In this document: positions 1-64,000 of the stretch, one piece after another
Numbering within the stretch: position 1 is the stretch's first letter
How the letters are laid out: each line of letters begins with the position of its first letter
Made by a program: the position numbers and the translations under genes
Notes under the pieces: generated by a model
The model's input: only the letters and a program-made list of their open reading frames with translations
Database searches by the model: none
Told to the model about the DNA's origin: nothing
NCBI GenBank assembly: GCA_020057885.1
Contig: JAGVEX010000009.1
Location: 36,704 to 100,703, forward strand
Length of the DNA: 64,000 nt
Origin: a bacterium
Lineage (GTDB): Bacteria > Patescibacteriota > Patescibacteriia > Veblenbacterales > UBA10138
Reading direction: 5' to 3'

Positions 1-616
1 TAGCCTCTGTATAATAGGTGGAAGACATACCTAAAACCGCCGCCCGTTCATTCATTAAACGCACAAATTCAGTTTGATTTTTTCCAGTAAAACTTGCCAA
101 AGCAGAAGCGGCATTATTAGCTGAGCCGACCAAAGTGGCTCCTAATAAATTACGCAAGGTAACCTGTTCGCCATCTTTCACTTGTAAAAGACTAATTTTA
201 TCTCCCGCCTTAATATAAGGAGATGATAACAAGCTGTTATCTGTAGCAGTGATGGTTACGGGACTATCTAGATTAATTTTACTTTCCAAAGTAATTACCG
301 AAGTCATTAATTTGGTTAAGCTAGCAATAGGCAGTTCTAGTTCAGGCTCTAGGGCGCCAACAATTTCTCCTGAAGGTAATTTAACCACCAAAGCCGACAA
401 ACTGGAAAGTTCAAGCTCATCAAGTGTTGGCACAACTTCCCAATTAGTATAATCGGCAACTACACCTGGCAGTGGTAATTTAGGTAGAGATCCCAAATCA
501 GTAGCCGAAGAAGTTGGCATTTGCGGCCAACTGACTAATGTTATTACCAGGGCAATAATTAGCCAAATATTAGGCCAATGCCCCAGGCGCTCGTAAAAGT
601 TGTTCAAGATTTTCAT
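1..616 (-). CDS. D-alanyl-D-alanine carboxypeptidase (peptidase S11/PBP5-like), N-terminal part; C-terminus lies beyond window start
   Basis: Manual minus-strand translation from ATG at 614-616: MKILNNFYERLGHWPNIWLIIALVITLVSW... (signal/TM), SxxK motif ASLTKLMT, and FVRLMNERAAVLGMSSTYYT typical of DacA-type carboxypeptidases. Not in ORF track because it runs off the window edge. Overlaps scpB 3' end by ~47 nt. Confidence 0.55.
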   Translation of the reverse strand, partial: MKILNNFYERLGHWPNIWLIIALVITLVSWPQMPTSSATDLGSLPKLPLPGVVADYTNWEVVPTLDELELSSLSALVVKLPSGEIVGALEPELELPIASLTKLMTSVITLESKINLDSPVTITATDNSLLSSPYIKAGDKISLLQVKDGEQVTLRNLLGATLVGSANNAASALASFTGKNQTEFVRLMNERAAVLGMSSTYYTEA

Positions 617-1151
617 GGTTAGATAAAGTATCAAAATGAGGAAGCTGTTTAACTGAAGTAATTCCAAGGAAACGCAAAAAATCAACCGTTACCTGATAAA
701 GCGGCAAAGGTGATTCTTCGTTGGTTGCTTCCACCAAACCGCGAATTTGCAAATTGCGTAAAATTAAACTGCAATTTACTCCCCTAATCTGTTCCAACTC
801 GGCTTTGGAAATCGGCCCGCGGTAAGCGATGACCGACAAAGTTTCCAATTGTGGGCGAGTAAGTTCTCCTAACTCTTCCTTTTTTAAAAACTGACGCACC
901 AATTCGCTGTGCGCTGGATGTGTTGCCAAAAGCGCTTCGTTTTGGTGAATAATAATCTCTAAACCGTGTCCGTTATCCACATAACGCTTTTGCAGTTCAG
1001 CCAAAGCAGACTCAATATCCCCCACCGTAACTTCAGTGAGCTCGGCTAATTTTTTTAGTGACAAAGGCTTACCAGCGGCAAATAAAATACTTTCTAACTT
1101 ACTAATAAGCGTACTTTGACTATTTGTGATTTGATTATCTTTTGGTGGCAT
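570..1151 (-). CDS. scpB: segregation and condensation protein B
   Basis: 193 aa with two winged-helix ScpB-like repeats (LESILFAAGKPLSLKKLAE...; ETLSVIAYRGPISKAELEQIRGV); immediately downstream of scpA. Confidence 0.85.
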   Translation of the reverse strand: MPPKDNQITNSQSTLISKLESILFAAGKPLSLKKLAELTEVTVGDIESALAELQKRYVDNGHGLEIIIHQNEALLATHPAHSELVRQFLKKEELGELTRPQLETLSVIAYRGPISKAELEQIRGVNCSLILRNLQIRGLVEATNEESPLPLYQVTVDFLRFLGITSVKQLPHFDTLSNHENLEQLLRAPGALA

Positions 1152-1160
1152 ACTTGATAT

Positions 1161-1325
1161 TTAAGTAATAAATCCTAAATCCGAAATTCTACCTGCCCGC
1201 CAGCAGGCGGGAATCCCAAACAATAGTGGAGATAAAAAATTAAATTATTTTGACATTTGGATTTTGGATTTGTTTAGATATTAGCCTGCCTGCGGTAGGC
1301 AGGAAATTAGATATTAGATTTTTGT
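1161..1325. repeat. AAATCC-type intergenic repeat element, copy 1
   Basis: Contains aatcctaaatccgaaatt ... GC hairpin cctgcccgcc-agc-ggcaggcggg ... ttgacatttggattttggatttgtttagatattag plus a second hairpin cctgcctgcggtaggcagg. About 95% identical core to 26283-26500. Confidence 0.6.
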
Positions 1326-1328
1326 TTT

Positions 1329-2033
1329 TTATTCTGGTTTACTAAGCATAATATCTTGAAATAATTCTGACTGGTGAGCTATTAACTGACGTTGTTTTAC
1401 CAGCTCCAAGAGCGCTAAAAATGAAACAATGACTTCAGTTTTATCTTTTGCTTTAGCAATAAATGTTTCCCAGTTTAAATGTGCTTTGTCTAAAATTAAC
1501 TTTTTAAGTGTAGTTATTTTTTCTTGAATGGAAATTGCGCGCTGTAAAGTGATTTCCGGAAGTTTAATAATTGGCTCTAAGGCCGCTATTACTCGCCTAA
1601 TCCCCTTTTCAATTAACTCTAATACTAATCCTATTGGCGCCGTTGGTTTAGAAGATTCAAGTTTAATAAGTAAAGGTTTTTCACGTACCCAAGCCACATG
1701 GCTCTGTCGCCACATTTTAGCAATTTGCTTGCCAGCTTCCAAATATTCTTTATAAATTTTAAGTTGGCGTTCAAGATCCTGTGCTTCCTCCTGCCCGCCC
1801 AAATTAAGAGAAGGTAATAAATAACGCGATTTAATAAGCAACAACTTAGCGGCTATTACCAAAAAATCCGCCACCTCTTCCGGGTTAAGCTCCTCCACTT
1901 TATCCAGATATTCAAGATACTGATCTGTCACTTGCGCTAAAGCAATCTCGGTTATATCAAGCTCCTCCTGTTCAATTAATTGAAGCAGAAGGTCTAGTGG
2001 TCCTTGAAATTTTTCTAATTTAATTTCGTACAT
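1329..2033 (-). CDS. scpA: segregation and condensation protein A
   Basis: 234 aa; N-terminus FQGPLDLLLQLIEQEELDITEIALAQVTDQYLEYL is canonical ScpA. Confidence 0.85.
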   Translation of the reverse strand: MYEIKLEKFQGPLDLLLQLIEQEELDITEIALAQVTDQYLEYLDKVEELNPEEVADFLVIAAKLLLIKSRYLLPSLNLGGQEEAQDLERQLKIYKEYLEAGKQIAKMWRQSHVAWVREKPLLIKLESSKPTAPIGLVLELIEKGIRRVIAALEPIIKLPEITLQRAISIQEKITTLKKLILDKAHLNWETFIAKAKDKTEVIVSFLALLELVKQRQLIAHQSELFQDIMLSKPE

Positions 2034-2056
2034 GAAAAATTTAAATCTTACAAAAT

Positions 2057-2530
2057 TTACTTTCTCTTCTTGGCAAAGTTCACTAATTTACCCTCTACCA
2101 CTTTTAATAAATCTTTTGTTTTCATATGAAGCGAACTTTCAAAACTACCCGCTTGCACCACTGCTTTTTGCGCTTTCATTACTGCCTTATCTACATACAC
2201 CGGCAATTTATGCAAAGGGCCATGAAATGGTGAAATAGCACCTGGCTTAACTTTAAAAAGTTTTATCATTACATTTTCTCTATCAATATCAACTTTTTTG
2301 GCACCGGTAACTTTTTTGAGCGCCTTAAAATCAACTTGGTGTGAAGCTGGTAAAACTACCAAGGCGTGATCTTTATCAATTTTAACTACCAATGTTTTTA
2401 CCACTTCATTTAGTTTGCGTTTTAATGTTTGGGCTAAATCATAAGCTGTGAATACGGTACGGTGTTCTAACATCTCGTGTTTAATTTTATTTTTCTTTAA
2501 AAAATTTAAAACTTTCGCTGGAATCTTCAT
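2057..2530 (-). CDS. YbaK/ProX-family aminoacyl-tRNA deacylase (Cys-tRNA(Pro)/Ala-tRNA(Pro) editing domain-like)
   Basis: 157 aa; motifs HALVVLPASHQVDFKALKKVTGAKKV and GAISPFHGP resemble the YbaK/ProRS INS-editing fold. Confidence 0.5.
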   Translation of the reverse strand: MKIPAKVLNFLKKNKIKHEMLEHRTVFTAYDLAQTLKRKLNEVVKTLVVKIDKDHALVVLPASHQVDFKALKKVTGAKKVDIDRENVMIKLFKVKPGAISPFHGPLHKLPVYVDKAVMKAQKAVVQAGSFESSLHMKTKDLLKVVEGKLVNFAKKRK

Positions 2531-2542
2531 AGTAATAATAGG

Positions 2543-2851
2543 TTAAAAATTAAAATTAACAATTCCCTGTAACCAAGGCAATACAGGAACGTTGAAATAA
2601 GACAAAATAATTATAACTAAAGCCGCCAAGACCGCCAACATTAAAAGCTTGGTTACAATATGTGTAACAACTTTAAGCACTAACAATAAAACAACTACCA
2701 CTGCCAAACCTAAAGCCCACTGGGGTAAATCTTGGTCTAATTTCCAAGTTTGTCCGCCGCCTAAATTAATCCAAAGTTGCGGTAGGGTTACATAAGAACC
2801 AACAAAAACACCAATAATGGTTAGCCATTTGAGCGCGCGAGTAAAAAACAT
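2543..2851 (-). CDS. small integral membrane protein (3 predicted TM helices), unknown function
   Basis: 102 aa, strongly hydrophobic segments. Confidence 0.4.
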   Translation of the reverse strand: MFFTRALKWLTIIGVFVGSYVTLPQLWINLGGGQTWKLDQDLPQWALGLAVVVVLLLVLKVVTHIVTKLLMLAVLAALVIIILSYFNVPVLPWLQGIVNFNF

Positions 2852-2870
2852 AATATAATAAATCTTAAAA

Positions 2871-3188
2871 TTATTTGCTTACCTTTTTTAATTTAAAAGG
2901 AAAACACTGCTGTTCACCAAGTAATTTACGTGCTACTTTACGCCCTGCCGGCATAAGCTTAACCTCTTTGATATACCACTTTTTAGGAGTGCGTACTCCA
3001 TAACCAACCATTAAACCTTTATCTATTAAACTTTCAAAACTTTTAGTAATGATATTAACTATATCATCAATTTTTGGTTTAGTTTTTTGTTGATCATAAA
3101 ACTTTGCAAAGCCACCTCTCGACACTGCTCTCGGCGGAGTAAAATAACAACTGCGTAATATGTATTTTTGCAAAGGTGAAAGACGCAT
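2871..3188 (-). CDS. hypothetical basic protein
   Basis: 105-aa ORF, Lys/Arg rich; no recognisable motif. Confidence 0.3.
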   Translation of the reverse strand: MRLSPLQKYILRSCYFTPPRAVSRGGFAKFYDQQKTKPKIDDIVNIITKSFESLIDKGLMVGYGVRTPKKWYIKEVKLMPAGRKVARKLLGEQQCFPFKLKKVSK

Positions 3189-3210
3189 AATTAATAACTA
3201 TTAATAAATG

Positions 3211-4260
3211 CTAATTAGGGGCAACAACAGTACAACGCATGTCGTGCCGGTAAAACTGTTCACCCTGTTTGTTTAGCCCTTTCGCTTTCATATCAAAACA
3301 ATAACTACCGGGAAAAGTAGTGGTTTTATCAAATTTAACACCATAGTAACCATCGTTAGTATTGTTATCACCATGCTGACCATCGTCTAATAAAACCAGG
3401 TTGGTTACTACTACATCAACAGGCAGTGAAGTTTGTGTACCTGGACTGGTTCCTGTTTCTGTTTCTTTATTAATATTTCCTTTGTTTCTAAGGCTATCAT
3501 ATGCTTTTACTTCAAGTTCAACTTGTGCACCTTTTGCTGGCTCACCGGCTTGATTTACTATAGCAAGAAAATTTATCGCATCACCAAGGTGATACGTTTG
3601 TTTAGTTAGTTCGGCATCAAAAGAAAAATCTAACACAAGATTGGTGCCCACTAACAAATCAACAAATGGTACTTCACGATCTACTGATCCAGTCACCTGA
3701 ACTGTCCACTCACCCACCAGTGGTTCATAAAGACGATAAAATTCATAATGATCACTTTTTACCCGTTCAGTCACATTCTTGTACTCTGAATAATTATTTT
3801 GGTTAATAACCTTACCATTCGGCTGAATAAGCTCCATTGTAAAATTCAAACCATCAGCCATCCAACTAACAGGAAATTCGGCATAGCCAACGCTTGAATC
3901 AATTACATATTTAGTTATAACACGCTCATTACCAACTTCCTGATTGATTGGTTGCACTAAGGCATTGGGACGATTAAAACTAGGTCTAGATGATGTTGTT
4001 GTATTTATTGGTTCAATATCAGTGTTAGTTGGTGGATTTTCTTCTTCAATCACAACCAACCCCCCTGCCCCTTGTTTTGGTTGAATATAACCCTGTAATC
4101 GTTCAGCTATTCTTTCATCAACAGTTCCACCAAGACCATTATTGGTTTTGAATGGAGATGATGAAAATAACAAATTGTGTGCAAAAGAGTATAAAACAAC
4201 AACTGCAGTTGTAGTAGTTAAAAAAGCCACCGTTATTAAAATTTTTTCTCTAAGTACCAT
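3211..4260 (-). CDS. N-terminally anchored secreted/surface protein, unknown function
   Basis: 349 aa with one N-terminal TM helix (ILITVAFLTTTTAVVVLYSF) followed by a polar extracytoplasmic domain. Confidence 0.45.
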   Translation of the reverse strand: MVLREKILITVAFLTTTTAVVVLYSFAHNLLFSSSPFKTNNGLGGTVDERIAERLQGYIQPKQGAGGLVVIEEENPPTNTDIEPINTTTSSRPSFNRPNALVQPINQEVGNERVITKYVIDSSVGYAEFPVSWMADGLNFTMELIQPNGKVINQNNYSEYKNVTERVKSDHYEFYRLYEPLVGEWTVQVTGSVDREVPFVDLLVGTNLVLDFSFDAELTKQTYHLGDAINFLAIVNQAGEPAKGAQVELEVKAYDSLRNKGNINKETETGTSPGTQTSLPVDVVVTNLVLLDDGQHGDNNTNDGYYGVKFDKTTTFPGSYCFDMKAKGLNKQGEQFYRHDMRCTVVAPN

Positions 4261-4282
4261 AATACGTAAAATTATTAATGGT

Positions 4283-5704
4283 TTATTTGCTCCGATATAC
4301 TAATCCTAATTCCTCTAACTGTTCCTTAGTTACTTCCGATGGCGCGTCCATTAAAGGATCACGAACATCACCCATCAACGGAAAAGCAATGACTTCTCTA
4401 ATATTTTTTTCTCCAGCTAAAATAGAAACCAATCTATCCAACCCAGGCGCAATACCACCGTGTGGTGGTACGCCGTATTTAAAAGCTTCTATTAAATGAG
4501 CAAACTGTTGTTTTTGTTCGATGGTAAAACCAATTAAATCCCAAACTTTTTCTTGCACCTTAGGATCATGAATTCTCAAACTGCCTCCGCCAACCTCTAA
4601 CCCATTCAAAACTAAATCATGTTGGTAAGAATGAACTTTACCGGGATCAGTTTCGAGTAGCGGCAAATCCTCTTCTTTGGGACGTGTAAACATGTGGTGC
4701 GAAGGTGCCCATTGGCTTTTTCCCGAACCATGGAAAAAATCCTCTGCTGTTTGTTTATTAAATAATGGAAAATCAACTACCCAAGCAAAAGCTAACTCGT
4801 TTAAATTCTCTTTATCTTTCCGTAAATCTGGTTTATCGGTGCCGTACTTTTTTACCACATCAGCATGTTTAAGCCGCGGCCACGGCTCAAAAGTCAAATG
4901 TTTTTCCGGAAACAATTTTTTAACCATAGATGTAAACATTTTTTCCGTAAGATCAAGCACCTCGTCTTGCTCCATAAAAGACATTTCCATATCAATTTGA
5001 TAAAACTCACCCGGAGAGCGGTCGGCACGGGCATCCTCGTCCCTAAAACAAGGAGCTATCTGAAAATACCTCTCCACTCCAGCCACCATCAATAACTGTT
5101 TGTATTGCTGCGGCGACTGTGGTAAGGCAAAAAACTTTCCCTGATGCACTCGTGATGGCACTAAATAATCACGTGCTCCTTCGGGGGTGGATTTAGACAA
5201 CATCGGGGTTTGAATATAAGTAAAATTATGATCTACTAAATAGTCAATTACATATCTAATAACATCTGATCGTAATTTTATATTGCGGGCCATTCGCTCA
5301 TGACGCAAATCAAGATAACGATATTTAAGCCGCAATTCTTCACTAGCTTGCCGCTCCTCATTATCAATTTCAAACGGCGGAGTTTCGGCTTCGTTAATAA
5401 TTTCTAGTTTACTAGCCAAAATCTCAATCGTTCCCGATGCTAAATCTTTATTTTCGTTACCTGGCTTACGCGCTTGTACTTTACCGGTCACGGCTAACAC
5501 AAATTCCGGGCGAATTTTAGGCATAGCTTCCCTACTGACTTCATCTAATTCTGCCGGCACCAACACTACTTGGACTAAACCCGTCTTATCCCGCAAATCA
5601 ATAAAGGCAATTTTACCCATATTGCGGCGAGAGTTAACCCAACCTTTAAGTAAAACTTCTTCGCCTACTTTATTTATAGCTTCGGTAATAAAAATACGTT
5701 TCAT
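4283..5704 (-). CDS. aspS: aspartyl-tRNA synthetase (bacterial-type core, no GAD insertion)
   Basis: 473 aa; OB-fold N-terminus (VLLKGWVNSRRNMGKIAFIDLRD); class-II motifs QSPQQYKQLLMVAGVERYFQIAPCFRDEDARADRSPGEFYQIDMEMSF and GGIAPGLDRLVSILAG. Confidence 0.85.
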   Translation of the reverse strand: MKRIFITEAINKVGEEVLLKGWVNSRRNMGKIAFIDLRDKTGLVQVVLVPAELDEVSREAMPKIRPEFVLAVTGKVQARKPGNENKDLASGTIEILASKLEIINEAETPPFEIDNEERQASEELRLKYRYLDLRHERMARNIKLRSDVIRYVIDYLVDHNFTYIQTPMLSKSTPEGARDYLVPSRVHQGKFFALPQSPQQYKQLLMVAGVERYFQIAPCFRDEDARADRSPGEFYQIDMEMSFMEQDEVLDLTEKMFTSMVKKLFPEKHLTFEPWPRLKHADVVKKYGTDKPDLRKDKENLNELAFAWVVDFPLFNKQTAEDFFHGSGKSQWAPSHHMFTRPKEEDLPLLETDPGKVHSYQHDLVLNGLEVGGGSLRIHDPKVQEKVWDLIGFTIEQKQQFAHLIEAFKYGVPPHGGIAPGLDRLVSILAGEKNIREVIAFPLMGDVRDPLMDAPSEVTKEQLEELGLVYRSK

Positions 5705-5718
5705 AATATATAATATTA

Positions 5719-6492
5719 CTAATTACTTTCTACGCACGCCGCCTTAACACAGGCACACTTAATACCTTCCCGATATGGTGCTCGACCTAAATCTATACCA
5801 AGACGTTTATTATCTGCTTCCACTCGAGCCACATATTCCGGTGTATGACAACCGCCTGTGAACCAAATGAATTGACAATCGTTGTCTTGTGCACATTGAT
5901 CTTTCACTTTATCAATTAAAGTCGCTTTTGTAGTTAGTTTAAAAGTCGAAAGAATTTGCTGATATATACCCGAATCTATATCAGTAGTATTAGAGAACAT
6001 TATGTCATAAATATATCCACTATTCTCGTCTTTACTCCATACATTAATGAACGGCAATATACATTTTTCTACACCACAACGACCAGGAAATTTTACTTCA
6101 GTTGCCACAATACCACCTAATAAATAAGAATTTTCTGTATTGCCAGGGGGAGATGAAAAATGTTTCTGACCTACTACACTCACACTCACAGATTGCGTTT
6201 CATCAAGTGGATTTTTAACATCTAACACCACTCCGCCGATAGATGGAGTTGCGACTATATATGATTTTTCAATCCAGGAGGAAGGATGTTTTATCTCAAA
6301 CCCATATTGCTCATTACGATAGGTTTTTAAATTTGATGTATCAGTTAAATTGACTGGATTAATTTGGCCGTATTTTTTTAAATCCACTTGCTTTTGTAAA
6401 AGCATTGCACAACCAGCAGCTATAAGCAAAACAAAGACTATAGCTACGGTTGTAATAATTGATGAGGTAAAAAGATGTTTCCTTAGATTCAT
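5719..6492 (-). CDS. secreted Cys-rich protein, paralog family with 6568..7917
   Basis: 257 aa, N-terminal TM/signal; shares the KTYRNEQYGFE(I/L)xxPSxW module with the neighbour; C-terminal Cys cluster. Confidence 0.45.
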   Translation of the reverse strand: MNLRKHLFTSSIITTVAIVFVLLIAAGCAMLLQKQVDLKKYGQINPVNLTDTSNLKTYRNEQYGFEIKHPSSWIEKSYIVATPSIGGVVLDVKNPLDETQSVSVSVVGQKHFSSPPGNTENSYLLGGIVATEVKFPGRCGVEKCILPFINVWSKDENSGYIYDIMFSNTTDIDSGIYQQILSTFKLTTKATLIDKVKDQCAQDNDCQFIWFTGGCHTPEYVARVEADNKRLGIDLGRAPYREGIKCACVKAACVESN

Positions 6493-6567
6493 AAATTAAA
6501 TAGTTATTTATTTATAGCTTAGGTAATAAAAATACGGTTCATAATTTAATATTTTCTTATTTAAACT

Positions 6568-7917
6568 TTAATCATTCAAAGGAAAAATAACCTGCCCGTT
6601 TCTCCACGATACATTCTGATAACTATCATAGGGTTGAGAATCACCGGGAGTCTTAGTAGAATTCAGGGGAAAAATATCAAAGTTAAAGAAATAACCAGAC
6701 AATTGATTAGTTAATTTAGTCGCGATAATTCCTACAAAGTTCTCAATTTGTGCATTAGTAGGCTTTTCTTTTACGTATAGCCAAATAGTATAAGTTTTTG
6801 CCTTGTCAAATTCAATAAAGTATTTGTTTACCAAGTCTGTTGATTGGACAAGTCGTGTAAGCTCGTTATCTAAAATATTAGCGATGACTATATTAGATGA
6901 ATTTGAAGAAATAAATTTGAAGGTGGAAAGAATTTTATTTAATAACTCCTTTGACTCTATATTATCTGCTTCTAAAAAAACTGAAAGGTATGGCTGCTCA
7001 ACTATATTAATAAACTTAATAAAACGACTGTCTAATCCAGGCTCTTCCCATTCTCCTACCTTAGCTTTTTTCCCTGCAAACAAAGTTTCAGAACCATTAA
7101 TGAGTGGACTATATTGGCTGATGTCTATTGTGTTTACGGGCATGCTTGTTTCAGCTTGTTGCATATCAAATTCTGCAACCCTTACAATCGTGCCCTTAGC
7201 ACCATTAAGAATCAACCATTTAGATGGGTATTGTAATTCAAACCCATATTGCTCATTACGATAAGTTTTCCAGCCTGCAGTGAGCGAAGTCGAACTGGTT
7301 GACAACTCTTCTCCCTGCTTTAAAAACACATTCTCTGACACTTTGGTCCAGTCATTAAAATTAACAACTTCCGTGCCGCGGGTAATTTGTTTTACATAAG
7401 TTGCCACCTCATATTGTTCACTGCCATAGGTTTTAACAATTTCCTGCCACTTCGCACTAGTAAAAGGATAATCATCCTTAAAAGTATTAATATAATTAAA
7501 ATTATTATCTGCGCCGTAGCCAAATACTGCGGCGGACATTATATGGCCATCTTCAAAAGCAATTAACAATTTATTATTTCCAATAAATTGAAGATAATCC
7601 ACCTGCCAAGTTGTGGAGCCTAACACCGGAGAAATAGGAATTGATTTTTGTAGCACGTTCCACTGCGCCAGAAAATTATTAATAACCTCAACCTCAGTAG
7701 ACTGAGTGGTTGCTTCAGGGCAAGCTGTAAACTCGCAGGCTGGGCCAGTTCTCCCCACATAACTACCATCGGGACACTGTTTGGCTTCCATTGTACAAGC
7801 TCGAGCCACTGGCTGTTTTACTCCCTTATTCAAAACCAAATAAGTAAACCCAATGGCTGAAAAAACCACTATGACTGCTACAATTATTATCAAATTTGCA
7901 AAACCGCGTTGGTTCAT
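6568..7917 (-). CDS. secreted Cys-rich protein, paralog family with 5719..6492
   Basis: 449 aa, N-terminal TM; CxxC-rich segment after the anchor; WKTYRNEQYGFELQYPSKW module. Confidence 0.45.
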   Translation of the reverse strand: MNQRGFANLIIIVAVIVVFSAIGFTYLVLNKGVKQPVARACTMEAKQCPDGSYVGRTGPACEFTACPEATTQSTEVEVINNFLAQWNVLQKSIPISPVLGSTTWQVDYLQFIGNNKLLIAFEDGHIMSAAVFGYGADNNFNYINTFKDDYPFTSAKWQEIVKTYGSEQYEVATYVKQITRGTEVVNFNDWTKVSENVFLKQGEELSTSSTSLTAGWKTYRNEQYGFELQYPSKWLILNGAKGTIVRVAEFDMQQAETSMPVNTIDISQYSPLINGSETLFAGKKAKVGEWEEPGLDSRFIKFINIVEQPYLSVFLEADNIESKELLNKILSTFKFISSNSSNIVIANILDNELTRLVQSTDLVNKYFIEFDKAKTYTIWLYVKEKPTNAQIENFVGIIATKLTNQLSGYFFNFDIFPLNSTKTPGDSQPYDSYQNVSWRNGQVIFPLND

Positions 7918-7960
7918 AAAATTAATACCTATGGTCTCAAATAATTATACCTATGAAATT

Positions 7961-8659
7961 TCATTGAACCGGCGATAATACTATCTTATGGAGTTCAGCA
8001 CTTGCAATGATATTGAGCGATTTGTTTGATAGTGTAAGGGATCTAAGCTGACAAACCCAATATAATTCCTTACCCTTAGGGACTTCTATCTGACCCGAAG
8101 GTAATAAATAACCAGAAAACTTATCTTCATAATTGACAAGTTTTAAACCGGCTTCCTCAAGAACCCACTGTGCTTGCTCCTGTTTCACTCCTGTTTTAAA
8201 AAAAACATCAATCCTACCTATACTATAACTTCCTGGTTGAGTAAATTGACTCAAACTTCCTAAACAGGAAGTAAAACTCCTCTGGATGCCCTCATCTGTC
8301 TGCCCAATTTTTCTTTGATGACGATCGTATATAGCTGCGGCGGTAAAAAAAGACGCAACGTAATAATATAATAGAATAGCTATACCAAGAGCAATAAAAC
8401 TAACTAGTAAACGTCCTTTTGACACATCCAAATTTGTTTTCTTAGAAACAGAGGTCCCAGGCGTTGGTTCACCAACGCCTAAATGAGAGATGCTTAAATA
8501 AAAAACCACAACAAATAACAACAAAATAACCGCGAAATGTAGGTAAGGTAAAACTAACAAATAATATACGAGCCCAGATTTACTTAAAAACCATTCTACC
8601 AGGAAAATTAAAACCAATGTTAAACCAAAACTGATAGCTAACTTAATAAAAGTACGCAT
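7961..8659 (-). CDS. integral membrane protein, unknown function (likely co-transcribed with asnS)
   Basis: 232 aa, 4-5 hydrophobic helices; 2-nt gap to asnS. Confidence 0.4.
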   Translation of the reverse strand: MRTFIKLAISFGLTLVLIFLVEWFLSKSGLVYYLLVLPYLHFAVILLLFVVVFYLSISHLGVGEPTPGTSVSKKTNLDVSKGRLLVSFIALGIAILLYYYVASFFTAAAIYDRHQRKIGQTDEGIQRSFTSCLGSLSQFTQPGSYSIGRIDVFFKTGVKQEQAQWVLEEAGLKLVNYEDKFSGYLLPSGQIEVPKGKELYWVCQLRSLTLSNKSLNIIASAELHKIVLSPVQ

Positions 8660-8661
8660 AA

Positions 8662-9951
8662 TTATGGTCTCAATCTATTAATTAATCTCGGAAAAGGAAT
8701 ACTTTCGCGAATATGTTTAAGTCCACAAATCCACGCCACAATGCGTTCCAAACCATAACCAAATCCGGAATGTGGCACACTGCCAAATTTACGCGTATCC
8801 AAATACCACTGGAACGGCTCAATAGGTAATTTATGTTCTTTCATACGTGCGAGTAGCTCATTATAATTATCCTCACGCTGACTCCCGCCAATAATCTCCC
8901 CATAACCCTCATGGGCTAACAAATCCGCGTTTAATACTCGCGTAGGATCGCTGGGATCACGCTTCATATAAAAAGCTTTTACAGCCGCCGGATATTTTTC
9001 CACAAAAATCGGCTTATCGTACATTTGTGTTAAAACAGTTTCATCATCCGCGCCTAAATCATCCATTTCGCCAATATCACTCCCCTGCTCGCGTAACTTT
9101 TTTACAGCTTCAGCGTGAGTAATGCGATAAAAAGGCGGTTTTACATTTTCTAAAGGCTTGGTGTCGCGCTCTAAAATTTCCAATTCTTTCTTGTTTATCT
9201 CCAGTGTACGAGCCACAATAAAAGAAATCAACTCTTCCTGAATTTTTAAATTTTCCTCGTGCTCCACAAAAGCGGCCTCGGCGTCCATCATCCAAAATTC
9301 TGTTAAGTGGCGACGGGTTTTGGATTTCTCAGCGCGGAACACCGGACCAAAATCAAATACGCGCCCCAAAGAAGCAATGGCGGCTTCCAAATAAAGCTGG
9401 CCCGACTGTGTGAGGTAGGCCGGTTCGCCAAAATAATCTATCTCAAACAAAGTGGTTGTGCCTTCGCAAGAAGTCGGGGTTAAAATCGGCGAGTCAAATT
9501 TTATAAACCCTTGGGAATTCAAAAATTCGTAAGTGGCGTTGATAATAGTATTGCGCACTCGCTGAATAGCCCATTGTTTAGGCGACCTAAGCCATAAATG
9601 GCGGTTATCCAGTAAAAAATCTGGCCCGTGCTCTTTTTTGCCAATGGGATATTCCTCGGCCTTACCAACTAAAGTCAAAATTTTAGTCTGCAGTTCGTAC
9701 TCCTCTTTTTTAGGATGTTTGGAAACAACACCCTCAGCAATAATAGACGACTCAATAGTCACCTGCTGTACTGCCTGCCAAGAGGATTCTTCTACTTCTT
9801 TTTGATTTACTACTACTTGGGTAAATCCAGCGCCGTCACGAAATTCTAAAAAGTAGATTTTGCCAGAAGAACGCAAATTAGCTACCCAGCCTTTTAGGGT
9901 AACTTCTTTGCCTATATAGTCTTTGAGTTGGCTGGTAAATACTTGTTCCAT
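8662..9951 (-). CDS. asnS: asparaginyl-tRNA synthetase
   Basis: 429 aa; OB N-terminus; class-IIb motifs FDFGPVFRAEKSKTRRHLTEFWMMDAEAAF and GFGYGLERIVAWICGLKHIRESIPFPR. The EFWM..E signature favours AsnRS over archaeal-type AspRS. Confidence 0.7.
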   Translation of the reverse strand: MEQVFTSQLKDYIGKEVTLKGWVANLRSSGKIYFLEFRDGAGFTQVVVNQKEVEESSWQAVQQVTIESSIIAEGVVSKHPKKEEYELQTKILTLVGKAEEYPIGKKEHGPDFLLDNRHLWLRSPKQWAIQRVRNTIINATYEFLNSQGFIKFDSPILTPTSCEGTTTLFEIDYFGEPAYLTQSGQLYLEAAIASLGRVFDFGPVFRAEKSKTRRHLTEFWMMDAEAAFVEHEENLKIQEELISFIVARTLEINKKELEILERDTKPLENVKPPFYRITHAEAVKKLREQGSDIGEMDDLGADDETVLTQMYDKPIFVEKYPAAVKAFYMKRDPSDPTRVLNADLLAHEGYGEIIGGSQREDNYNELLARMKEHKLPIEPFQWYLDTRKFGSVPHSGFGYGLERIVAWICGLKHIRESIPFPRLINRLRP

Positions 9952-10039
9952 AATGAATATACTTTAACATTTTTTGCTAACTTTGGCAAAAAATAACCTA
10001 CTAACATAAATCACGGCTATCTTACCATCACACACCTCT

Positions 10040-10075
10040 GTATCAACGTGTTAACACATTGATACAGAGGATGTA
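10040..10075. promoter_or_regulatory. 36-bp near-perfect palindrome in divergent promoter region (candidate operator)
   Basis: cctctgtatcaacgtgttaacacattgatacagagg: 12-bp perfect arms around a tgttaaca core; lies between divergent asnS and the 10215 ORF. Confidence 0.35.
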
Positions 10076-10214
10076 ATTAAAATAATCACAAACTATGTGA
10101 CAAATTAGCCAATAAATGATAATCTCTAATTCGTCGGATTGATTTAAAATTATAAACACCAATTACTGTTTATCGCCAACAAAATGACATTGGGATTATT
10201 CATCCAAAACCTGA

Positions 10215-10676
10215 ATGTTTTATAGATTAAAAAAAATATTTTGGAGACTATTTGAACCTATTTTCCCCACCATGCGGGATACTTGGATATTTTTAGGCTT
10301 TATTAAACATAATGAACGCCAACGCCATCTCCTGGGCCATCTTAAAGCAAGTGCCAGCCGCCACGACCTGCGCACAATTTTAATAAAAGCTGGTTTTGAA
10401 GATGATTATTTGGGCTGGATTGATCCGGATGAAATTTTGAATATGAGAAAATTAATAAACTTTGTTTATCAGTATCATGTCCGCTTATTTCCCGACGGAG
10501 AAATACGCGGCCATTATGAATTTTCCACCGAAAGCCACCCATTTAAACATTTACGCGAGGTGGGAATGACTGATGGTTTTGATTATTTAAAACCACTTTT
10601 GGCTGAAGTAATGACTAATGATCCACATTTGTCTCCGGCCAAATTAAATCCCAAATTGCGCCCGCGGCGTTCCTAG
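10215..10676 (+). CDS. hypothetical protein
   Basis: 153-aa ORF; 3' end overlaps the convergent ATP-grasp gene by ~62 nt. Confidence 0.4.
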   Translation: MFYRLKKIFWRLFEPIFPTMRDTWIFLGFIKHNERQRHLLGHLKASASRHDLRTILIKAGFEDDYLGWIDPDEILNMRKLINFVYQYHVRLFPDGEIRGHYEFSTESHPFKHLREVGMTDGFDYLKPLLAEVMTNDPHLSPAKLNPKLRPRRS

Positions 10677-11832
10677 GCGTACCCGCAATTGGATAATGGT
10701 GTAAATCAATAAAAGGCAAACTATTGCATTCAATCACGCCGCAAGCTTGTTGCTGATGCCACGGATCACTGATTGAAGAAATAATAAAATCAATTCCAAT
10801 AATAGGATCTCCCACAAAATTCGCCACGCGCCTAAATAAATCGGCGTTGTGTTCGTGTACCTCTTGAGTAACGTCTGTTGTCACACCGCCAATACCACGG
10901 TTTACTTTATTACCCAAAGTAACTTGCTGCCCTTTTACCGGAACAGTCTGCCAAGTTAAACCTTGTCGCGCTAATTCCTCGCGAGCTTCTTGTTCGCTGG
11001 GCAAACTATGAAAAATATCTTCATCACGGCCCGGATGCTCGTTAGATGCACTTGCTAATTCTCCTATGGAATGCACTCCGTCACCAATGATTTGGGGAAT
11101 ATCACGCCTAGCCACACCAATTAACTTTCCACCCACCACTGTGGCACGGAAAACTGGGCCTTGTAATTCCTCCTCCACCACCACCCAAGGGCAAAGTTTT
11201 TGCGCTGAATAAAAAGCCTGTACCAATTGGCTACGCGTATTAATGTGTATAAAAGTATGGCGCGAGCGCGAACCAATACGCGGTTTTACAATTACGGGCG
11301 GGCCCATTTCGTCAAACATGACTAAGGCTTTTTTTACTAAAGTAAACATACCACCGCGCGCAATGGGAATTTTTGCCTCACTAAATTTTTTGCGCATTAT
11401 AGCTTTATCGTCCATCCATTCCGAGCCGTCACCCGTGTTGCCGCGTGGTCGGGGCAATCCATCAAAAGCATAAAGTCGGCCCTGGTGCCGCGCTACCATT
11501 AAATCCACTGAGCGACCAAAAGGTCTAAATTCAAAAAGCTCAATACCACGGCGCTTGGCCTCTTCCCATAGCACTCTTAAACGCAAATTATGATCTGGTT
11601 TAATATCGGTTACCACCTTACCCAAGCCTAAACGCTTGGCCCAAAACATAGAATGGTAAGCAATTTTATCAAGCGGCAGTTTTAATACTAAGGGTCGAAA
11701 CTTTTGCCAAATTTTATCCATAAATTTGGTATAAGGAGAAAAAAACCAATCAACCATAACTATAGTTCGCGCTAAAAAGTGCGAAGTTGGCGTGGGGCCA
11801 CAATCAGGACAAACTTTTTTAGATTTAAACAT
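10615..11832 (-). CDS. ATP-grasp ligase, cyanophycin-synthetase (CphA N-terminal domain)-like
   Basis: 405 aa; IPQIIGDGVHSIGELASASNEHPGRD...EVHEHNADLFRRVANFVGDPIIGIDFI matches the CphA/RimK-type ATP-grasp core; N-terminal CPDCGP. Confidence 0.6.
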   Translation of the reverse strand: MFKSKKVCPDCGPTPTSHFLARTIVMVDWFFSPYTKFMDKIWQKFRPLVLKLPLDKIAYHSMFWAKRLGLGKVVTDIKPDHNLRLRVLWEEAKRRGIELFEFRPFGRSVDLMVARHQGRLYAFDGLPRPRGNTGDGSEWMDDKAIMRKKFSEAKIPIARGGMFTLVKKALVMFDEMGPPVIVKPRIGSRSRHTFIHINTRSQLVQAFYSAQKLCPWVVVEEELQGPVFRATVVGGKLIGVARRDIPQIIGDGVHSIGELASASNEHPGRDEDIFHSLPSEQEAREELARQGLTWQTVPVKGQQVTLGNKVNRGIGGVTTDVTQEVHEHNADLFRRVANFVGDPIIGIDFIISSISDPWHQQQACGVIECNSLPFIDLHHYPIAGTPRNAAGAIWDLIWPETNVDH

Positions 11833-11882
11833 AAAGTGTTTAATATTTTAACAGTGGGTATAAAAAAGGTAAAGTCAACATT

Positions 11883-12521
11883 TTATTTATGCCAAAGTTT
11901 GCGCCAAAATTGTGAACCCGCGCTAAGTAATCGCTGACGTTGTTCAATATCTTTCCAAACTTGGATAAAAGGTGGCAAAAAAGAAACTATAATAATTAAA
12001 AAAATTATTGGCAAAAGATAACGATCGACTCCTGGAATAATACTGCCTAGCGAATAACCCAAGCCGGTTAAGCCAACGGCCCATAAAAATCCGCCCAACA
12101 AATTATAAGCTAAAAAAGTAGGGTAATGCATATCACCTACTCCGGCTAAGATAGGTGCCAACGTACGAACACCCGGCACAAAACGCGCCAAGATGATTGT
12201 TTTGCCGCCATGCTTAGCATAAAAAGCACGGGCTTTCTCTAAATTACCCTGATTAAAAAATAATGAATTAGGGCGAGTGAAAAATTTTTTACCTACCCGC
12301 CGGCCAAAAGTATAACCAACATTATCACCTAACACGGCTGCCAAAAAACACCCTATTATTAAAGTCGCGATGCTAAAAATGCCCTGTGAAGCCAAAAAAC
12401 CGGCGGTAAAAAGCAAGCTATCGCCTGGAAAAAACATACCAATTAATAAGCCCGACTCGGAGAAAATAACAGCGAGTAAGCCAAAATAGCCAATGGTAAT
12501 AATAATCTGTTCTAAATTCAC
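11883..12521 (-). CDS. DedA/VTT-domain membrane protein
   Basis: 212 aa; FFPGDSLLFTAGFLASQG DedA signature. Confidence 0.75.
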   Translation of the reverse strand: MNLEQIIITIGYFGLLAVIFSESGLLIGMFFPGDSLLFTAGFLASQGIFSIATLIIGCFLAAVLGDNVGYTFGRRVGKKFFTRPNSLFFNQGNLEKARAFYAKHGGKTIILARFVPGVRTLAPILAGVGDMHYPTFLAYNLLGGFLWAVGLTGLGYSLGSIIPGVDRYLLPIIFLIIIVSFLPPFIQVWKDIEQRQRLLSAGSQFWRKLWHK

Positions 12522-12618
12522 CTTATTATCTTAACATAAAAGCACAAAAACACTCAGGTATATAAAAAGCAAGGTCTATAAAAGCACCTTGCTTGTTCTA
12601 AAAATTTATTAGTTAATT

Positions 12619-13239
12619 TTAGGGAACTTCTGTAGACGGGGTTGCGCCATTAAACTGCCACTCCAAAAAACTAGCTATCGTGGCGTCATAATGAGCAGTA
12701 TGTTGAAACGCCTTAAGAGCTAATTGCTCACGAGTTGATGGTGTAATACCGCCATTTTGTATCTCAGAGATTATTAATTTATAATCATTTGGATCGCATA
12801 CTACCGCGACCCTTTCGTAATTTTTAGCAGCCGCCCGCAGTAGAGATGGTCCACCGATATCAATTTGCTCAATTGCTTCTGCTAAAGCAACATCAGGTTT
12901 GGATATTGTTTGTGCAAACGGATAAAGATTAACCACCACCAGATCAATGAGCCCGGCTTTGATCATTTGTATTTGCTCTAAATGTTCTGGTGTTTGTTTG
13001 GCCAAAATACCGGCAAACACCTTGGGGTGCAATGTCTTTACTCGCCCACCAAGAATTTCTGGCGAACCAGTGTACTCTGAAACTTGAATAACGGGAATCT
13101 TCCATTGTTGAAACAAACTAGCTGTACTGCTAGTCGAAATAATCTCATAACCAATGCTGGAAAAAAACCGGCCTAATAAAACTAAACAATCTTTATTAGA
13201 CACTGAAATTAAAGCGCGCTTAACTAATTGGTTTATCAT
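12619..13239 (-). CDS. purH: standalone IMP cyclohydrolase domain (PurH N-terminal MGS-like domain only)
   Basis: 206 aa; ALISVSNK...GGRVKTLHPKVFAGILA...DLVVVNLYPF...IDIGGPSLLRAAAKNYERVAVVCDP is collinear with E. coli PurH residues ~1-200. No AICAR transformylase domain follows. Confidence 0.75.
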   Translation of the reverse strand: MINQLVKRALISVSNKDCLVLLGRFFSSIGYEIISTSSTASLFQQWKIPVIQVSEYTGSPEILGGRVKTLHPKVFAGILAKQTPEHLEQIQMIKAGLIDLVVVNLYPFAQTISKPDVALAEAIEQIDIGGPSLLRAAAKNYERVAVVCDPNDYKLIISEIQNGGITPSTREQLALKAFQHTAHYDATIASFLEWQFNGATPSTEVP

Positions 13240-13398
13240 AAGCTATTACTCCTTTTTTATAATTATTATTAATCTGTTAAGGTGCGGATTTTGCCCACCT
13301 ATTTATTATTAGTTTTATTTTGTGCCATCACCTTAATACAAATCAAATAAAAAAGCAAGGGCAGAAATAATCCCATTAAAAAACAATTAATGCTCTGT

Positions 13399-13435
13399 CT
13401 TGACAAAAATATTTTAAAAGTTTAAGGTATAGAGC
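13399..13435 (+). promoter_or_regulatory. sigma70-like promoter (TTGACA-N17-TAAGGT) for the GC-rich micro-operon
   Basis: ttgacaaaaatattttaaaagtttaaggtataga read directly. Confidence 0.3.
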
Positions 13436-13482
13436 TCTTTAAAAACCAATACCTTTCGGTACCTGCTGGCCTCAAATATTTG

Positions 13483-13587
13483 ATGCCAAAAGCTACTGGA
13501 AGGGCAACGCGCAAAAAACGCGTTGGCAGACTGGGAGTTCGTCGCCCCAGCGTCACCAAGCTCTTCTGTTTAATATTAATGCTCTAA
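13483..13587 (+). CDS. small highly basic peptide (34 aa)
   Basis: MPKATGRATRKKRVGRLGVRRPSVTKLFCLILML; GC-rich relative to flanks; 4 nt before the next ORF. Confidence 0.25.
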   Translation: MPKATGRATRKKRVGRLGVRRPSVTKLFCLILML

Positions 13588-13591
13588 ACCT

Positions 13592-13756
13592 ATGTATAGA
13601 GCATTCACAGGGGCTTTAGCGCTGGCTCTGGCATTCCTAGTGCTGAATTGGACCCTTCCCGAGTTGGCAACAGCGTTTGTAGAAGTAGCGTTAAAAACGT
13701 TACATCTCTTAAGCGCGGCGCTAGATTTAGTGCTACAAAAAATGCCAACTCAATAA
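13592..13756 (+). CDS. small hydrophobic/amphipathic peptide (54 aa, one predicted TM helix)
   Basis: MYRAFTGALALALAFLVLNWTLPELATAFVEVALKTLHLLSAALDLVLQKMPTQ; stop abuts an intrinsic terminator. Confidence 0.3.
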   Translation: MYRAFTGALALALAFLVLNWTLPELATAFVEVALKTLHLLSAALDLVLQKMPTQ

Positions 13757-13761
13757 AAACT

Positions 13762-13799
13762 AGAGGCTATGAAAATTTCATAGCCTCTTCTCTTTTTTG
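13762..13799 (+). terminator. rho-independent terminator
   Basis: agaggctatga-aaatt-tcatagcctct followed by tctcttttttg. Confidence 0.6.
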
Positions 13800-13824
13800 T
13801 AAAAACGAATAAATTTACAACCAA

Positions 13825-14622
13825 CTATTCAATACGGTAATTTAAATTTATCTCAATAATAACTTCTTGAGTACCAGTAGGCAAAACAGGTGAAGATACC
13901 GCGCCAGCACCGCCGCCTTTACCATCTCCACTATAACTGCCATAAGATTGAATACCCGGGGCCTGCACAATATTTTCCCACCAACCCATAATATCTCCAA
14001 GCTCTACTCCTACTGCTTGCGCCAAAGCGCCGGCTTTGGATTTGGCATCGGCAATAGCCTTAAGCCTTGCCTCTTGTTTAAGATCATTCAAATTGGCCAC
14101 ATCAAAAGTAATTCCCATAACTTGATTGGCGCCGGCTTTGGTAGCCGCCGCTACTACTTTTGAAACACTTTCCTTGTTATCGTTTAACTTGCGTACTTTA
14201 ACTGTAAGCTGCTGGTTGGCGCTATAGCCAGCTGGAATAGATATGCCGTCTTTATAATCATACTGAGGATAAAGTGTATAATTTTGCGTTTCAATATCAG
14301 CTTCTGTAATTCCTAGCAATTTAATAGCCGTTACTACTTTATTCATTTTATCATTCAACTGTTGTAAAGCGTTTTCTGCAGAAAATTGTTTATCAACCTG
14401 CACACCCAGATTAACATTAGCTATATCGGGCTGATAAGAAACTTTGCCCAAGCCAGTTACCGATACCTGATATTGCGGCTGATTGACAATGCGATCACGC
14501 AAAATAGAAACTGTAATAATACCAGTGAGCAACAACATGCCTAAAATCGGCAAAATAATCTTTGGTTTTAACCACTCGCCGCAGCAATGGCAACTAGATT
14601 CATTGTTTTGATTGTTTTCCAT
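13825..14622 (-). CDS. SIMPL/DUF541 (YggE-like) periplasmic protein
   Basis: 265 aa; N-terminal anchor; ...QNYTLYPQYDY...ARLKAIADAKSKAGALAQAVGVELG...EVIIEINLNYRIE pattern typical of DUF541. Confidence 0.65.
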   Translation of the reverse strand: MENNQNNESSCHCCGEWLKPKIILPILGMLLLTGIITVSILRDRIVNQPQYQVSVTGLGKVSYQPDIANVNLGVQVDKQFSAENALQQLNDKMNKVVTAIKLLGITEADIETQNYTLYPQYDYKDGISIPAGYSANQQLTVKVRKLNDNKESVSKVVAAATKAGANQVMGITFDVANLNDLKQEARLKAIADAKSKAGALAQAVGVELGDIMGWWENIVQAPGIQSYGSYSGDGKGGGAGAVSSPVLPTGTQEVIIEINLNYRIE

Positions 14623-14812
14623 AAAATATTACCTTGTGTGGACCTTATTTGTAAGATAATAAAAGCCCAAACGTTAATTATAAGTAAGTGATAATGAGAT
14701 AATTATAAATCAATTCATCGGTGCGGTCAATAATATATAAAATTATAAACATTACAAAGTGGTGAATTTTTGCTACACTAATTAAGCAACTAAACATTAA
14801 CTTATTAATATT

Positions 14813-15625
14813 ATGGATGCAGAAAACACATCTCCCAAAAAACCGTGTCTGGAACAAATTCCAGCAGCTATTAAAATTTTAATATCAATGTTCCTGCTAA
14901 TTTGGCTGGGCGCGCTGGGCCTTGACCGTGCTATGCAAGCTGGCATTAATTGGAAAAACCTCGCTCACTGGCAAAATCCGCGCAGTACCAACGACACTAT
15001 CTCGGTAACGGCACAAGGCAAAGTAACCGCCATTCCCGATGTCGGACTTATTTCACTATCTGTGGAAAGCCGAAATAAGACAGTGACCGAAGTGCAAACT
15101 GATAACACTAAAAAAATGAACCAAGTGGTCGATTATTTAAAAGGACTTAAGATTGAAGACAAAGATATTAGCACCACTCAATACAATTTATATCCTATTT
15201 ATTCCTACGAACAAAGGACTGGCAAACAAAGTTTAGATGGCTATCAACTTACCCAAACAGTAGAAGTAAAAATTAGAAATCTTGATAAGGTGGGTGAAGT
15301 GTTAAGTGGCAGTATTGAACGCGGCGCTAACCAAGTTGGCCAACTGACTTTCTCTATAGATGATCCGGAAAAATTACAACAAGAGGCACGTGTTAAAGCC
15401 ATAGCTAAAGCACGGGCCAAGGCTGAAACTTTGGCTCAAGCCGCCGGAGTAGATTTGGGCAAAGTAAGATCCTTCTCGGAAAATGTTAATAACCCAACGC
15501 CATACCCAATGTACTACGCGCGCGATATGGCGGTGGGTATGGAAAGCAAGGCAGTAGCACCTCAAATAGAGGCCGGCAGTCAAGAAGTAATTGTGAACGT
15601 AACTTTGAGTTACGAAATTGAATAA
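14813..15625 (+). CDS. SIMPL/DUF541 (YggE-like) protein, divergent paralog
   Basis: 270 aa; same architecture (TQYNLYPIYSYE...ARVKAIAKARAKAETLAQAAGVDLG...EVIVNVTLSYEIE). Confidence 0.65.
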   Translation: MDAENTSPKKPCLEQIPAAIKILISMFLLIWLGALGLDRAMQAGINWKNLAHWQNPRSTNDTISVTAQGKVTAIPDVGLISLSVESRNKTVTEVQTDNTKKMNQVVDYLKGLKIEDKDISTTQYNLYPIYSYEQRTGKQSLDGYQLTQTVEVKIRNLDKVGEVLSGSIERGANQVGQLTFSIDDPEKLQQEARVKAIAKARAKAETLAQAAGVDLGKVRSFSENVNNPTPYPMYYARDMAVGMESKAVAPQIEAGSQEVIVNVTLSYEIE

Positions 15626-15647
15626 ACTAATTTCTGCCCAATTAACC

Positions 15648-15696
15648 ATCGGGGAAAAATAAGCGATCGCTTATTTTTCCCCGATGTTATTTTAAT
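15648..15696 (+). terminator. perfect 39-bp palindrome / intrinsic terminator
   Basis: catcggggaaaaataagcgatcgcttatttttccccgatg followed by ttattttaatt. Confidence 0.55.
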
Positions 15697-15720
15697 TGTA
15701 AATTAGTTTTATCATCAAAC

Positions 15721-15760
15721 ACAAAACTACTTTCTTATTCGCGCGAATAAGAAAGTAGTT
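15721..15760. repeat. perfect 40-bp palindrome
   Basis: aaaactactttcttattcgcgcgaataagaaagtagtttt. Confidence 0.5.
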
Positions 15761-15997
15761 TTAAATTGCTATAATTAATGGCCAATGGTAGTAGTACGGC
15801 CTCGACCTGGCGGATGATAAGGTGGGGATAGCTTGGCGCGTTTGGCCCCCTCGGCCTGGCGTACTTTAAAGGATGAAGGTGTGCGAAACCGCACTACTCG
15901 TTTATTGCTTTTTGATGAATAGTTACGCATATTGTTATTATATCACACAACTAAAGTAACTTTGAAAAGTTACGAAATGTAATACGGGGTGTTAAAA

Positions 15998-16486
15998 CTA
16001 ATAATTTCTTAAAAATGTAAGATCTCTCTCACGAATGAACTTACCTTCATATTCGTCTGGGTTGTCTATTTCAAAAGTCCTGATGGCATCTTCTAACTTT
16101 ACCCACTCAATTTTAAAGTCGTTACTTTTTTCACTTTCAGTAAATGAAGGTTCTCCTTTTATACCTACCGCTTTAGCTCTATAGCAGTATGAAATTTGTT
16201 TCAGTTTGAACTCGCCTCGGTATTCAACAATTTCTCCAATATCTGAGCCAATTTCTATTTGACAACCAATTTCTTCCATACACTCACGTTGTAGTGCAGT
16301 AGAAATATCTTCAGATATCTCAACCCCGCCACCTGGTATTTTGTGGTATTTATACTTTTGAACGTGAAGTAAGGCGACTTTGCCTTCGACATCAAAAACA
16401 ACAGCTCGAACAGCATGCCTCACATCAAATTCACTTACCTGTTTTTCTGTAATATTCTCTGGGTTTATTTTTGCAAGAAGTTTCAT
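15998..16486 (-). CDS. NUDIX hydrolase
   Basis: 162 aa; Nudix box GGGVEISEDISTALQRECMEEIGCQ. Confidence 0.75.
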   Translation of the reverse strand: MKLLAKINPENITEKQVSEFDVRHAVRAVVFDVEGKVALLHVQKYKYHKIPGGGVEISEDISTALQRECMEEIGCQIEIGSDIGEIVEYRGEFKLKQISYCYRAKAVGIKGEPSFTESEKSNDFKIEWVKLEDAIRTFEIDNPDEYEGKFIRERDLTFLRNY

Positions 16487-16521
16487 AGTTTAAGTATAAC
16501 AAAAACCGTCTAAAAATGAAC

Positions 16522-16567
16522 AGCTTTGTTTCCATCATTTAATTTGGTGGGTCCAGTGGGGATCGAA
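16522..16567. repeat. attL: 46-bp direct repeat duplicating the tRNA-Lys 3' end plus 23 nt of flank
   Basis: agctttgtttccatcatttaatttggtgggtccagtggggatcgaa, identical to 24023-24068. Confidence 0.65.
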
Positions 16568-16769
16568 ACACCTACTCCAATTATTCCAAAATTCAATTAA
16601 TATGGTATTAAGCTCTGAACATTGCCAAAATTCCATTTCTCAGTAGTACGCAACTATGGTCAACTTTTACTCACTTTCATCACTTCGTGGGCACCAGATG
16701 GGCACCAGCCTAAAGCAACTTTGGGAAGTGATGAAATGTGGTAGCTCAAATGGAAACGTATATGTAAAT

Positions 16770-17549
16770 TTATTCCAGTGCTACCTGGGTAATAAATTCT
16801 GGGAAAATCTCGACTTTTCGTACATCTGCCGGATTGAACAGAAACGATTGTACGTCTTGCCCTAACTCTTTGAAATCAAGGTTAGTAATAGACTCTAATA
16901 GCCGTTGGCGTAGTGCCGCCGCATCTCCAACGCCAAGCTTAACTTGAAGATAACCATAGTTTGGCTTGGTAAACGAGAGTAAAAAAACAATGTCGAAAAA
17001 ATCACGCCCCTTAGCTCGCTTGCGGTTGACGGCGGCGTAGATTTTCTGGGAGAGCAAGATATCTGGTGGGGTCACAAAAGCCTCTGAGAAAATATCGAAC
17101 TTGTTCAAAATTTTCTTATCGGGCTGGTACGGAAAATCATGCGCAAGACTGTCAATTTGTATCAGAATCTTCTCCTCCTGGAGAGGTGAGAGTTCGTTCA
17201 CAAACAAAATATCTGGTAAACGCACCCGACACCGGTAAGCATCTTTGCCCATAGTATCAACTTCAGCCTTTAGTCCCTGTCCTTCAAGCTTTACCTGTAC
17301 ATATTGAGCAAGCGCAGCAAACTCCCCCTCCTGAAGGCTAAAATTATCGAAATCCAAATCTTCTGAAAATCTAGTATTACCATATACAATACGGAGAGCG
17401 GTGCCTCCCAAAAATGAGAGTTTGCTCGCGTATTCAGAAGCAAATATAATTTCTAAAATTTTATATTGCAAATACTCCCGTAGTAGTCCGCGCTTGAATG
17501 GACGCAGCGATTCAGGGTATTGCTGTTCAATCTGCTCTAGGGAAAGCAT
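16770..17549 (-). CDS. AbiEii/DUF1814-family nucleotidyltransferase (type IV TA / abortive-infection toxin)
   Basis: 259 aa; FLGGTALRIVYGNTRFSEDLDFD matches the AbiEii GGTAL...R.SEDxD motif. Confidence 0.65.
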   Translation of the reverse strand: MLSLEQIEQQYPESLRPFKRGLLREYLQYKILEIIFASEYASKLSFLGGTALRIVYGNTRFSEDLDFDNFSLQEGEFAALAQYVQVKLEGQGLKAEVDTMGKDAYRCRVRLPDILFVNELSPLQEEKILIQIDSLAHDFPYQPDKKILNKFDIFSEAFVTPPDILLSQKIYAAVNRKRAKGRDFFDIVFLLSFTKPNYGYLQVKLGVGDAAALRQRLLESITNLDFKELGQDVQSFLFNPADVRKVEIFPEFITQVALE

Positions 17550-17550
17550 A

Positions 17551-18171
17551 CTATTTAGCTTGCTTTATTAATTCAATTAGCTCTTCTAGCCGAACTAAAA
17601 ACGTCTTGTTCTTAAATGCAACGGCATATTGGCGAAGCTTGGTCAGACTTGCCTTTTCCAAGAATTCCCTACTATTAAAGCGCCATTCATAAAAATCCGC
17701 TCGTTCAATAATTTTTGGATTTAGATATAAGTAATCCAGCACTGCCTTCTCAATTTCGGCAATTTTATACTTCTGTCCCTTATGCTTCTCAAGTTGATAG
17801 CCGAATAAAAGCCCTGGCTTAATTTTTCGATACGAGAATTGCGCGATCGGTGTCTTGAAGCTAGCTGTCTTCTTGCCAGCAGCTGACGTTACCGAATAGA
17901 CTCCCTCGGGAATGAGCCCATAATGTGAAAGCGCCATTTCAAACGAAACATAAGACGGAGCATACAACCTATTTGCAATCAAAAAGAGCGTCTCTTCGTT
18001 TAGGGTAATATCAGAAAACATATAGTACCCCCTACGAAGCTTTTTGATATAACCATTTTTCTGCCAATCCACAAGCTGATGAAGATAAAACTCCGGTGCA
18101 ACCTTTCGGATGTCAGCCAAAGAAAAAACCGTAAAATCCCCTAATTGCTCCTTTAGTTGCTGGTATCTCAT
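17551..18171 (-). CDS. AbiEi-like antitoxin/transcriptional regulator
   Basis: 206 aa; N-terminal wHTH-like FSLADIRKVAPEFYLHQLVDWQKNGYIKKLRRGYYMF; 1-nt spacing to AbiEii. Confidence 0.55.
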   Translation of the reverse strand: MRYQQLKEQLGDFTVFSLADIRKVAPEFYLHQLVDWQKNGYIKKLRRGYYMFSDITLNEETLFLIANRLYAPSYVSFEMALSHYGLIPEGVYSVTSAAGKKTASFKTPIAQFSYRKIKPGLLFGYQLEKHKGQKYKIAEIEKAVLDYLYLNPKIIERADFYEWRFNSREFLEKASLTKLRQYAVAFKNKTFLVRLEELIELIKQAK

Positions 18172-18476
18172 AATAGTTCCAAAAAGTACTGTTTTTAGTA
18201 CTCTTCGGAACCATTATAGCATAGATATACAATAAAATCAAGGCATCCAGCATTTGTAGCCATTTAAGCGAGGGTGGTGCGAGCTCTGGCCACACTAAGA
18301 TACAATTTAGCAAGGCTGTCTAAGTATTCCTCTGCCTTAGCTTTGGAAATTACAAGATTATACTTCGAGAGTGTATGGTCTTGGTATCTAACGACTAATT
18401 GTTTTGAATAAATCATTAGTCGAGCCCCAAGTCGTGGAGAATATTAGAATCAGAATTATAATTTTTTATAATATTT

Positions 18477-18986
18477 CTACTTCTGTATTTCTCTCGAGGG
18501 GTCAGTCTTGGCCAGTTGACTATAAGGTTGCATAGGTATTAAGCCAAGATCTTCCTGCATTTTTCTTTCTGAAGACTTTTTGATTTCGTCTATGACTTCC
18601 TCTACACTCATAGCTTTTCCGGATTTATATACTTCACGTATCAACCAAATAAGACACAGTGCCCCAGTAATAATAAAAATGGCTTGCCATACGTAGTGGG
18701 AAAATAACCAATCCTTAAAGTTTGAAGTTAGGATTGTTAATACTATTGATGCTAATAACCCAGCTGGAGCAATCCATGAACTTTTTCGTTCAACCGATGT
18801 CATATATTTAATTAGACATAAGTGGATTTTATCTTCAGTTGTAACAATAAAGCCCTCCCCTACATTCAAATGAACAGAAGACTTATTAATGAGTTCTTGG
18901 TGTACAGCTCCTTGAATAATCGTTGAGTTCCTTTTTTTAGATTTTCTCGCCATAGAGCTAGTTCCCTTGTGGGGGCAATAACCCAA
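18477..18986 (-). CDS. membrane protein (2 TM), unknown function; true start probably the internal Met (MARKSKKRN...)
   Basis: Hydrophobic helices IAPAGLLASIVLTILT and AIFIITGALCLIWLI. Confidence 0.4.
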   Translation of the reverse strand: MGYCPHKGTSSMARKSKKRNSTIIQGAVHQELINKSSVHLNVGEGFIVTTEDKIHLCLIKYMTSVERKSSWIAPAGLLASIVLTILTSNFKDWLFSHYVWQAIFIITGALCLIWLIREVYKSGKAMSVEEVIDEIKKSSERKMQEDLGLIPMQPYSQLAKTDPSREIQK

Positions 18987-19212
18987 GTGCCCCCAATGCG
19001 TGTTGACTAATAAATCCGCATCTTGTACAAACGACAGTCACTGATGGAAGGGCGGGCCCACCTAAGACTATCCCACCAATTTGTTCTTGTATTGGTTGGC
19101 TTAAATAGCCATCAACTAGAGAAAACTCCTGATTGCCACACCTTGGACATGGGTGACGGGCAAGCCTTTCGTTCAATCTATTTATTACTTCTTGTCGCTG
19201 TTCAGGTGTCAT
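18958..19212 (-). CDS. small zinc-ribbon protein
   Basis: 84 aa with CPRCG...CTRCG; overlaps the downstream membrane-protein ORF. Confidence 0.45.
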   Translation of the reverse strand: MTPEQRQEVINRLNERLARHPCPRCGNQEFSLVDGYLSQPIQEQIGGIVLGGPALPSVTVVCTRCGFISQHALGALGLLPPQGN

Positions 19213-19450
19213 ATTTAGACTTAGTTAAGTATATTTATATTACCATAAATCTTAAAACCATTCAGCCCAAGTAGGAGCTGGGTGAAACCAACTCGTAGCC
19301 GAACTTTGGGAAATGGTAAAAGTTGAAGAAAATTGTAAGGACTGATCAGATTGAGGCTATAAACACCGCACAGGACCTATATTAGTATACTACTTAAGGG
19401 GAGTAGAATTTATTTATTTAAGATTGCTTTATTTGTTACGGAATTTTTTA

Positions 19451-20149
19451 TTATTCCTCTGACCTAAAAAAACAAATGTCCTCAGACGGTGGTTGAGATG
19501 AAGCTTCTGTTGTTCCATCTGGTTCACAGTAAATACAATCTTTTTCTCCAAATATTACACATAGGCGCGACGACTTGCTACTAATCGCTATACGGCTCAC
19601 CGTCGCAACTAGAGTCTCGCGGGCAAGCGAGGTTAATTTACCATCTACTAAAGACTTAGGGTCAACTATTGTGAAAATATTCCCAAAGAGTTTTTCCTGT
19701 TCACTTGCTACATACTCAACAGGGTACTGTTTGCAGACGCGCCGCACAATGTAAGGGTAATTGAGTGACACGGAAAATTTATCTATGTCAATCCCAGAAT
19801 TTTTATCAATAACTTCTTTCAAGTTCTCATCAAATACTTTCAGCCTTTCCAAATGCCCGTTACTAACCGCAAAACCATAGTAATGACTTTCCCCTATAAT
19901 CTGTAAGATGACGCAATCTAAAGCTGGTAATAATAAATAGCTGGCTGTTGAAATGATTTTATCTGCCTTCGGTCCGTATTTTTCCATTACAAAATTAATT
20001 AGCATTTGCCTAACTTGTTCTACAGATTTGGTAGAGTCTTCTAAAGATAAGGGGGTGAATTTTTGTATCCCCAATTCTTTAAGTACTTTTACTTGGGGCT
20101 TGAATAACCAGGCGTAAAATTTTTTTAGAAAGTAAATCATAACTACCAC
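19451..20149 (-). CDS. hypothetical cytoplasmic protein, island cargo
   Basis: 232-aa ORF; 7-nt overlap with the upstream membrane-protein gene, implying an operon. Confidence 0.45.
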   Translation of the reverse strand: MVVMIYFLKKFYAWLFKPQVKVLKELGIQKFTPLSLEDSTKSVEQVRQMLINFVMEKYGPKADKIISTASYLLLPALDCVILQIIGESHYYGFAVSNGHLERLKVFDENLKEVIDKNSGIDIDKFSVSLNYPYIVRRVCKQYPVEYVASEQEKLFGNIFTIVDPKSLVDGKLTSLARETLVATVSRIAISSKSSRLCVIFGEKDCIYCEPDGTTEASSQPPSEDICFFRSEE

Positions 20150-20586
20150 CTAAAAAGAAAGAAATTAGCTATCATAGTGAGTAAATTAAGTGTAGGATCG
20201 CCATATTCATCAAAAAAATTATTAATTATGACGAATAAAATGATGGCGGGTACCCATAGTGCCCACAGAGGATAGACGTAGCTTTTTACTTTTTTTGAAA
20301 ACAGGTTGTGTAATAGAAAGAATGCCAGCACAAAGAATCCCACCCCCAACCAACGATCAGAATTTACAAAAGAAAAAAAGTTTACATCGCACGTTAAATA
20401 CTTAAATGACATGAAGAGCAACAAAACAATCATGTAACTTCTAAATATAAATCCTAAGAGATATAAAAGCCATCCCCATTTGTATCGCAACAAATCCTTC
20501 TCCCATTGTCTCCATTTTAACTCTTTACTTAATTTACTAGCGTTTTGATCAGTGGACTGAATGGAATTAGAAGTTTCGTCTACCAT
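20143..20586 (-). CDS. small membrane protein (4 TM), island cargo; likely ATG start at 20584-20586 (MVDETS...)
   Basis: Track ORF 20143..20616 begins at GTG. The first in-frame ATG gives MVDETSNSIQ...; hydrophobic helices follow. Confidence 0.45.
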   Translation of the reverse strand: MVDETSNSIQSTDQNASKLSKELKWRQWEKDLLRYKWGWLLYLLGFIFRSYMIVLLLFMSFKYLTCDVNFFSFVNSDRWLGVGFFVLAFFLLHNLFSKKVKSYVYPLWALWVPAIILFVIINNFFDEYGDPTLNLLTMIANFFLFRW

Positions 20587-20616
20587 AGAAATATATATTA
20601 GTAAAATTAGTAACAC

Positions 20617-20760
20617 AAAGCCCCGTGTTAGCTAGGCCTTGCGACCCCATACCGGTTTCCCGGTATGGCCCAATGACGAGTTGCTGAACACGGGGTTCAG
20701 TATCGTCATTGGGTCTTATGCTGCCATGCCCACAGCAGAGTCGTGGGTTTAGGCAATTAA
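20617..20760 (-). ncRNA. GC-rich highly structured 5' leader / ncRNA candidate (riboswitch-like)
   Basis: Nested perfect hairpins: CCAUACCGG-GAAA-CCGGUAUGG (GNRA loop), CCCAAUGACGA...UCGUCAUUGGG enclosing CUGAAC-CCCGUG-UUCAG, CUGC...GCAG, plus a possible pseudoknot CCCCGUG/CACGGGG. Lies directly upstream of the 20586 start. Confidence 0.3.
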
Positions 20761-20871
20761 ATTGTGATTATATATTAACAAAATTGTACACTATTATCAA
20801 TAAAACAAATTTGAATTTATATCCATAAGTGTCTATAGTTAATATTATAGTAGAGTCAATAATTTAATCGT

Positions 20872-21543
20872 ATGGTGTTGCTTGATGACATAATTAAGAT
20901 TATCGATGTTTTGCTTTTTCATTCGGAAGTTCGCAACGCTTCCGACAGTCTTCCATCTATCCCCATCATCATGTGCATAGGAGACCTTTCTTCGCCAGGT
21001 ATTTCTAAAAATAATACGGTGAATATTTTGAAGAAGTTGTACAATAACCACTGTATCTCCTCCATCCTTCCACTTGATGAGCCAGATGGTACTTTTGGAT
21101 ATGCTTTTTATAACAAGGACGATAGCGCAAGAATATTGTTAACAATATATAATTCGGCACTTATAAATTACAAACAGGAGTTGCTAGATAAATACCTAAA
21201 TAAAAAGACTACAATAGACCAATCCCATTCTTTGCAAAAAGATGGTATTTCATTTAATGACAATACAGGAGTTATAAAAGTAAAAGATAAACAATTTACT
21301 ATTGCGCCAGACACTAATGAGTTTGGGTTATGTAAGTTCATGTTCGATAGTAAAGTACTGGTACCTATAGATTGGTCAGAAGTATATAAATATGTACAAG
21401 GCGAGGAGCCAAAAGATAAGGTTAAAGATAGAAAGGTAATCTATGATGCAATGAAAAGGGTTAATAGACAAATACGAGAGAAAATTGGTGTTTCTGAAGA
21501 TTTTTTCACAGCTCAAAGAAAGACCATCAGACGAAATTACTAA
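20872..21543 (+). CDS. hypothetical protein, island cargo (AT-rich)
   Basis: 223-aa ORF. Confidence 0.4.
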   Translation: MVLLDDIIKIIDVLLFHSEVRNASDSLPSIPIIMCIGDLSSPGISKNNTVNILKKLYNNHCISSILPLDEPDGTFGYAFYNKDDSARILLTIYNSALINYKQELLDKYLNKKTTIDQSHSLQKDGISFNDNTGVIKVKDKQFTIAPDTNEFGLCKFMFDSKVLVPIDWSEVYKYVQGEEPKDKVKDRKVIYDAMKRVNRQIREKIGVSEDFFTAQRKTIRRNY

Positions 21544-21981
21544 AAGTGATCAAAAGTGGCCAAAAGTGGCTCACTGGGCCATTTGCTATGGTTAAGGTAT
21601 AAACAACCTTAACTTTTTTAATTGAACGATAATCATAGAGTTGTATAGAATCGTATACCATAGTATTCAAGATGACTCTGGCACACAAGGTGAATCCATA
21701 AGATGTAATTTACGTTCCTACCTCACCCCCACTACCTTAATGCTAGTCTAACGAATGTAAAAATGGCGTGTCGCAGAGAGAATAACACCCAGGTGAGATT
21801 GTAACTGATTGTTGTGATGAATATATATCACAAGTGTATGAAAATTTTCACTTTGACAAGCATTACAAAACATCAATAATTGGCTTAGTTGAGGTTAAAA
21901 TCATTGTTATAGGAGCATATTAAGTTGTTAAGTTTGTTAACATACTAACTGGGCAATAAATATGGAATATAAATTCAAATT

Positions 21982-22680
21982 ATGGAACAAATTGATGAAA
22001 TACTAAAAAAGAACCCCCCAGTTCAAGCGGAGTCTATAGCGACTTTTGCTACTCTACCCATTAGGCCGAAACTAAAAGAGACGAGGTTATTTTTAGATAA
22101 TGAATATTTTAGTGAAGGGTATGCGGCCAAATTCCCTAATTGGGTGACAGTGGTGTATGGCATATTAGCTAAGTATGCTAACGCAAAGGAACAAACGTGC
22201 TTTCCATCATATGAGACCATAATGAAAGGGTGTGGCGTAAGTAGGAATAAAGTTAATCCCGCCATAAAGGTACTTGAAATTCATAATATCATTGCTGTCC
22301 AACGCTCTAGGGGAGGTAAAAAGAAGCCGAATCAATATATTTTACTTAGTACAACAGTTTGGGAGTCATTTAACAATACCTATTTGAATACGGTTTTAAG
22401 AAACAAAAAGAACCATCAAACAGTACCTGATTTGTATGCCAAACAGTATCTAAATGAGTATCCAAACAGTACCCCCGTTGATACTGTAAATCAACTAACT
22501 AAATCAACTAATGAAATCAATGACGAACCAATAAAAAAACTAGATCAATTAAGACAACAACTAAAAAATGGGGGTATTCTTAAAAGGTCGACAGCCAATG
22601 AGGAGGAAACTCCACTATTAGGTGGTAAAATAGAAGAGTCCACTAGCGGCATTAAGGCTGCTATCAAAGTTGTACCTTAA
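21982..22680 (+). CDS. phage/plasmid replication-type helix-turn-helix protein (HTH_36-like)
   Basis: 232 aa; CFPSYETIMKGCGVSRNKVNPAIKVLEIHNIIAVQR resembles the PF13730-type wHTH of replication initiators. Confidence 0.45.
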   Translation: MEQIDEILKKNPPVQAESIATFATLPIRPKLKETRLFLDNEYFSEGYAAKFPNWVTVVYGILAKYANAKEQTCFPSYETIMKGCGVSRNKVNPAIKVLEIHNIIAVQRSRGGKKKPNQYILLSTTVWESFNNTYLNTVLRNKKNHQTVPDLYAKQYLNEYPNSTPVDTVNQLTKSTNEINDEPIKKLDQLRQQLKNGGILKRSTANEEETPLLGGKIEESTSGIKAAIKVVP

Positions 22681-22686
22681 CAATTT

Positions 22687-22902
22687 ATGAGTATTGATTC
22701 ACACATTACTTCTAGATTGCCCATGCTCCTAACACCTACGGAGGTAGCCAAGGCTTTACGTATTTCTATGGCGGGCATTTATCGTTTAGTTGATAAACGA
22801 GAGCTTCCGTTCCATAAAGTAGGTCGTGGCTTACGATTTACAGAACAGGATATAGTAGACTACTTATCTAGTGGCCGTGTTGAATCAATAAGGAGAATGT
22901 AA
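22687..22902 (+). CDS. xis: excisionase-family DNA-binding protein
   Basis: 71 aa; LLTPTEVAKALRISMAGIYRLVDKRELPFHKVGRGLRF is the MerR-like excisionase HTH; immediately upstream of int. Confidence 0.6.
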   Translation: MSIDSHITSRLPMLLTPTEVAKALRISMAGIYRLVDKRELPFHKVGRGLRFTEQDIVDYLSSGRVESIRRM

Positions 22903-22907
22903 ATGCT

Positions 22908-24110
22908 ATGTGTGTTCGTAAAATAGGTACATCTTGGAGAATAGATATTAGGTATCAACACATGCGGTACCGCCTTAAAAGCCCTGAAAACTCTAAAGCT
23001 GGAGCAGAGGCCTATGAAGCTACTTTGCGACAGAAATTAGCCCGTGGTGAGTCTATAGAGCCTGACAAACAAACACAGGTAACGACTATGCCTACGTTCA
23101 AAGAGTTTGCTGAAAAATGGTATCGCATCTATGTTCAAAATAATAATAAACCCTCGGAACAAAATACTAAGTCGTTAACTTTAGGTGCACACCTTTACCC
23201 GTGGTTTGGAAGTACTACGATTGATAAAATTACAGCATTACAGATTGAAGAATATAAAGCGTCAAAGCTTAAAACTGGTTTATCAGAGAAGACGGTTAAT
23301 AATCACTTGATAATTTTGAGTAAGTGTTTACGTACAGCTCAAGATTGGGCCGTGATAAGTGTTATGCCAAAAGTTCAACTACTTAAAGTTCCACCGTCAC
23401 GCTTTGATTTTCTGACACAAGAAGAAAGCGAGAGGCTACTTAAGTCAGTAAACCATCCCTTATGGCACGACATGATTCTATTGGCTTTAAGGACCGGCTT
23501 ACGCTTTGGTGAGATTATTGGTTTAGAGTGGAGTGATATAGATTTTGGGGCACAGGTATTAAATGTGAGGAGGTCTATTGTTGGGGGCGTGATTGGTAGC
23601 CCTAAGAGTAACAAAACACGCTGTATACCACTGACTAATGACATCATTGAGATGTTAAGAAAAAGGCAACATGCTAAAGGATTGGTGTTTGACGATAGTA
23701 TCAGCCAGGTAGTGAACTATTTCACTGCCAGAGATAACCTGACTAAACTTTGCAAGTCTGCTGGTTTGAGAGCTATAGGATGGCACACACTTCGTCATAG
23801 CTTCGCATCACAATTGGTAGCTAAAGGAGTTCCAATAATTACAGTACAAACATTACTAGGTCATTCAGATATAAGGATGACTACACGTTATGCGCACTTA
23901 GCTCCATCAACTTTACGTGAAGCGGTCATACTTTTAGAGAGCAATCCGAGAAATTTTGGGCACCAGATGGGCACTGAGTTTGCAACCCTATTTGACTCAC
24001 CAACGAAAAAAGCTCTTAATAGAGCTTTGTTTCCATCATTTAATTTGGTGGGTCCAGTGGGGATCGAACCCACGACACACGGCTTAAAAGGCCGCTGCTC
24101 TACCAACTGA
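22908..24110 (+). CDS. int: tyrosine-type site-specific integrase
   Basis: 400 aa; catalytic region LRTGLRFGEI...WHTLRHSFASQLVAKGVPIITVQTLLGHSDIRMTTRYAHL (R...HxxR...Y); reading frame runs into attR/tRNA. Confidence 0.85.
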   Translation: MCVRKIGTSWRIDIRYQHMRYRLKSPENSKAGAEAYEATLRQKLARGESIEPDKQTQVTTMPTFKEFAEKWYRIYVQNNNKPSEQNTKSLTLGAHLYPWFGSTTIDKITALQIEEYKASKLKTGLSEKTVNNHLIILSKCLRTAQDWAVISVMPKVQLLKVPPSRFDFLTQEESERLLKSVNHPLWHDMILLALRTGLRFGEIIGLEWSDIDFGAQVLNVRRSIVGGVIGSPKSNKTRCIPLTNDIIEMLRKRQHAKGLVFDDSISQVVNYFTARDNLTKLCKSAGLRAIGWHTLRHSFASQLVAKGVPIITVQTLLGHSDIRMTTRYAHLAPSTLREAVILLESNPRNFGHQMGTEFATLFDSPTKKALNRALFPSFNLVGPVGIEPTTHGLKGRCSTN

Positions 24111-24121
24111 GCTATGGACCC
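24046..24121 (-). tRNA. tRNA-Lys (anticodon UUU), CCA encoded
   Basis: Minus strand GGGTCCATAGCTCAGTTGGTAGAGCAGCGGCCTTTTAAGCCGTGTGTCGTGGGTTCGATCCCCACTGGACCCACCA folds as a cloverleaf with anticodon loop CUUUUAA. Confidence 0.85.
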
Positions 24122-24221
24122 AAATTAACCACAGCAAAAGAATTATAAGCGTAACTATATATTATTTCAAGTCCCCCACCCTAATAAGCCGCCCCAGATA
24201 GATTTATCACTCGTTCTTTAT

Positions 24222-24743
24222 TTATTTTTTAATATCCAACAATTTAAATAGCAACTCCCGCGTAACTTCCACATCTGCTAGTGCACGGTGAGCTTTAGGC
24301 TGGGGAATGGCAAAATGTTTAGCCAAATAACCAAGCGCATAACTTGCTACCAAAACCTTACTGCGCGCTAGTTCCAAAGTATCAAGCAAGGGGTTAGCAA
24401 GTGGTGGCAAACCCAAATCACGCAAATGTTTATTTATAAAAGACAAATCAAATTTAATATTGTGCGCTACTAATGTGGCATTCTCGCTAAAAAGCATAAA
24501 AGCCGGTATCACCTCAATTAAAGGTTTACCTTCGCGCTTAATAATATCATTAGTAATACCGTGAATAGCAACTACTTCAGCGTCTACTAATTTATCCGGA
24601 TTCACAATAGTATCAAAAGTATCAACCACTTCTCTACCCCGCACACGCTGAGCAGCCAGCTCAACAATGGCGTGGCCATCCTCTGGTTTCATGCCCGTAG
24701 TTTCCACATCAAAAATTACGTAATCTAAATCTGCCATAAGCAA
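24222..24743 (-). CDS. DnaQ-like 3'-5' exonuclease (DEDDh, Pol III epsilon family)
   Basis: 173 aa; Exo I FDVETTG, Exo II HNIKFDLSF, Exo III HRALADV. Confidence 0.75.
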   Translation of the reverse strand: MLMADLDYVIFDVETTGMKPEDGHAIVELAAQRVRGREVVDTFDTIVNPDKLVDAEVVAIHGITNDIIKREGKPLIEVIPAFMLFSENATLVAHNIKFDLSFINKHLRDLGLPPLANPLLDTLELARSKVLVASYALGYLAKHFAIPQPKAHRALADVEVTRELLFKLLDIKK

Positions 24744-24899
24744 TAGTTAATAACAAACTAAGTATAATTGATTAAAAACAGCCAGTCGAGGCGCAGATTA
24801 TGGTGGAAAACTCGTGTGAACAAACTGTGTACGGAAATGGGCTTGATTTAGCGCTCCCGCCGCCGTACAATAACCCTACCTATCATACATTGATTTTAT

Positions 24900-26288
24900 A
24901 TGGCACAAGCTAATAATCCGCAATTAGTGGGTAAATTACCCCCACAAAACCTAGATGCTGAAATATCTACCCTGGGCTCACTTTTGATAGATAAAGACGC
25001 CATTATTAAAATAGCCGATATTCTAGACTCTAGTGATTTTTACCTTGACTCGCACGGACAAATTTTTGCGGCCATGCTTGAACTTTATGAAAACCGTATA
25101 CCAATAGATATTTTATCGCTCGCCAGCCGTTTGCAGGAAAAAAATCAGTTGGAAGCAGTGGGTGGACATAGTTATCTTTCTGAATTGGCGAACGAAGTGC
25201 CTACCTCCAGTCACATAGTTTCCTATGCTAAAATTGTGCAACGCAAAAGCACTTTACGAAAACTGTTACGCGCCTCGGCTGATATTACTGAATTAGCCTA
25301 CAAAGAAACAGAAGACGTAGAAAATTTACTGGACGAATCGGAGCGCAGATTATATTCTGTTTCACAAAAATATTACAAACAAAATTTTATTCCCATTAAG
25401 TCAGTACTGAACGAGGCTTTTGACCGTATAGATGAGTTGCACCGTGAATCTGGTAAATTAAGAGGTTTGCCTACTGGTTTTGCTGATCTGGACAATTTGC
25501 TAGCCGGCCTGCAACGTTCTGATTTGGTTGTTTTGGCTGCCCGCCCGAGCGTTGGTAAGACAACTTTAGCGCTCGACATTGCGCGCAATGTGGCCACTAA
25601 ACAAAAAACTCCGGTGGGAATATTTTCGCTAGAAATGTCCAAAGAACAATTGGTGGACAGATTGCTTTGTTCTGAGGCAGGAGTGGATTTGTGGCGTATG
25701 CGCACAGGCAAACTTTCGGAAAAAGAAGATGACTTTCCTCGCATTGGTCACGCCATGGGTGTACTTTCCGAAGCACCAATTTTTATTGACGACTCTGCCA
25801 CTGCTAATGTAATGGAAATTCGCACCAAAGCGCGCCGACTACAAGCGGAACATGGTTTAAGTCTTATAATGGTGGATTATTTACAGTTGATGGAAGGGCG
25901 TAGTACTGAAAACAGAGTGCAGGAAGTAGCTGAGATAACACGCGGACTTAAAGCCCTGGCGCGCGAATTAAATGTTCCAGTGCTGGCACTTTCTCAGCTT
26001 TCACGCGCTGTGGAAATGAGCAAGCCGGCCATTCCCAAACTCGCCCATTTGCGCGAATCTGGTTCTATTGAGCAAGACGCTGACGTAGTAATGTTTATTT
26101 ACCGCAAGGCTGCTGATAAAAATTATCATCCTGATGATATTACTCCCGAAGAAAGGCATATAGCGGAAGTACATATTGCTAAACACCGCAACGGCCCCAC
26201 TGGTTTGGTACGACTATTCTTCGATGAGAACCGTGTTACTTTCCGCAGTATGGAAAGACAAGGCGCCGTTCCACCTCCCACAGAGTAA
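24900..26288 (+). CDS. dnaB: replicative DNA helicase
   Basis: 462 aa; N-terminus PPQNLDAEISTLGSLLIDKDA; Walker A GKTTLALD; RecA-like core. Confidence 0.9.
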   Translation: MAQANNPQLVGKLPPQNLDAEISTLGSLLIDKDAIIKIADILDSSDFYLDSHGQIFAAMLELYENRIPIDILSLASRLQEKNQLEAVGGHSYLSELANEVPTSSHIVSYAKIVQRKSTLRKLLRASADITELAYKETEDVENLLDESERRLYSVSQKYYKQNFIPIKSVLNEAFDRIDELHRESGKLRGLPTGFADLDNLLAGLQRSDLVVLAARPSVGKTTLALDIARNVATKQKTPVGIFSLEMSKEQLVDRLLCSEAGVDLWRMRTGKLSEKEDDFPRIGHAMGVLSEAPIFIDDSATANVMEIRTKARRLQAEHGLSLIMVDYLQLMEGRSTENRVQEVAEITRGLKALARELNVPVLALSQLSRAVEMSKPAIPKLAHLRESGSIEQDADVVMFIYRKAADKNYHPDDITPEERHIAEVHIAKHRNGPTGLVRLFFDENRVTFRSMERQGAVPPPTE

Positions 26289-26500
26289 AATCCTAAATCC
26301 AAAACTCTACCTGCCCGCCGCTAGCCTTCAACAATCAACGAATATTACTAGATTAAGCTGCGACTATTTATCGCGAGATAATATCTGTAATGTCAGCTTT
26401 GGCAGGCGGGAATCCTAAACAATAGCGGAGATAAAAAAATTAAAACATTTTGACATTTGGATTTTGGATTTATTTAGATATTAGTAATTAGATATTAAAA
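26283..26500. repeat. AAATCC-type intergenic repeat element, copy 2 (85-nt insertion in the hairpin loop; TTGACA promoter-like core upstream of ybaB)
   Basis: aatcctaaatccaaaac...cctgcccgcc[85 nt]ggcaggcggg aatcctaaacaatagcggagataaaaaaattaaaacattttgacatttggattttggatttatttagatattag. Confidence 0.6.
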
Positions 26501-26518
26501 AATTAATTTATACATTTT

Positions 26519-26824
26519 ATGTCAATGTTTTCAAAGCTCAAAGAAATTAAAGACCTGCGCAGTCAGGCTAAAACGATTCAGAACATGTTGGCGCAAGAAA
26601 GCGTGGAAACCAATGCCAATTGGGGCAAAGTAAAAATTAAGATGAATGGCAATCAAGAAATTCAGGCTGTGGAAATTGATGTAGAAATGATGCAACCAAG
26701 TAAAAAATCTGATCTGGAAAAAGCTGTTAAAGAAGCGGTGAATGATGCGAATAAAAAAGTTCAGCGGCTAATGGCAGAAAAAGTAAGACAGCAAGGTGGC
26801 CTTAATATCCCTGGTATAAAATAA
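26519..26824 (+). CDS. ybaB: YbaB/EbfC nucleoid-associated protein
   Basis: 101 aa; typical YbaB family sequence; precedes recR. Confidence 0.8.
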   Translation: MSMFSKLKEIKDLRSQAKTIQNMLAQESVETNANWGKVKIKMNGNQEIQAVEIDVEMMQPSKKSDLEKAVKEAVNDANKKVQRLMAEKVRQQGGLNIPGIK

Positions 26825-26848
26825 ATTTGTATTTTTTCATCTACTTTT

Positions 26849-27088
26849 ATGTCTATTGAATTAGCTGGGCCAGTAAGAGAATTCACCCCAAAAGAACTAG
26901 AAATAGAAGAAAAGGAATGGCAGAAAAAGAAATCAAAAACAACACCAGTAGAAAAACCATTGGCTCAGATGGAAATGCCACAGTATTGTCCTTCGTGCGG
27001 CACATTTAGTGCTGGGGCAGATGTGTGTCCGAACTGCGAACAAATTATAGAAATTGGGAGTAAAAATAATACGGAGCCATCTAGCTAA
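26849..27088 (+). CDS. small zinc-ribbon protein
   Basis: 79 aa; CPSCG...CPNCE. Confidence 0.4.
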   Translation: MSIELAGPVREFTPKELEIEEKEWQKKKSKTTPVEKPLAQMEMPQYCPSCGTFSAGADVCPNCEQIIEIGSKNNTEPSS

Positions 27089-27138
27089 AATTTTCTATTT
27101 TTAATTTAACCAAAAAGAGCTTCCATAAAAAGCTCTTT

Positions 27139-27759
27139 TTGGTTATAGTAAATAGCGTTATGTCCCCTACACCACGCGCCCTGGAAAGGCTGCTACAAGA
27201 ATTCACCAAACTACCCGGCATTGGTCCCAAGACCGCTGAACGGCTGGTTTATTATCTTTTAAAACAACCAAAAAGCGAACTGGAAGCTATGGCCGCCTCG
27301 CTGGCCCAGGTTAAAGACGAAGTTTTAACTTGCACCTCTTGTTTTAGGTTCACTGACCAAAATCCCTGCCCCATTTGCACTGATTCACGCCGCGACAAAA
27401 CTTTGCTGTGCGTGGTGGCAGAAAGCCAAAATATACCAGTCTTAGAGAAAACCAACGCCTTCCACGGCCTTTATCACGTGCTAGGAGGCGTGGTAAGCCC
27501 ACTTAATGGTGTAACACCTGATAAGCTTAAAATTAAGGAGCTGGAAGCACGCCTTAAGGCGGGTGGGGTAAAAGAGGTTATTTTGGCGCTCAACCCTGAT
27601 TTAGACGGCGAAACCACAGCTCTTTACCTGGCTAAAATAATTAAACCGTTAAATATAAAAGTTACGCGACTGGCACGCGGATTGCCGGTAGGAGCGGACT
27701 TGGAATATGCCGATGAAGTAACATTGGAAAATGCCATTACCGGCCGCAGAGAAGTATAA
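27139..27759 (+). CDS. recR: recombination protein RecR
   Basis: 206 aa; HhH LPGIGPKTAERL, C4 zinc finger CTSC...CPIC, Toprim domain. Confidence 0.9.
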   Translation: MVIVNSVMSPTPRALERLLQEFTKLPGIGPKTAERLVYYLLKQPKSELEAMAASLAQVKDEVLTCTSCFRFTDQNPCPICTDSRRDKTLLCVVAESQNIPVLEKTNAFHGLYHVLGGVVSPLNGVTPDKLKIKELEARLKAGGVKEVILALNPDLDGETTALYLAKIIKPLNIKVTRLARGLPVGADLEYADEVTLENAITGRREV

Positions 27760-27763
27760 ATAC

Positions 27764-27797
27764 AAAAACGCTCTGATATTAATCAGAGCGTTTTGTT
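27764..27797. terminator. bidirectional intrinsic terminator between recR and rplU
   Basis: aaaacgctctgat-atta-atcagagcgtttt. Confidence 0.6.
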
Positions 27798-27940
27798 AAG
27801 TATATTTAACTTAAGCTGCTGGAGTTGCTGGGGGACAAGTACAAGGATCGTTTTGGCATGTTGGACATGTATCCATAATATTTTTCTCCTTTTTCAACAA
27901 CTATAAGAGCTGCCAAAAAATTAAGAATAAGTAAATTAAA

Positions 27941-28255
27941 TTAATTTATTTTTTCCATTTTGATTTCAGTAAAGGGCTGGCGGTGTCCGTACTTTTTGTG
28001 ATGACGCACTTTGGCTTTGTAATGCACTACTAAAACTTTTTTAGCGCGGCCTTGTTTAACAACTTTAGCATCTACCGTGGTTTTAACCTGCGGCTGACCA
28101 AAATTTACTGAACTGCCGTCGGCTTCTGCTGTCATTAACACATCATCAAAAACTAAATCGTCTTTAAGGGTAAGTAATTTTTCTACTTTAAGCACATCGC
28201 CCTCTTTTACTATGTACTGCTTGCCTCCTGTTCTTATAACTGCGATTTTTGACAT
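27941..28255 (-). CDS. rplU: 50S ribosomal protein L21
   Basis: 104 aa; MSKIAVIRTGGKQYIVKEGD. Confidence 0.9.
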   Translation of the reverse strand: MSKIAVIRTGGKQYIVKEGDVLKVEKLLTLKDDLVFDDVLMTAEADGSSVNFGQPQVKTTVDAKVVKQGRAKKVLVVHYKAKVRHHKKYGHRQPFTEIKMEKIN

Positions 28256-28336
28256 AAAAATATAAATAAAAAACAGCCGATAAACTGCTCTTTTTATAAT
28301 AGACGATAACTCATATTATGTCAACCCTAACCCGCT

Positions 28337-28801
28337 TTAGGGTAACATGGTTACTGCCATACCATTTTGGATGTTATTTTGTGTCGCCCAGCCAGCTGGA
28401 ACTTCTATAACTCCATCAACTTCACTATTTGGCCGCAAGGTAACAGGTTGAGGCGATTGGGGCGTTGGCGCTGGTACATTGGTAGTAACTTGCGCAACCG
28501 CGCCATTTTTTATCCAAATAAAATCAAGCGAAAACTTCATGCCCTTCATCCAAAAACCATAAACACCTGGTTTGGGAAACGTAAAAAGCATACCCCGCCC
28601 AGCTGGTAAACTTTCACGACCAGATAAGCCTTGCTGACGTGCGCTATCGGTGTCCGCCACTTCTACAGTTAAATTTGCCTCCCCCACCTTAATCTCACGA
28701 ATAGGAAGAGTAGAAACAGAAGAAGTAATTGGAGTTTGGGACACAGCACAGCCCCAAAGCGCAAAGCTTAAAATAATTGCTGACAATACACGACTTGACA
28801 T
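28337..28801 (-). CDS. DUF192 (COG1430) secreted protein
   Basis: 154 aa; signal peptide; LTVEVADTDSARQQGL...MLFTF...MKGMKFSLDFIWI resembles DUF192. Confidence 0.55.
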   Translation of the reverse strand: MSSRVLSAIILSFALWGCAVSQTPITSSVSTLPIREIKVGEANLTVEVADTDSARQQGLSGRESLPAGRGMLFTFPKPGVYGFWMKGMKFSLDFIWIKNGAVAQVTTNVPAPTPQSPQPVTLRPNSEVDGVIEVPAGWATQNNIQNGMAVTMLP

Positions 28802-28933
28802 AATTACTTACTTATATTACACTAATCTATTAAATTAGTGTATCTTTTATATTAAAGAATGTTGCAAAAATAGAAAATAAACACAATAAAATAAATCATA
28901 AAAACAAATATAACAATTTAAAAAGGAGTAAAT

Positions 28934-29512
28934 ATGCCAACCAGAGCAATTAACCTACGAGAAGGAGAAATGAGTGGCACAACTATATGTGATGCTACAT
29001 GTTGTGTGGGCCTGCACCATATGGGGCAATGTTTTACTTTCAGCGAAGGGTTTGAATTGAACTTCTTCGTACAAGAGGCGAAACACAAAAGAATGGGTAT
29101 AGCTACTATCCAAAAAACGAAGGATAACACTACCCAATTATGCAATACCCTGTTCAAACTCAGTAAGATGGTCGATAATGACCAAACGACAGTCAAAAAT
29201 ATTTACAAACAAATCAAACATATTGTTAACAAATTTGGCGGCAACGATCCTAAGTTAAGAGCTGACTATTATAAAGGTTGCGTGGAAATTTTAAGACACC
29301 GCCGCGGTTTCAGGCAAATTAAGAAACATCGCATACCAGAAATTAATTCACTAAATGATATACTTTCAGCTATAGCAAACTGGAAACTTAACCCCTGGAT
29401 AGCAATGAATCTTGAATTTCTTTGCCGAAAAGCCAGTACCGTTTATGGGGCCACCAAACAACATATTAAATTCGCTCTGGAATTAGCCTCGCAAACAATC
29501 CTAATACACTAA
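28934..29512 (+). CDS. hypothetical protein in AT-rich insert
   Basis: 192-aa ORF; Cys-rich N-terminus. Confidence 0.35.
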   Translation: MPTRAINLREGEMSGTTICDATCCVGLHHMGQCFTFSEGFELNFFVQEAKHKRMGIATIQKTKDNTTQLCNTLFKLSKMVDNDQTTVKNIYKQIKHIVNKFGGNDPKLRADYYKGCVEILRHRRGFRQIKKHRIPEINSLNDILSAIANWKLNPWIAMNLEFLCRKASTVYGATKQHIKFALELASQTILIH

Positions 29513-29527
29513 TCTAAGTGTAAGTAT

Positions 29528-29565
29528 AAAGAAGGGAATTTTTATATATTCCCTTCTTTTTTATT
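29528..29565. terminator. bidirectional intrinsic terminator
   Basis: aagaagggaat-ttttatata-ttcccttctt followed by T-run. Confidence 0.55.
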
Positions 29566-30636
29566 TTTTTTATGATAAAACCAAACTAATCCCCCAGCCA
29601 CTAATGCCATGACTACTAATAAAATAAATAGAGCAATTACTTTGCCCTGTGTGCGTAAAAATAAAGAAGTAACACCAAAAGTAGCAGTTAAAAAATAAAG
29701 TAATACCACAGCCTGTTTTTGGCTCAATCCTACATCCAGCAAACGATAATGTAAATGTTTACGGTCGGCATGAGCAATACTTTTTTTATCCAAAAAAATC
29801 CTGCGGCCAACAACCCAAACCACATCCAAAATCGGAATACCCATTACTAAAAGAGCGGTGGCAATTTTAGCGCCTGAAATAATTGCTAGCACACCTAAGA
29901 TAAATCCCAAATAAAGACTGCCACCTTCACCTAAAAATATTCTAGCTGGATGCCAATTCCATACTAAAAACCCTAAACAAGCGCCAGCAAAAATAATAGC
30001 CAACATGCCAACCGAGGGCTGATAAAAAGGCGTGAATTGGGTAAGGCCAAAAATAATCAAACCGCCTACAGCGCCTATTCCGGTAGCCAAACCGTCTAAA
30101 CCATCCAACAATTTAGTGGTATACATCATGCCCAAAAGCCAAAGAAATGTAAAAATATCAGCCGCTACTGTGAAGTAATAAGGCATACCGCCCAGCTTTA
30201 TAATTTCGATTTTCCAAATATCTAAATGCAACAATCCACCCATTGGACTAGAAATTGCCTTTGCTCCAATACCAGAAATAATCACCACTAAAATTGCCAA
30301 AATCGGCCAAATAATTTGTTTACCTGGAGACAATTTGTATTTATCATCAAAATAACCGCCGAGCATAATAATTGCTCCGGCCAGGGTTAATCCAATAATC
30401 GCTTTAATAGTTATATCTTTACCTATTATAGAATTTGTAAAAAAAGCCAAAGTCAAAAGCGCTATGGTAAAAGACAAATAAATTGCCAAGCCACCCAAAA
30501 GTGGTTTAGGAGAAGAGTGTATTTTTCTATCACTATCTGGAATATCAACTACCTGCGCACGCACGGCGTAACGGCGAACAAAATAAGTCGCTGTTATGGT
30601 TAAAATAAATGATGATGCCAGAGCTAAAAAAAACAT
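29542..30636 (-). CDS. polyprenyl-phosphate N-acetylhexosamine-1-phosphate transferase (WecA/MraY family, GT4)
   Basis: 364 aa, ~10 TM helices; DDKYKLSPGKQ and LLDGLDGLATG motifs. Confidence 0.7.
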   Translation of the reverse strand: MFFLALASSFILTITATYFVRRYAVRAQVVDIPDSDRKIHSSPKPLLGGLAIYLSFTIALLTLAFFTNSIIGKDITIKAIIGLTLAGAIIMLGGYFDDKYKLSPGKQIIWPILAILVVIISGIGAKAISSPMGGLLHLDIWKIEIIKLGGMPYYFTVAADIFTFLWLLGMMYTTKLLDGLDGLATGIGAVGGLIIFGLTQFTPFYQPSVGMLAIIFAGACLGFLVWNWHPARIFLGEGGSLYLGFILGVLAIISGAKIATALLVMGIPILDVVWVVGRRIFLDKKSIAHADRKHLHYRLLDVGLSQKQAVVLLYFLTATFGVTSLFLRTQGKVIALFILLVVMALVAGGLVWFYHKKNKKEGNI

Positions 30637-30640
30637 AAAT

Positions 30641-30725
30641 AGAGAAAATCCGAAATCCTAAATTCTAAATCATAAATAAATTCAAAGTCCAAAATCCAAA
30701 TCTAAAAATAATTTATTCCACTATT
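30641..30725. repeat. AAATCC-type intergenic repeat element, copy 3 (degenerate)
   Basis: aaatccgaaatcctaaattctaaatc...gtccaaaatccaaatctaaa upstream of the WecA-like gene. Confidence 0.45.
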
Positions 30726-30734
30726 ATTTAGAGT

Positions 30735-31127
30735 TTAAATATTACGATCTAAATAATCTTGTAATAAAAACATCGCGGCCATTTCATCGCGCGAACGTGT
30801 TTTGAGATCGCGCGGCGCCGCATCAGCACGCTGGCTGGTAAAACGCTCGTCAAATAATTCCACTGAAATATTTAAGTTAGTTTTTAAAAAATTGGCAAAT
30901 TTCCTGCTGGCTTCTGTTTGCTTAGATGCGGCCCCCGAAGTGGACAAAGGCTCCCCTACTAAAACCACGTTAACATCTTCTTCTAAAATAATTTTTTGTA
31001 ACTGCTCTAAAACTAATTCATCTGATTCATTGTTTATTAAACCATAAGGCAGAGCCAATTTAGTTTCGGCATCACCAATAGCTAAACCTATTCTTTTTTC
31101 GCCGTGATCAAGCGCTAATACTTTCAT
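30735..31127 (-). CDS. ruvX: Holliday-junction resolvase-like protein YqgF/RuvX
   Basis: 130 aa; MKVLALDHGEKRIGLAIGD. Confidence 0.8.
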   Translation of the reverse strand: MKVLALDHGEKRIGLAIGDAETKLALPYGLINNESDELVLEQLQKIILEEDVNVVLVGEPLSTSGAASKQTEASRKFANFLKTNLNISVELFDERFTSQRADAAPRDLKTRSRDEMAAMFLLQDYLDRNI

Positions 31128-31159
31128 AATTAAATAAAAAATAACATGGTAAGGTTTTG

Positions 31160-31921
31160 TTACTGGGTCAAAATTTCATAACCATTATCCGTCACCAACA
31201 CGGTATGCTCAAAATGTGCTGACAAACTTTTATCAGCTGTTACTACTGTCCAACCGTCGGTTAAAACTTTAATTTTATAACTGCCTTCATTTACCATTGG
31301 TTCAATAGCAATAGTCATACCGGCCTCTAGTTTAATACCAGTGTTTTTTTTGCCAAAATTTGGTACCGCCGGCTCCTCATGCACGGCTTTCCCCACACCG
31401 TGCCCGGTAAGCTGACGCACTACAGAAAAACCATTTGCTTCCACAAAGTTTTGCACAGCCGACCCTATATCACCTATATATGTCCCAGCACGCACCTGCC
31501 GTAAACCTTCTGCGAGCGACAGCTTTGTTATCTTAATCAATTTAAGGGCTTTGGCTGAAACCTTGCCCACTGGTACAGTTACAGCCATGTCTGTACACAA
31601 ACCTTCATACCAACAACCAATGTCTAAACCAATAATCTCACCCTCTTGCAAAATATGATCAGCCGAAGGTATGGCATGCACCACTGCTTCGTTCACCGAA
31701 GTGCACAAACTGGCTGGATAAGGGGTACCACGTTCGCGCCCATAACCTAAAAAAGAGGGCGTGGCACCTTGTTGTTTTAATAAAGTTTCTGCCAAATTAT
31801 TTAACTCTCCCGTGCTAACTCCCGGCTTTACCGCTACTGCTACTTTTTCCAAAACAGCTGCCAAAATACGCCCCCCGGCGCGCATTTTTTCTATCTCCGC
31901 CTTGGTTTTTATAAGAATCAT
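31160..31921 (-). CDS. map: methionine aminopeptidase type I
   Basis: 253 aa; pita-bread fold metal ligands. Confidence 0.9.
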   Translation of the reverse strand: MILIKTKAEIEKMRAGGRILAAVLEKVAVAVKPGVSTGELNNLAETLLKQQGATPSFLGYGRERGTPYPASLCTSVNEAVVHAIPSADHILQEGEIIGLDIGCWYEGLCTDMAVTVPVGKVSAKALKLIKITKLSLAEGLRQVRAGTYIGDIGSAVQNFVEANGFSVVRQLTGHGVGKAVHEEPAVPNFGKKNTGIKLEAGMTIAIEPMVNEGSYKIKVLTDGWTVVTADKSLSAHFEHTVLVTDNGYEILTQ

Positions 31922-32559
31922 ATTTGCAATACCTTATTTATATTTTCAGTTACCTGGGGAATAGGCGGCGTGCCATCAATAACAATTAATCTACCCTCAC
32001 GCTTATAATAAGCGAGTAATGGTTCGGTTTGTTTATGATATATAACTAAACGATCACGAACTATGTTTTCTGCTTGGTCGCTACGCTGTGATAGTGGAGT
32101 GTTATCAATATCACAAATTCCTGAATTCTGAGGTGGCTTAAAATCAAGATGATAAATAGCGCCACACACTGAACAAGTCCAGCGGCGTGAGATGCGTTTT
32201 ACGGCTTCATCATCTGATAGTTCTAAATCTAGAGCTTGCACATTCATAGTTGATTCATTCAAAAAAGCGGCTTGTACCAAATTACGAGGATAACCATCTA
32301 GCACAAAACCTGGCACGGCATCAGCTTGGTTTAATCTATCGGCCACTATTTTATTAGTAATATCGTCCGACACCAACAAGCCTTGTTTTAAAATATTATC
32401 CACTTCTTTGCCTAGATCTGTTTGGCGCGAAATATGGTCACGAAAAATCTCCCCCGTAGAAATATGTGGAACTCTTAATTTAGCGGCCAAAAACTTAGCT
32501 TGTGTGCCCTTGCCCGAGCCGGGAGGGCCTAATAAAATGAATTGTTTATTGGGTGACAT
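31918..32559 (-). CDS. adk: adenylate kinase (zinc-lid type)
   Basis: 213 aa; P-loop GPPGSGKGTQ; LID CSVCG...C..D. Confidence 0.9.
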   Translation of the reverse strand: MSPNKQFILLGPPGSGKGTQAKFLAAKLRVPHISTGEIFRDHISRQTDLGKEVDNILKQGLLVSDDITNKIVADRLNQADAVPGFVLDGYPRNLVQAAFLNESTMNVQALDLELSDDEAVKRISRRWTCSVCGAIYHLDFKPPQNSGICDIDNTPLSQRSDQAENIVRDRLVIYHKQTEPLLAYYKREGRLIVIDGTPPIPQVTENINKVLQI

Positions 32560-32650
32560 AGTAATATTATTGTAGCTTATAAATAGATCTTTGAAAAATA
32601 AAAAACCGCCCCTAAAAAAGAGCGGTTTTGAATAATAATCAATCTATTAT

Positions 32651-33928
32651 TTATAATTCATCATAATCTCTCATTACGAGTTGGGCGTTGACTTGACGCA
32701 CAGTTTCAATAACCACTGATACTACGATCAAAAGTGAAGTGCCTCCAATTACCAAAAGTTGTGAACCAGTAACAAAACGTAAAATAAGTGGTAATACTGC
32801 TACCACACCCAAAAACAAAGCGCCTGGCAAAAGAACATGATTCATAACATGACCCAAATATTCTTCAGTGTTACGCCCCGGACGAATGCCTGGCACAAAG
32901 CCACCCTGTTTTTGCAAATTCTCAGCAATTTGATCAGGTTTAAAAATAACCGCTGTATAAAAATAAGTAAAACCAAAAACTAATACAAAATAAGCAATGG
33001 CATAAAAAAGCTGGTTTTGAAACAAATCAATAGTAAACTGAGCAGCCGATACCAACCAAGCTGATTGCGACTTCACCAAAAACTGCGCCACCATGGGAGG
33101 GAATATGATTACCGAAATAGCAAATATAATAGGGATCACGCCTGCTTGTAAAAGACGCAAAGGTAAAAAAGTTGTAGCGCCGCCATATGTTTTACTACCG
33201 CGAACCATACGTGCATAAGTAACTGGAATATTGCGTTGCGCCTCTGTTACCAATACCACAGCCACAATGGTTAAAATCGCCACAGCCACAAAAACTATTA
33301 TGTTAAAAATTTGGGATTGATCGAAAACAGCAAAAGCCTGCTGAATTTGCTGTGGAATGCCTGCCACAATACCGGCAAAAATTAAAAGCGAAATACCATT
33401 ACCCACCTTGCGTTCAGAAATAAGTTCACCAATCCACATTAAAAAAACAGTACCGGCTGTAATAGTAACAATACTAATAGTTAATTGCCAAGGATCCAGC
33501 GCGCCGACAATTTTACCTCCGCCTTGCCCACGTAAAATTGCTATAAAACCATAGGCTTGTAAAGCGGCCATTGGCACTGTCAGCCAGCGGGTATATTGAT
33601 TAATGCGATGGTATCCAGCTTCACCGTCTTTAGAAATTTCCTCTAAGCGCGGCACTATCATGGTCAAAAGCTGCATAATAATAGAAGCCGTAATGTAAGG
33701 GCCAACACCAAGCATTACCACGGAAAAATTCTCTAAACCGCCGCCGGAAAACAGATTAAGCAAACCCAACAACTGATTAGAGGAAAAAAAGTTACGCAAG
33801 GCTGCTGCATCAACACCTGGAATTGGTAAATGTGCGGCAATACGAAAAATCACCAAACAACCCAAAACAAACAAAATGTTTTTTCTAAGATCCGGAGTTT
33901 TCCAAATCTGTCCTAATTTTTGCCACAT
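32651..33928 (-). CDS. secY: preprotein translocase subunit SecY
   Basis: 425 aa, 10 TM. Confidence 0.9.
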   Translation of the reverse strand: MWQKLGQIWKTPDLRKNILFVLGCLVIFRIAAHLPIPGVDAAALRNFFSSNQLLGLLNLFSGGGLENFSVVMLGVGPYITASIIMQLLTMIVPRLEEISKDGEAGYHRINQYTRWLTVPMAALQAYGFIAILRGQGGGKIVGALDPWQLTISIVTITAGTVFLMWIGELISERKVGNGISLLIFAGIVAGIPQQIQQAFAVFDQSQIFNIIVFVAVAILTIVAVVLVTEAQRNIPVTYARMVRGSKTYGGATTFLPLRLLQAGVIPIIFAISVIIFPPMVAQFLVKSQSAWLVSAAQFTIDLFQNQLFYAIAYFVLVFGFTYFYTAVIFKPDQIAENLQKQGGFVPGIRPGRNTEEYLGHVMNHVLLPGALFLGVVAVLPLILRFVTGSQLLVIGGTSLLIVVSVVIETVRQVNAQLVMRDYDEL

Positions 33929-33940
33929 AAAAGCAAAAGT

Positions 33941-34399
33941 TTAAACCTTATTCTTTATAATCAATTCTACTTTGCCACCGGCTTTTTCTATAGAAGCTCT
34001 CGCTCCGGCCGAAATACTATTAACCATTACTGTAAGAGTTGGTTTAATTTTACCACCACCAATTAATTTAACCAATCCTTTGGCGTTCGTTATCAAACCT
34101 TTTTTCGCTAACATTAGTGGAGTTACTTGGGCGCCGTTTTCAAAAACATTCAATTCTGCCACGTTAATTACCTGAGGGCGTATTTTAAAACTACGAAAAC
34201 CGCGTACTTTTGGTAAACGAGTAATAAAATGTTTAACTCCGAATTGCACCAACCCTTTGCGCCCACCTTGGCGCGCACGCTGTCCTTTAACGCCACGGGT
34301 AGAATAAGCGCCATGCCCCGAACCCAACCCTCTGCCCAAACGTTTACGGCGGTGTCGTGAACCACTAGCTGACTTTAGTGAATGAAGTGTAAGTGTCAT
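33941..34399 (-). CDS. rplO: 50S ribosomal protein L15
   Basis: 152 aa. Confidence 0.9.
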   Translation of the reverse strand: MTLTLHSLKSASGSRHRRKRLGRGLGSGHGAYSTRGVKGQRARQGGRKGLVQFGVKHFITRLPKVRGFRSFKIRPQVINVAELNVFENGAQVTPLMLAKKGLITNAKGLVKLIGGGKIKPTLTVMVNSISAGARASIEKAGGKVELIIKNKV

Positions 34400-34418
34400 A
34401 AATAACTTATTTAAAACC

Positions 34419-34931
34419 TTAACGAGTTAATTTAAACTGACCAAAGGCTTTAATAACTGCTCTAACATTATTGATTTTATTAGGAGAACCTAAAATTTTA
34501 CTAACAACATTAGGTACGCCTGCCATCTCTAACACTACCCGCACCGGACCACCAGCAATAATACCTGTACCGGTAGGGGCTGGCCTTAAAATTACTTTAG
34601 CACTCTTATACTTAACTGTAATTTCATGTGGCAAAGTATCACCTTTTAGAGGCACTTGAATTAATGATTTTCGAGCTTTAGTAGCGGCCTTTTCCACAGC
34701 TAAACTAACATCGGCGCCTTTGGCCAAACCAACTCCCACTTTACCTTTTTTATTACCAACTACTATAAGTGCTCGAAAACGCATACGCTTACCACCAGCC
34801 ATTACACGAGTAACGCGAGCTAATTCTACTACGCGTTGATCAAACTCATCTTCCACCCTATCTCGTCTGGGGCCTCTGCCCATACCGCGTCCACCGCGAC
34901 CGCCTCTTTGTTGTTGCATACCCATTACCAT
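34419..34931 (-). CDS. rpsE: 30S ribosomal protein S5 (no L30 gene between rpsE and rplO)
   Basis: 170 aa. Confidence 0.9.
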   Translation of the reverse strand: MVMGMQQQRGGRGGRGMGRGPRRDRVEDEFDQRVVELARVTRVMAGGKRMRFRALIVVGNKKGKVGVGLAKGADVSLAVEKAATKARKSLIQVPLKGDTLPHEITVKYKSAKVILRPAPTGTGIIAGGPVRVVLEMAGVPNVVSKILGSPNKINNVRAVIKAFGQFKLTR

Positions 34932-34943
34932 AAAATAATTTAC

Positions 34944-35300
34944 TTAAAAAATTAATCCCCCAGCCCTAGCTCCTTCAGCCAAAGCTTTAATTCGGCCATG
35001 GTAAGCATAACCACCTCTATCAAATACTACTGTTTTAATTCCCTTGGCTACTGCTTTCTCAGCTACTAATTTACCAACCGCTTTAGCTAATTCTATTGGT
35101 TTACCAGCAGATTTTTTATTTTCTAACTCATGATCTGAAGCCGCACAAATAGTATGCGCTTTAATATCATCAATTAGCTGCACGGAAATGTGTTTTAAAC
35201 TACGATAAACGGCCAAACGCGGACACTCTGTTGTACCAGCTAAACGTGCACGTGTTCGACGATGTCGTGTAATTCTTGGATTTTTAAAAAAATTAGACAT
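34944..35300 (-). CDS. rplR: 50S ribosomal protein L18
   Basis: 118 aa. Confidence 0.9.
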
Positions 35301-35308
35301 AAATAAAA

Positions 35309-35863
35309 TTATTTAGCGCCAGCTGCTTTTACAACCTTGCCGGCCTTACGGCGAATTATTTCACCAGCATATTTTATTCCCTTACCCTTGTAAGGTTCTG
35401 GTTTTTTAAGAGATCTAATTTCGGCTGCTACTTGGCCTACTTGCTGACGAGAAGCGCCGCTTACGCTAATCACATTATTTTTTTCTACCGCCACAATAAC
35501 ACCGGCCGACACTATATATTTTACTGGATGAGAAAAACCAATATTCAAAACTAAATCTTTACCTTCCATTTGAGCTTTGAATCCAATACCTGACATTTCT
35601 AGTTTTTTAACAAAACCCTGAGATGTACCAATAACAGCGTTGTTGACTAATTGGCGTGCCAATCCCCACAGTGCTTTATCACTGCCGACTTCTGGCTGAC
35701 GCACTGTAACATGGAGTGTATTACCATCTTGAGTAACTGTAACGTGGGGGTGTAAAGGCTGTGCCACCTCTCCTTTGGGCCCTTTAACATGAACCATTTC
35801 GGGTTTAATTTCTACCTGAACGCCTGCTGGTATTATAATTGGAAGTTTGCCTAAACGTGACAT
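35309..35863 (-). CDS. rplF: 50S ribosomal protein L6
   Basis: 184 aa. Confidence 0.9.
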
Positions 35864-35869
35864 AAAAAA

Positions 35870-36256
35870 TTAATAAATTTCACAAATAACTTCTCCGCCC
35901 AAGCTTTTAGCACGTGCCTCACGATTAGTCATAAGGCCTTGGGAAGTTGAAATAATAGCAATACCTAAACCAGAAAGTACCTTGGGCAATTCGGAAGATT
36001 TAACATAAAAACGTCTACCTGGCTTGCTAATACGTTTTAAACTGCGAATAGGAACCTGTCCTTTGTCATAACTAAGCTGCAAACGCAAACTTCGATAAGG
36101 CGCTGCGACTTCATCAAACGACTTAAGGTACCCTTCGTGTACTAAAATATCAGCTAGGTTTGCCTTTAGCCTAGAGTACGGCACCATTACCTCAGTCTTG
36201 CGGACCATGATAATGTTGCGAATTCTTGTAAGCATGTCACTGATTGGATCTGTCAT
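35870..36256 (-). CDS. rpsH: 30S ribosomal protein S8
   Basis: 128 aa. Confidence 0.9.
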   Translation of the reverse strand: MTDPISDMLTRIRNIIMVRKTEVMVPYSRLKANLADILVHEGYLKSFDEVAAPYRSLRLQLSYDKGQVPIRSLKRISKPGRRFYVKSSELPKVLSGLGIAIISTSQGLMTNREARAKSLGGEVICEIY

Positions 36257-36299
36257 AAGATTAATTTAATTTCACTTTCTCAACTGATTTAATTAATAA

Positions 36300-36494
36300 T
36301 TACCAACTGGCCTTTTTAATTCCAGGAATTTCACCATTATTAGCTAGTTCCCTAAAACAAATACGGCAAAGGTTAAATTTACGCATATAACCATGTTTAC
36401 GACCACAACGCCAGCATCGGCGCACTATACGCGTAGAGTATTTAGGATTGGTTAACGAACGTCGTGATTTATTTTCTTGTGCTGTAGTAGACAT
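36300..36494 (-). CDS. rpsZ: 30S ribosomal protein S14 type Z (zinc-binding)
   Basis: C-terminal [23 protein letters not shown]; real start MSTTAQEN (track ORF is extended upstream in frame). Confidence 0.85.
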
Positions 36495-36498
36495 AAAA

Positions 36499-37053
36499 TT
36501 AATTCTTACTAAAAGGGAAGCCCAAAAGTTCAAATAAACGTTTTCCCTCTTTTTGTGTAGCAGCTGTAGTAACAATAGCCATTTCCAAACCGTGAATATT
36601 TTCTAATTCGTCTGAACGAATTTCTGGAAAAACCATGTGTTCGTGAAAACCGATTGATAAATTTCCCTTTGCGTCAACTGATTTTGTTGGCAAACCACGA
36701 AAATCACGCACGCGAGGCAAGGTGATATTTACTAACTTACCAATAAAATCATACATTCTTTTGCCACGCAATGTTACCATTGCGCCCACCACCATACCCT
36801 GACGAATTTTAAAATTAGAAATAGATTTACGAGCCTTAGTGGTTACCGGTTTTTGCCCAGCTATACGAGTTAAAGTTTTTACAGCCACCTCTTGCAGCTT
36901 AGCATCTTTGGAACTCTGGCTTAATCCAACATTAAGCACTACCTTAACTAAACGTGGTACGGCCAAATTATTGGTATAGCCAAACTCTTGTTTTAGCTTA
37001 GGCACTATTTCACGACTGTATAAATTATTTAAATTGATTTCGCTAATACTCAT
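36499..37053 (-). CDS. rplE: 50S ribosomal protein L5
   Basis: 184 aa. Confidence 0.9.
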
Positions 37054-37057
37054 AAAT

Positions 37058-37378
37058 TTATATATTTAAAGGTTGCGTGCAACGATGGCAAGTACGAATT
37101 TTTTTTCCATCGGGCGCCTGTGTTATACGGACACGCGTAGTTTTACCACATTGCGGACATACTACTGCCAATTTAGCTATAATTAAAGGAGCGGCGTACT
37201 GCACTTTACTACCTGTTTTACTACCCTTTTGCGCTCGTAAATGCTTAACGCGCAAATTAATTCCTTCCGCCACCACCAAGCCTTGGGTAGGAAAAACTTG
37301 GGTAACCTTGCCCTGCTTGCCTTTATCACGGCCAGATATTACACGAACTGTATCATTTTTTTTAATTCTGAGTCTCAT
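37058..37378 (-). CDS. rplX: 50S ribosomal protein L24
   Basis: 106 aa; KOW motif. Confidence 0.9.
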   Translation of the reverse strand: MRLRIKKNDTVRVISGRDKGKQGKVTQVFPTQGLVVAEGINLRVKHLRAQKGSKTGSKVQYAAPLIIAKLAVVCPQCGKTTRVRITQAPDGKKIRTCHRCTQPLNI

Positions 37379-37387
37379 AAAATATAA

Positions 37388-37759
37388 TTATAATACTTCG
37401 GGAGCGAGGGAAATAATTTTTTGAAAACCTTTAGCTCTTAATTCACGAGCCACGGGACCAAAAATGCGAGTGCCTTTTGGTTCTTTTGTTTTTTTATCAA
37501 TTATTACAACTGCATTGTCGTCAAAACGGATATAAGAACCGTCCGATCGGCGATATTCTTTATGCGTACGTACCAACACAGCGTGAACTACATCGCTCTT
37601 TTTTACCATACCATGTGGTTGCGCGTCTTTTACTACTACAGTAATAATATCGCTCAACATACCATAACGCTTGCGATGTCCGCCAAGAACTCTAATACAC
37701 TGGACTTTTTTGGCCCCAGTATTATCGGCTACATTAATCATTGAACGAAGTTGTACCAT
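37388..37759 (-). CDS. rplN: 50S ribosomal protein L14
   Basis: 123 aa. Confidence 0.9.
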
Positions 37760-37767
37760 AAATAATT

Positions 37768-38016
37768 TTAGCTAACTTTTTTTATAATACGCCAACGCTT
37801 AGTGCGTGACAGTGGTCTAGTTTCTTCAATCACTACCTTATCATTTAATTTATAAACATTATTCTCATCGTGAGATGGATAACGTCGGCTAGTTTGAAAC
37901 CTCTTGCCGTATTTAGGATGTACTTGAGTACGCTCCACTAGCACTATCCTAGTTTTAGGAGTACCAGCGGACACTACCACACCTTCGAGTTGTCTTTTAA
38001 TTACTGTACTGGACAT
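37768..38016 (-). CDS. rpsQ: 30S ribosomal protein S17
   Basis: 82 aa. Confidence 0.9.
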
Positions 38017-38022
38017 AAAATA

Positions 38023-38232
38023 TTAATTAACTTTTGATGAAATTTCTTTAATTCTACTAACCAAACGTGCTATTTCTAACCTAATAGTTCTAATAGCGCG
38101 TACATTTTTAAGGTCGTGAGCGGCCACCCGAACACGTAAATTCCTCAACTCGGCCAACCTCTCGCTCAAATGCTTTTGTAGCTCTGGCTTGTCCCAACCA
38201 CGTATCTCTTTCATACCTAATGATTTAGCCAT
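38023..38232 (-). CDS. rpmC: 50S ribosomal protein L29
   Basis: 69 aa. Confidence 0.85.
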   Translation of the reverse strand: MAKSLGMKEIRGWDKPELQKHLSERLAELRNLRVRVAAHDLKNVRAIRTIRLEIARLVSRIKEISSKVN

Positions 38233-38236
38233 AAAA

Positions 38237-38653
38237 TTATAAGTTAGGCTTAACTACAATAATAGTCTTAACTGGCATTTTGTGCGCCGCCAACTTTAAA
38301 GCCTCACGGGCTAACTCTAAAGTAACACCATCCATTTCAAACATTACTGTACCTGGTTTAATTGGCGCCACATAATGATCCACCGAACCCTTGCCACCAC
38401 CCATACGAATTTCATTGCCTTTTACCGAAATAGATTTATCTGGAAAAATGCGAATCCAAACCTTACCTCGACGCTGTAAATGACCAGTAATAGCCCGTCT
38501 AGCCGCTTCAATTTGACGCGAGGTTATCCAACCAGCTTCCAAAGATTTCAAGCCAAAGTTACCAAAACTCAAAGTGGCTTTTTGGGTAGCCTTGCCTTTA
38601 ATTTGGTCACCCCGATGCGTCTTGCGATATTTAACTTTTTTCGGCATTAACAT
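38237..38653 (-). CDS. rplP: 50S ribosomal protein L16
   Basis: 138 aa. Confidence 0.9.
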
Positions 38654-38673
38654 AAAAAGAATCCTGCAAAAAA

Positions 38674-39360
38674 TTAACGTTTGTGTGCGGATTGACGCAC
38701 CTCATTCATGGTAACTTGACGTGCTGGAGTAAAGACTTCGCCACGATTAATCCAAACTTTTATTCCTAAAACACCATAAGTCATATGAGCAGTAGTGCGA
38801 GCATAATCTATCTCAGCGCGAATAGTATGAAGAGGAACCTTGCCCACACTTAATTTTTCACTGCGCGCTATCTCCGAACCATTCAAACGACCACCAACCA
38901 TTACTTTTACCCCCAAAGAACCGGCTTTCATTGCCTGATCAATGGCCTGTTTCATCACCCGACGAAAAGGTAAACGTTTTTCAAGTTCCAATGCCATGTT
39001 TTCAGCTACGATTTCAGCCGACATCATAGGATTGGGCACCTCTTGAATATTAAGTTGAAAACTCTGACCTGGTTTTACGAAACGAGTTTTGAGCTCTTTT
39101 TTTAATTCTTCTACTTGTGCTCCGCCACGACCGATCACCAAACCTGGTTTAGCTGTACTGATAATAACAGTCAAGCTGGAAGCGCCGCGTTCTACTTCAA
39201 TTTGAGAAACAGCCGCACCACGCAATTTTTTCTTAAGCCAACGCCTAAGTCTAATATCAGCCTCTAATAACCCACGATAATCACGACGAGTAATCCACTT
39301 GGATTTCCAAGAGTAAAGTGTGCCAATTCGGAAAATTCTAGGATGAACTTTGTGTCCCAT
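38674..39360 (-). CDS. rpsC: 30S ribosomal protein S3 (start at MGHKVHP)
   Basis: KH domain; track ORF extends 45 nt upstream into rplV. Confidence 0.9.
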
Positions 39361-39364
39361 ATAA

Positions 39365-39727
39365 TTATACCTTTTTATTAAAACGACTTGGCCTATCCTC
39401 GTCACTCACGACTACAATAATATGACAAGTTGGTTTATGTATAGGGGTAGCTCGCCCCATAGCGCGTGGTCGCCATCTTTTCAAACGCGGTCCTTGGCCA
39501 ACTACAATACTCTTAATCCACAATTTTTTCTTGTCTAATTTATTATTGTTAACAGCATTAGCGGCCGCCGAATTTATTAGCTTAATAACTGGCCGAGCAG
39601 CTGCTTGCGGCAAAACCGCCAGCTGTTCCAAAGCGCGGGCTAATGGCAACCTACGCACCATATCAATCACCAATTTTACTTTACGAGGTGAGGCGCGGAG
39701 AAATCTGAGTTTAGCTTGAACTTCCAT
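39365..39727 (-). CDS. rplV: 50S ribosomal protein L22
   Basis: 120 aa. Confidence 0.9.
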   Translation of the reverse strand: MEVQAKLRFLRASPRKVKLVIDMVRRLPLARALEQLAVLPQAAARPVIKLINSAAANAVNNNKLDKKKLWIKSIVVGQGPRLKRWRPRAMGRATPIHKPTCHIIVVVSDEDRPSRFNKKV

Positions 39728-39736
39728 AAATCAAAA

Positions 39737-40075
39737 TTATTTCTTAGTTTCAGGCTCTTTAACTGCAGCCACTTGGGCGGCAACGGCTTGAGCCGCGGCG
39801 GCGGCCTGCTCACGAGCCATGCGACCACCATGGCCAGTAAATTTGCGTGTCGGAGAAAATTCACCCAATTTATGTCCCACCATATTTTCAATAATCAAAA
39901 CTGATATATGATTTTTGCCATTATGAACCGCAATAGTAAAACCAACCATCTCTGGAGTAATAGTGGAATCGCGCGACCAGGTTTTAATCACAGCTTTATC
40001 GCCAATCTTAAGCTTAGCTATCTTGGCTAAGAGCTTGGCATCAACAAAGGGACCTTTTTTAAGACTACGTGACAT
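39737..40075 (-). CDS. rpsS: 30S ribosomal protein S19 (with Ala-rich C-terminal extension)
   Basis: 112 aa; [12 protein letters not shown]. Confidence 0.9.
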
Positions 40076-40087
40076 AATAAATTTATT

Positions 40088-40924
40088 TTAAACTCTCTTA
40101 GGACGACGTGAAATAATAAAACGATTAGAAGCTTTAGTGCGTCTGCGTGTAGGTACGCCCAAAGCATGCTTACCCCAAGGTGTTTTAGGAAACTTTAAAC
40201 CAATTGGATTATGTCCCTCACCGCCACCATGTGGGTGATCAACGGGATTCATAGCTTTACCACGTACGCTCGGACGAAAACCAAGATGGCGTCTGCGCCC
40301 GGCTTTACCTAGACGCACATTACTGTGATCAATATTACCCACCTGACCTATTGTTGCTAAACAATTCTCTGATACGCTACGGATTTCGCCAGATGGTAAT
40401 TTCAAGCGAGCCATCCCCTCTTCAATTGACATTAAAGTAGCCCAAGCGCCTGCTGAACGTACCATAGCACCACCATGCCCAGGAGTTAATTCTATATTAT
40501 GAACCTGTAAACCTGCGGGGATAAATTTTAAAGGTAAATGGTTGCCCACTTTTATATCTACTAATTGACGTGAAGAAATTACTTCTTGACCAACTGTTAA
40601 GCCTTCAGAGGCTAAAATATAACGCTTTTCTCCGTCACTGTAAAAAAGTAAAGCCAAATTAGCCGTACGTCCAGGATCATATTCTAAAGCGGTTACGCGT
40701 GCTAATATATCAAATTTATCTCGTTTCCAATCAACCAAACGCAATAATCGTTTAGCTCCACCGCCACGATGACGCGTGGTAATTTTGCCTTGGAAATTAC
40801 GCCCGGCTTTAGAACGCTTACCAAAAACCAAACTCTTCTCTGGCTCTTTACGAGTGAGATTAGCGACTAATACGCCGGCATGCCGGCGACCAGGAGTTGT
40901 AGGACGGTAAAATTTAACTTGCAT
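40088..40924 (-). CDS. rplB: 50S ribosomal protein L2
   Basis: 278 aa. Confidence 0.9.
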
Positions 40925-40929
40925 AAAAA

Positions 40930-41295
40930 TTAAACTGCTTTAGTTGATTGTAAGGTTTGGCCCTTAGCCAAACGAACTATCATGTGGTGACGAATTTTGG
41001 TTGTGCCGTGAACGCGGCCACGTGTTACATTTTTGCGAGGCAAACGTACGCTATTTACTCCCACTACTCTTACTCCATAAGCTCGCTCGATGGCTTTTTT
41101 AACTTCAATTTTTGAAACTTTGGCATTAACTATAAAAGTATATTGCCCTAACCCATTCAACCGAGTACTCTTTTCGGACATTAGAGGAATAAGACCAACT
41201 GAGGTGGATTTAAAATCAACTACTCCAGCCTGACTTGGTTTATCAGTATTATTATTATTTATAATAGTAGCTTTTTTCCTGCTTAAAAATGACAT
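40930..41295 (-). CDS. rplW: 50S ribosomal protein L23 (N-terminal extension)
   Basis: 121 aa. Confidence 0.85.
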
Positions 41296-41299
41296 AAGA

Positions 41300-41938
41300 T
41301 TAAACCACTAATTTTATTAATTGTGCTAACCCCGCTTCCGATACTAACCATTGTTGTACAGATAAACCGTCATAAGCATTGAGTTGTTTTACTCCCATAA
41401 TCTCCACCCCTGGTAAATTAGCCAAGCCTCGACGCAGATTTTTCTCTTTATCCATCAATAACACCAAAACCCGCTTGCCAGTTTTAATTTTAAGAGAACG
41501 GAAAAGGGTAGCAAAAACTTTTGTCTTATCAGCTTGGGGAAATTCATTTACTACTATCACTTTTCCAGATAACAGATAATCGGCCACTACCATAGACAAA
41601 GCCTTCTTTTTAAGTTGTTGCGGTGTGCGCTTAGTATAATTGCGTTCATTACGCGGGCCAAACGTCACTCCACCACCAATCCACAATGGTGAACGAATGG
41701 AACCGTGTCTAGCACGCCCAGTACCTTTTTGTTTCCATGGTTTTTTACCACCACCAGAAACTTCAGCGCGATTTTTAGTATGTGCCGTACCTGCTCTTTT
41801 ATTAGAAGCATAGCCAACAACCACTTGGTGTACCATTGCCGGTTTTACTTTAAGCAAGGCAACTTCTGCTGGCAATGCAAACTCACGCACTGGCTGGCCT
41901 GCGGAATCAACAATAGAAATGTTAACTGACTTCGACAT
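41300..41938 (-). CDS. rplD: 50S ribosomal protein L4
   Basis: 212 aa. Confidence 0.9.
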   Translation of the reverse strand: MSKSVNISIVDSAGQPVREFALPAEVALLKVKPAMVHQVVVGYASNKRAGTAHTKNRAEVSGGGKKPWKQKGTGRARHGSIRSPLWIGGGVTFGPRNERNYTKRTPQQLKKKALSMVVADYLLSGKVIVVNEFPQADKTKVFATLFRSLKIKTGKRVLVLLMDKEKNLRRGLANLPGVEIMGVKQLNAYDGLSVQQWLVSEAGLAQLIKLVV

Positions 41939-41947
41939 AAAAATAAA

Positions 41948-42556
41948 TTAATTGGCGCTTATTAACAATAAACTATTCCGTCCACCTGGTACTGCGCCTT
42001 TTACTAAAAGTTCATTTTTTTCAATATCTACTGCCACCACCTTTAAATTAGGCACTGTTATTCTGTCTCCACCCATACGACCAGCCATGCGCATACCTTT
42101 ACGCACATGCTGAACTCCGCCTGCCCCAATTGAACCAGGCATACGCTCTTGATCCTTATGACCATGTGTGGATGGGTGGCCATGAAAACCATGTCGCCTA
42201 ACCACACCTTGGAATCCTTTGCCTTTTGATATACCTATCACCTTAACTAAATCACCTGGCGTAAATTGGCTTATATCTATAGTCTGACCAATTTTATATT
42301 CGCCACCATTAATATAAAATTCTCTCAAAAAGCGGGATTCTGCGCCACTGGTCTTAAGATGACCTAGCAATGGTTTTTTTAAGTTTCTCTTTTTTCCGGA
42401 AGATAATTGAACAGCCTCATAACCATCTTTATCCTTGGTTTTTACTTGCGTCACTACACATGGTCCAGCTTTTAATTTAGTAACAGAAACCACCACGCCA
42501 TCTTCACGGAAGATACGAGACATGCCGATTTTATTAGCTATTAAAAACTTAGACAT
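41948..42556 (-). CDS. rplC: 50S ribosomal protein L3
   Basis: 202 aa. Confidence 0.9.
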   Translation of the reverse strand: MSKFLIANKIGMSRIFREDGVVVSVTKLKAGPCVVTQVKTKDKDGYEAVQLSSGKKRNLKKPLLGHLKTSGAESRFLREFYINGGEYKIGQTIDISQFTPGDLVKVIGISKGKGFQGVVRRHGFHGHPSTHGHKDQERMPGSIGAGGVQHVRKGMRMAGRMGGDRITVPNLKVVAVDIEKNELLVKGAVPGGRNSLLLISAN

Positions 42557-42667
42557 AAAAACTTAAAACAAAAACCGCTTAGCTTAAACCACACTAACCC
42601 TATTTGCTAAACGGTAAAACATAAATAGTCTCGGATTAAAGTGTAAGAGTTAGTTGAATTAATAATT

Positions 42668-42770
42668 CCTGTGGGCTTTAACTAAATCTGCCAAATCGGA
42701 CCCTGGGTAACTGCTGGTTTGCTCCGCTTCTCGCGGAACACCTTAACAGTGCTCGGGTAAGCCACAAATA
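42668..42770 (-). ncRNA. ffs: candidate small SRP RNA (4.5S/ffs-like) embedded between rpsJ and rplC
   Basis: About 100-nt GC-rich segment in an unusually long 245-nt rpsJ-rplC spacer. On the minus strand the ends pair (UGUGGCUU/AAGCCCACA) and the apex is UCCGC-GAGA-GCGGA followed by AGCA...CCAGCAG. This resembles SRP domain IV (GNRA-capped helix followed by AGCAGCC). Confidence 0.4.
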
Positions 42771-42801
42771 ATAAATGATTTAAATGAATGTTAATACGTT
42801 A

Positions 42802-43173
42802 CTACATTTTAATTTCCACGTCAACCCCTGCTGGTAAATTCAAATTGGTTAAGGCGTCAATCGTTTTGGGGGTTGGCTCTAAGATATCAAGCAGTCTTTT
42901 ATGCACTCTCATTTCATACTGTTCACGGGCGTTCTTATCAATAAAGGAGGAGCTGTTAACTATATAACGCGTCTTTTCGGTGGGCAATGGTATAGGTCCT
43001 ACCACTTTAGCGCCAGTGCGCAAAACCGTGTCCAAGATAGTACGCACCGCCTGATCAATAATTTTATGATCATAGGCGCGAATGCGAATCCTCAGCCGCG
43101 AGCGTGATTCCTCTTCAGCCGCGACCTTCGTTTCGTTCTTAACTTTAAGATTATCAGTCTTTAATGCCGTCAT
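42802..43173 (-). CDS. rpsJ: 30S ribosomal protein S10 (N-terminal extension)
   Basis: 123 aa; [16 protein letters not shown]. Confidence 0.9.
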
Positions 43174-43242
43174 GGAACAGTTTATAAGTTGGTGAAAGAA
43201 CTACTTTTTGCCCTCCTATAAAGAACAATTTATATAATAAGA

Positions 43243-44445
43243 TTACTTAATGATCTTAGTTACTACGCCTGCGCCGACCGTACGACCACCTTCACGTATA
43301 GCAAAACGTAATTTTTCTTCCAAAGCAACTGGGGCAATTAACTTAACTGTAATGTTTACTTTATCACCAGGCATAACCATTTCTGCGCCAGCTGGCAAGC
43401 CAACTTCACCAGTTACATCGGTAGTACGAATATAGAATTGCGGTTTATAACCTTTAAGGAATGGGGTGTGGCGACCTCCTTCATCTTTAGTAAGGACGTA
43501 ACAGGAAGCCTCAAATTCTGTGTGTGGAGTTACTGAACCTGGTTTAGCTATTACCTGACCACGCTCAACATCTTCTTTTTTCAAACCACGCATTAAAAGA
43601 CCAGCATTATCACCAGCGCGACCTTCGTCAAGTTGCTTATTAAACATTTCAATACCAGTAATAACTGTTTTTTGGGTGTCGCGTAAACCAATTACTTCCA
43701 CTTCATCATTAAGTTTTACAATACCGCGCTCAATACGTCCTGTAACCACTGTGCCACGGCCTTCGATTGAGAAAATATCTTCAATTGGCATTAAGAAAGG
43801 CTTTTCGATATCACGAACTGGTTCGGGAATATATTCATCTAAAGCTTTTATTAATTCCATTATAGGTTGAAGTGCTGGATCATCTTTTTTACCGGCTTGA
43901 GCCGCCTCTAAAGCTTTAAGAGCACTACCACGAATAATCGGTGTTTTGTCTCCTGGGAATTCATATTTCTTCAAAAGATCCCTAACTTCCTCTTCTACCA
44001 AGTCAACCAAATCCTTGTCATCAACCATATCAACTTTGTTTAAGAAAACCACAATATAAGGCACGCCTACCTGCCTCGCCAATAGAATATGTTCGCGAGT
44101 TTGGGGCATTGGACCATCAGCCGCAGAAACAACCAAAATAGCGCCATCCATTTGAGCGGCACCGGTAATCATGTTTTTAATATAATCAGCGTGGCCTGGG
44201 CAGTCTACGTGGGCATAGTGGCGCTTATCAGACTCATACTCAACGTGTGCGGTATTAATGGTAATACCACGAGCTTTTTCCTCAGGTGCATTGTCAATAT
44301 TATCAACTCCTTTATCTTGAGCATTGTGTCCAGAAGCTCTCAAGGCCTGCAAAATTGCGGCTGTCAGAGTGGTCTTGCCGTGGTCAACGTGGCCAATAGT
44401 ACCAACGTTAATGTGCGGCTTGGAACGGTCAAATTTTTCTGCCAT
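43243..44445 (-). CDS. tuf: elongation factor Tu
   Basis: 400 aa; [10 protein letters not shown]. Confidence 0.95.
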
Positions 44446-44600
44446 TGTTGTATTCTCCTATTTACGACTAGTGATGTTTTGGGGCTTTAAAAGTAATGCC
44501 CAAACGTCAACTTAGCCAAAATTAGTATTAAAAGTTTAAAGTATGCTCGTTCACTTTAGCATGGTTTATTTGGTTTGGCAAGGGCTCCCCTACCGAAGCC

Positions 44601-44900
44601 TTAAATGGGTTCAGGAAAATACTGATCATCATCCATTAAGGCGCCTTGGGGCGGATCAATAGCTTCCAATCCGTCCTGGTTCGTTGGCTGACTGTTTTTA
44701 AAAACTTGTGCTTGTTTTGGTTGGTTTTTAATATCTTTATTAGGTATTTTGGCAACTAAACTATCAGATTTACGCGATTGCTCATATTCAGTCAATGGTA
44801 CCAATACCATTGGTTCACCCTCCGGCATAACCAAAACAACTTTTTCTCCGCGGCGGGAAAAAATCCGGTTAAGTTGTTCCAGATCAAGATTCACTTTCAT
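44601..44900 (-). CDS. small Phd/YefM-like (antitoxin-fold) protein inserted between fusA and tuf
   Basis: 99 aa; RRGEKVVLVMPEGEPMVLVPLTEYEQ resembles the Phd/YefM N-terminal fold; acidic C-terminal tail. Confidence 0.4.
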   Translation of the reverse strand: MKVNLDLEQLNRIFSRRGEKVVLVMPEGEPMVLVPLTEYEQSRKSDSLVAKIPNKDIKNQPKQAQVFKNSQPTNQDGLEAIDPPQGALMDDDQYFPEPI

Positions 44901-44902
44901 AA

Positions 44903-46981
44903 TTATTTTTTACCTTGGCCAATAATTTCTTCGGCCACGTGGCGAGGCACTTCGGTATAATGATCAAATTCCATATTGTAACTACCACGGCCTTGGGTCA
45001 TAGAACGCAAATTAGTAGCGTAGCCAAACATTTCTGCTAAGGGCACTTCGGCGTCAATTATTTTAACACCACCGCGATCGCGCATTTCTAAAATGTGTCC
45101 ACGCTTGGAATTCAAATCGCCAATCACGTCACCCATATTATTTTCCGGAGTAATAACTTCTACTTTCATAATCGGTTCCAAAATTACCGGACCAGCCAGC
45201 TTAAAAGCGGCTTGGAAAGCTATGGAACCAGCAATTTTAAAAGCTGCTTCAGATGAGTCTACATCATGATAAGAGCCGTCGTAAACAGCCACTTTAACAT
45301 CCACAATTGGATAGCCTGCGAGCACACCATTTTCCAAAGCCTCTTTGATGCCTTTGTGAATAGGCTGAATAAACTCGCGTGGAATAACACCACCCTTAAT
45401 TTCATCAACAAATTCAAAACCCTTGCCTTTTTCAGTTTGCGGCTCCACGCGTAACCAGCAATGACCATATTGACCATGACCGCCAGTCTGACGAATGTAT
45501 TTTCCTTCAGCTTGCGCCGTGCGAGTAACTGTTTCTTTATAAGCCACTTGCGGTTTACCAACGTTGGCTTCTACTTTAAATTCGCGCTTCATGCGATCCA
45601 CAATAATATCAAGATGTAACTCACCCATACCCCAAATAATAAGTTGGCCTGTTTCCTCATTGGAACGAATACGGAAAGTTGGGTCTTCTTCAGCCAGTTT
45701 TTGCAAAGCAAATCCCATTTTCTCTTGATCAACTTTAGTTTTGGGTTCAATGGCAAGTGAAATAACTGGCTCCGGAAAGACAATTGATTCCAATAGTACT
45801 GGGTTATTAATATCGCACAAGGTATTACCGGTTGTGGTAACTTTTAAACCCACGGCCGCAGCAATATCACCAGCATAAACTTCATCCACATCTTCGCGTG
45901 AATTAGCGTGCAAACGCACAATACGGCTAATACGTTCTTTTTCTCCGTTAGATGAATTCAAAACATAAGAACCAGCTTTAAGTGTGCCTGAATAAACTCT
46001 GAAGAAGGCTAATTTACCAACAAAAGGATCGGTGGCAATCTTAAAAGCCAGCGCCGTAAACGGTTCGCTATCCGCCGGTTTTCGCTCAACTGTAGCGCCG
46101 GTTTTGGGATCAGTAGCTTTAGTTGGTGGAACTTCCAAAGGTGACGGCAAATAATCTGCCACGCCATCTAACAAATACTGAACTCCTTTATTTTTTAAAG
46201 CCGAACCACAAAAAATTGGTACAATTTTATTGGCGATACAAGCCTTACGCAACACGCGTTTTAAATCTGCTATTGGAATTTCTTTACCATCTAAATACAA
46301 CTGCATTAATGCATCATCTTGCTCGGCAATTGCCTCAACTAAACTATGGCGGTACTCCTCTACTTTATCTTTCATGTCAGCCGGCACATCGGTTTCTTCC
46401 CATTCTTTGCCCAACTCATCTTTATAAATAACTGCCTGACGGCTAAAAAGATCAATAATTCCCGTAAATGTTTCGGCGGCGCCGATTGGTAATTGCACTG
46501 GATGAGCATTTTTAGTAAGCCGCTCGTGAATAGAGGCTATGTCCGCATAAAAATCAGCCCCCATACGATCCATTTTGTTAATAAAACAAATACGCGGCGT
46601 ACCATAATCATCCGCATAATGCCAGTTGGTTTCCGATTGCGGCTCCACGCCAGCCACACCGTCAAATACCACCACGCCACCGTCTAACACGCGTAAACTA
46701 CGCTTTACCTCAACTGTAAAATCAATATGGCCTGGCGTATCAATTAAGTTGATGCGAATATCTTTCCAAAAACATGTGGTAGCCGCCGCAGTAATTGTAA
46801 TACCGCGTTCTTTTTCTTGTTCCATCCAATCCATGGTAGCCTCGCCCTCATGCACCTCGCCAATTTTGTGTTTTTTTCCAGTATAAAATAAAACGCGCTC
46901 TGAAACTGTGGTTTTTCCAGCGTCGATGTGAGCGATTATCCCTATATTGCGTGTCTTTTCCAAACTATACTCGCGTGGCAT
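44903..46981 (-). CDS. fusA: elongation factor G
   Basis: 692 aa; AHIDAGKTT. Confidence 0.95.
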
Positions 46982-47118
46982 AAACTGAGCTTGCTATTAT
47001 AATACCTACTTGCCCCGTACCGAATCGCAGATTCTGGTGCGGGGTGTTACGAGTTCTTTCTAGAGAATATTCGCGGGGCACGGTTGAAAAATTAAAATTA
47101 AAAATTAATTTTAAATAT

Positions 47119-47586
47119 TTAAGCAAAATGTGCGAAGGCCCGGTTGGCTTCGGCCATACGATGGACGTCTAACTTTTTCTTAATAGCTTCGCCCTCATTT
47201 TTAGAAGCCAAAATAAGCTCATCTGCTAATTTTTCTGCCATCGGTCGGCCCTTTTTAGCTCTGGCCGCTCCAATAATCCAGCGTATTGCGAGCATCTGCT
47301 TGCGTTCTCCACGTACTTCCACTGGAACCTGATAATTAGCACCTCCTACCCGCCTACCGCGTACTTCTACTTGAGGTGTTACATTCTTTAATGCTAAATC
47401 AAACACGTCGCGCGGGTCTTGCTTGGTTTTTTGAGCCATCAAATCAAAAGCGCCATAAACAACCTTACGTGCCACGGTTTTCTTGCCGCGCTCCATAATA
47501 TTATTAATAAATTTAGCCACCACCGCGCTTTGATAACGCGGATCGGGTAAAATTATATGTTTGGGGGTTTGTTTTTTACCACGCAT
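47119..47586 (-). CDS. rpsG: 30S ribosomal protein S7
   Basis: 155 aa. Confidence 0.9.
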
Positions 47587-47587
47587 A

Positions 47588-47727
47588 CCCAGTAGAGCAA
47601 CCTTGACACGACACGCTTACGCGAGCCGTGAGGCAGAATTAATGATAAGGTTTAAAGTCTCTAGTCGAGTCATAAAATATAATTGATTAAAGATTGAAGC
47701 GAGCGTAGTCAAGGTTGTCATACTGGG
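47588..47727 (-). promoter_or_regulatory. structured rpsL-rpsG intercistronic element bounded by 20-bp inverted repeats
   Basis: cccagtagagcaaccttgac ... gtcaaggttgtcatactggg (18/20 complementary) enclosing ~100 nt. Confidence 0.4.
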
Positions 47728-47734
47728 CATAAAA

Positions 47735-48151
47735 TTAACTTGGTTTCTTAACACCGTAAAGTGAACGGCCTTGCTTACGATTTTCCATACCAGCTGTATC
47801 ATAAACGCCGCGTACAATATGATAACGCACACCAGGCAAATCTTTCACCCTACCGCCGCGAATAAGTACAATGGAGTGTTCTTGTAAATTATGGCCAATG
47901 CCAGGAATATAAGCCGTTACTTCCATGCCATTAGAAAGCCTCACACGGGCAATTTTACGAAGAGCTGAGTTCGGTTTTTTAGGAGTAGTGGTAGTAACCT
48001 TAACGCACACGCCACGCTTAAAAGGGCTTCCTTTCGGAAGATCGGTGCGCTTGCGCTTAAGTGCGTTAAATACTGGCTCCAAAGCCGGTGTTTTTGACTT
48101 ACGCTTTAAGCTGCTGCGGGAATGTCGCACTAGCTGATTAATAGTCGGCAT
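47735..48151 (-). CDS. rpsL: 30S ribosomal protein S12
   Basis: 138 aa; MPTINQLVR. Confidence 0.95.
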
Positions 48152-48274
48152 ACTTATTAGTTATTTTGCCATTTTAGAGTAAAAAAATAAAAGGTTTGGT
48201 ATAAACCATTTCCTCACGGGAGCATAACAGAACTTAAGATAGCCGTCAAGTCCTAAGGGCTTTAAGTAAAAGCA

Positions 48275-48880
48275 TCAAACAGTCTGACCGGCTAATAAAT
48301 TTGTAAGAAAACGTACTAATGGCGAAAGCAACCAATCAAATAAATAAAACATAAAAAACAGCAAAATAAAAAAACCATACTTTTCTAGCCACAATTTAAA
48401 CTTGTAATAACGATCTGGTAACAAGGCATAAAGCACTTTGGAACCATCCAGTGGCGCAATGGGCACTAAATTAAATACCGCCAACAAAATATTGGCGTAA
48501 ACTATAATTGTCAAAAGCAAACTAAAATTACTAAGCGGTAAAAAGCGAACCAATAATCCAAAAACCAAAGCGACTATTAAATTAGCCGCCGGTCCGGCTG
48601 CGCCTACTATAGCCGAGCCCCATCTTTGCCAGCGCAAAGCTAAGGGATTAAAAGGAACAGGTTTGGCATAAGCAAACAAAAAATGAGCTTGTGTTACTAA
48701 TAAAAGAATTGGTAAAAGTATTGATCCTATAGGATCAATATGCGGCAGAGGATTTATAGTAAGCCTACCAGCAAGTCGCGGTGTAGGATCACCTAATCTA
48801 TCCGCCATCCAGCCGTGCGCGTATTCATGTAACACAGCTGAGAAAATTATTACTAAAAAGAAAAATATTGTAAATTCCAT
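48275..48880 (-). CDS. site-2 protease family (peptidase M50) membrane metalloprotease
   Basis: 201 aa; HEYAHGWMA (HExxH) and NLVPIAPLDGSKV (LDG motif). Confidence 0.8.
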   Translation of the reverse strand: MEFTIFFFLVIIFSAVLHEYAHGWMADRLGDPTPRLAGRLTINPLPHIDPIGSILLPILLLVTQAHFLFAYAKPVPFNPLALRWQRWGSAIVGAAGPAANLIVALVFGLLVRFLPLSNFSLLLTIIVYANILLAVFNLVPIAPLDGSKVLYALLPDRYYKFKLWLEKYGFFILLFFMFYLFDWLLSPLVRFLTNLLAGQTV

Positions 48881-49019
48881 ATTATGAGTCTAATAATTTA
48901 TTATGAGTTAGCTCACTTAACTTGACAGATGTTAACTATATGTTAAGCTGATGTAGTTCTACATACAATAATACTACGTATTTTAGAATTTAGGAATTAA
49001 TTTAAAACTTTAAACTTTT

Positions 49020-49196
49020 ATGGCTCGAACTTGCCCTACCTGCAATCGCGGATATAACAAATCCGCTTCACGCAGTCACTCCAATATTAAAACCATTAAA
49101 CGTCAGCACTTAAACTTGCAATACAAGGTGGTTGGCGGTAAGCGTGTTAGAATTTGTACCCGCTGTATCAAAACTTTAGCCAAGCCTGTTAAATAG
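49020..49196 (+). CDS. rpmB: 50S ribosomal protein L28 (58 aa; below ORF-track threshold)
   Basis: Manual translation MARTCPTCNRGYNKSASRSHSNIKTIKRQHLNLQYKVVGGKRVRICTRCIKTLAKPVK; pattern matches bL28 (C..TGK...SHS...TKR...NL...KR). Followed by a terminator. Confidence 0.7.
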   Translation: MARTCPTCNRGYNKSASRSHSNIKTIKRQHLNLQYKVVGGKRVRICTRCIKTLAKPVK

Positions 49197-49222
49197 ACAA
49201 TTGTCATTTTTTAAAGCAATCA

Positions 49223-49255
49223 AAAACCCTGTTTCAAACAGGGTTTTTAGTTAAT
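49223..49255 (+). terminator. intrinsic terminator after rpmB
   Basis: aaaaccctgtttc-aaa-cagggttttt + tagtt. Confidence 0.6.
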
Positions 49256-49300
49256 ATTTTTAATATATAGAACGGTTGATAATCTATAGCCTACTGATAT

Positions 49301-50560
49301 TCATGCCGCACGTACTGCGCCATGACTTCGCACTAGCCACTTATATGTGGTAAGTTCTTGCAACGCCATTGGGCCACGAGCATGAAGCTTTTGAGTGCTT
49401 ATACCAATTTCTCCACCGAGGCCAAATTCATATCCATCAGTAAACGCGATAGAGGTGTTAATGTAGACTACTGCCGCGTCGATTACCTGCTGAAATTGCT
49501 TTGCAATTTTTGAGTTCGATGTAATAATACTTTCAGAATGCTTGGAAGTATAACGCTGGATATGGTTAACTCCCTCATGCCAATTTTTAACAACTTTCAC
49601 ACTCATAGTAAGGCTAAGAAATTCCTTGCCATAGTGTGATGGTTGAGCATGATGAAGTAAGACGCGAGGATAAACGCTATGTAATATACTATAGCTGGTG
49701 CGATCTGCATAAATTTTTACACCAGCTTGGGCTAATTTTGGTCCCAATATCTTAAAAAGTTTACTAGCAACAATGCGATCAACAACCAGTGTATCCAATG
49801 CGTTGCAAACGCTCACACGCCTCGTTTTAGCATTAAATACCGTTTGCACTGCCCAATTAAGATTTGCTGAACGTTCCACATAAATATGACACACGCCAGC
49901 ACCTGTTTCAATTAATGGAACTGTTGAATTACGTCTGGCATATTCAATTAATCTGCTACTTCCTCGTGGAATAATGACATCCAAATATTGATTCGCTTGT
50001 AAAAGACGATCAACGGAAGAACTATTAAAAGAATCAAGAAGAACCACGGCTTGGGGATTTATACCATTCATAAGCAACACTCTATGAATCAAACCTACGA
50101 GTACTTTATTGGTCTCATAAGCGTCGCGCCCCCCTTTGAGCACGAGTGCATTACCAGATTTTATTGCTAGACTAAATACTTCAATTGTAACATTTGGTCG
50201 TGCTTCGTAAATAATTCCAACAACGCCAAATGGAACGGTGCAACGTTCAATAGTAAGCCCGTTCTTTAAAACTCGATGATCGATCCTATGACCAACTGGA
50301 TCGGGGAGGTGCTCAACTGCCTTAAGACTCTCGGCTATTCCCTTAATACGTTCAGATGTTAATCGCAACCTATCTGCATGAGGATATGAAACTGTTAGGC
50401 GCAAAAAATCACGAGCATTAGCTGCTAAAATTTTTCTTGTTGAGGCAATGAGTAATAAACGGAGATCGCGAAGTACCGCGTTCTTCGTTTTAGTCTTTAG
50501 TAATTGAATATCACTAGAGGCTTGTTTGACCTTTTTAAGGGTTGAATCAAAATTTTTCAT
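49301..50560 (-). CDS. proA: gamma-glutamyl phosphate reductase
   Basis: 419 aa; ...PLIETGAGVCHIYVERSAN...AKTRRVSVCNALDTLVVDR matches ProA catalytic region. Confidence 0.8.
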   Translation of the reverse strand: MKNFDSTLKKVKQASSDIQLLKTKTKNAVLRDLRLLLIASTRKILAANARDFLRLTVSYPHADRLRLTSERIKGIAESLKAVEHLPDPVGHRIDHRVLKNGLTIERCTVPFGVVGIIYEARPNVTIEVFSLAIKSGNALVLKGGRDAYETNKVLVGLIHRVLLMNGINPQAVVLLDSFNSSSVDRLLQANQYLDVIIPRGSSRLIEYARRNSTVPLIETGAGVCHIYVERSANLNWAVQTVFNAKTRRVSVCNALDTLVVDRIVASKLFKILGPKLAQAGVKIYADRTSYSILHSVYPRVLLHHAQPSHYGKEFLSLTMSVKVVKNWHEGVNHIQRYTSKHSESIITSNSKIAKQFQQVIDAAVVYINTSIAFTDGYEFGLGGEIGISTQKLHARGPMALQELTTYKWLVRSHGAVRAA

Positions 50561-50694
50561 AGATGAATGTTCAATTATTATCCCACATATACAAATAAAG
50601 AATACACTATATCAAAATAAAAAGTAAGGCCAAATCGACGTAATTAAATACAAATCGATTTGGCCTTAATAGTATCCACTGATAGTGGTTTGTG

Positions 50695-52023
50695 TTAAAT
50701 AACCAAATGCTCTTTTTTATCCAGATTAATTGGACGATTGGGAGCAAATGTACGCAAGGACAGTGTATGTTGTTCGAACGGCACTGGAAGAGACACCGCA
50801 GCTTCTGTATCTACTCCGCGAATAATCTCTCGCACTAACAGCGCCGTAATTGGCGCATGCATAAGGCCATGTCCAGAAAAACCCGCAGCATGCACTAAGT
50901 TTGCAACCCTATCATCAAAACCAATCATGGGATTGTGATCTGGTGTTGTTTCATAGTACCCACATGTGATAGACGTTACAGCGCCACACTCTGCCAGCAC
51001 TGGAGAAAAATCAGCGACTTGGCTCATGAGTGCAACTGCACGATCTCCCATCGGAATATCGGCAAACATGGGTTCTACCAAATCTTGATCTGCATCGACG
51101 AAATTTGGCTCTGGTGGAGTTTCATGTGCCCATCCTAACATCAGACTACTACTTTCCGGACGAGAGTATACACCACGACCAGCGCCCATTCCATAAATGG
51201 TCATAGGCAGCTCATTCCACTTATTGGGCGCCACGACTTCATGATTACGGGTTGATAGAAACCACAGATACCGCTTAAGTGGCGAAATCCGTAAATCCAT
51301 ACCGCCCAGTGAACGACTCACGCGTGGTGACCAAGCACCGGCAGCATTTACTACCCAATCGCACTCAATTTCACCATGTGTAGTATTAAGAGCCACAATG
51401 TGATCATCAGAAATATGCGCGCCGATCACTTCAGTATTCTGGTGGAGAATAGCGCCAAGTTCCTGTGCCCGCCGAAAACCGAGTTAATAAATTTGATCGT
51501 GATTGAGAAATCCATCACTAGGACAATAGGTCGCGCCAATAAGACGACTACTGTCTATATGCGGCCAACGAACATGCACCTCAGATGGTGTCAAAACTTC
51601 AACCGGTAGTTTGATATCACGGTGCATCGCCGCTTGTGATTGGGCATGTATCCATGCCAATTCCACTTCCTTATGTTTTGATTGATCACCCTCATAGAAA
51701 ATCGGATCCTCATACAGAAAAAGGTATCCGTTATGCCGAATCATCCAGCATTGCTGATCTGATGGCGTGTGCATCAACTCATGAAAATGCTCATAGAAGT
51801 GCCCACTGAATGCCATACCGAGTGCTGTTTCCCGCACCCCAAACTGAGCACGGATGCACGCGGCTGAACGACTGGAAGACCCATTACCAATTGCTTTTTT
51901 CTCCAAGGCAATCACTTGGAATCCCGCTTCCGCGAGAAGAACAGAGCACAAAGCTCCAGTTGCGCCGCCACCAATAATGGCAACGCGGTCACCACTTTGT
52001 GGTGAATTCGATTGGTTTTTCAT
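50695..52023 (-). pseudogene. FAD-dependent oxidoreductase (DAO/glycine-oxidase-like) interrupted by an in-frame TAA stop at 51484-51486
   Basis: N-terminal ORF 51484..52023 carries the dinucleotide-binding motif VAIIGGGATGALCSVLLAEAG. C-terminal ORF 50695..51429 is in the same frame 54 nt later. Confidence 0.55.
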
Positions 52024-52033
52024 GTTTCACCTT

Positions 52034-53818
52034 TCAAGTTGTTTTTGCCAGAGTAAGCTGGCTGGTTGTATTGTTATGAGTGCGTGTTTGTTGAAACTCA
52101 ACACAGCGCTCTGTTATTTCATCTATATTGAGAATCTGACTTGCGCCAGTTTCCCGTACTCGTAGCTCTACCTTTCGTTCTGTTGCAAGACGCCCGACGG
52201 TAATTCTATATGGGCATCCAATGAGATCAGCGTCGTTAAATTTTACGCCGGCGCGTTCAGTGCGATCATCAAAGAGAACATCAACACCTTGCGCGGAAAG
52301 ATTCTCATAGAGCTCATTAGCCAAGCTTGATTGCTGTTGATTCGTGTAATCAACCGGCACAATATGCACTAAAAATGGTGCAACTGTAATCGGCCAGATA
52401 ATACCGTGATCATCATGATTCTGTTCAATAATGGCATGTAGCAATCTCGTTGTACCAATACCGTAGCAACCCATCCAAATTGCCTTGGCTTGCCCAGCAC
52501 TATCAAGAAATGTCGCACCCATAGCCTCAGCGTAAGCTTGCTGTAACATGAACACGTGTCCAACCTCAATTCCCTTGCTTTCCTCAAGCCCATCACCACA
52601 TTCCGGACAACCGTGACCTACCGTAGCCGTATGAAGCTCATAGAACTCTTTTGGTGTTTCGAGATCGCGACCAAAGTTTACATCCAGAGCATGGTGATCA
52701 GTCGTGTTGAACCCACAAAGGAAATTAGTCATCCCTTGTGTAGAATGGTCAAACAGAATGCGCTTCACTTTAGTGAGTCCAAGTGGACCCGCAAATCCCA
52801 CGGCGGCACCAGTAACCTCTTCAACCACTCGATCAATTGCTGGCACAACACTATCAACTGTCAAAAAATTTGTTAATTTCACCGTATTGACAGCAAGGTC
52901 GCCACGAATACAGACTGCGACTTCATATGGATTATTTGATTCTGGATTTACGGTAAATATGATCGTCTTGATCATATCGTGCGCTTTGATATCAGGGAAG
53001 AATCTTTCTAATTCCTCAACTGTTTTCGCATTTGGTGTTAACTCGTGTCGCAACGGACGCTGTGCAGAATTGTACTGATAGATCGGATAGCTACTATTAG
53101 CCTTTTCGGTATTAGCGCCGTAGTCACAGCGGGTGCAGGTGAGAAGTGTATCCTCCCCTACATCACATACTGCCATAAACTCGGCCGAACCTTGACCACC
53201 AATTGCACCAGAGTCTGCTTGGACGGAAACACAGTTCGTCAGCCCAAGTCGTAGAAAAATACGCGAATAAACATCACGCATCAACATAAAGGACTTATGC
53301 ATTCCTTCTTCATCGATATCAAATGAGTATGCATCTGACATAACAAACTCACGCGACCGAACCATTCCATACCGAGGACGCATCTCATCACGAAATTTTC
53401 TGCCGATTTGGTGAAGTATAACTGGCAGTTGCCGCCAAGATTTAATATCGTTCGCAACGAGCATTGTAATCACCTCTTCGGCTGTAGGAGACAAGCCAAA
53501 CATTTCACTAGAGTAACGCTCTTGGGTAGTGAACATTGTTTTTGATTTGAGATATTTTTCCCATCTTCCAGTTTGCTCCCACAAAGAGCTTGACTGTAAA
53601 ATGGGCAGATCAACATGTTGAATACCGACTTTGGTCATCTCATTAAAAACGATGCCACAAATTCGATCATGCACTAGCTTTCCTAGGGGAAGCAGGGCAA
53701 AAATACCAGCCGACCCGACGGATCTAATGAACCCCGCTTTTTCCAACAAGAGATGCGAAATGATCATATTTGATCGCATCCCTCGAAGGGTAGGTGGGAA
53801 TAGTTTTGAGAGTTTCAT
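52034..53818 (-). CDS. proS: prolyl-tRNA synthetase (bacterial-type)
   Basis: 594 aa; class-II motifs ...FRDEMRPRYGMVRSREFVMSDAYSFD... Confidence 0.85.
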   Translation of the reverse strand: MKLSKLFPPTLRGMRSNMIISHLLLEKAGFIRSVGSAGIFALLPLGKLVHDRICGIVFNEMTKVGIQHVDLPILQSSSLWEQTGRWEKYLKSKTMFTTQERYSSEMFGLSPTAEEVITMLVANDIKSWRQLPVILHQIGRKFRDEMRPRYGMVRSREFVMSDAYSFDIDEEGMHKSFMLMRDVYSRIFLRLGLTNCVSVQADSGAIGGQGSAEFMAVCDVGEDTLLTCTRCDYGANTEKANSSYPIYQYNSAQRPLRHELTPNAKTVEELERFFPDIKAHDMIKTIIFTVNPESNNPYEVAVCIRGDLAVNTVKLTNFLTVDSVVPAIDRVVEEVTGAAVGFAGPLGLTKVKRILFDHSTQGMTNFLCGFNTTDHHALDVNFGRDLETPKEFYELHTATVGHGCPECGDGLEESKGIEVGHVFMLQQAYAEAMGATFLDSAGQAKAIWMGCYGIGTTRLLHAIIEQNHDDHGIIWPITVAPFLVHIVPVDYTNQQQSSLANELYENLSAQGVDVLFDDRTERAGVKFNDADLIGCPYRITVGRLATERKVELRVRETGASQILNIDEITERCVEFQQTRTHNNTTSQLTLAKTT

Positions 53819-53894
53819 AAAAACACACTCCTTTCATAGAGGGTTTGGTTGTGAATGTTCAATTTTACTTGCATTTTATTTTCATACTACTTTA

Positions 53895-54731
53895 TCACTT
53901 ACGGAACGACCCGTCAAGAAAAGTAGAAATCGAACGAGAGCGTCGCGCGGCAGCACGAATTGCGTGAAGCCAAAGCTTATCAAGATGAGCTTTATGCAAA
54001 ATGTGAAAAGCCGCTTCAGTAGTACCACCTTTCGAAGCCACACGCTCACGCCAAATTTCGGGGGAATCAGTAGAATCCTCAAGGAGAGCAATGCTACCTT
54101 TTAGGGTTTGAAGCACTAATTTCTTAGCAACATCTGCTGATATTTTTAAATACTTCGCGGCACTAATAAGATCGGCGGCAAACGAAAAAAGATAAGCTGG
54201 CCCCGAGCCACTAACAGCCGTAATTGCATCAAACATATTTTCGTTATGAATTTCAATTTGCTCTCCTCCGGCACTGAAAAGCGATTGCGCAAAAAATTTT
54301 TGTTTCTTTGTTGTGGTACGAGTTGCATGCCAGGCAGAAAAACCTTTACCAATTATCATGGGAAGATTTGGCATCGCTCGCACAACACGAGAACACCCTG
54401 TGGCAGATCGAAGAGTTGCCACACTCACTCCAGCCATAATGGATATAATTAAGCCATTTTTGGAGAAGTGTTTATTAATTTGGTTGGCAACAGCAAAAAA
54501 ATCTTGTGGTTTAACAGCCACCAAAACGACTGTTGAGCTAGCCAAAACCGATGGTGAAAGATCGCTGATTGTATGAACTAAAAATTTAGACTTCAGTGTT
54601 CTCTGTTTTTGTATACTTCGTTCAATAACAGTAATTTGTCTAAAGGAAATACTAGACACGCGTAATAACGCCTGCAACACAGCAGTGCCCATATTCCCGC
54701 CGCCAATAATAGTAATATGATAATGTGTCAT
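53895..54731 (-). CDS. proC: pyrroline-5-carboxylate reductase
   Basis: 278 aa; Rossmann ITIIGGGNMGTAVLQAL. Confidence 0.8.
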   Translation of the reverse strand: MTHYHITIIGGGNMGTAVLQALLRVSSISFRQITVIERSIQKQRTLKSKFLVHTISDLSPSVLASSTVVLVAVKPQDFFAVANQINKHFSKNGLIISIMAGVSVATLRSATGCSRVVRAMPNLPMIIGKGFSAWHATRTTTKKQKFFAQSLFSAGGEQIEIHNENMFDAITAVSGSGPAYLFSFAADLISAAKYLKISADVAKKLVLQTLKGSIALLEDSTDSPEIWRERVASKGGTTEAAFHILHKAHLDKLWLHAIRAAARRSRSISTFLDGSFRK

Positions 54732-55807
54732 AAGGGAAAAAGAATTAAATTATCAGCATGCACGACCTCAATGTTAAATGGTCGCTCCTTGGTGACAATT
54801 ATTTTACCGAGATCAGTACTGGAGAGAGCTGACACGCCAAGAGCCACCGGACGATTTTCGTGATCGATAATTTCAACTGAATCGTCCGACTCGAATGTTC
54901 CATAAACATGTGTCACGCCAACGGCTAATAAACTCTTTCGTTGGCGAAGTGCGCCCATTGCGCCAACATCAATTTTAATACTGGCACTAGAAGTATGTGA
55001 AACAATTAGTCTTCGACTCCTGTCAGTTAATGAAATCGGCTGTGGCCAAGGTAAACAAACCGTGCCTCGGCACTTCTCACCGTCAATAATTTCAAGTGCA
55101 TGCTCAAGTATCCTACCATTGAGAATATATGTCGTGATACCAACAAAGCTAGCAAGACGGGCGGAACGCAACTTTGACTCCATACCCCCTCGCCCAGCCA
55201 AGCTCTTTTTGCCAAGATGCAAACTCATAAGCTCTTTGTTAACGTCGGTGATACAAGTAATAGGAGTCTGGTCGTGGTTGGTATTATTATCTGGTGCAGT
55301 ACGAAAAACGCCAGCTACATTAGTAAAAAGAAATATACTTTCTGCACCAATCACCACCCCGACGATTGTCGCAAGCTGATCGTTGTCTATAAAATCATGT
55401 GTCTCCGAAGATGATGTGGCATCATTTTCATTAATAAGTGGCGTAATACCTGCAGTGAGACATTCATGAAAAGTCTTTTGTAAGGTCATGTAGCGATTGC
55501 GCTCAATAATATCCTGACGGGAAAGAAGAAATTGCCCAAACTTAACACCAGTCGCAAGACCAAGTTGATACATAAATGCACTAATAATCAATTGCCCACG
55601 ACCAGCACGAGCTCCATATGAAGTAAGGGTAGGTGCATCTGATGTACCAACGGCTACGGCACCAGATAGTACTAATAATGGTAACTTGCCTCGGTTTTGA
55701 AAACCGCGTACTACATCAACAACCCTTTGGAGAAACGTTTGGCTAATATTGCCACGTTCATCTAACAAAGAGTTACTGCCAATCTTTATAACAACTGTAT
55801 TTTTCAT
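54728..55807 (-). CDS. proB: glutamate 5-kinase (with C-terminal PUA domain)
   Basis: 359 aa; VIKIGSNSL...PLINENDA...; 4-nt overlap with proC. Confidence 0.8.
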   Translation of the reverse strand: MKNTVVIKIGSNSLLDERGNISQTFLQRVVDVVRGFQNRGKLPLLVLSGAVAVGTSDAPTLTSYGARAGRGQLIISAFMYQLGLATGVKFGQFLLSRQDIIERNRYMTLQKTFHECLTAGITPLINENDATSSSETHDFIDNDQLATIVGVVIGAESIFLFTNVAGVFRTAPDNNTNHDQTPITCITDVNKELMSLHLGKKSLAGRGGMESKLRSARLASFVGITTYILNGRILEHALEIIDGEKCRGTVCLPWPQPISLTDRSRRLIVSHTSSASIKIDVGAMGALRQRKSLLAVGVTHVYGTFESDDSVEIIDHENRPVALGVSALSSTDLGKIIVTKERPFNIEVVHADNLILFPL

Positions 55808-56030
55808 AACATATCACTAAATCTAAAATATATATTAATTTTAGCCTATTTTTATACCTAAGTAAAGACTAAAAGTGGTGCACTGATAATCTGAATTGTT
55901 TGGTATTAATAATTCAATATATTTAATAAAAAACAATAGATAATCGGCATAATTTTTCACAAAAGCCGTTTGATATTCAAACGGCTTTTTTATATCTTTA
56001 TCTACTATATTTAAATTTAGAAAAATAAAA

Positions 56031-56083
56031 AAGCAAGTACGTTTAAAATACCACACGTACTTGCTTCAAGGTATATATTATTA
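56031..56083 (-). terminator. intrinsic terminator after the radical-SAM gene
   Basis: Minus strand agcaagtacgtgtggtattttaaacgtacttgct followed by ttttttatttttc. Confidence 0.55.
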
Positions 56084-56085
56084 TT

Positions 56086-57564
56086 TTATTTTTCACAGAC
56101 CGCTCGGGCTCGACGCGCAAAATCAAAAAAGATTATTGCATGCTCAATAGCTTCTGGTAAAGCCTTGGTTTTAGTAACGGCTGTTTTAATAATCAGCCAC
56201 CAGTACAACCAGCGCTCTTGAGAAAGCATTCCAATTTTCCAGTGAGCCAGTAAAACGGCTTTAACGTCTTGCAGTGACAAACGACCCTTTACTGTAGGAT
56301 TATAATGTTTCAAAAAAGTATGAATCCTTTGGTAATAAGGCTTGGGTGAGTAGATTTGTTCTATTAGCCAACGATAACCGTTACATAATATATCAGCCGG
56401 CATTTTAGGAACAAAATCAAGTTGAACATTAGTTTGTTCTCCTCCAGTGGTCTTAACTAAACGACCTTCTTTACGCAGACGAAAATACAGTTCGGTATTC
56501 TTAACAACATTCAACAAGCCAACCATGGCTGTAACAATACCGGAATTCTGTATAAAATTTTTCTGTAAAGAAAAAATATTTTCTGGGTCATTATCAAAAC
56601 CTACTATAAATCCACCCAATACTTGTAAGCCTTTTGTGTTTATTTTCTTCACCGCCGCCATTAAATCTGTGTGTGTATTTTGACGCTTATTGCATTCCTT
56701 TAAACTTTCCAAATGCGGGGTCTCAATACCAACAAATACCTTATAAAAGTTGGCCTTAACCATCAGGTCAAGTAGTTCGTCGTCATCAGCTAAGGTAATA
56801 TCGGCTTCTGTGGAAAATTTAAAAGGAAAACCATGCGCCTTCTGCCAGATAATAATGTCAAGTAAGAGTTTTCTCACTTTAATTTTATTGCCGATAAAAT
56901 TATCATCAACAATAAAAACTCCGCCGCGCCAACCAGCCCCATAAAGAGATTGCAACTCATTAATGAATTGCTGGTTTGTTTTGGTGCGGGGTACTTGACC
57001 AAACATTTTTCTGACATCGCAGAAATCGCACTTACGAGGACATCCGCGTGAAAACTGCAACATCATGGTTGAATAGTCTTTGAAATTAATCAGCGACCAA
57101 TCTGGTATGGGTGTTAAATTTAAATCTGGGTATGTATTGGAGATGTATTCACGTTGTAAATTTCCCAGCTCTAAATCTTTCAAAAACAGCGGCAATGTAA
57201 TTTCAGCTTCATTCAACACGTAATGGCTCACGCCCTTAAAAATATCAGGCTCGGTTGTAAATAGCGGTCCGCCTGCCACTACCGGCTTACTAAAACTATT
57301 GCAACGATCAATAATTTCTTGGGAGCTTTTAGTTTGCACTGTCATAGCGCTGATAAATACATAATCAGCCCATTGTATATCTGCGTCTGTTAAAGGTCTC
57401 ACGTTTTCATCTATCAATCGTCTTTCCCATTCTTTGGGTAACATAGTTGATACCGTTAGTAACCCTAGTGGTGGCGAGGCTGCTTTGCGGTTGATAAATT
57501 TAAGTGCTTTCCTGAATGTCCAAAAACTGTCGGGGAACCTTGGGTATACGAATAATATTCGCAT
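56086..57564 (-). CDS. B12-binding radical SAM enzyme (class B rSAM methyltransferase-like, DUF4070-type C-terminus)
   Basis: 492 aa; N-terminal cobalamin-binding-like domain (MRILFVYPRF...); CPRKCDFCD radical-SAM CxxxCxxC. Confidence 0.65.
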   Translation of the reverse strand: MRILFVYPRFPDSFWTFRKALKFINRKAASPPLGLLTVSTMLPKEWERRLIDENVRPLTDADIQWADYVFISAMTVQTKSSQEIIDRCNSFSKPVVAGGPLFTTEPDIFKGVSHYVLNEAEITLPLFLKDLELGNLQREYISNTYPDLNLTPIPDWSLINFKDYSTMMLQFSRGCPRKCDFCDVRKMFGQVPRTKTNQQFINELQSLYGAGWRGGVFIVDDNFIGNKIKVRKLLLDIIIWQKAHGFPFKFSTEADITLADDDELLDLMVKANFYKVFVGIETPHLESLKECNKRQNTHTDLMAAVKKINTKGLQVLGGFIVGFDNDPENIFSLQKNFIQNSGIVTAMVGLLNVVKNTELYFRLRKEGRLVKTTGGEQTNVQLDFVPKMPADILCNGYRWLIEQIYSPKPYYQRIHTFLKHYNPTVKGRLSLQDVKAVLLAHWKIGMLSQERWLYWWLIIKTAVTKTKALPEAIEHAIIFFDFARRARAVCEK

Positions 57565-57740
57565 AATCTTTCACCTGCCTTTCATGCGGTAATGTATTGA
57601 TTGTTAATGAATTATTTTTGTTTTAATAATAAAGTTTTAGCATAAAACTAATAATAATTCAAATATCTAAATATGCCTTTTAAACAAAACTCCACGGGCT
57701 TATGCCCGTGGTTTAAGTAAAGTATTATGGTATATAAAAA

Positions 57741-58150
57741 CATACCAATGGTCGGGGTGGAGGCCTGCCTGCGACTCGATTGAGCTCGTCGAAATCCGGC
57801 AGGCAGGGAGTCGCCCATAAACCACAATGGTTCAGGGCGCCCTGAACCGCGTTCCGCTCCGCGGAACTCTGGTTCTAGGGCGAACCCTCTGTCACACCCT
57901 CCGGGGTGAAATTATTTATTCTGAATCATCTCATCAGAGTCGGGGTGGAGGGAGTCGAACCCTCTGTCACACCCACCCCAAGGGTGCATGTTACCGGTAC
58001 ACCACACCCCGACCCTGATGAGATTTTTAAAAAATGTACACCCGTGAAAGCTGCAAGTTTTCGCTTTCACCCCCGCGGATGCTTAAAGTTGCCGGCTTGC
58101 CCTGTACCTCCGCCAAAGGCGGATGGTGCAGGGTACACCACACCCCGACC
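57741..58150. repeat. tRNA-Pro fragments and GC-rich perfect palindromes flanking the intact tRNA-Pro
   Basis: 3'-end fragment gtcggggtggag at 57741-57752; anticodon-to-T-arm fragment at 57883-57905; 5' acceptor/D-arm fragment at 58128-58150; perfect hairpins ggaacgcggttcagggcgccctgaaccgcgttcc. Confidence 0.5.
57940..58011 (-). tRNA. tRNA-Pro (anticodon GGG), no encoded CCA
   Basis: Minus strand CGGGGTG-TG-GTGT-ACCGGTAAC-ACAT-G-CACCC-TTGGGGT-GGGTG-TGACA-GAGGG-TTCGACT-CCCTC-CACCCCG-A; anticodon loop UUGGGGU. Confidence 0.7.
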
Positions 58151-58164
58151 ACTAGTATGTTTAT

Positions 58165-58192
58165 AAGCAAAAAAGCCCAACGGGCTTCAATG
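58165..58192 (-). terminator. strong intrinsic terminator (minus strand)
   Basis: agcccgttgggct followed by ttttttgc on the minus strand. Confidence 0.6.
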
Positions 58193-58608
58193 TAACATTA
58201 TTTCCCTAAAATTAAAAGCCCTACCATCGGTTTGATACAATTGGAGTTCCTGTGAATCAAGTTGGGTTGGTTCTAAAGGCCGCTGGGGCCAATGAGGGTG
58301 TGTTCCTTACTCCCACTGTTCCATACTGCCTCTACCCCTTTACCGCTTGGTGTTCTCGAACTTATGCCCAAGGGCATAAATTATACTGAACCCCTATATA
58401 TTGAGATTGTAGAGCTCAATAAATATCAAACCATGTTGGATAGAGCTATTATTAATGATAGCGCAGATTAAGCAAGTTGTCAAGGCAATAAAATGAAGTT
58501 TTTGGCTAAGATTAGCCTTTTTTAAGTAAGTTAGCCAAAAATAAAAGGGGCGAATTTTTCGTCCCTTTTTTAAGCAAAATTTTATTGTTTTTTATGAATA
58601 TTTTTTCA

Positions 58609-58932
58609 CTATGACGGCCCCCACGAAAACCCGCCACTAATACCTAAGCTAGCCTTGATCATATCATAAATAAATCCCCTTAATACGCCTTTATAATTAT
58701 AATAAAGATCATTTTTGGTTTCGCGAGGAATAACATCTATTAATTGATTCAAATTAGTTTTAGAATTTTGAAATTTCTTCTCCGCTTCCGACACTGCGTC
58801 ATAATAACTCTGCAATTCACATATTGCTGCGGGTGTACCGCCTTCTTTTAAAATTTTCTCTATACGAGCCTTTAGTCCCTCTCTAGCGCTTAACAAAAGA
58901 ATCAACTCATTATTTGGCTTTTCCATAATCAA
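58609..58932 (-). CDS. hypothetical protein
   Basis: 107-aa ORF. Confidence 0.35.
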   Translation of the reverse strand: MIMEKPNNELILLLSAREGLKARIEKILKEGGTPAAICELQSYYDAVSEAEKKFQNSKTNLNQLIDVIPRETKNDLYYNYKGVLRGFIYDMIKASLGISGGFSWGPS

Positions 58933-58952
58933 CTCCTTTCTTTTTTTTTGTT

Positions 58953-59279
58953 TTAAATAAACCCTTTCCCGACCACTGCCTGATCTGAGTTGGCTGAAAA
59001 ACTATTATCACAATCAATGTCTAAAACATATGGCAACGGCAAGGAAATACTTTTTTTACATTTTGATTTACTTGAAGTATGTTTTTTACCGCTGAGTTTT
59101 TCAAAGTTAAGTTGGCTGTTTAAACACATCTGACGAATTAATTCTCTGCCTTTTGCCATAGCCGGCGTAACTAAATCCTTATGTTCTGCAAAATGCGCAT
59201 TTACATCGGCGCAAAGAAACATAAAAGATTTAAGCATAAACTTAGCTACTTCAACTTCCTGTTTTTTGGGTTTTGACAT
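58953..59279 (-). CDS. hypothetical protein
   Basis: 108-aa ORF, Lys/Cys rich. Confidence 0.35.
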   Translation of the reverse strand: MSKPKKQEVEVAKFMLKSFMFLCADVNAHFAEHKDLVTPAMAKGRELIRQMCLNSQLNFEKLSGKKHTSSKSKCKKSISLPLPYVLDIDCDNSFSANSDQAVVGKGFI

Positions 59280-59461
59280 ACGTTACTCCTTTTATTTTTA
59301 TTTTTTAATTTATTTAATTTTCAAAGAACCATATAACAAAAATGCCTTCTAAAATAATCCAGAAGGTATTGAAACTTTAAATCTAATTTTGTATCTACAA
59401 CAACTCAGCTCCAAGCCTTCTAATCAGAGTCCGCCACCAATAAAAGTTGCTATGATTTATA

Positions 59462-59773
59462 TTAAGCATATTTTCTAAGTAATTCATTAAACCCATTATT
59501 CTTACTATATTTAAGTTCGCGTGAACCGCGTTCTACTGTGGCTATCGCCACACCCAAACGATAAGCAACTTCGCGAATAGATAAACCCTTGCTAAGCAAC
59601 TTAACTATCTGCCAACGCAAAGCCAACTCATTATACTCGCCTGGTGTTAATAAATCACCTAAAAATCTGCTAATCTGTCCGGCTGACTTTAGGTGAGCAA
59701 ATAAGCCAACCAACTCCTGTTGAAAAGCACGCTGAGCCTGGGGCTGTTTTTTAACTAATTTATCTCGCGCCAT
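59462..59773 (-). CDS. TrpR-family (YerC/YecD-like) DNA-binding protein
   Basis: 103 aa; LLTPGEYNELALRWQIVKLLSKGLSIREVAYRLGVAIATVERGSREL matches the TrpR/YerC HTH. Confidence 0.7.
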   Translation of the reverse strand: MARDKLVKKQPQAQRAFQQELVGLFAHLKSAGQISRFLGDLLTPGEYNELALRWQIVKLLSKGLSIREVAYRLGVAIATVERGSRELKYSKNNGFNELLRKYA

Positions 59774-59801
59774 AATCCAATAATCATTATATATTAGCTA
59801 C

Positions 59802-59838
59802 TCCTATACTATTGTACTAGTACAATAGTATAGGAGTC
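59802..59838. promoter_or_regulatory. perfect 37-bp palindrome with TrpR-operator-like ACTAGT core, 29 bp upstream of the TrpR-family gene
   Basis: ctcctatactattgtactagtacaatagtataggag. Confidence 0.5.
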
Positions 59839-59971
59839 AAATAAAGTCAAGCATCCCAAGCTAAACTGAATAAATAATTCCCCTACTCAAAATAAAAAGG
59901 TTCCTTGTTATGGAACCTTTAAAAAGATGGTTATTTTGAAATTATTTTTGTTTTAATTAAACATCTCTACT

Positions 59972-60148
59972 CTGCCTAAGCAGTCCAATTTGTCCACCAA
60001 TCCAATTCTGGCCTGTCTATTAACAATAAGCGACTGGATATTATGCAACCACGGCAGGAACAAAATTCATCTCGCATAAAATATGATAGTGAATAATGTT
60101 CACCGCTATGTTGACAATAATATAACATCTCAGCATTATTACTGATCA
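59972..60148 (-). CDS. small Cys-rich peptide (58 aa), translationally coupled
   Basis: MISNNAEMLYYCQHSGEHYSLSYFMRDEFCSCRGCIISSRLLLIDRPELDWWTNWTA; strong SD AAAGGAGGT lies 7 nt upstream inside the stop region of the preceding gene. Confidence 0.4.
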
Positions 60149-60151
60149 TAA

Positions 60152-60499
60152 TTAACCTCCTTTAATTGGTAACTTAACTGGTAACATAGAATCTAGGGCG
60201 TGAACTGACATTGAATGGGAGTCTTTGGCGTCTGGAAGAACAGCACTAAATTTATCACTAAATGGATCATGTTCTTGATGTAAACGGCTTTTTTCAACTC
60301 TCAAATCACCACTGGGTGATACACAATAGTTCTTAAAAGGAAGCAGGGTGCAATCTGGTGAAACAATAGCACAATCAACCTGTAAGCATTCTAGTGCGCA
60401 TGTGATATTATTTATTGCCAAAAAATGTCCATGGAAAGCAGTTATCACTTGGTATGTAGGCTCAGGTGCCTGTTGTTCTGTTTTTATTTCGTCAGACAT
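60152..60499 (-). CDS. Cys-rich small protein (115 aa)
   Basis: CALECLQVDCAIVSPDCTLLPFKNYC cluster; overlaps upstream gene by 8 nt. Confidence 0.45.
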   Translation of the reverse strand: MSDEIKTEQQAPEPTYQVITAFHGHFLAINNITCALECLQVDCAIVSPDCTLLPFKNYCVSPSGDLRVEKSRLHQEHDPFSDKFSAVLPDAKDSHSMSVHALDSMLPVKLPIKGG

Positions 60500-60731
60500 G
60501 AAAGTCCGTCCTCTCTTTTTCTTCTTTAGTGATTGATGAGTTATCTAGTTGTTCATTTTGCGTTTGTGATATGGGTAACATACAAGGAATGTTATCTGTG
60601 CTAATGTTTTCTGCAAAAATACCAGTTTGGCTGGCTCCGCACTTAGTACAATATAGTGCGGTTTTATCCAAAAAATATCCACAATTGCCACATTTCTTAA
60701 TATTATTAGTACTAGTCATGACAAACCTCAA
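60492..60731 (-). CDS. double zinc-ribbon small protein (79 aa)
   Basis: CGNCG...CTKCG. Confidence 0.45.
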   Translation of the reverse strand: MRFVMTSTNNIKKCGNCGYFLDKTALYCTKCGASQTGIFAENISTDNIPCMLPISQTQNEQLDNSSITKEEKERTDFHV

Positions 60732-61024
60732 AATAGTTTATTGAATTGGTAATTTATTAATTTGTTAAAAGGCTATGTTGTAACGAAACAACCGCTCTTT
60801 TTTGAGAGCGGTTGTGGAATTTACGAAATTTATCTGAAACTAGTGTATTATTTCATTATCCTCGCCGCTCTTGCGTTAATAATAGTAATAAGACCAAGTA
60901 TAATATCTTGGTTCTTACACACGAGCGACTTGTAGCTTAAATTGAACATAAATTTAGGATGTTACAATGCATATTAACATAGCTAAAAATTGTGTCAACG
61001 GGTAAACTTATCCACAAAAACAAA

Positions 61025-61056
61025 ATAGCGACAACATTTTTACTGTCGCTATTATT
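61025..61056 (-). terminator. intrinsic terminator
   Basis: aatagcgaca-gtaaaaatgt-tgtcgctatt then ttgtttttgtgg on the minus strand. Confidence 0.5.
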
Positions 61057-61067
61057 TCAACTATAAA

Positions 61068-61187
61068 TCACAATTTATTCGCACCAGGGCGTGGCCTTAT
61101 ACCCTGAGCTGCTGGGAGATTATATGTGATTCTTTTTTTGCGGCGTATTTTTTTACTCCGCGGCACCTTTTTCTTTGTGTTTTTCAT
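61068..61187 (-). CDS. tiny highly basic peptide (39 aa) with canonical SD
   Basis: MKNTKKKVPRSKKIRRKKRITYNLPAAQGIRPRPGANKL; AAGGAG 8 nt upstream; terminator immediately downstream. Confidence 0.35.
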   Translation of the reverse strand: MKNTKKKVPRSKKIRRKKRITYNLPAAQGIRPRPGANKL

Positions 61188-61215
61188 AACTACTCTCCTT
61201 TGATTATTTGTTTAA

Positions 61216-61464
61216 TTATTTATTTTTTGGTTTTAAGGAAACATATTTCTCTTCAATTTGGCGGTGCTGCTTTCGCAGATAACACTGTTTTATTTTTAAT
61301 TGACGCCATTCTCGCGCCGCTAACATTAAATCATGCTTGGCTTTCAATTCTTGTTTTATATTTTGACAAGCAATCTTAATCTCTATAAGTTGCTTATGTA
61401 AATCTTGAATGGTTGTTTCTTCTTTAATAGTTGTTCCTGCTGCACCATTGTTCCATAAAGACAT
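61216..61464 (-). CDS. hypothetical coiled-coil protein
   Basis: 82-aa ORF. Confidence 0.35.
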   Translation of the reverse strand: MSLWNNGAAGTTIKEETTIQDLHKQLIEIKIACQNIKQELKAKHDLMLAAREWRQLKIKQCYLRKQHRQIEEKYVSLKPKNK

Positions 61465-61939
61465 GGCTAACTCCTTTTAAAAGTGACTGATAATCAATTG
61501 TTAATTTACATTTTAATTTTATTTAAAACAAAAAGCGCTTTTCGCCCTAAAGCATCCGAGAGAGAAGAAACTTCTCTAACAGAAAATCTTAAGGACGAAA
61601 AGCGCTTTTCAAATTGTAAAACACTTTCCGCGGTACCACCCTGATTGGCTAATAACTAATGGCAACCTGCCTATAGCATTAACCCTCTTTATGCACTCCC
61701 AAATTTATGAGATATACACTTATTCTATAACGGGAACTCCCGTCCTTATCTAATATTCAAAAAATGAAATTCAATAAGGCAACTCCAGAGGGAACTTCCA
61801 CTAAAATACCCCGGAAAATGCTCACAATCAAGGCATTTTCTCCCTGTACAGGATAAATAAAGTGTACTTTCCTCTTTCACTGTTTTTAACTAATTTCTAA
61901 AAGAACAACCTGTAAAAACTATTATACACCCAGTTAAAA

Positions 61940-63013
61940 TTATGTCAATTCCAACACTTCCACCATCTGCTTAACAAGAGATACAACTATTGGAGGCGGT
62001 AGTAAACTATAACTATCGCGGCCCTCGTCATCCTTTATAACCCACTCCGATTCTTTGATATTCACCGTGCCGTCGGCTTTAAGCTCATAATCATAGCCTG
62101 GCGTAATTTCATAATCATCCACTTTGTCTTTAGCGCCCTCAACAGGAATTGCGTTGCGTAAATAAACCTTAGGTATGCCATGAAGGCCAAGTAGTTGTTT
62201 CATTATTTTATCATCCATCTCAAGCCGTTCTCTAATTGGATCAATACCAAGGTTATCACCTTCTTTGGGAACCATTCTAGTGCTATTGCAACCAGGGTTA
62301 TCACACTTTAAATAAAACTGCTTGGTCGCCTGATCATAACCAGCCTCTTTGGTAACCATTAATTTTAAATTTCGTGGTGTTTTGCAAATAGGACAAATTA
62401 CCCGGTATTTAATACGCTCGTTAATAACCGTGTTGGGTAAGCTGATAAAAGTTAAAAAATCAGGATCTTCGCGATAGCCAATAATCTCTTTAAGAAATAA
62501 AGAATATCCCACCTGATCCAAAGCCCGCGGAAAGCCATCAATAAAAATAGCTTGCCTGGGGCGCTTGGAAATTTCGTACTTAATAAGCGTGAGAATAAGT
62601 TCAGAGGAGATTAGAGTAGACTGGCTGCGTCCTAAAATAAGATCAACAATCTCGCTAGGCGAATGAAAGCCGCGATAATTTTTTTCAACAAAAGAAATAA
62701 ATTCTTTTTGTCCATCTTCTGTTTCCACTAATTTATGTGCATCGCGCACAATATCCCCTATGGAAAGATGTCCAATTTTGTCGCTTCCTACCGCCTCCAT
62801 AAATAATTTAGAATACGTTCCCTTGCCTGAATTCTTTTTACCCAATAAAAAAGCAACAAAAGTATTGCCTTTATCTAAATAATTCTTGATTATTTTAAGC
62901 TCCGCGCCCATTTTAGCGTCAAAATATTTCCGCCGTTCAGCTGGATCGTTTAAATTAAAACGTGCCGAACCTTCAACCTTTGTTTTGAACACTGGAAAAT
63001 TATTTAACTCCAT
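61940..63013 (-). CDS. adenylate-kinase-like P-loop NMP kinase with zinc-lid and ~150-aa C-terminal extension
   Basis: 357 aa; FLLGKKNSGKGTYSKLFMEAVGSDKIGHLSIGDIVRD parallels Adk (ILLGxPGxGKGTQ...ISTGDMLR); lid CPICKTPRNL...CDNPGC. Confidence 0.45.
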   Translation of the reverse strand: MELNNFPVFKTKVEGSARFNLNDPAERRKYFDAKMGAELKIIKNYLDKGNTFVAFLLGKKNSGKGTYSKLFMEAVGSDKIGHLSIGDIVRDAHKLVETEDGQKEFISFVEKNYRGFHSPSEIVDLILGRSQSTLISSELILTLIKYEISKRPRQAIFIDGFPRALDQVGYSLFLKEIIGYREDPDFLTFISLPNTVINERIKYRVICPICKTPRNLKLMVTKEAGYDQATKQFYLKCDNPGCNSTRMVPKEGDNLGIDPIRERLEMDDKIMKQLLGLHGIPKVYLRNAIPVEGAKDKVDDYEITPGYDYELKADGTVNIKESEWVIKDDEGRDSYSLLPPPIVVSLVKQMVEVLELT

Positions 63014-63094
63014 AAAAATAATATCTTTAAAAAAATTAACTATAAGTACTGCTCAGCATAGCACAACAATTGTGAAAGTCAACTAAAAGTAATT

Positions 63095-63931
63095 TTATTT
63101 TTTAGCCCACCTTTTTCCGTCACTTACAAAACTTATATCACCATCTATATCGGTGCGGAAAATCTTTATAGACAAATTTTTTAACCTTTCTAAAACTTCC
63201 TGATGGGGATGACCAAAACGGTTGTCTTTGCCCACTGAAATCACGGCGAATTCCGGCGCCACGGCACGTAAAAATTCCTCACTAGAAGAAGTACGACTAC
63301 CCTGATGCGCTACTTTTAAAATTTGAGAGCGCAAATTGGTACTAGTGGTTATAAGTGCCTGCTCGTTCACAATAGGCGTATCGCCTGTAAATAATACACT
63401 TGTTTCGCCAAAATTAATTTTATTTACTATTGAAGTTGAATTTAAATCATCTACTTGCTGTCCGGCATACGATATTGGCGGCCATAAAATATCCACGCTT
63501 ACGCCACTGGCTAATTTTATATTCTGGCCAGTTCGCGCTATGGCCAAAGGAATTTTTTTATCTTTTATTAATTTTAAAAAGGCAATGTATTCTGGTGTAG
63601 TATGCAAAACATCAGTGGTCAAAACCTGACGCACTTTATATCTTTCCAATACTTTAATAACACCAGTAATATGATCCGCGTGCGGGTGCGACAAAATAAT
63701 TAAATCAATATTACGCTTGGTCCACGGTAAGGCACCACCTAATTTTTGTAATACTGCCGCGCTAGGACCACCATCAATTAAAATATTTTGCCCACTTGGT
63801 GTTTGTACTAAAGCGGATTCTCCTTCACCCACGTCAAAAAAAGTAACTGTAAAAGGAGTTGGTTTATTAAGCCACCACCAAGCTACTCCGATAATCAAAA
63901 AAATGAATAAAAATATCCACCAACGTTTCAT
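63095..63931 (-). CDS. metallo-beta-lactamase-fold protein, ComEC/Rec2 C-terminal-domain-like, N-terminal TM anchor
   Basis: 278 aa; DVGEGESALVQTPSGQNILIDGG and ILSHPHADHITG. Confidence 0.6.
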   Translation of the reverse strand: MKRWWIFLFIFLIIGVAWWWLNKPTPFTVTFFDVGEGESALVQTPSGQNILIDGGPSAAVLQKLGGALPWTKRNIDLIILSHPHADHITGVIKVLERYKVRQVLTTDVLHTTPEYIAFLKLIKDKKIPLAIARTGQNIKLASGVSVDILWPPISYAGQQVDDLNSTSIVNKINFGETSVLFTGDTPIVNEQALITTSTNLRSQILKVAHQGSRTSSSEEFLRAVAPEFAVISVGKDNRFGHPHQEVLERLKNLSIKIFRTDIDGDISFVSDGKRWAKK

Positions 63932-64000
63932 AAAATTTTTAATTTATTTTTTAGAAACCATCCTGCACCGATGCCATACAAAATAATTAACGCCAACCAT

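Follow-up and report, generated by a model that had tools for sequence, protein, structure and literature searches.

Why do rpsJ and rplC, which are separated by 32 nt in E. coli, lie 245 nt apart in this Patescibacteria locus, and what does the space between them hold? The unusually large distance had been pointed out by an earlier sequence-only reading, and it was confirmed. In the window, that is, the whole 64-kb stretch of DNA analyzed here, rpsJ (42802–43173, minus strand; ribosomal protein S10/NusE, taken from the ORF list and matching Pfam Ribosomal_S10 at 1.6e-32) is directly upstream of the spacer (42557–42801, minus strand), and rplC (41948–42556, minus strand; L3, Pfam Ribosomal_L3) is the first gene 3' of it. 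The tuf gene (43243–44445), recognized by its Pfam EF-Tu domains, precedes rpsJ with a gap of 69 nt. In archaea, rpsJ stands beside tuf and apart from the L3 operon, and the same arrangement is found in the window. Downstream of rplC, the genes rplD, rplW, and rplB follow without large gaps, on to rplN, rplX, rplE, rpsN, rpsH, and beyond, and the other gaps from rplC to rplO are about 20 nt or less. The rpsH gene (35870–36256, minus strand; Pfam Ribosomal_S8, 1.2e-44), which encodes S8, the ligand proposed below, is located 6.3 kb downstream of the spacer in the same packed gene string.

The spacer was at least 146 nt long in all 155 related Patescibacteria loci (median 260), and it is a trait of this lineage. 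Compared with relatives whose L3 is 90–92% identical, the spacer was 88–89% identical, versus 69–78% for the third codon positions of the flanking genes. Since its identity exceeds that of the flanking third codon positions, the spacer is under purifying selection.

We looked for ordinary occupants of the spacer. It opens with a second in-frame stop (UAG UAA), and no tRNA or tmRNA was found in it. As to a small protein gene, the only candidates were two mechanical ORFs of 27–29 aa with TTG/GTG starts, both lying within the long hairpin described below; homologues have unrelated stems where these ORFs sit, and the candidates were rejected. A promoter within the spacer was also dismissed: the scan gave no coding-strand site, and a candidate −35/−10 pair was broken by a 13-nt indel in close relatives. 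A boxA/Nus-factor site was not retained either; AAGGAGAUUAACAAUU, present in some type-1 spacers (see below), has a partial likeness to the E. coli boxA, which may not be the boxA of the host.

Two hairpins ahead of rplC

The first structure, element A, is a long irregular hairpin at about 42669–42767 (minus strand), delimited by its fold and by the architecture of the relatives, which share this long-hairpin layout. The sequence-only reading had described a coding-strand hairpin of about 100 nt in the spacer, and folding bore this out: taken alone (42660–42772), the element had an MFE of −32.8 kcal/mol (z = −2.67), a stability reached by 2 of 200 shuffles. The entire spacer folded as one piece was unremarkable (z = −0.85). 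The G+C content is 0.43–0.45 over element A versus 0.32–0.33 on both sides. From base to tip, the hairpin is composed of a base helix, UGUGGCUU/AAGCC(C)ACA, present as had been claimed, a helix ACCC/GGGU, internal loops, a core, and an apex stem-loop. Comparison with the relative L162 showed 86 identical positions out of 97 aligned.

The apex stem-loop, that is, the distal or upper helix (42721–42739, minus strand), reads GUUCCGC-GAGAA-GCGGAGC. What had been taken for a GAGA tetraloop is actually a pentaloop, GAGAA (42728–42732), on a 7-bp stem. The sequence and length of the apex differ among homologues, and the stems covary. The length of the distal stem varies between about 8 and 110 nt. 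In L162, which shares 92% L3 identity with the window, the loop reads UAAA, and more distant homologues carry unrelated apex stems and loops (AAGC, CCAAUA, and UAAA, for example). The conserved part is the core (42710–42750, minus strand), which was defined by a model match, by covariation, and by a descriptor of the S8 site, as reported below. It reads, 5' to 3', ACUGUU-(A)A-GGU-(apex stem-loop)-AAA-CC-AGCAGU. Its flanking helices, 6 bp for the lower one and 7 bp for the upper one, both covary in relatives, and GGU and AAACC are invariant across the nine subfamily sequences compared.

Right after the GG that follows hairpin A, there is a 35-nt linker devoid of G (AAUUAUUAAUUCAACUAACUCUUACACUUUAAUCC; 42633–42667, minus strand). 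G-free runs of at least 35 nt arose by chance in 15 of 1000 shuffles, and 11 of 16 subfamily members have similar runs, 23–42 nt long, at this location. A short ORF (AUG, 12 sense codons, UAA; 42584–42622, minus strand) comes next and overlaps into the second hairpin, element B. All subfamily members have an AUG 3–13 nt before hairpin B, with varying frame and peptide. Leader-peptide attenuation was considered and rejected: frames and peptides differ, close relatives are put out of frame with one another by an indel, and the wider family shows no enrichment of ATG-ORFs (20 of 125, versus 13–35 for control triplets). The significance of the short ORF is uncertain.

Element B (42570–42615, minus strand) consists of a terminator-like hairpin, ACCGUUUAGC...GCUAAGCGGU (42574–42615), and of a U5 tract (42570–42574), the first U of which closes the hairpin. 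Its end is separated from the rplC AUG by 13 nt, and any transcript reaching rplC must pass element B. Its MFE was −14.3 kcal/mol (z = −2.60). Element B was present in all 15 subfamily relatives, and its stem was 94% paired, with four pairs showing compensatory changes, in an alignment of 14 sequences including the window. As expected of an intrinsic terminator, a stable hairpin and a U tract are thus kept in relatives. More widely, a hairpin followed by a U-run was observed in 125 of 153 spacers versus about 23 in shuffles. The terminator scan, which accepts loops of 3–8, did not call element B because its loop is long. Canonical intrinsic-terminator-like hairpins occur elsewhere in this organism, and a second internal hairpin of terminator-like form is located between secY and adk. 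No conserved alternative pairing between A and B was found. With moderate confidence, these structural predictions suggest that attenuation may take place at element B.

A family of internal-loop motifs in Patescibacteria

A single internal-loop motif, which exists in four variants, was found in about 123 of the 155 loci. These variants are type 1 (model R1), subfamily 1b (model R2, from whose seed the window was excluded), type 2, and type 3. R1 matched 45 of 80 genome loci and 39 of 80 metagenome loci, and its matches with E<0.1 were all on the coding strand and all within the spacer. The R1 alignment was 89% paired, and its covariation was 0.61 versus 0.21 in shuffles. At the hairpin of the window, R1 gave no match at E≤10 with filters off. 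As for R2, its seed alignment was 95.5% paired, with a covariation of 0.67 versus 0.21 in shuffles, and its best match in the 64-kb window (128 kb searched) fell on that very hairpin, at 42708–42752 on the minus strand (16.1 bits, E = 0.023). R2 also detected the non-seed relatives L162, L169, L164, and L002. The window is therefore a member of the sister subfamily 1b and not of type 1.

A single descriptor covering types 1, 1b, and 2 matched 50 of 155 spacers, versus 2–3 shuffled spacers and 3 reverse complements. This descriptor was hand-written; MAFFT put the variants out of register, so no joint covariance model was made. Looser descriptors (a first structural one, a loose S8 one, and a loose type-3 one) were discarded as evidence, shuffles having given at least half of the observed matches. 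An nhmmer search of the first 80 spacers with the window hairpin as query returned the self-match only.

The element is absent from Rfam 15. Searching 20 related loci against Rfam at the gathering threshold gave no match to SRP RNA or to the L4 leader, and a search of the literature on ribosomal leaders in Patescibacteria found none. The sequence-only reading had proposed an SRP RNA and, failing that, an unannotated structured element in the S10 operon. The first proposal did not hold, as detailed below, and the fallback did: the element is conserved and supported by covariation. We are highly confident that it is a conserved cis-element other than SRP RNA.

Likeness to the S8 site of 16S helix 21 and proposed regulation

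The S8 site of 16S rRNA is built on the base triples A595·(596–644) and (G597–C643)·N641 and on the invariant A642 (PMC4176348). In the Rfam bacterial SSU consensus, helix 21 reads [helix]-A-aGu-[helix]...[helix]-a-aA-Cu-[helix], with a 1-nt A bulge. The window core, (A)A-GGU...A-AA-CC, can be laid on this consensus, its sole departure being a compensated G–C at 596–644. Position by position, A595 corresponds to 42743, the pair 596–644 to G42742–C42716, 597–643 to G42741–C42717, and U598–A640 to U42740–A42720, with A42719 at 641 ("a" in the bacterial consensus) and A42718 at A642. The window thus displays a bulged purine 595 beside a Watson–Crick 596–644 pair; G597–C643 together with base 641, a bulged A642, and U598–A640; and two regular flanking helices, of which the distal one is variable. 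In the E. coli mRNA S8 site, the distal helix is likewise free to vary (Fu et al.).

We used a strict S8-site descriptor to evaluate this likeness. Its only match in the E. coli rrn operon was the true S8 site. In the window, the descriptor matched the element A core and one intragenic site, for a chance expectation of about 1 per window and about 0.002 for the spacer. The type-1 alignment pointed in the same direction. Its loop columns that are invariant or nearly so correspond to 595, 596, 598, 640, 642, 643, and 644, and its two variable columns to 597 and 641, which are members of one triple and covary (Fisher p = 2.4e-7, a statistic that ignores phylogeny). Type 3 is a strand-swapped variant whose topology is that of the S8 site in the E. 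coli spc mRNA. There were also departures from the site. Type 1 has N·A in place of G–C at 597–643, plus two extra bulged A's, and five of eight seed relatives (L086, L013, L008, L017, and L003) carry C or U at "595" and have a 5' junction of 3–4 nt instead of 1. Since neither R1 nor R2 matched E. coli 16S 587–652 (helix 21) at E≤10, the likeness is at the level of the motif only, a 7-nt loop. The reference in this comparison was E. coli helix 21 together with the Rfam bacterial consensus, and the comparison was made after three other rRNA sites had been tried. On the strength of this sequence likeness, the case for S8 as the ligand appears to us evenly balanced.

Our best reading of the spacer is that it is a cis-acting leader in a fused tuf–rpsJ/S10–spc gene string, and not a separate RNA gene. 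In the proposed mechanism, S8 in excess over free 16S rRNA would bind the internal loop of element A. Binding would favor termination, or block expression, at element B. L3, L4, and the products of the genes beyond, S8 included, would then be made less, and tuf–rpsJ expression would continue. We infer S8 binding, termination by element B, and coupling between A and B. As a whole statement, a new cis-regulatory ribosomal-protein leader/attenuator that senses S8 and terminates at B has, in our view, slightly less than an even chance of being right. Somewhat more tentative is the general form of the proposal, namely that in most Parcubacteria-type Patescibacteria an S8-sensing RNA between rpsJ and rplC would control the fused S10–spc string, as a convergent mimic of helix 21 existing in at least four variants and both strand orientations, and acting as a transcription attenuator instead of through translational repression.

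The same leader/attenuator design might serve another ligand, L4, L3, or one of L24/L29/L23, which we consider unlikely. The element is directly upstream of rplC–rplD, L3 being the product of the first downstream gene. Moreover, E. coli L4 controls the S10 operon by both attenuation and translation (PMC3616713), and an "L4" leader candidate is placed before rplC in Archaeoglobi (PMC7247131). However, the element was not found to resemble any known L4 or L3 site, either in sequence or in structure. As regards L24/L29/L23, helix 7 of E. coli 23S rRNA, P1-AA-GGU-loop-ACC-GUUAUA-P1', shares "AA GGU...ACC" with the window core, and L24 presumably cross-links at 99–107 of 23S. Yet, helix 7 has another topology, its 3' bulge lying on the opposite side of ACC, it does not have the AA bulge, and neither R1 nor R2 matched it. 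We rejected it as the mimicked site on these grounds and kept it as a weak rival only. In contrast to all these sites, the S8 site of helix 21 can be matched to the core position by position. Another 23S segment, 467–487 (GGGAAAGGCGAAAAGAACCCC), which we had taken to be a mimicked site, was rejected too: the sequence itself was confirmed present, it does not form a hairpin in the Rfam LSU consensus, where CCCC pairs downstream, and it gave no R1 match.

A constitutive element devoid of ligand would set the ratio of tuf–rpsJ to downstream ribosomal-protein mRNA, whether as a partial terminator, as a site of RNase processing, or as a stability hairpin. The intergenic attenuator and RNase III site between rplL and rpoB in E. 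coli provide an analogue. Cells need more EF-Tu than ribosomes, terminator-like hairpins occur in nearly every spacer, the secY–adk hairpin is a second internal one, and the lack of a conserved switch structure between A and B would fit as well. But a simple terminator or processing hairpin needs no internal loop with invariant unpaired nucleotides, and about 120 diverged loci retain this loop, in one orientation or the other, with freely covarying stems. We hold this possibility for somewhat less likely still than that of a different protein ligand.

A small-molecule riboswitch, or another non-protein sensor acting via the terminator, seems very improbable. The layout, in which a terminator-like hairpin comes after a conserved structured domain, is compatible with it, as is the lack of a match to known Rfam families. 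Nevertheless, the conserved part is a small internal loop, from 1×2 to 3×2, and not a closed multi-helix pocket, and this loop matches a known protein site.

Least credible of all is an independent small RNA gene inside the operon, including the SRP (4.5S-like) RNA formerly read into element A, with hairpin B as its terminator: although a hairpin of ~100 nt is followed about 95 nt later by a terminator-like one, and although no ffs was found elsewhere within the 64-kb window, the element keeps its place and strand between two essential genes of like orientation in 155 loci, the coding strand shows no promoter-like site, and in close relatives a 13-nt indel falls in the AU-rich region that precedes A. 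In particular, cmscan of the region 42450–42900 against 4227 Rfam families gave no match at E≤10, to SRP RNA or to any other family, and SRP RNA (RF00169/RF01854) was not detected in the 64-kb window at the gathering score or at E≤1. The supposed likeness to SRP domain IV also broke down in L162, despite its closely related L3, where both the apex loop (GAGAA to UAAA) and "AGCA" (to AACA) have changed. Element A shares with the small SRP RNA (4.5S, RF00169) the shape of a long irregular hairpin, a length of ~100 nt, and internal loops close to the apex. Unlike that RNA, element A has no covariance-model match, no conserved GNAR tetraloop, and no conserved "AGCA", its apex varies in length and sequence, and its position inside the operon is fixed.

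Comparison with known leaders and S8 sites

If the S8-sensing leader proposed here is real, it would constitute a new phylum-scale feedback circuit for ribosomal proteins and a new RNA family, one that Rfam lacks. Most of what is known of autoregulatory leaders in ribosomal-protein operons comes from E. coli and Bacillus. The Patescibacteria (candidate phyla radiation) are a very large and almost uncultured group with reduced genomes, whose gene regulation is barely known. A conserved RNA at a fixed place in the largest essential operon would there become a concrete circuit, with a defined protein ligand and a terminator as read-out, and it would add another case of independently evolved rRNA mimicry. 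The alignments provide a seed for a new RNA family, which would improve the annotation of thousands of metagenome-assembled genomes, and an easy mistake, annotating the hairpin as SRP RNA, is corrected.

Among known systems, the Archaeoglobi L4 leader candidate (Eckert and Weinberg 2020; PMC7247131) is likewise a conserved RNA directly upstream of rplC–rplD–rplW–rplB, and its ligand was assigned by precedent only. It differs in belonging to another domain of life, and it gave no Rfam match in the 20 loci at the gathering threshold or in the window spacer at E≤10. The E. coli S10 leader resembles the spacer in having a sensor hairpin upstream of an attenuator hairpin and U-run, in controlling rplC–rplD and the following genes, and in its autogenous logic (PMC3616713). 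In contrast, it sits upstream of rpsJ, comprises five hairpins (HA to HG), responds to L4, and has no sequence or structure similarity that we could see to the element. The E. coli-type placement, upstream of rpsJ and with HD/HE hairpins, was not found in the window, where the tuf–rpsJ gap is only 69 nt.

The closest parallels are helix 21 and its mimic in the rplE mRNA of the E. coli spc operon. All have an asymmetric internal loop between two helices, with the bulged A595, the Watson–Crick 596–644 pair, G597–C643 and 641, the bulged A642, and U598–A640. The orientation is rRNA-like in the window and in types 1 and 2, and spc-mRNA-like in type 3. The element differs by extra bulged A's 5' of the loop and by G–C at 596–644. 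The known S8 mRNA site was reported to be confined to Gammaproteobacteria (PMC3616713), whereas the element, recognized from its sequence alone, is in Patescibacteria. Both are carried by the mRNA of a gene string encoding S8. In the window, however, the element stands before rplC, at the head of the fused S10–spc string, and is followed by a terminator-like hairpin, suggesting attenuation, whereas the E. coli site overlaps rplE, where S8 represses translation.

The rpsJ-rplC spacer and its gene string

On the minus strand of the window, fusA and then a 99-aa ORF lie upstream of tuf (43243-44445), which is followed by rpsJ (42802-43173), a spacer (42557-42801), rplC (41948-42556), and then rplD, rplW, rplB and onward. 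Pfam identified EF-Tu, S10, and L3 in tuf, rpsJ, and rplC, respectively, and L4, L23, L2, L14, L24, L15, L5, S14, S8, L6, SecY, and adenylate kinase further along the gene string. The S8 gene, rpsH, lies 6.3 kb downstream of the spacer. From rplC onward, gaps between genes do not exceed about 20 nt, which makes the spacer conspicuous. The sequence-only reading had pointed to this distance, and rightly so: it is 245 nt in the window vs 32 nt in E. coli.

Tandem in-frame stops, UAG UAA (42799-42804, minus strand), close rpsJ and are kept in the relatives L162-L164. No recognizable Shine-Dalgarno sequence was seen before rplC or rpsJ (42557-42569 and 43174-43242, minus strand), and a U-rich stretch, GUUUUAAGUUUUU, precedes the rplC AUG; translation initiation at both genes may not rely on Shine-Dalgarno pairing. 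The 99-aa ORF between fusA and tuf (44601-44900, minus strand) had no Pfam match, and its insertion into the str operon is unusual. Within 33941-34931, a gap of 19 nt separates the presumed rpsE (34419-34931, minus strand; ORF call only) from rplO (L15 by Pfam) downstream, leaving no space for rpmD (L30). The candidate phyla radiation is known to lack L30, and the rpsE-rplO arrangement fits.

Scanning one genome per species with S10 yielded 80 loci, all from Patescibacteria metagenome-assembled genomes, the closest being a Kerfeldbacteria genome, and a metagenome scan added 80 loci. All 155 loci holding both rpsJ and rplC had a spacer of at least 146 nt (median 260). The window spacer was 88-89% identical to those of L162-L164, whose L3 is 90-92% identical; in the same relatives, rpsJ, rplC, and rplD reached 69-78% identity at their third codon positions. 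This comparison indicates that the spacer is under purifying selection.

Some spacers carry additional material. In L003 (~260-401 of the spacer), L008 (~230-373), and L082/L083 (~210-350), an extra ~140-nt hairpin, GCCCGGUA...UACCGGGU, with arms similar between loci, sits between the terminator-like hairpin and the rplC start; this hairpin may represent a mobile element, a repeat, or an additional regulatory domain. Much longer spacers (L049, 2012 nt; L053, 771 nt; L135, L147, L149, and L159) start with apparent small inserted genes having repeated segments, e.g., ...GAUGAGGUAGAUAAACGUUUUGAU... in L159, and are the result of insertions at the same intergenic site.

Hairpin A and the S8 site of 16S rRNA

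The coding-strand RNA of 42660-42772 folded into a long irregular hairpin (hairpin A, 42669-42767, minus strand) at -32.8 kcal/mol (z = -2.67; 2 of 200 shuffles equaled it). It had earlier been described as a GC-rich hairpin and read as a candidate SRP RNA. The description agreed with our fold, in that G+C was 0.43-0.45 over the hairpin vs ~0.32 on either side and the terminal helix was present. The GUUCCGC/GCGGAGC apex stem was also there, but the supposed GAGA tetraloop was a GAGAA pentaloop. The identification itself failed, as no Rfam family of any kind matched 42450-42900 at E≤10 with permissive filters, and SRP families gave no match at E≤1 over the whole window. The features resembling SRP domain IV were not kept in L162 (L3 92% identical), where the loop is UAAA and GGAGCAAACC becomes GGAACAAACC; in more distant homologs, apex stems and loops are quite different. 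ARAGORN found nothing over the spacer region. The spacer hairpin is not SRP RNA.

At the gathering threshold, Rfam 15 recovered from the whole window only a T-box, a LOOT RNA, and two tRNAs. The T-box leader (RF00230, 61588-61889, minus strand, 114.3 bits) carries long insertions that the family consensus lacks. The LOOT RNA (RF03000, 20634-20755, minus strand) is full length and scored 79.3 bits, where the gathering score is 46.4; no function is known for this RNA.

Two 23S sites were tried before 16S helix 21, and neither likeness held. The match that does hold for the core of hairpin A (42710-42750, minus strand) is the binding site of ribosomal protein S8 in helix 21, a helix broken by seven conserved loop nucleotides, with the triples A595.(A596-U644), or G595.(C596-G644) in Thermus, and (G597-C643).N641, and an invariant A642 (PMC4176348). 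The Rfam bacterial SSU consensus reads A-aGu on the 5' side and a-aA-Cu on the 3' side between its helices, the 5' bulge being 1 nt and the 3' bulge 2 nt long. In the window, the core is ACUGUU-(A)A-GGU-stem-loop-A-AA-CC-AGCAGU. On the minus strand, A42743 corresponds to 595, G42742-C42716 to 596-644, G42741-C42717 to 597-643, U42740-A42720 to 598-640, A42719 to 641, and A42718 to 642. The core departs from the consensus in two respects only: 596-644 is a G-C pair, a compensated change, and one more A is bulged.

We wrote the site as a strict descriptor (A-N-G-U / A-[AU]-A-C-N, with 596-644 Watson-Crick and each helix 4 bp or longer), which matched the E. coli rrn operon once, at the true site (16S 587-652). 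In the window, it matched the hairpin A core and one position within a 270-aa ORF. Block-shuffled windows gave about one match each, therefore ~0.002 expected per 245-nt spacer, a figure in which the other rRNA sites tried are not counted.

Related forms of the core were found across the loci. Type 1, RGAG-AAA-GNU-variable hairpin-A(A/U)-AAC-CUCY, is common to about half of them; its 25-example alignment was 89% paired, with covariation of 0.61 vs 0.21 when shuffled and ≤0.19 with slid partners. The covariance model built from it, R1, matched 45/80 genome and 39/80 metagenome loci, and every match with E<0.1 was on the coding strand inside the spacer. R1 did not match the window. Subfamily 1b, a sister form that includes the window's nearest relatives, reads P1, 2 to 4 nt, GGU, hairpin, AA, ACC, P1'. 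Eight of its cores, the window left out, aligned with 95.5% pairing and covariation of 0.67 (0.21 in shuffles). The resulting model, R2, had its top match over both strands of the window at 42708-42752 (minus strand; 16.1 bits, E = 0.023), and recovered the non-seed loci L162, L169, L164, and L002 within their spacers. Type 2 reads AG-GUU...AU-AAC-G, and intermediate forms occur in L047 (AA bulge), L105 (GGU), and L019 (AG bulge). A single hand-written descriptor for types 1, 1b, and 2 matched 50/155 spacers vs 2-3 shuffled and 3 reverse complement. Type 3, Pa-AUAAC-hairpin-AAGU(G/A)-Pa', has the loop strands swapped, a topology which is that of the E. coli spc-mRNA S8 site (A7-A8-A9-C10-U11 5' and A80-A81-G82-U83 3' of the capped helix G12-C79). 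Scored by sequence pattern, one or another of the four variants occurs in 123 of 155 spacers. Type-1 spacers such as L027, L105, L119, and L134 also share AAGGAGAUUAACAAUU ~20-40 nt past the motif; it is Shine-Dalgarno-like, no start codon follows it, and its 3' half is similar to E. coli boxA (UUAACAAUUU).

In type 1, loop columns 595, 596, 598, 640, 642, 643, and 644 were invariant or nearly so, and 597 and 641 varied. U597 went with U641 in 22/30 and non-U597 with A641 in 50/60 (Fisher p = 2.4e-7, shared ancestry ignored); in S8 sites, these two positions are members of one base triple (PMC4176348). The distal stem ranged from about 8 to 110 nt among homologs, and is equally free to vary in the E. 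coli mRNA site (Fu et al.). Other observations fit less well. In type 1, 597-643 is N.A and there are two A's more than in the S8 site; neither R1 nor R2 matched E. coli helix 21; and in 5/8 seeds of subfamily 1b, '595' is C or U and the junction is 3-4 nt long, which counts against the likeness.

The linker and hairpin B

GG(A/G)R follows hairpin A, and then comes a 35-nt G-free run (42633-42667), a length reached in 15 of 1000 shuffles; runs of 23-42 nt occupied the same place in 11/16 subfamily members. A conserved UAUG lies between it and hairpin B, a terminator-like hairpin (42574-42615, minus strand; -14.3 kcal/mol, z = -2.6). A U5 tract comes next, and the rplC AUG lies 13 nt further on. 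Hairpin B was present in 15/15 subfamily relatives, and its stem, in 14 aligned sequences including the window, was 94% paired, with compensatory changes at four pairs. A stable hairpin plus U-run was found in 125/153 spacers vs ~23 in shuffles and 65 in reverse complement. Several lineages have mutually exclusive hairpins around it (among type-1 spacers, GCCAG...CUGGC vs AUCUGGC...GGCAGAU, then U's). Since rplC begins 13 nt after hairpin B, every rplC transcript must pass it, and hairpin B is either a terminator, whether leaky or regulated, or some other sort of operator.

Canonical terminator-like hairpins occur elsewhere in the genome, e.g., between secY and adk. That 91-nt gap (32560-32650) in the same gene string holds a strong one, AAAACCGCUC...GGGGCGGUUUU plus U-run (32602-32629, minus strand), overlapped by weak sub-threshold Rfam matches (32586-32692); this hairpin may serve as a second attenuator within the operon.

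A putative ribosomal-protein leader

The evidence best fits autogenous control through a ribosomal-protein leader, with S8, whose gene belongs to the same gene string, as the proposed ligand. Excess S8 would bind the loop of hairpin A that resembles helix 21 and lower the expression of what follows hairpin B; the simplest route would be to promote termination at that hairpin, in the manner of L4 and NusA at the E. coli S10 leader (PMC3616713). A conserved alternative pairing between hairpins A and B was not found. Among rivals, the same leader design responding to another protein, L4, L3, or L24, carries most weight. A constitutive attenuator or processing site with no ligand comes second, and a riboswitch third. 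A separate small RNA is the least probable.

Rfam, at the gathering threshold, matched none of 20 related loci, and the spacer element is not described in Rfam 15 or the searchable literature. Its nearest published counterparts are the systems of S8 and L4 in E. coli and an archaeal 'L4' leader before rplC (PMC7247131), and we regard it as a putative ribosomal-protein leader mimicking rRNA.

Follow-up and report, generated by a model that had tools for sequence, protein, structure and literature searches.

The five genes proB, proC, proS, a flavoenzyme gene and proA, which occupy 55.8-49.3 kb of the 64,000-nt stretch of a Patescibacteriota genome analyzed here (the window), appear to form an old, lineage-wide gene unit of a Patescibacteria (CPR1-type) clade that in this genome has come to lie beside tRNA-Pro, at a hot spot of recombination, a reading to which we assign a probability of about 70% from sequence comparisons. 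The unit would have been inherited within the clade and its position would not. The variable slot that separates the tRNA-Pro(GGG) locus from rpmB-M50-rpsL here houses the module and an unrelated stand-alone radical SAM gene; the module may have reached this slot by relocation or by exchange within the clade. A CPR-type bacterium with a small genome retains a block for both the synthesis of proline and its loading onto tRNA.

The module lies on the minus strand (55807-49301), and proB, proC, proS, the FAD enzyme gene, proA, the radical SAM gene and tRNA-Pro were all found where an earlier note on this DNA had placed them. ProB, ProA and ProC are full length with intact open reading frames, each scoring above the curated equivalog cut-off. 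In particular, proB (54728-55807, minus) encodes a glutamate 5-kinase with a PUA domain (TIGR01027, 212.5 bits against a cut-off of 186; Pfam AA_kinase and PUA) that is 49-80% identical to ProB of the relatives, and it overlaps by 4 nt with proC (53895-54731, minus), the gene for pyrroline-5-carboxylate reductase (TIGR00112, 225.5 bits against 196.75). proS (52034-53818, minus) encodes a bacterial-type prolyl-tRNA synthetase with an INS editing domain (NF006625, 633 bits against 558), whose nearest homologs belong to the CPR1/Patescibacteria clade. Its tRNA-synt_2b domain (residues 103-467) is split by tRNA_edit (261-376) and followed by HGTP_anticodon (484-572), which is the class II core, INS and C-terminal anticodon-binding domain of bacterial-type ProRS. 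The glutamate-5-semialdehyde dehydrogenase gene proA (49301-50560, minus; NF001221, 496.9 bits against 289) ends the module, and its junction with rpmB and the M50 gene was confirmed in the independent Logan assembly L004. ProB, ProA and ProC are predicted to convert glutamate via gamma-glutamyl phosphate and glutamate semialdehyde/P5C to proline, and the bacterial-type ProRS from the same unit would charge tRNA-Pro. As ProRS appears to be transcribed with these enzymes, proline supply and use would be expressed together, suggestive of co-regulation. The same three enzymes are known from other bacteria (E. coli proBA, B. subtilis proBA/proI), and ProB of the window carries a PUA domain. Those systems differ from the window, where proB and proA are separated by proC, proS and the flavoenzyme gene, proA is preceded by a conserved terminator-like hairpin, and the host has a reduced CPR-type genome.

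The spacer between the radical SAM gene and proB is 278 nt long and AT-rich; it holds a hairpin with a T-run at about 56067-56021, a second hairpin at 55989-55961 and a promoter-like site (TTTACT-17-TAAAAT; 55838-55866, minus). The motif CTTTAC..GGCTAAA.TT at this site is common to the window and the loci L006 and L008. Among the module loci compared, conservation 5' of proB is limited to about 60 nt of promoter, and none is found past proA; a search upstream of proB for a T-box or another known leader found none. A further hairpin with a T-run, an internal terminator or attenuator, lies between the flavoenzyme gene and proA (50614-50665, minus). Its position is kept in six loci, among which the stem sequences differ while complementarity is retained, indicative of covariation. 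The module was described earlier as one operon, but the conserved hairpin sets proA apart, and the operon may therefore comprise two transcription units. The proposed unit would thus extend from the promoter through proB, proC, proS and the flavoenzyme gene to the internal terminator or attenuator and proA. Downstream of proA, a hairpin (49221-49249) forms a bidirectional terminator common to the convergent rpmB, and its counterparts in L017 and L035 sit between the tRNA-Pro complex and rpmB.

Comparison with related genomes revealed that seven of them share all five genes and their order, as seen at the loci L001, L005, L006/7, L008/9, L010/11 and L012; the nearest named genome is candidate division CPR1 GW2011_GWA2_42_17. 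ProS of the relatives with the module is 84, 81, 79, 79, 71 and 61% identical to that of the window, the five module proteins all give congruent rankings of the relatives by identity, and all nearest homologs of these proteins belong to the same clade and share the same gene order. The flanks are unrelated and different in each relative, and neither the radical SAM gene nor tRNA-Pro was found near the module in any module-bearing relative examined. The constant order of the five genes, combined with differing flanks and the lack of these two neighbors, suggested that the module is a conserved operon of the clade.

The site that it occupies in the window could be compared with L017 and L035, which are close relatives (EF-G 88-89%, S12 90-92% and EF-Tu 90% identical) and share the order ncRNA, tRNA-Pro, rpmB, M50, rpsL, rpsG, fusA, tuf. 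The conserved right flank of the window begins with rpmB, encoding ribosomal protein L28 (49020-49196, plus; Pfam Ribosomal_L28; 71-75% DNA identity to L017 and L035), and continues in the same order as in these relatives with the gene of an M50-type membrane protease (48275-48880, minus; 63-66% amino-acid identity), rpsL, rpsG, fusA and tuf. The 8.4 kb with the radical SAM and pro genes is absent from the tRNA-Pro/rpmB site in both L017 and L035, where the same slot holds small islands (0.75 and 1.7 kb, respectively) with direct repeats of the tRNA-Pro 3' end on either side; thus, the block occupies a variable cargo slot. Like tRNA-gene-targeted islands, the block adjoins a tRNA gene and is missing there in close relatives. 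Unlike them, it carries a conserved housekeeping unit as cargo, no open reading frame in 49.3-57.6 kb encodes an integrase or recombinase domain, and no distal tRNA-Pro direct repeat was detected within 3 mismatches near 49.2-49.3 kb. The canonical form of such an island is represented in the window by the tRNA-Lys island (16.5-24.1 kb), in which an integrase and a 25-nt repeat are present. The earlier suggestion that tRNA-Pro may be an integration site is consequently borne out as regards an insertion-prone site, as the islands of L017 and L035 indicate, but the integrase and distal repeat are missing at the block itself.

The compositional comparison gave a divided picture. The GC3 of the module (0.349) is close to that of the other genes in the window (0.343), and its codon-usage distance falls inside their range, whereas tetranucleotide distance is highest at proS and the flavoenzyme gene (z +3.8; z +1.6 for the tRNA-Lys island) and the GC content of the module surpasses that of the remaining window by 4 points, with the excess in codon positions 1 and 2. 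Synonymous sites are therefore native, and the module is an outlier in tetranucleotides and GC. The outlying composition, the absence of the block from the site in L017 and L035, and the attachment of islands at the tRNA-Pro 3' end in these genomes would all suit the horizontally acquired proline cassette proposed in the earlier note, that is, recent acquisition from an unrelated lineage with site-specific integration at tRNA-Pro. Such an origin is nevertheless quite unlikely, given that the nearest homologs of all five proteins share one clade and one gene order with congruent identity ranks, that GC3 and codon usage are native, and that the block has neither the integrase nor the distal repeat seen at the tRNA-Lys island. 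In addition, the outermost tRNA shell does not enclose the block, which lies past the terminator of this shell, and proS is an essential gene.

In L005, L006 and L008, module GC3 is 0.09-0.11 higher than in the genes on its flanks, which leaves room for transfer among related genomes. The unit might accordingly move laterally among clade members and replace the resident copy, rather than relocate within one genome. Consistent with such exchange, the flanks differ in every genome, module GC spans 0.37 to 0.49 in four genomes with flank GC of 0.385-0.401, and the difference between module and flank GC3 ranges from -0.06 to +0.11. We consider it improbable, though somewhat less so than a foreign origin, as the unit carries no mobility gene or conserved end, the synonymous composition in the window matches that of the host, and CPR genomes are in general poorly syntenic.

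The tRNA-Pro locus next to the block has an unusual structure. An intact tRNA-Pro(GGG) (57939-58011, minus; ARAGORN; Rfam 54.9 bits), identical or nearly so in 11 metagenome loci, is surrounded by a nest of tRNA-Pro fragments spanning 430 nt (57735-58165, minus), with repeats D1, D2 and D6 and inverted repeats I1 and I2. It is enclosed by an outer tRNA-Pro 5' piece (58147-58132) and an outer 3' piece that ends in CCACCCCGACCA (about 57911-57752). Every shell comes with a leader-trailer helix of its own, helices of 17 and 18 bp were found in the locus, a covarying 14-bp helix extends the acceptor stem of the intact tRNA, and the folded locus has a minimum free energy of -226.8 kcal/mol (z = -12.25). 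The same architecture was observed in L014, L017, L029/L044, L034 and L035/L046, and no Rfam family was matched by either the nested arrangement or the conserved 240-nt RNA just upstream. The tRNA-Pro pieces are broken at the D, anticodon and T loops and in the variable region, and the halves have complementary sequences beside them, which recalls archaeal multiple-intron and split tRNAs and the tRNA fragments that integrated elements leave behind. In contrast to these, the host is bacterial, an intact tRNA-Pro lies within the interrupted one, and the outer pieces are partly degenerate; no bulge-helix-bulge geometry was read from the sequence at the tRNA-Pro junctions. A tentative proposal, which we regard as possible but rather doubtful, is that the tRNA-Pro(GGG) locus of the clade is a self-nesting insertion system, with the outermost 3' piece as the attachment site for cargo. 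A short element whose long leader-trailer helix bears a complete tRNA-Pro would insert into the resident tRNA-Pro, at the anticodon loop or a different one, and take over its function, the resident halves staying as outer shells. Such self-nesting would account for a matryoshka with as many as four or more shells, in which the junctions CACCC|GAGGGGG...CCCCGGA|GGGTG recur. A palindrome, CCTGCCTGC..GCAGGCAGG, lies in the outermost 3' piece, and as an attachment site this piece would make the adjoining slot a cargo site, which in this genome, if the proposal is true, even captured an essential proS/proline unit.

The radical SAM gene (56086-57564, minus; Pfam Radical_SAM and DUF4070) is unrelated to the proline module and forms a separate transcription unit. 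Said earlier to follow the module, it is in the direction of transcription upstream of proB, isolated from it by the terminator hairpins. HMM classification, the check proposed for it, recovered class B features: the CX3CX2C motif at C175/C179/C182 is combined with an N-terminal cobalamin-binding domain, which scores just below the cut-off (E 3e-7; 30.6 against 32.1 bits) and is carried by the homologs as a precomputed PF02310 domain. The protein thus resembles BchE, PhpK and HpnR in its N-terminal B12-binding-like domain, CX3CX2C core and DUF4070. Unlike them, it falls far below the cut-off of every characterized subfamily, the NCBIfam matches reaching 38-62 bits against cut-offs of 360-650, and its only solved relative aligns to the core alone (E 3e-7). 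The gene adjoins both the module and tRNA-Pro in the window, and L001 has B12 uptake and adenosylation genes with an AdoCbl riboswitch upstream of the module; these neighbors would fit a functional tie to proline or tRNA-Pro, for example modification of tRNA-Pro, ProRS or a proline derivative. We hold such a tie to be extremely improbable, since the gene is transcribed separately and no relative has it beside the module or tRNA-Pro. It has no close homolog in the clade (the next best is 60% identical), homologs 54-60% identical in DPANN archaea, CPR, Planctomycetota and Desulfobacterota sit in unrelated contexts, and no partner gene is common to the window and two other genomic contexts.

The DAO-family FAD flavoenzyme gene (50695-52023, minus) appears as two open reading frames (Pfam DAO 1-149 in the first, 180-352 in the second) since it is interrupted by a TAA in frame (51486-51484; ..DQIY*LGFRR..), and is otherwise in a single frame throughout. 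All six relatives compared have an intact enzyme of 440-452 aa with Q, R, I or M at this position, so the gene has either just been knocked out here by a nonsense codon or the TAA is a sequencing error.

Among solved structures, the best match is 1Y56_B (E 1e-33 with the single sequence, 6e-42 with a profile), followed by relatives at about 1e-16; its sequence score is 147 bits, and those of other solved DAO relatives are at most 64. Foldseek also ranked 1Y56_B first, narrowly, with glycine and sarcosine oxidases nearly as close by fold. 1Y56 is the L-proline dehydrogenase complex of P. horikoshii (PMC1949818). The flavoenzyme and the PDH1 beta subunit (1Y56 chain B) have in common the DAO fold, GxGxxG and GYY..TPD.NP.IG...AGFSGHG.M.AP; they are 26% identical, and the flavoenzyme is about 60 residues longer. 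The archaeal beta subunit has an alpha-subunit partner, whereas no alpha-subunit gene was found in or beside the unit in the seven loci searched. Outside the clade, the nearest homologs of the flavoenzyme are stand-alone genes of Chloroflexota. By sequence, it thus comes closest to the catalytic beta subunit of archaeal L-proline dehydrogenase, ahead of glycine and sarcosine oxidases, and by analogy with this solved relative it would most likely oxidize proline, or a secondary amine resembling it, back to P5C and thereby tune the Pro/P5C balance. A proline oxidase next to a P5C reductase seems futile.

The constant presence of a proline-dehydrogenase-like flavoenzyme in the unit, together with an aldehyde dehydrogenase of weak affinity to P5C/KGSA dehydrogenases just upstream of proB in L001, raises the question of whether the module runs catabolically, for substrate-level phosphorylation in a fermentative cell. 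The flavoenzyme would convert proline to P5C/GSA, reverse ProA would yield gamma-glutamyl phosphate and NADPH, and reverse ProB would yield glutamate and ATP; the reverse ProA reaction is a standard in-vitro assay. Against this, ProC and co-transcription with proS indicate synthesis, the window combines intact proB, proA and proC with an inactivated flavoenzyme, and we know of no in-vivo precedent. A catabolic direction is accordingly very unlikely.

Elsewhere in the window, two further features noted earlier were recovered. A free-standing YbaK/ProX-type tRNA-editing domain protein is encoded at 2057-2530 (minus), with a TIGR00011 score of 78.5 bits (E 4e-22) that is below the cut-off of 153, and purH is truncated to a remnant (12619-13239) that keeps only the MGS/IMP-cyclohydrolase part.

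The proline unit occupies 55807-49301 on the minus strand and comprises proB (55807-54728), proC (54731-53895), a proS of bacterial type with an INS editing domain (53818-52034), a gene for a DAO-family flavoenzyme (52023-50695) and proA (50560-49301), which confirms the gene set of the earlier note; proB, proC, proS and proA all scored above the NCBIfam curated cut-offs. The description as one operon with an FAD oxidoreductase needs correction: the flavoenzyme gene is split by an in-frame TAA, and a hairpin with a T-run (50665-50614, minus strand) lies between it and proA. This hairpin keeps its position, and its stems covary, among six loci compared. A promoter-like site lies upstream of proB. 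In exact look-ups no contig was found for ProS or for the protein of the neighboring radical SAM (rSAM) gene, and ProA was found only in one 3-kb Logan contig; the junction proA-rpmB-M50 is backed by an independent Logan assembly (L004). Two further observations of the earlier note, a free-standing YbaK-type domain (2530-2057) and a truncated purH, of which a remnant with only the MGS/IMP-cyclohydrolase part is left at 12619-13239, were likewise borne out.

Homologue searches placed the unit within a clade of related genomes. The closest ProS proteins are 84, 81, 80, 79, 79 and 71% identical to that of the window, one of them from candidate division CPR1 bacterium GW2011_GWA2_42_17, and the next tier, from CPR and other phyla, is approximately 60% identical. 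DNA was retrieved around six ProS genes (L001, L005, L006/7, L008/9, L010/11 and L012), and the order proB-proC-proS-DAO gene-proA is identical at all six, with the L006/7 sequence stopping before proA. All five proteins rank the relatives in the same order of identity to the window (L005, then L001/L006/L008, then L010, then L012), which indicates that the five genes travel as one unit. The flanks of the unit differ from genome to genome, the sole shared one being an upstream ClpB in L006 and L008, and non-coding conservation is limited to a promoter of about 60 nt upstream of proB and the internal hairpin. Neither the rSAM gene nor tRNA-Pro was observed near the module in any of the fetched loci. 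The NCBI label “Gammaproteobacteria” for L001 was rejected, since not only its ProS but the entire module falls with CPR1/Patescibacteria. Several traits of the window itself, including a LOOT RNA, a T-box, the absence of L30 between S5 and L15 and many small ORFs, fit a CPR/Patescibacteria genome. In a more distant genome (L013, ProS 58% identical), proS has a PutA gene, a long proB-like gene and a further class II synthetase in its vicinity, and thus the clustering of proS with genes of proline metabolism recurs outside the clade.

Amino-acid biosynthesis has been described as almost absent from CPR/Patescibacteria. A full glutamate-to-proline route in this clade, along with prolyl-tRNA synthetase and a flavoenzyme resembling proline dehydrogenase, points to a specific need for proline, which could concern supply, osmotic balance or redox balance. 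A literature search on proline biosynthesis in Patescibacteria, the LOOT motif and tRNA introns in CPR returned nothing relevant; the proB-proC-proS-ProDH-like gene-proA cluster of this CPR clade is a new arrangement of a known pathway, of which we found no description in the papers searched.

Scanning metagenomes with the ends of the tRNA-Pro(GGG) gene yielded 36 loci. Two of them are close relatives of the window, L017 and L035 (L046 being the same as L035), with amino-acid identities to the window of 88-89% for EF-G, 90-92% for S12, 90% for EF-Tu, 81-85% for S7 and 63-66% for M50. The window and both relatives have in common the order of a conserved ncRNA, tRNA-Pro, rpmB (on the opposite strand), M50, rpsL, rpsG, fusA and tuf, and both relatives are without the 8.4 kb that in the window holds the rSAM and pro genes between tRNA-Pro and rpmB. 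In L035 this slot contains a 1.7-kb island (2421-3990) that is enclosed by a directly repeated sequence, the tRNA-Pro 3' end with its terminator, and that carries a 169-aa ORF alongside genes for a GIY-YIG protein and an HTH/SocA-Panacea antitoxin; in L017 (about 4440-5230) it contains a 0.75-kb stretch bounded by a repeat of a 3' piece of tRNA-Pro, which includes the palindrome CCTGCCTGC.GCAGGCAGG. The shared order without the block, together with the repeat-bounded islands, indicates that the slot is a hot spot of recombination within this clade, the arrangement in the window being derived. The earlier suggestion of an insertion site beside tRNA-Pro was right.

A different matter is whether the inserted content is foreign, as had also been proposed. 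Composition speaks in part for a foreign cassette: the GC content of the module is 4 points above the rest of the window, and the tetranucleotide distance reaches its highest value in the window over 50-55 kb (z +3.8). However, GC3 is native (0.349 in the module vs 0.343 in thirteen other genes of the window), and codon-usage distances, gene by gene, are ordinary. The GC excess sits in codon positions 1 and 2 and thus reflects amino-acid content. What was taken for a foreign cassette is, in its content, a conserved unit of the clade, with the same gene order in the relatives, and the proposal is therefore unsupported. The textbook form of a tRNA-integrated element is present elsewhere in the window, at tRNA-Lys(TTT) (16545-24121), where a tyrosine integrase (22908-24110) adjoins the tRNA and the last 25 nt of tRNA-Lys are repeated with one mismatch at 16545-16569, bracketing 7.5 kb of lower-GC DNA with a strand switch (tetranucleotide z +1.6). 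The cargo of this element includes an AbiEii toxin (16770-17549), an HTH_36 protein and the LOOT RNA (20634-20755). In contrast, no recombinase gene was found in the rSAM and pro block and no tRNA-like repeat at its proA end; the block begins only after the terminator at the end of the tRNA-Pro locus (57711-57692). The tRNA-Pro 3' end was also sought in viral contigs, with no match. Among the relatives, module GC3 minus flank GC3 is +0.09-0.11 in L005, L006 and L008 and -0.06 in L001, and because of this unevenness we retain the possibility that the unit may have been exchanged among related genomes. Taken together, the presence of the unit at this slot is best explained by relocation or intra-clade exchange. 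It would represent a clean case of a housekeeping unit relocated into a tRNA-linked hot spot, which a reading of the window alone can mistake for a foreign cassette.

The flavoenzyme gene has a single in-frame TAA (51486-51484) and is otherwise well conserved (82% identical to the L008 orthologue). It is intact in the relatives, encoding 440-452 aa with Q, R, I or M at the position of the stop, and a single CAA to TAA change would account for the stop in the window, either as a very recent gene loss or as a sequencing error. Stop-codon reassignment was rejected as its cause, since the stop is a TAA and table 11 gives intact reading frames for the other genes. By sequence, the best match by far among solved structures was chain B of 1Y56, the FAD-containing catalytic subunit, with E values of 1e-33 for the single sequence and 6e-42 for the profile (next best approximately 1e-16). 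When the L008 orthologue was modelled with AlphaFold (pLDDT 88), a fold comparison ranked the same chain first, with glycine and sarcosine oxidases close behind. The structure is that of the L-proline dehydrogenase complex of Pyrococcus horikoshii (PMC1949818; PMC4575208), whose chain B is thus the closest solved relative by sequence and the top one by fold. No NCBIfam equivalog was reached. The nearest homologues outside the clade are 52-57% identical, many of them from Chloroflexota, where the gene stands alone, and the context of a Ktedonobacteraceae homologue gave no functional clue. Both sequence and model suggest an amine-oxidising enzyme; as it is a constant member of the proline unit, the oxidation of Pro to P5C is our best guess for the reaction.

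The rSAM gene (57564-56086, minus strand) encodes a 492-aa protein in which a weakly scoring B12-binding domain at the N terminus is followed by a radical SAM core, with the CX3CX2C motif at C175/C179/C182, and by DUF4070 at the C terminus. The earlier note placed it after the operon; in the direction of transcription it lies upstream of proB. The gene forms a transcription unit of its own, with a hairpin and T-run after it and the promoter-like site before proB, and it is absent beside the module in the relatives. HMM classification, as suggested earlier, reached no characterised class B subfamily, the scores falling far short of all of them. The best homologues beyond the self-match are only 54-60% identical and belong to DPANN archaea, CPR, Planctomycetota, Spirochaetota and Desulfobacterota; the contexts of two other homologues shared no neighbor gene and gave no functional clue. 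The protein is, as far as its domains indicate, a stand-alone enzyme of cobalamin type, and its tie to proline is nothing beyond its position in the window genome. The clade does use cobalamin, judging from the DNA ahead of the module in L001 (1289-7886), which encodes a PduO-type cobalamin adenosyltransferase and DUF4430 and DUF6580 proteins and carries an AdoCbl riboswitch (3348-3520). Also encoded there is a divergent aldehyde dehydrogenase that shows weak affinity to P5C/KGSA dehydrogenases.

The intact tRNA-Pro(GGG) (58011-57939, minus strand) lies within a nested, “matryoshka”-like locus of 430 nt (58165-57735, minus strand), whose predicted fold is far more stable than that of shuffled sequence (MFE -226.8 kcal/mol, z -12.25). 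The first 16 nt of the tRNA are duplicated upstream and its 3' part downstream, where the copy is broken by hairpins in the T loop and T stem and ends in CCACCCCGACCA. Each of the two tRNA-Pro copies has a leader-trailer helix of its own, of 17 and 18 bp, that lengthens the acceptor stem. The same tRNA was observed in eleven metagenome loci, with the acceptor stem extended in this way in all. In an alignment of the window (57923-58029, minus strand) and ten other loci, the helix spans approximately 14 bp including the ACCA end, 12 of the 14 pairs change on both sides and 94.6% of cells are paired (eight distinct sequences), and the tRNA body is almost invariant across the same sequences. A leader-trailer helix of the same kind is carried by a tRNA-Ser(TGA) in L008. 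Nested forms, of one up to at least four shells, occur in L014, L017, L029/L044, L034 and L035/L046 as well as in the window, and the plain form in L021 and L032/37/48. Shells break in the D loop, anticodon loop, variable region or T arm, their junctions recur (CACCC|GAGGGGG...CCCCGGA|GGGTG), and outer shells are partly degenerate, as in the shortened D arm of L017.

No Rfam family matched the nested region or the RNA upstream of it at E<=10, and readings as a group I intron, hammerhead, tmRNA or RNase P were dropped in the absence of a model match. Archaeal-type bulge-helix-bulge splicing was rejected, as the junction is a 2x3 internal loop that leads into a long helix, and the string CUGAUGAG is simply the complement of the leader. 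In our reading, the nesting arose by successive insertions of a segment carrying tRNA-Pro into the gene already in place, and the remnants would serve as attachment sites; a role of the helices in RNA processing is equally open. The nested tRNA-Pro and its covarying helix may reflect a so far undescribed route of tRNA gene turnover or of precursor processing in these bacteria.

Directly upstream of tRNA-Pro, the window, L014, L017, L021, L035 and L037 carry a conserved structured ncRNA, about 240 nt long; in the window it occupies 58448-58208 (minus strand), with a strong promoter at 58483-58455 and a terminator at 58188-58172. In this RNA 22 of 47 pairs covary, vs 1-8 in slid controls, and no Rfam family was matched at E<=10. 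Its long-range pairing of GGAGUUC with GGAACUCC and its closing helix give it a possible likeness, in layout, to RNase P RNA.

The T-box leader (61588-61889, minus strand; 114 bits), which also occurs in L017 (9343-9667), is not upstream of an aminoacyl-tRNA synthetase gene; it precedes very small ORFs (82, 79, 115 and 57 aa) and a TrpR-like protein (59462-59773). A proline specifier was rejected, since the specifier position reads GUU (possibly Val), and the T-box is thus without a link to proline. Elsewhere in the window, a bacterial-type AspRS of only 473 aa (4283-5704) matched its model in two stretches, so that its insertion domain appears to be missing, and a second class II synthetase of D/K/N type (429 aa, 8662-9951) is encoded nearby.

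What the first reader, a model, noticed from the sequence alone, without database searches (positions are those of the whole stretch)
57741..58160. tRNA-Pro(GGG) surrounded by broken tRNA-Pro copies and perfect GC palindromes
An intact tRNA-Pro sits at 57940-58011 on the minus strand. Three fragments of it lie in the same orientation nearby. The 3' acceptor 12-mer is at 57741-57752. The anticodon-stem to T-stem segment with a mutated loop is at 57883-57905. The 5' acceptor plus D-arm is at 58128-58150. These are interleaved with perfect hairpins such as ggaacgcggttcagggcgccctgaaccgcgttcc. The pattern looks like scars of repeated site-specific recombination at this tRNA, or a decayed second tRNA disrupted by insertions. 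It supports the tRNA being a recombination hotspot next to the pro/rSAM block.
Basis: seen in the sequence. Interest (0 to 1): 0.55.

Follow-up and report, generated by a model that had tools for sequence, protein, structure and literature searches.

The report
Split tRNA-Pro gene enclosing its replacement
The broken tRNA-Pro pieces are the two halves of one old tRNA-Pro gene that was split by insertions, one of which carries a complete working tRNA-Pro copy; the same gene-inside-its-own-broken-copy layout recurs in several related uncultured (Patescibacteria) bacteria.

Summary
tRNA-Pro(GGG) at 57940-58011 (minus) is intact. Exact repeats of it (19, 19 and 13 nt) lie around it, far beyond chance. 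The pieces are collinear. Together (58147→57749) they form one complete outer tRNA-Pro with CCA, interrupted four times: D loop, anticodon loop, T loop and T/acceptor junction. The anticodon-loop insert holds the intact inner tRNA, which has its own unrelated 13-bp leader/trailer stem.

A close relative (L013, ~93% identical flanks) has a plain tRNA-Pro where the window has the outer shell. So the outer copy is the ancestral gene, now a pseudogene. The same nested layout occurs in four other Patescibacteria contigs, while their near relatives have plain genes.

Three insertion points match the three known integrase crossover subsites in tRNA genes. One hairpin belongs to a dispersed GC-hairpin family. 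Relatives carry small islands bounded by tRNA-Pro 3' repeats.

Best reading: an insertion and recombination hotspot with a nested replacement gene. No recombinase lies in the insert, so the mechanism is inferred. A selected structural role for the shell is not excluded.

The parts
58148..58162 (-). Outer leader AAACATACTAGTGGT. It pairs with the outer trailer and extends the outer acceptor stem.
   Evidence: Inverted repeat I2 (25 nt, 88% complementary). MFE fold. The same leader precedes the plain tRNA in L013.
58132..58147 (-). Outer tRNA-Pro positions 1-17: 5' acceptor strand, U8/G9, D stem 5' strand and start of the D loop.
   Evidence: 19/19 identity to the inner copy, including the GGT leader. 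Parse.
58094..58131 (-). H1: a 38-nt GC-rich hairpin insertion in the outer D loop.
   Evidence: Absent from L013. Single copy in all DNA held.
58082..58093 (-). Degenerate outer D loop and D stem 3' part (GGCAACTTTAAG versus GGTAACATG).
   Evidence: Alignment of the spliced outer copy to the native tRNA.
58035..58081 (-). Left copy of the anticodon arm: CATCC, altered loop GCGGGGG, inserted hairpin H2 (58045-58069), C, GGGTG, TACA.
   Evidence: The motif CAYCC-G[AC]GGGGG-hairpin-C-GGGYG is shared with L004, L005 and L008. Stems differ but stay paired, and the loop starts GAA.
58012..58034 (-). AT-rich linker plus the inner leader (AAATCTCATCAGGGT).
   Evidence: Inverted repeat I1 (29 nt, 83%). 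Leader/trailer covariation.
57940..58011 (-). Intact inner tRNA-Pro(GGG). CCA is not encoded.
   Evidence: ARAGORN. Rfam RF00005 at 54.9 bits. Identical body in L004, L005, L007, L008, L013, L019 and L026.
57909..57939 (-). Inner trailer (CTCTGATGAGAT) plus AT-rich linker.
57895..57908 (-). Right copy of the anticodon arm, CACCC-CGGA-GGGTG, with the loop cut from 7 to 4 nt.
   Evidence: The motif NRCCC-NGGA-GGGTG recurs in L004, L005, L007 (twice) and L008.
57881..57894 (-). Outer variable loop, T stem 5' strand and first 4 nt of the T loop (TGACAGAGGGTTCG).
   Evidence: Repeat D1.
57812..57880 (-). X2: a 69-nt insertion in the outer T loop. It contains GTTCCGC-GGA-GCGGAAC and the perfect 20-nt palindrome at 57829-57848. 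Its ends re-form hairpins with the host T-stem strands (AGGG-TTCG-CCCT and GGG-CGACT-CCC).
   Evidence: Absent from L013. Inverted repeat I8. Single copy in all DNA held. The junction hairpins are read directly from the sequence.
57808..57811 (-). Outer T loop 3' part and first T stem 3' base (ACTC).
57764..57807 (-). X3: hairpin CCTGCCTGC...GCAGGCAGG inserted at the T-stem/acceptor junction.
   Evidence: The same stem at the same tRNA position occurs in L005 (twice) and L008. Free-standing copies lie at window 1285-1303 and in L014 (three times), L012 and L001.
57749..57763 (-). Outer T stem 3' remainder, acceptor 3' strand, A73 and encoded CCA (CCTCCACCCCGACCA).
   Evidence: Repeat D5. Aligns to the 3' end of the L013 tRNA.
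57738..57748 (-). Outer trailer TTGGTATGTTT. It pairs with the outer leader.
57682..57711 (-). Intrinsic terminator that ends the tRNA unit.
   Evidence: Conserved in L013.
58168..58188 (-). Intrinsic terminator between the upstream structured RNA and the tRNA unit. It is absent from L013.

Best explanation
The ancestral tRNA-Pro(GGG) gene of this Patescibacteria lineage has been split by insertions and is now a pseudogene 'shell'. The shell keeps the original leader, trailer and CCA. Function is carried by a complete replacement tRNA-Pro that arrived inside the anticodon-loop insert as a unit, with its own complementary leader/trailer stem.

Shown:
- The fragments are one collinear gene.
- The outer copy is ancestral, because an empty site exists in a close relative.
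- The layout recurs in other lineages with shared junction motifs.
- One hairpin belongs to a dispersed family.

Inferred:
- The insertions are footprints of recombination at tRNA stem-loops. Both junctions of the anticodon-loop and T-loop inserts carry a copy of the arm, one strand from the host and one from the insert. This is what exchange between a tRNA arm and an arm-like site would leave.
- The insert spreads, or is lost, among related genomes through the identical flanking tRNA sequence.
- Repeated insertion into the currently intact copy gives several layers, as suggested by L007.
- The whole array is probably transcribed as one precursor from which only the inner tRNA matures.
For: - Exact repeats of 19, 19 and 13 nt, never reached by chance.
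- Every base from 58162 to 57738 is accounted for as tRNA part or insert.
- Removing the four inserts gives a sequence about 90% identical to the native tRNA over 78-82 nt. It differs only in the D stem 3' strand and the anticodon loop. ARAGORN does not call it at default settings.
- L013 has a plain tRNA-Pro with CCA, the same leader, trailer, terminator and rSAM neighbour. Aligned flanks are 92.8% identical, and the window has 338 extra nt.
- L005 (nested) versus L026 (plain, aligned; flanks 88% identical) shows the same relation; L027 and L019 also carry plain genes.
- Nested or fragmented layouts occur in L004, L005, L007 (three successive 3' parts) and L008.
- The shared junction motifs CAYCC-G[AC]GGGGG-hairpin-CGGGYG and NRCCC-NGGA-GGGTG occur in hosts whose neighbouring RNA is only 62-70% identical.
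- The inner cassette's leader and trailer are unrelated to the outer ones. Across 10 intact copies the leader/trailer helix covaries: 96.7% paired, 13 pairs with double changes, 0 of 500 shuffles as high.
- The insert positions (anticodon loop, T loop, T/acceptor junction) are the three crossover subsites listed in PMC4383910.
- The X3 stem recurs elsewhere in these genomes.
- L008 has a 1.7-kb island (GIY-YIG, HTH-Panacea) and L005 a roughly 700-bp island. Both are bounded by direct repeats of the tRNA 3' part, and in L005 the original 3' end plus trailer lies farthest out.
- A tyrosine integrase abuts tRNA-Lys in this same window.
Against: - No integrase, transposase or nuclease gene lies in or beside the insert. 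At about 340 nt it is too small to encode one.
- The loop sequences at the two anticodon-arm junctions (GCGGGGG and CGGA) are not what a single reciprocal crossover in TTGGGGT would give.
- In canonical integration the tRNA is regenerated at a junction. Here the intact gene is internal.
- Five indels within about 7% sequence divergence from L013 is a lot for independent events. The composite more likely moved, or was lost, as a block.
- The shell's acceptor strands and CCA are intact in all nested loci. The H2 hairpin keeps pairing with different stem sequences and a conserved GAA loop start. This could mean selection on the shell RNA.
- Insertions rather than deletions accumulating in a streamlined genome is unusual for a plain pseudogene.
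- H1, H2 and X2 have no other copies in about 0.3 Mb of related DNA.
Confidence: 0.6

Rival explanations
1. The shell is a selected, functional structured RNA. It would be a tRNA-derived scaffold that encloses the working tRNA-Pro in nested helices, for example to control its processing, stability or release. Plain alleles would then be secondary losses by deletion between the direct repeats.
For: - The 436-nt transcript folds far better than shuffles (z = -10.95).
- The shell's acceptor strands and CCA are intact in every nested locus.
- The junction motifs are conserved across hosts only 62-70% identical in the adjacent RNA.
- The H2 stem differs between loci yet stays paired, with a conserved GAA loop start.
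- All intact copies sit in a covarying helix of about 21 bp, so precursor structure matters in this clade.
- The unit lies between terminators, downstream of a strongly promoted conserved RNA.
Against: - The closest relatives of two nested loci have plain genes.
- Shell D arms and T arms are damaged differently in each locus. L005 has D-arm deletions. L008 has a degenerate D arm and a lost T loop. L007 layer 2 has no T stem.
- Insert sequences, sizes and exact positions in the T arm differ between loci.
- Older outer fragments accumulate substitutions (L005 fragments 2 and 3).
- Only 4-5 examples exist, too few for a covariation test of shell-specific pairs.
Confidence: 0.2
2. The layout arose by local duplication and decay without any mobile element. 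Slippage or unequal recombination at this quasi-palindromic gene would have produced extra tRNA-Pro copies, which then lost parts and picked up hairpins.
For: - The overlap between the 5' and 3' pieces (anticodon arm, roughly positions 27-43; in the window also the variable loop) looks like a duplicated segment.
- L008 carries a second copy of the host leader CATACTTTC next to its 3' remnant.
- The tRNA bodies are identical.
Against: - The inner copy's leader and trailer share nothing with the outer ones beyond GGT and C, and it lacks CCA while the outer encodes it.
- The host leader and trailer flank the outermost halves, which indicates insertion rather than tandem duplication.
- The same non-tRNA junction motifs recur in distant hosts.
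Confidence: 0.12
3. The outer copy is an intron-containing or split tRNA gene that is spliced into a second functional tRNA-Pro.
For: - The inserts sit in loops.
- Excising them exactly restores the T arm and acceptor stem.
Against: - After removal the anticodon loop is GCGGGGG or CGGA, with no U33 and no 7-nt loop. The D stem 3' strand is degenerate. ARAGORN rejects the spliced sequence at default settings.
- Rfam gives no group I or II intron match and nothing else above threshold.
- X3 interrupts a stem strand.
Confidence: 0.03
4. The pattern is a chance similarity or an assembly artefact.
For: The sequences come from metagenome assemblies.
Against: - Repeats of 19 nt never arose in 2000 simulations.
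- The repeats are shorter than typical assembly k-mers.
- The layout recurs with different sequences in independent assemblies from JGI samples.
Confidence: 0.02

Closest known systems
tRNA-gene fragments left by integrative elements (attL/attR; the Islander principle, PMC4383910; partial tRNA genes, PMC9897764)
   Same: - Direct repeats of tRNA segments flank inserted DNA at a tRNA gene.
- The insert positions match the three known crossover subsites: anticodon loop, T loop and T/acceptor junction.
- Empty sites exist in relatives.
- Relatives show serial 3' fragments with small islands between them.
   Different: - The intact gene is not regenerated at a junction. It lies inside the insert with its own leader and trailer.
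- Both a 5' and a 3' fragment remain and still pair with each other.
- The inserts are 38-175 nt and carry no integrase.
- The junction loops do not fit one simple crossover.
REP/MITE-like dispersed palindromic elements
   Same: X3 (CCTGCCTGC...GCAGGCAGG) has the same stem as free-standing GC hairpins in intergenic DNA of this window and of several related contigs.
   Different: The other hairpins (H1, H2, X2) have no other copies in the DNA held. No associated transposase was seen.
Homing of introns or free-standing homing-endonuclease genes into conserved RNA genes
   Same: - An insert sits at a fixed site in a highly conserved gene.
- Its distribution among close relatives is patchy.
- Identical flanking 'exon' sequence could drive spread by repair.
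- A GIY-YIG gene lies in the island next to the L008 locus.
   Different: - There is no splicing, because the host gene is not restored.
- No endonuclease lies in the window's insert.
- The element compensates by carrying a whole gene copy.
Disrupted tRNA genes of archaea (multiple introns, split and permuted tRNAs; PMC3978253)
   Same: tRNA information is interrupted at several positions, and the flanking sequences pair with each other.
   Different: This is a bacterium. There are no bulge-helix-bulge motifs, and the outer copy cannot give a working anticodon loop.

Membership tests
Canonical tRNA gene | Cloverleaf with a 7-nt anticodon loop, recognised by tRNA finders | tested here: met
   Inner copy: ARAGORN calls tRNA-Pro(GGG) and Rfam RF00005 scores 54.9 bits against a gathering score of 29. 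The outer copy fails: it is not called in place, and after in-silico removal of the inserts it is not called at default settings.
Integrase att-site scars at a tRNA gene | Direct repeats of a tRNA segment bounding DNA that is absent from relatives | tested here: met
   Anticodon-arm copies at 58035-58081 and 57895-57908 bound the insert. L013 has the empty site.
Integrase att-site scars at a tRNA gene | Insertion at a known crossover subsite (anticodon loop, T loop, T/acceptor junction) | tested here: met
   The anticodon-loop insert, X2 and X3 lie at these three subsites (compared with PMC4383910). H1 in the D loop does not.
Integrase att-site scars at a tRNA gene | Target tRNA regenerated at one junction by island sequence | tested here: not met
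   The intact tRNA is internal, 23 and 31 nt from the arm copies, with its own leader and trailer.
Integrase att-site scars at a tRNA gene | Integrase gene within the inserted DNA | tested here: not met
   The inserts total 338 nt. ORFs there only overlap the RNA features. The only integrase found in the window is at 22908-24110, next to tRNA-Lys.
tRNA intron (group I, or archaeal BHB) | Intron fold or BHB motif, and a functional tRNA after removal | tested here: not met
   No intron family appears in Rfam even at E up to 10. The spliced product lacks a valid anticodon loop.
REP/MITE-like dispersed hairpins | Multiple copies at unrelated intergenic sites | tested here: inconclusive
   Met for the X3 stem (window 1285-1303; L014 three times; L012; L001). 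Not met for H1, H2 and X2. Only about 0.3 Mb could be searched.
tmRNA or another known tRNA-like RNA | Match to a tmRNA or tRNA-like family model | tested here: not met
   ARAGORN finds no tmRNA. tmRNA_permuted scores 11.7 bits against 47, and mascRNA 17 against 42.5.
Homing-endonuclease-driven insert | Endonuclease gene in or beside the insert, and cleavage of the empty allele | not testable with these tools
   There is none in the window. A GIY-YIG ORF lies in the L008 island. Cleavage specificity cannot be tested here.

The most novel reading that the evidence does not exclude
A small non-autonomous 'self-nesting' cassette exists in Patescibacteria. It is a complete tRNA-Pro(GGG) with its own processing stem and arm-mimicking ends, and it inserts into the anticodon or T loop of the resident tRNA-Pro gene. 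Because it brings a fresh intact target, it can be hit again, building Russian-doll genes several layers deep. Alternatively, the resulting shell has been co-opted as a structured precursor scaffold.
Probability: 0.3. Interest if true: 0.75.

Novelty: new variant of a known kind. Interest (0 to 1): 0.58.

Why it matters
Fragments of tRNA genes are normally read as end-markers of genomic islands. Here both halves of a tRNA gene survive around a complete replacement copy. The layout recurs, with shared junction motifs, in several lineages of tiny-genome uncultured bacteria.

If the insert is a mobile cassette that carries its own copy of its target, it would be a compact way for an element to disrupt an essential single-copy gene without cost. 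It would also explain multi-layer nesting.

Practically, such loci will confuse tRNA annotation and island finders. They also mark a plastic region in this genome: a 6.7-kb proline biosynthesis and ProRS block has been inserted nearby.

Tried and rejected
- Rfam at gathering and permissive thresholds gave nothing but the inner tRNA. There was no intron, tmRNA, ROOL/GOLLD or Y-RNA-like match.
- The flanking rSAM protein was useless as an anchor. Its nearest homologues are only about 60% identical and spread across DPANN and CPR lineages, and exact look-ups failed.
- The ProRS-anchored genome scan found a relative (L001) that shares only the pro block, not the tRNA locus.
- Two viral-contig scans with tRNA 19-mers found nothing.
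- I first read CACCC-CGGA-GGGTG as a simple mutated anticodon hairpin, and then as the 3' strand of an extended stem pairing with GGGGG upstream (the MFE fold). The data cannot choose between the local and the swapped pairing.
- A link between the nearby T-box and tRNA-Pro was considered and dropped. The invariant specifier region GAAGUUCCCUCUGGAG does not clearly present a Pro codon, and the T-box lies 3.6 kb away upstream of unrelated small ORFs.
- I checked whether the upstream conserved RNA might be RNase P, SRP or 6S RNA. No Rfam support was found.
- A standard single-crossover integrase model and a two-island model were worked through by hand. Both were rejected as complete explanations: the junction loops do not fit, and the inner leader and trailer are complementary.

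Full report
**Observation**

ARAGORN and Rfam both find one intact tRNA-Pro(GGG) at 57939/57940-58011 on the minus strand, at 54.9 bits. The repeat finder confirms three same-orientation copies of parts of it:
- 58132-58150 (19/19)
- 57881-57902 (21/22)
- 57751-57763 (13/13)

In 2000 first-order Markov simulations of the region, the longest direct repeat averaged 9 nt and never reached 19. The quoted 34-nt palindrome is a conflation of the two strands. The real features are a perfect 20-nt palindrome at 57829-57848 and an adjacent 7-bp hairpin.

**Anatomy**

Read on the minus strand, every base from 58162 to 57738 can be assigned. The order is:
- leader
- tRNA positions 1-17
- a 38-nt hairpin insert in the D loop (H1)
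- a degenerate D arm 3' part
- a left copy of the anticodon arm (CATCC, GCGGGGG, inserted hairpin H2, C, GGGTG)
- AT-rich linker
- the intact inner tRNA, flanked by a 13-bp leader/trailer stem
- AT-rich linker
- a right copy of the anticodon arm (CACCC-CGGA-GGGTG)
- variable loop, T stem 5' strand and TTCG
- a 69-nt insert in the T loop (X2)
- ACTC
- a 44-nt hairpin at the T-stem/acceptor junction (X3)
- CCTCCACCCCGACCA
- trailer

The outer leader and trailer pair with each other. Deleting the inserts in silico gives a 78-82-nt sequence about 90% identical to the native gene. It differs only in the D stem 3' strand and the anticodon loop, and ARAGORN does not accept it at default settings. So the 'fragments' are one outer tRNA-Pro gene, with encoded CCA, wrapped around the intact one, which lacks CCA.

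**Which copy is ancestral**

The organism is a Patescibacteria (CPR) bacterium, judged from named homologues of neighbouring proteins.

A contig from a close relative (L013) was reached through the TrpR-like neighbour. It aligns at 92.8% identity through the flanks. It has a single uninterrupted tRNA-Pro with CCA exactly where the window has the outer shell, with the same leader, trailer, terminator and rSAM gene. The window has 338 extra bases. The outer copy is therefore the ancestral gene and the inner copy is the newcomer.

**Recurrence**

A metagenome scan with a 19-mer from the tRNA body returned nine loci. L004, L005, L007 and L008 (identical to L010) have the same kind of layout. An intact, sequence-identical tRNA-Pro with its own flanking stem is enclosed by, or followed by, pieces of another copy. 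L007 shows three successive 3' parts, each ending CCACCCCGACCA. Its 5' side is off the contig.

L005's outer leader and trailer match those of plain genes in its relatives L026 and L019; L005 and L026 are 88% identical across the aligned flanks, and L027 also has a plain gene. Plain genes are also found in L011/L021 and L014-16. With the conserved neighbouring RNA as a yardstick, nested and plain alleles alternate even between lineages that are 98% and 89% identical.

**Shared non-tRNA features**

The nested loci share two junction motifs:
- on the 5' side, CAYCC-G[AC]GGGGG-hairpin-C-GGGYG
- on the 3' side, NRCCC-NGGA-GGGTG

Each junction of the anticodon-loop insert therefore carries a complete arm, with one strand from the host and one from the insert. 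The same holds for X2 in the T loop (AGGG-TTCG-CCCT and GGG-CGACT-CCC; read from the sequence).

X3's stem, CCTGCCTGC/GCAGGCAGG, occurs at the same tRNA position in L005 (twice) and L008. It also occurs free-standing in intergenic DNA at window 1285-1303 and in L014, L012 and L001. H1, H2 and X2 have no other copies in the roughly 0.3 Mb held.

**Link to known biology**

The Islander paper (PMC4383910) states that integrase crossover sites in tRNA genes fall into three subsites: the anticodon loop, the T loop and the T/acceptor junction. These are the positions of the anticodon-loop insert, X2 and X3.

In relatives the same gene has conventional-looking islands:
- L008 has 1.7 kb with a GIY-YIG protein and an HTH-Panacea antitoxin, between roughly 50-bp direct repeats of the tRNA 3' end plus terminator.
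- L005 has about 700 bp between 3' fragments, and the original 3' end plus trailer lies farthest out.

The window itself holds a tyrosine integrase abutting tRNA-Lys. Partial tRNA genes from element integration are a recognised class (PMC9897764).

**Why the inner copy came as a unit**

Across ten intact copies, the 12-14 bases before and after the tRNA always pair, although their sequences differ. Pairing is 96.7%, 13 pairs show changes on both sides, and 0 of 500 shuffles or slid registers come close. The window's inner leader and trailer are complementary to each other and unrelated to the outer pair. Two independent islands supplying complementary ends by chance is not credible.

**Best explanation and its limits**

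The locus is an insertion and recombination hotspot. The resident tRNA-Pro gene was split at canonical att subsites, and a replacement gene is nested inside.

Several points are not explained. There is no recombinase in the insert. The junction loops (GCGGGGG and CGGA) do not fit a single crossover in TTGGGGT. Five indels within about 7% divergence suggest the composite moved, or was lost, as a block. The identical tRNA sequence on both sides would allow that by homologous repair.

A functional role for the shell cannot be excluded. Its acceptor strands and CCA are always intact. H2 keeps pairing with different stems and a conserved GAA loop start. The transcript is very stably folded (z = -10.95). 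Against this, the shell's D and T arms are damaged differently in each locus, and older fragments accumulate substitutions.

**Context**

The pro genes next door (proB, proC, proS, a split FAD oxidoreductase and a proA-like gene; about 49264-55970) are a 6.7-kb insertion absent from L013. They are shared at about 70% DNA identity with an unrelated MAG. The block is not bounded by tRNA fragments.

**Verdict**

This is a new variant of a known kind (tRNA-gene integration scars), with a recurrent nested architecture that I did not find described in the literature searched.

Noticed in passing
window ~58215-58452 (minus); promoter 58483-58455; palindromes ~58500-58545: A conserved structured RNA of about 225 nt lies directly upstream of tRNA-Pro in nine lineages. 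RNAalifold finds 64 pairs, 27 of them with compensatory changes. It has a near-consensus promoter (TTGACA-17-TATCAT) preceded by two TTGGCTAA..TTAGCCAA palindromes. It has no Rfam family. In most lineages its closing stem overlaps its terminator.
   Followed up: partly
window 61588-61889 (minus); also L005, L013, L017 and L019: A T-box leader (114 bits) is syntenic across these Patescibacteria. Its specifier region GAAGUUCCCUCUGGAG is invariant. It sits upstream of small unknown ORFs, a zinc-ribbon protein and a TrpR-like protein rather than an aaRS or biosynthesis gene. The codon it reads was not resolved.
   Followed up: partly
window ~49264-55970: A 6.7-kb block (proB, proC, proS, a split FAD oxidoreductase and a proA-like aldehyde dehydrogenase) is inserted between the rSAM gene and the M50 protease relative to L013. 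The same block is about 70% identical at DNA level in the MAG L001, which is labelled Gammaproteobacteria. This points to horizontal acquisition of proline synthesis plus ProRS by a CPR genome.
   Followed up: partly
window 50695-51300 and 51484-52023 (minus): The FAD-dependent oxidoreductase inside the pro block is split into two ORFs here, but is a single 440-aa ORF in L001. It is probably a frameshift or pseudogene.
   Followed up: no
window 22908-24110 (+) and 24046-24121 (-): A tyrosine integrase gene overlaps the 3' side of tRNA-Lys(UUU). Upstream lie an HTH protein, a LOOT RNA (20634-20755) and an AbiEii toxin (16770-17549). This is probably an integrated element at tRNA-Lys.
   Followed up: partly
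window 1194-1213 and 1285-1303; L014 4058, 13802 and 16143; L012 6767; L001 3609: A dispersed family of 20-nt GC-rich hairpins (CCTGCCTGCNGNNGCAGGCAGG and CCTGCCCGCCAGCAGGCGGG) lies in AT-rich intergenic DNA of diverse contigs, often flanked by tagatattag-like repeats. They are REP-like, and no transposase was identified.
   Followed up: partly
L008 2290-3946: A 1.7-kb island downstream of the tRNA-Pro array encodes a GIY-YIG nuclease-domain protein, an HTH plus SocA/Panacea antitoxin and an unknown 134-aa protein. It is bounded by roughly 50-bp direct repeats (tRNA 3' end plus terminator) and has no integrase.
   Followed up: partly
window 24000-24170 (minus): tRNA-Lys also has complementary leader (TTAATT) and trailer (AATTAA) sequences either side of its encoded CCA. 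Leader/trailer pairing may be a general feature of tRNA precursors in this organism.
   Followed up: no
window 58168-58188 (minus): An intrinsic terminator separates the upstream RNA from the tRNA unit in the window but is missing in L013. In the window/L013 lineage the upstream RNA's own terminator is weakened by a compensatory change in its closing stem.
   Followed up: no
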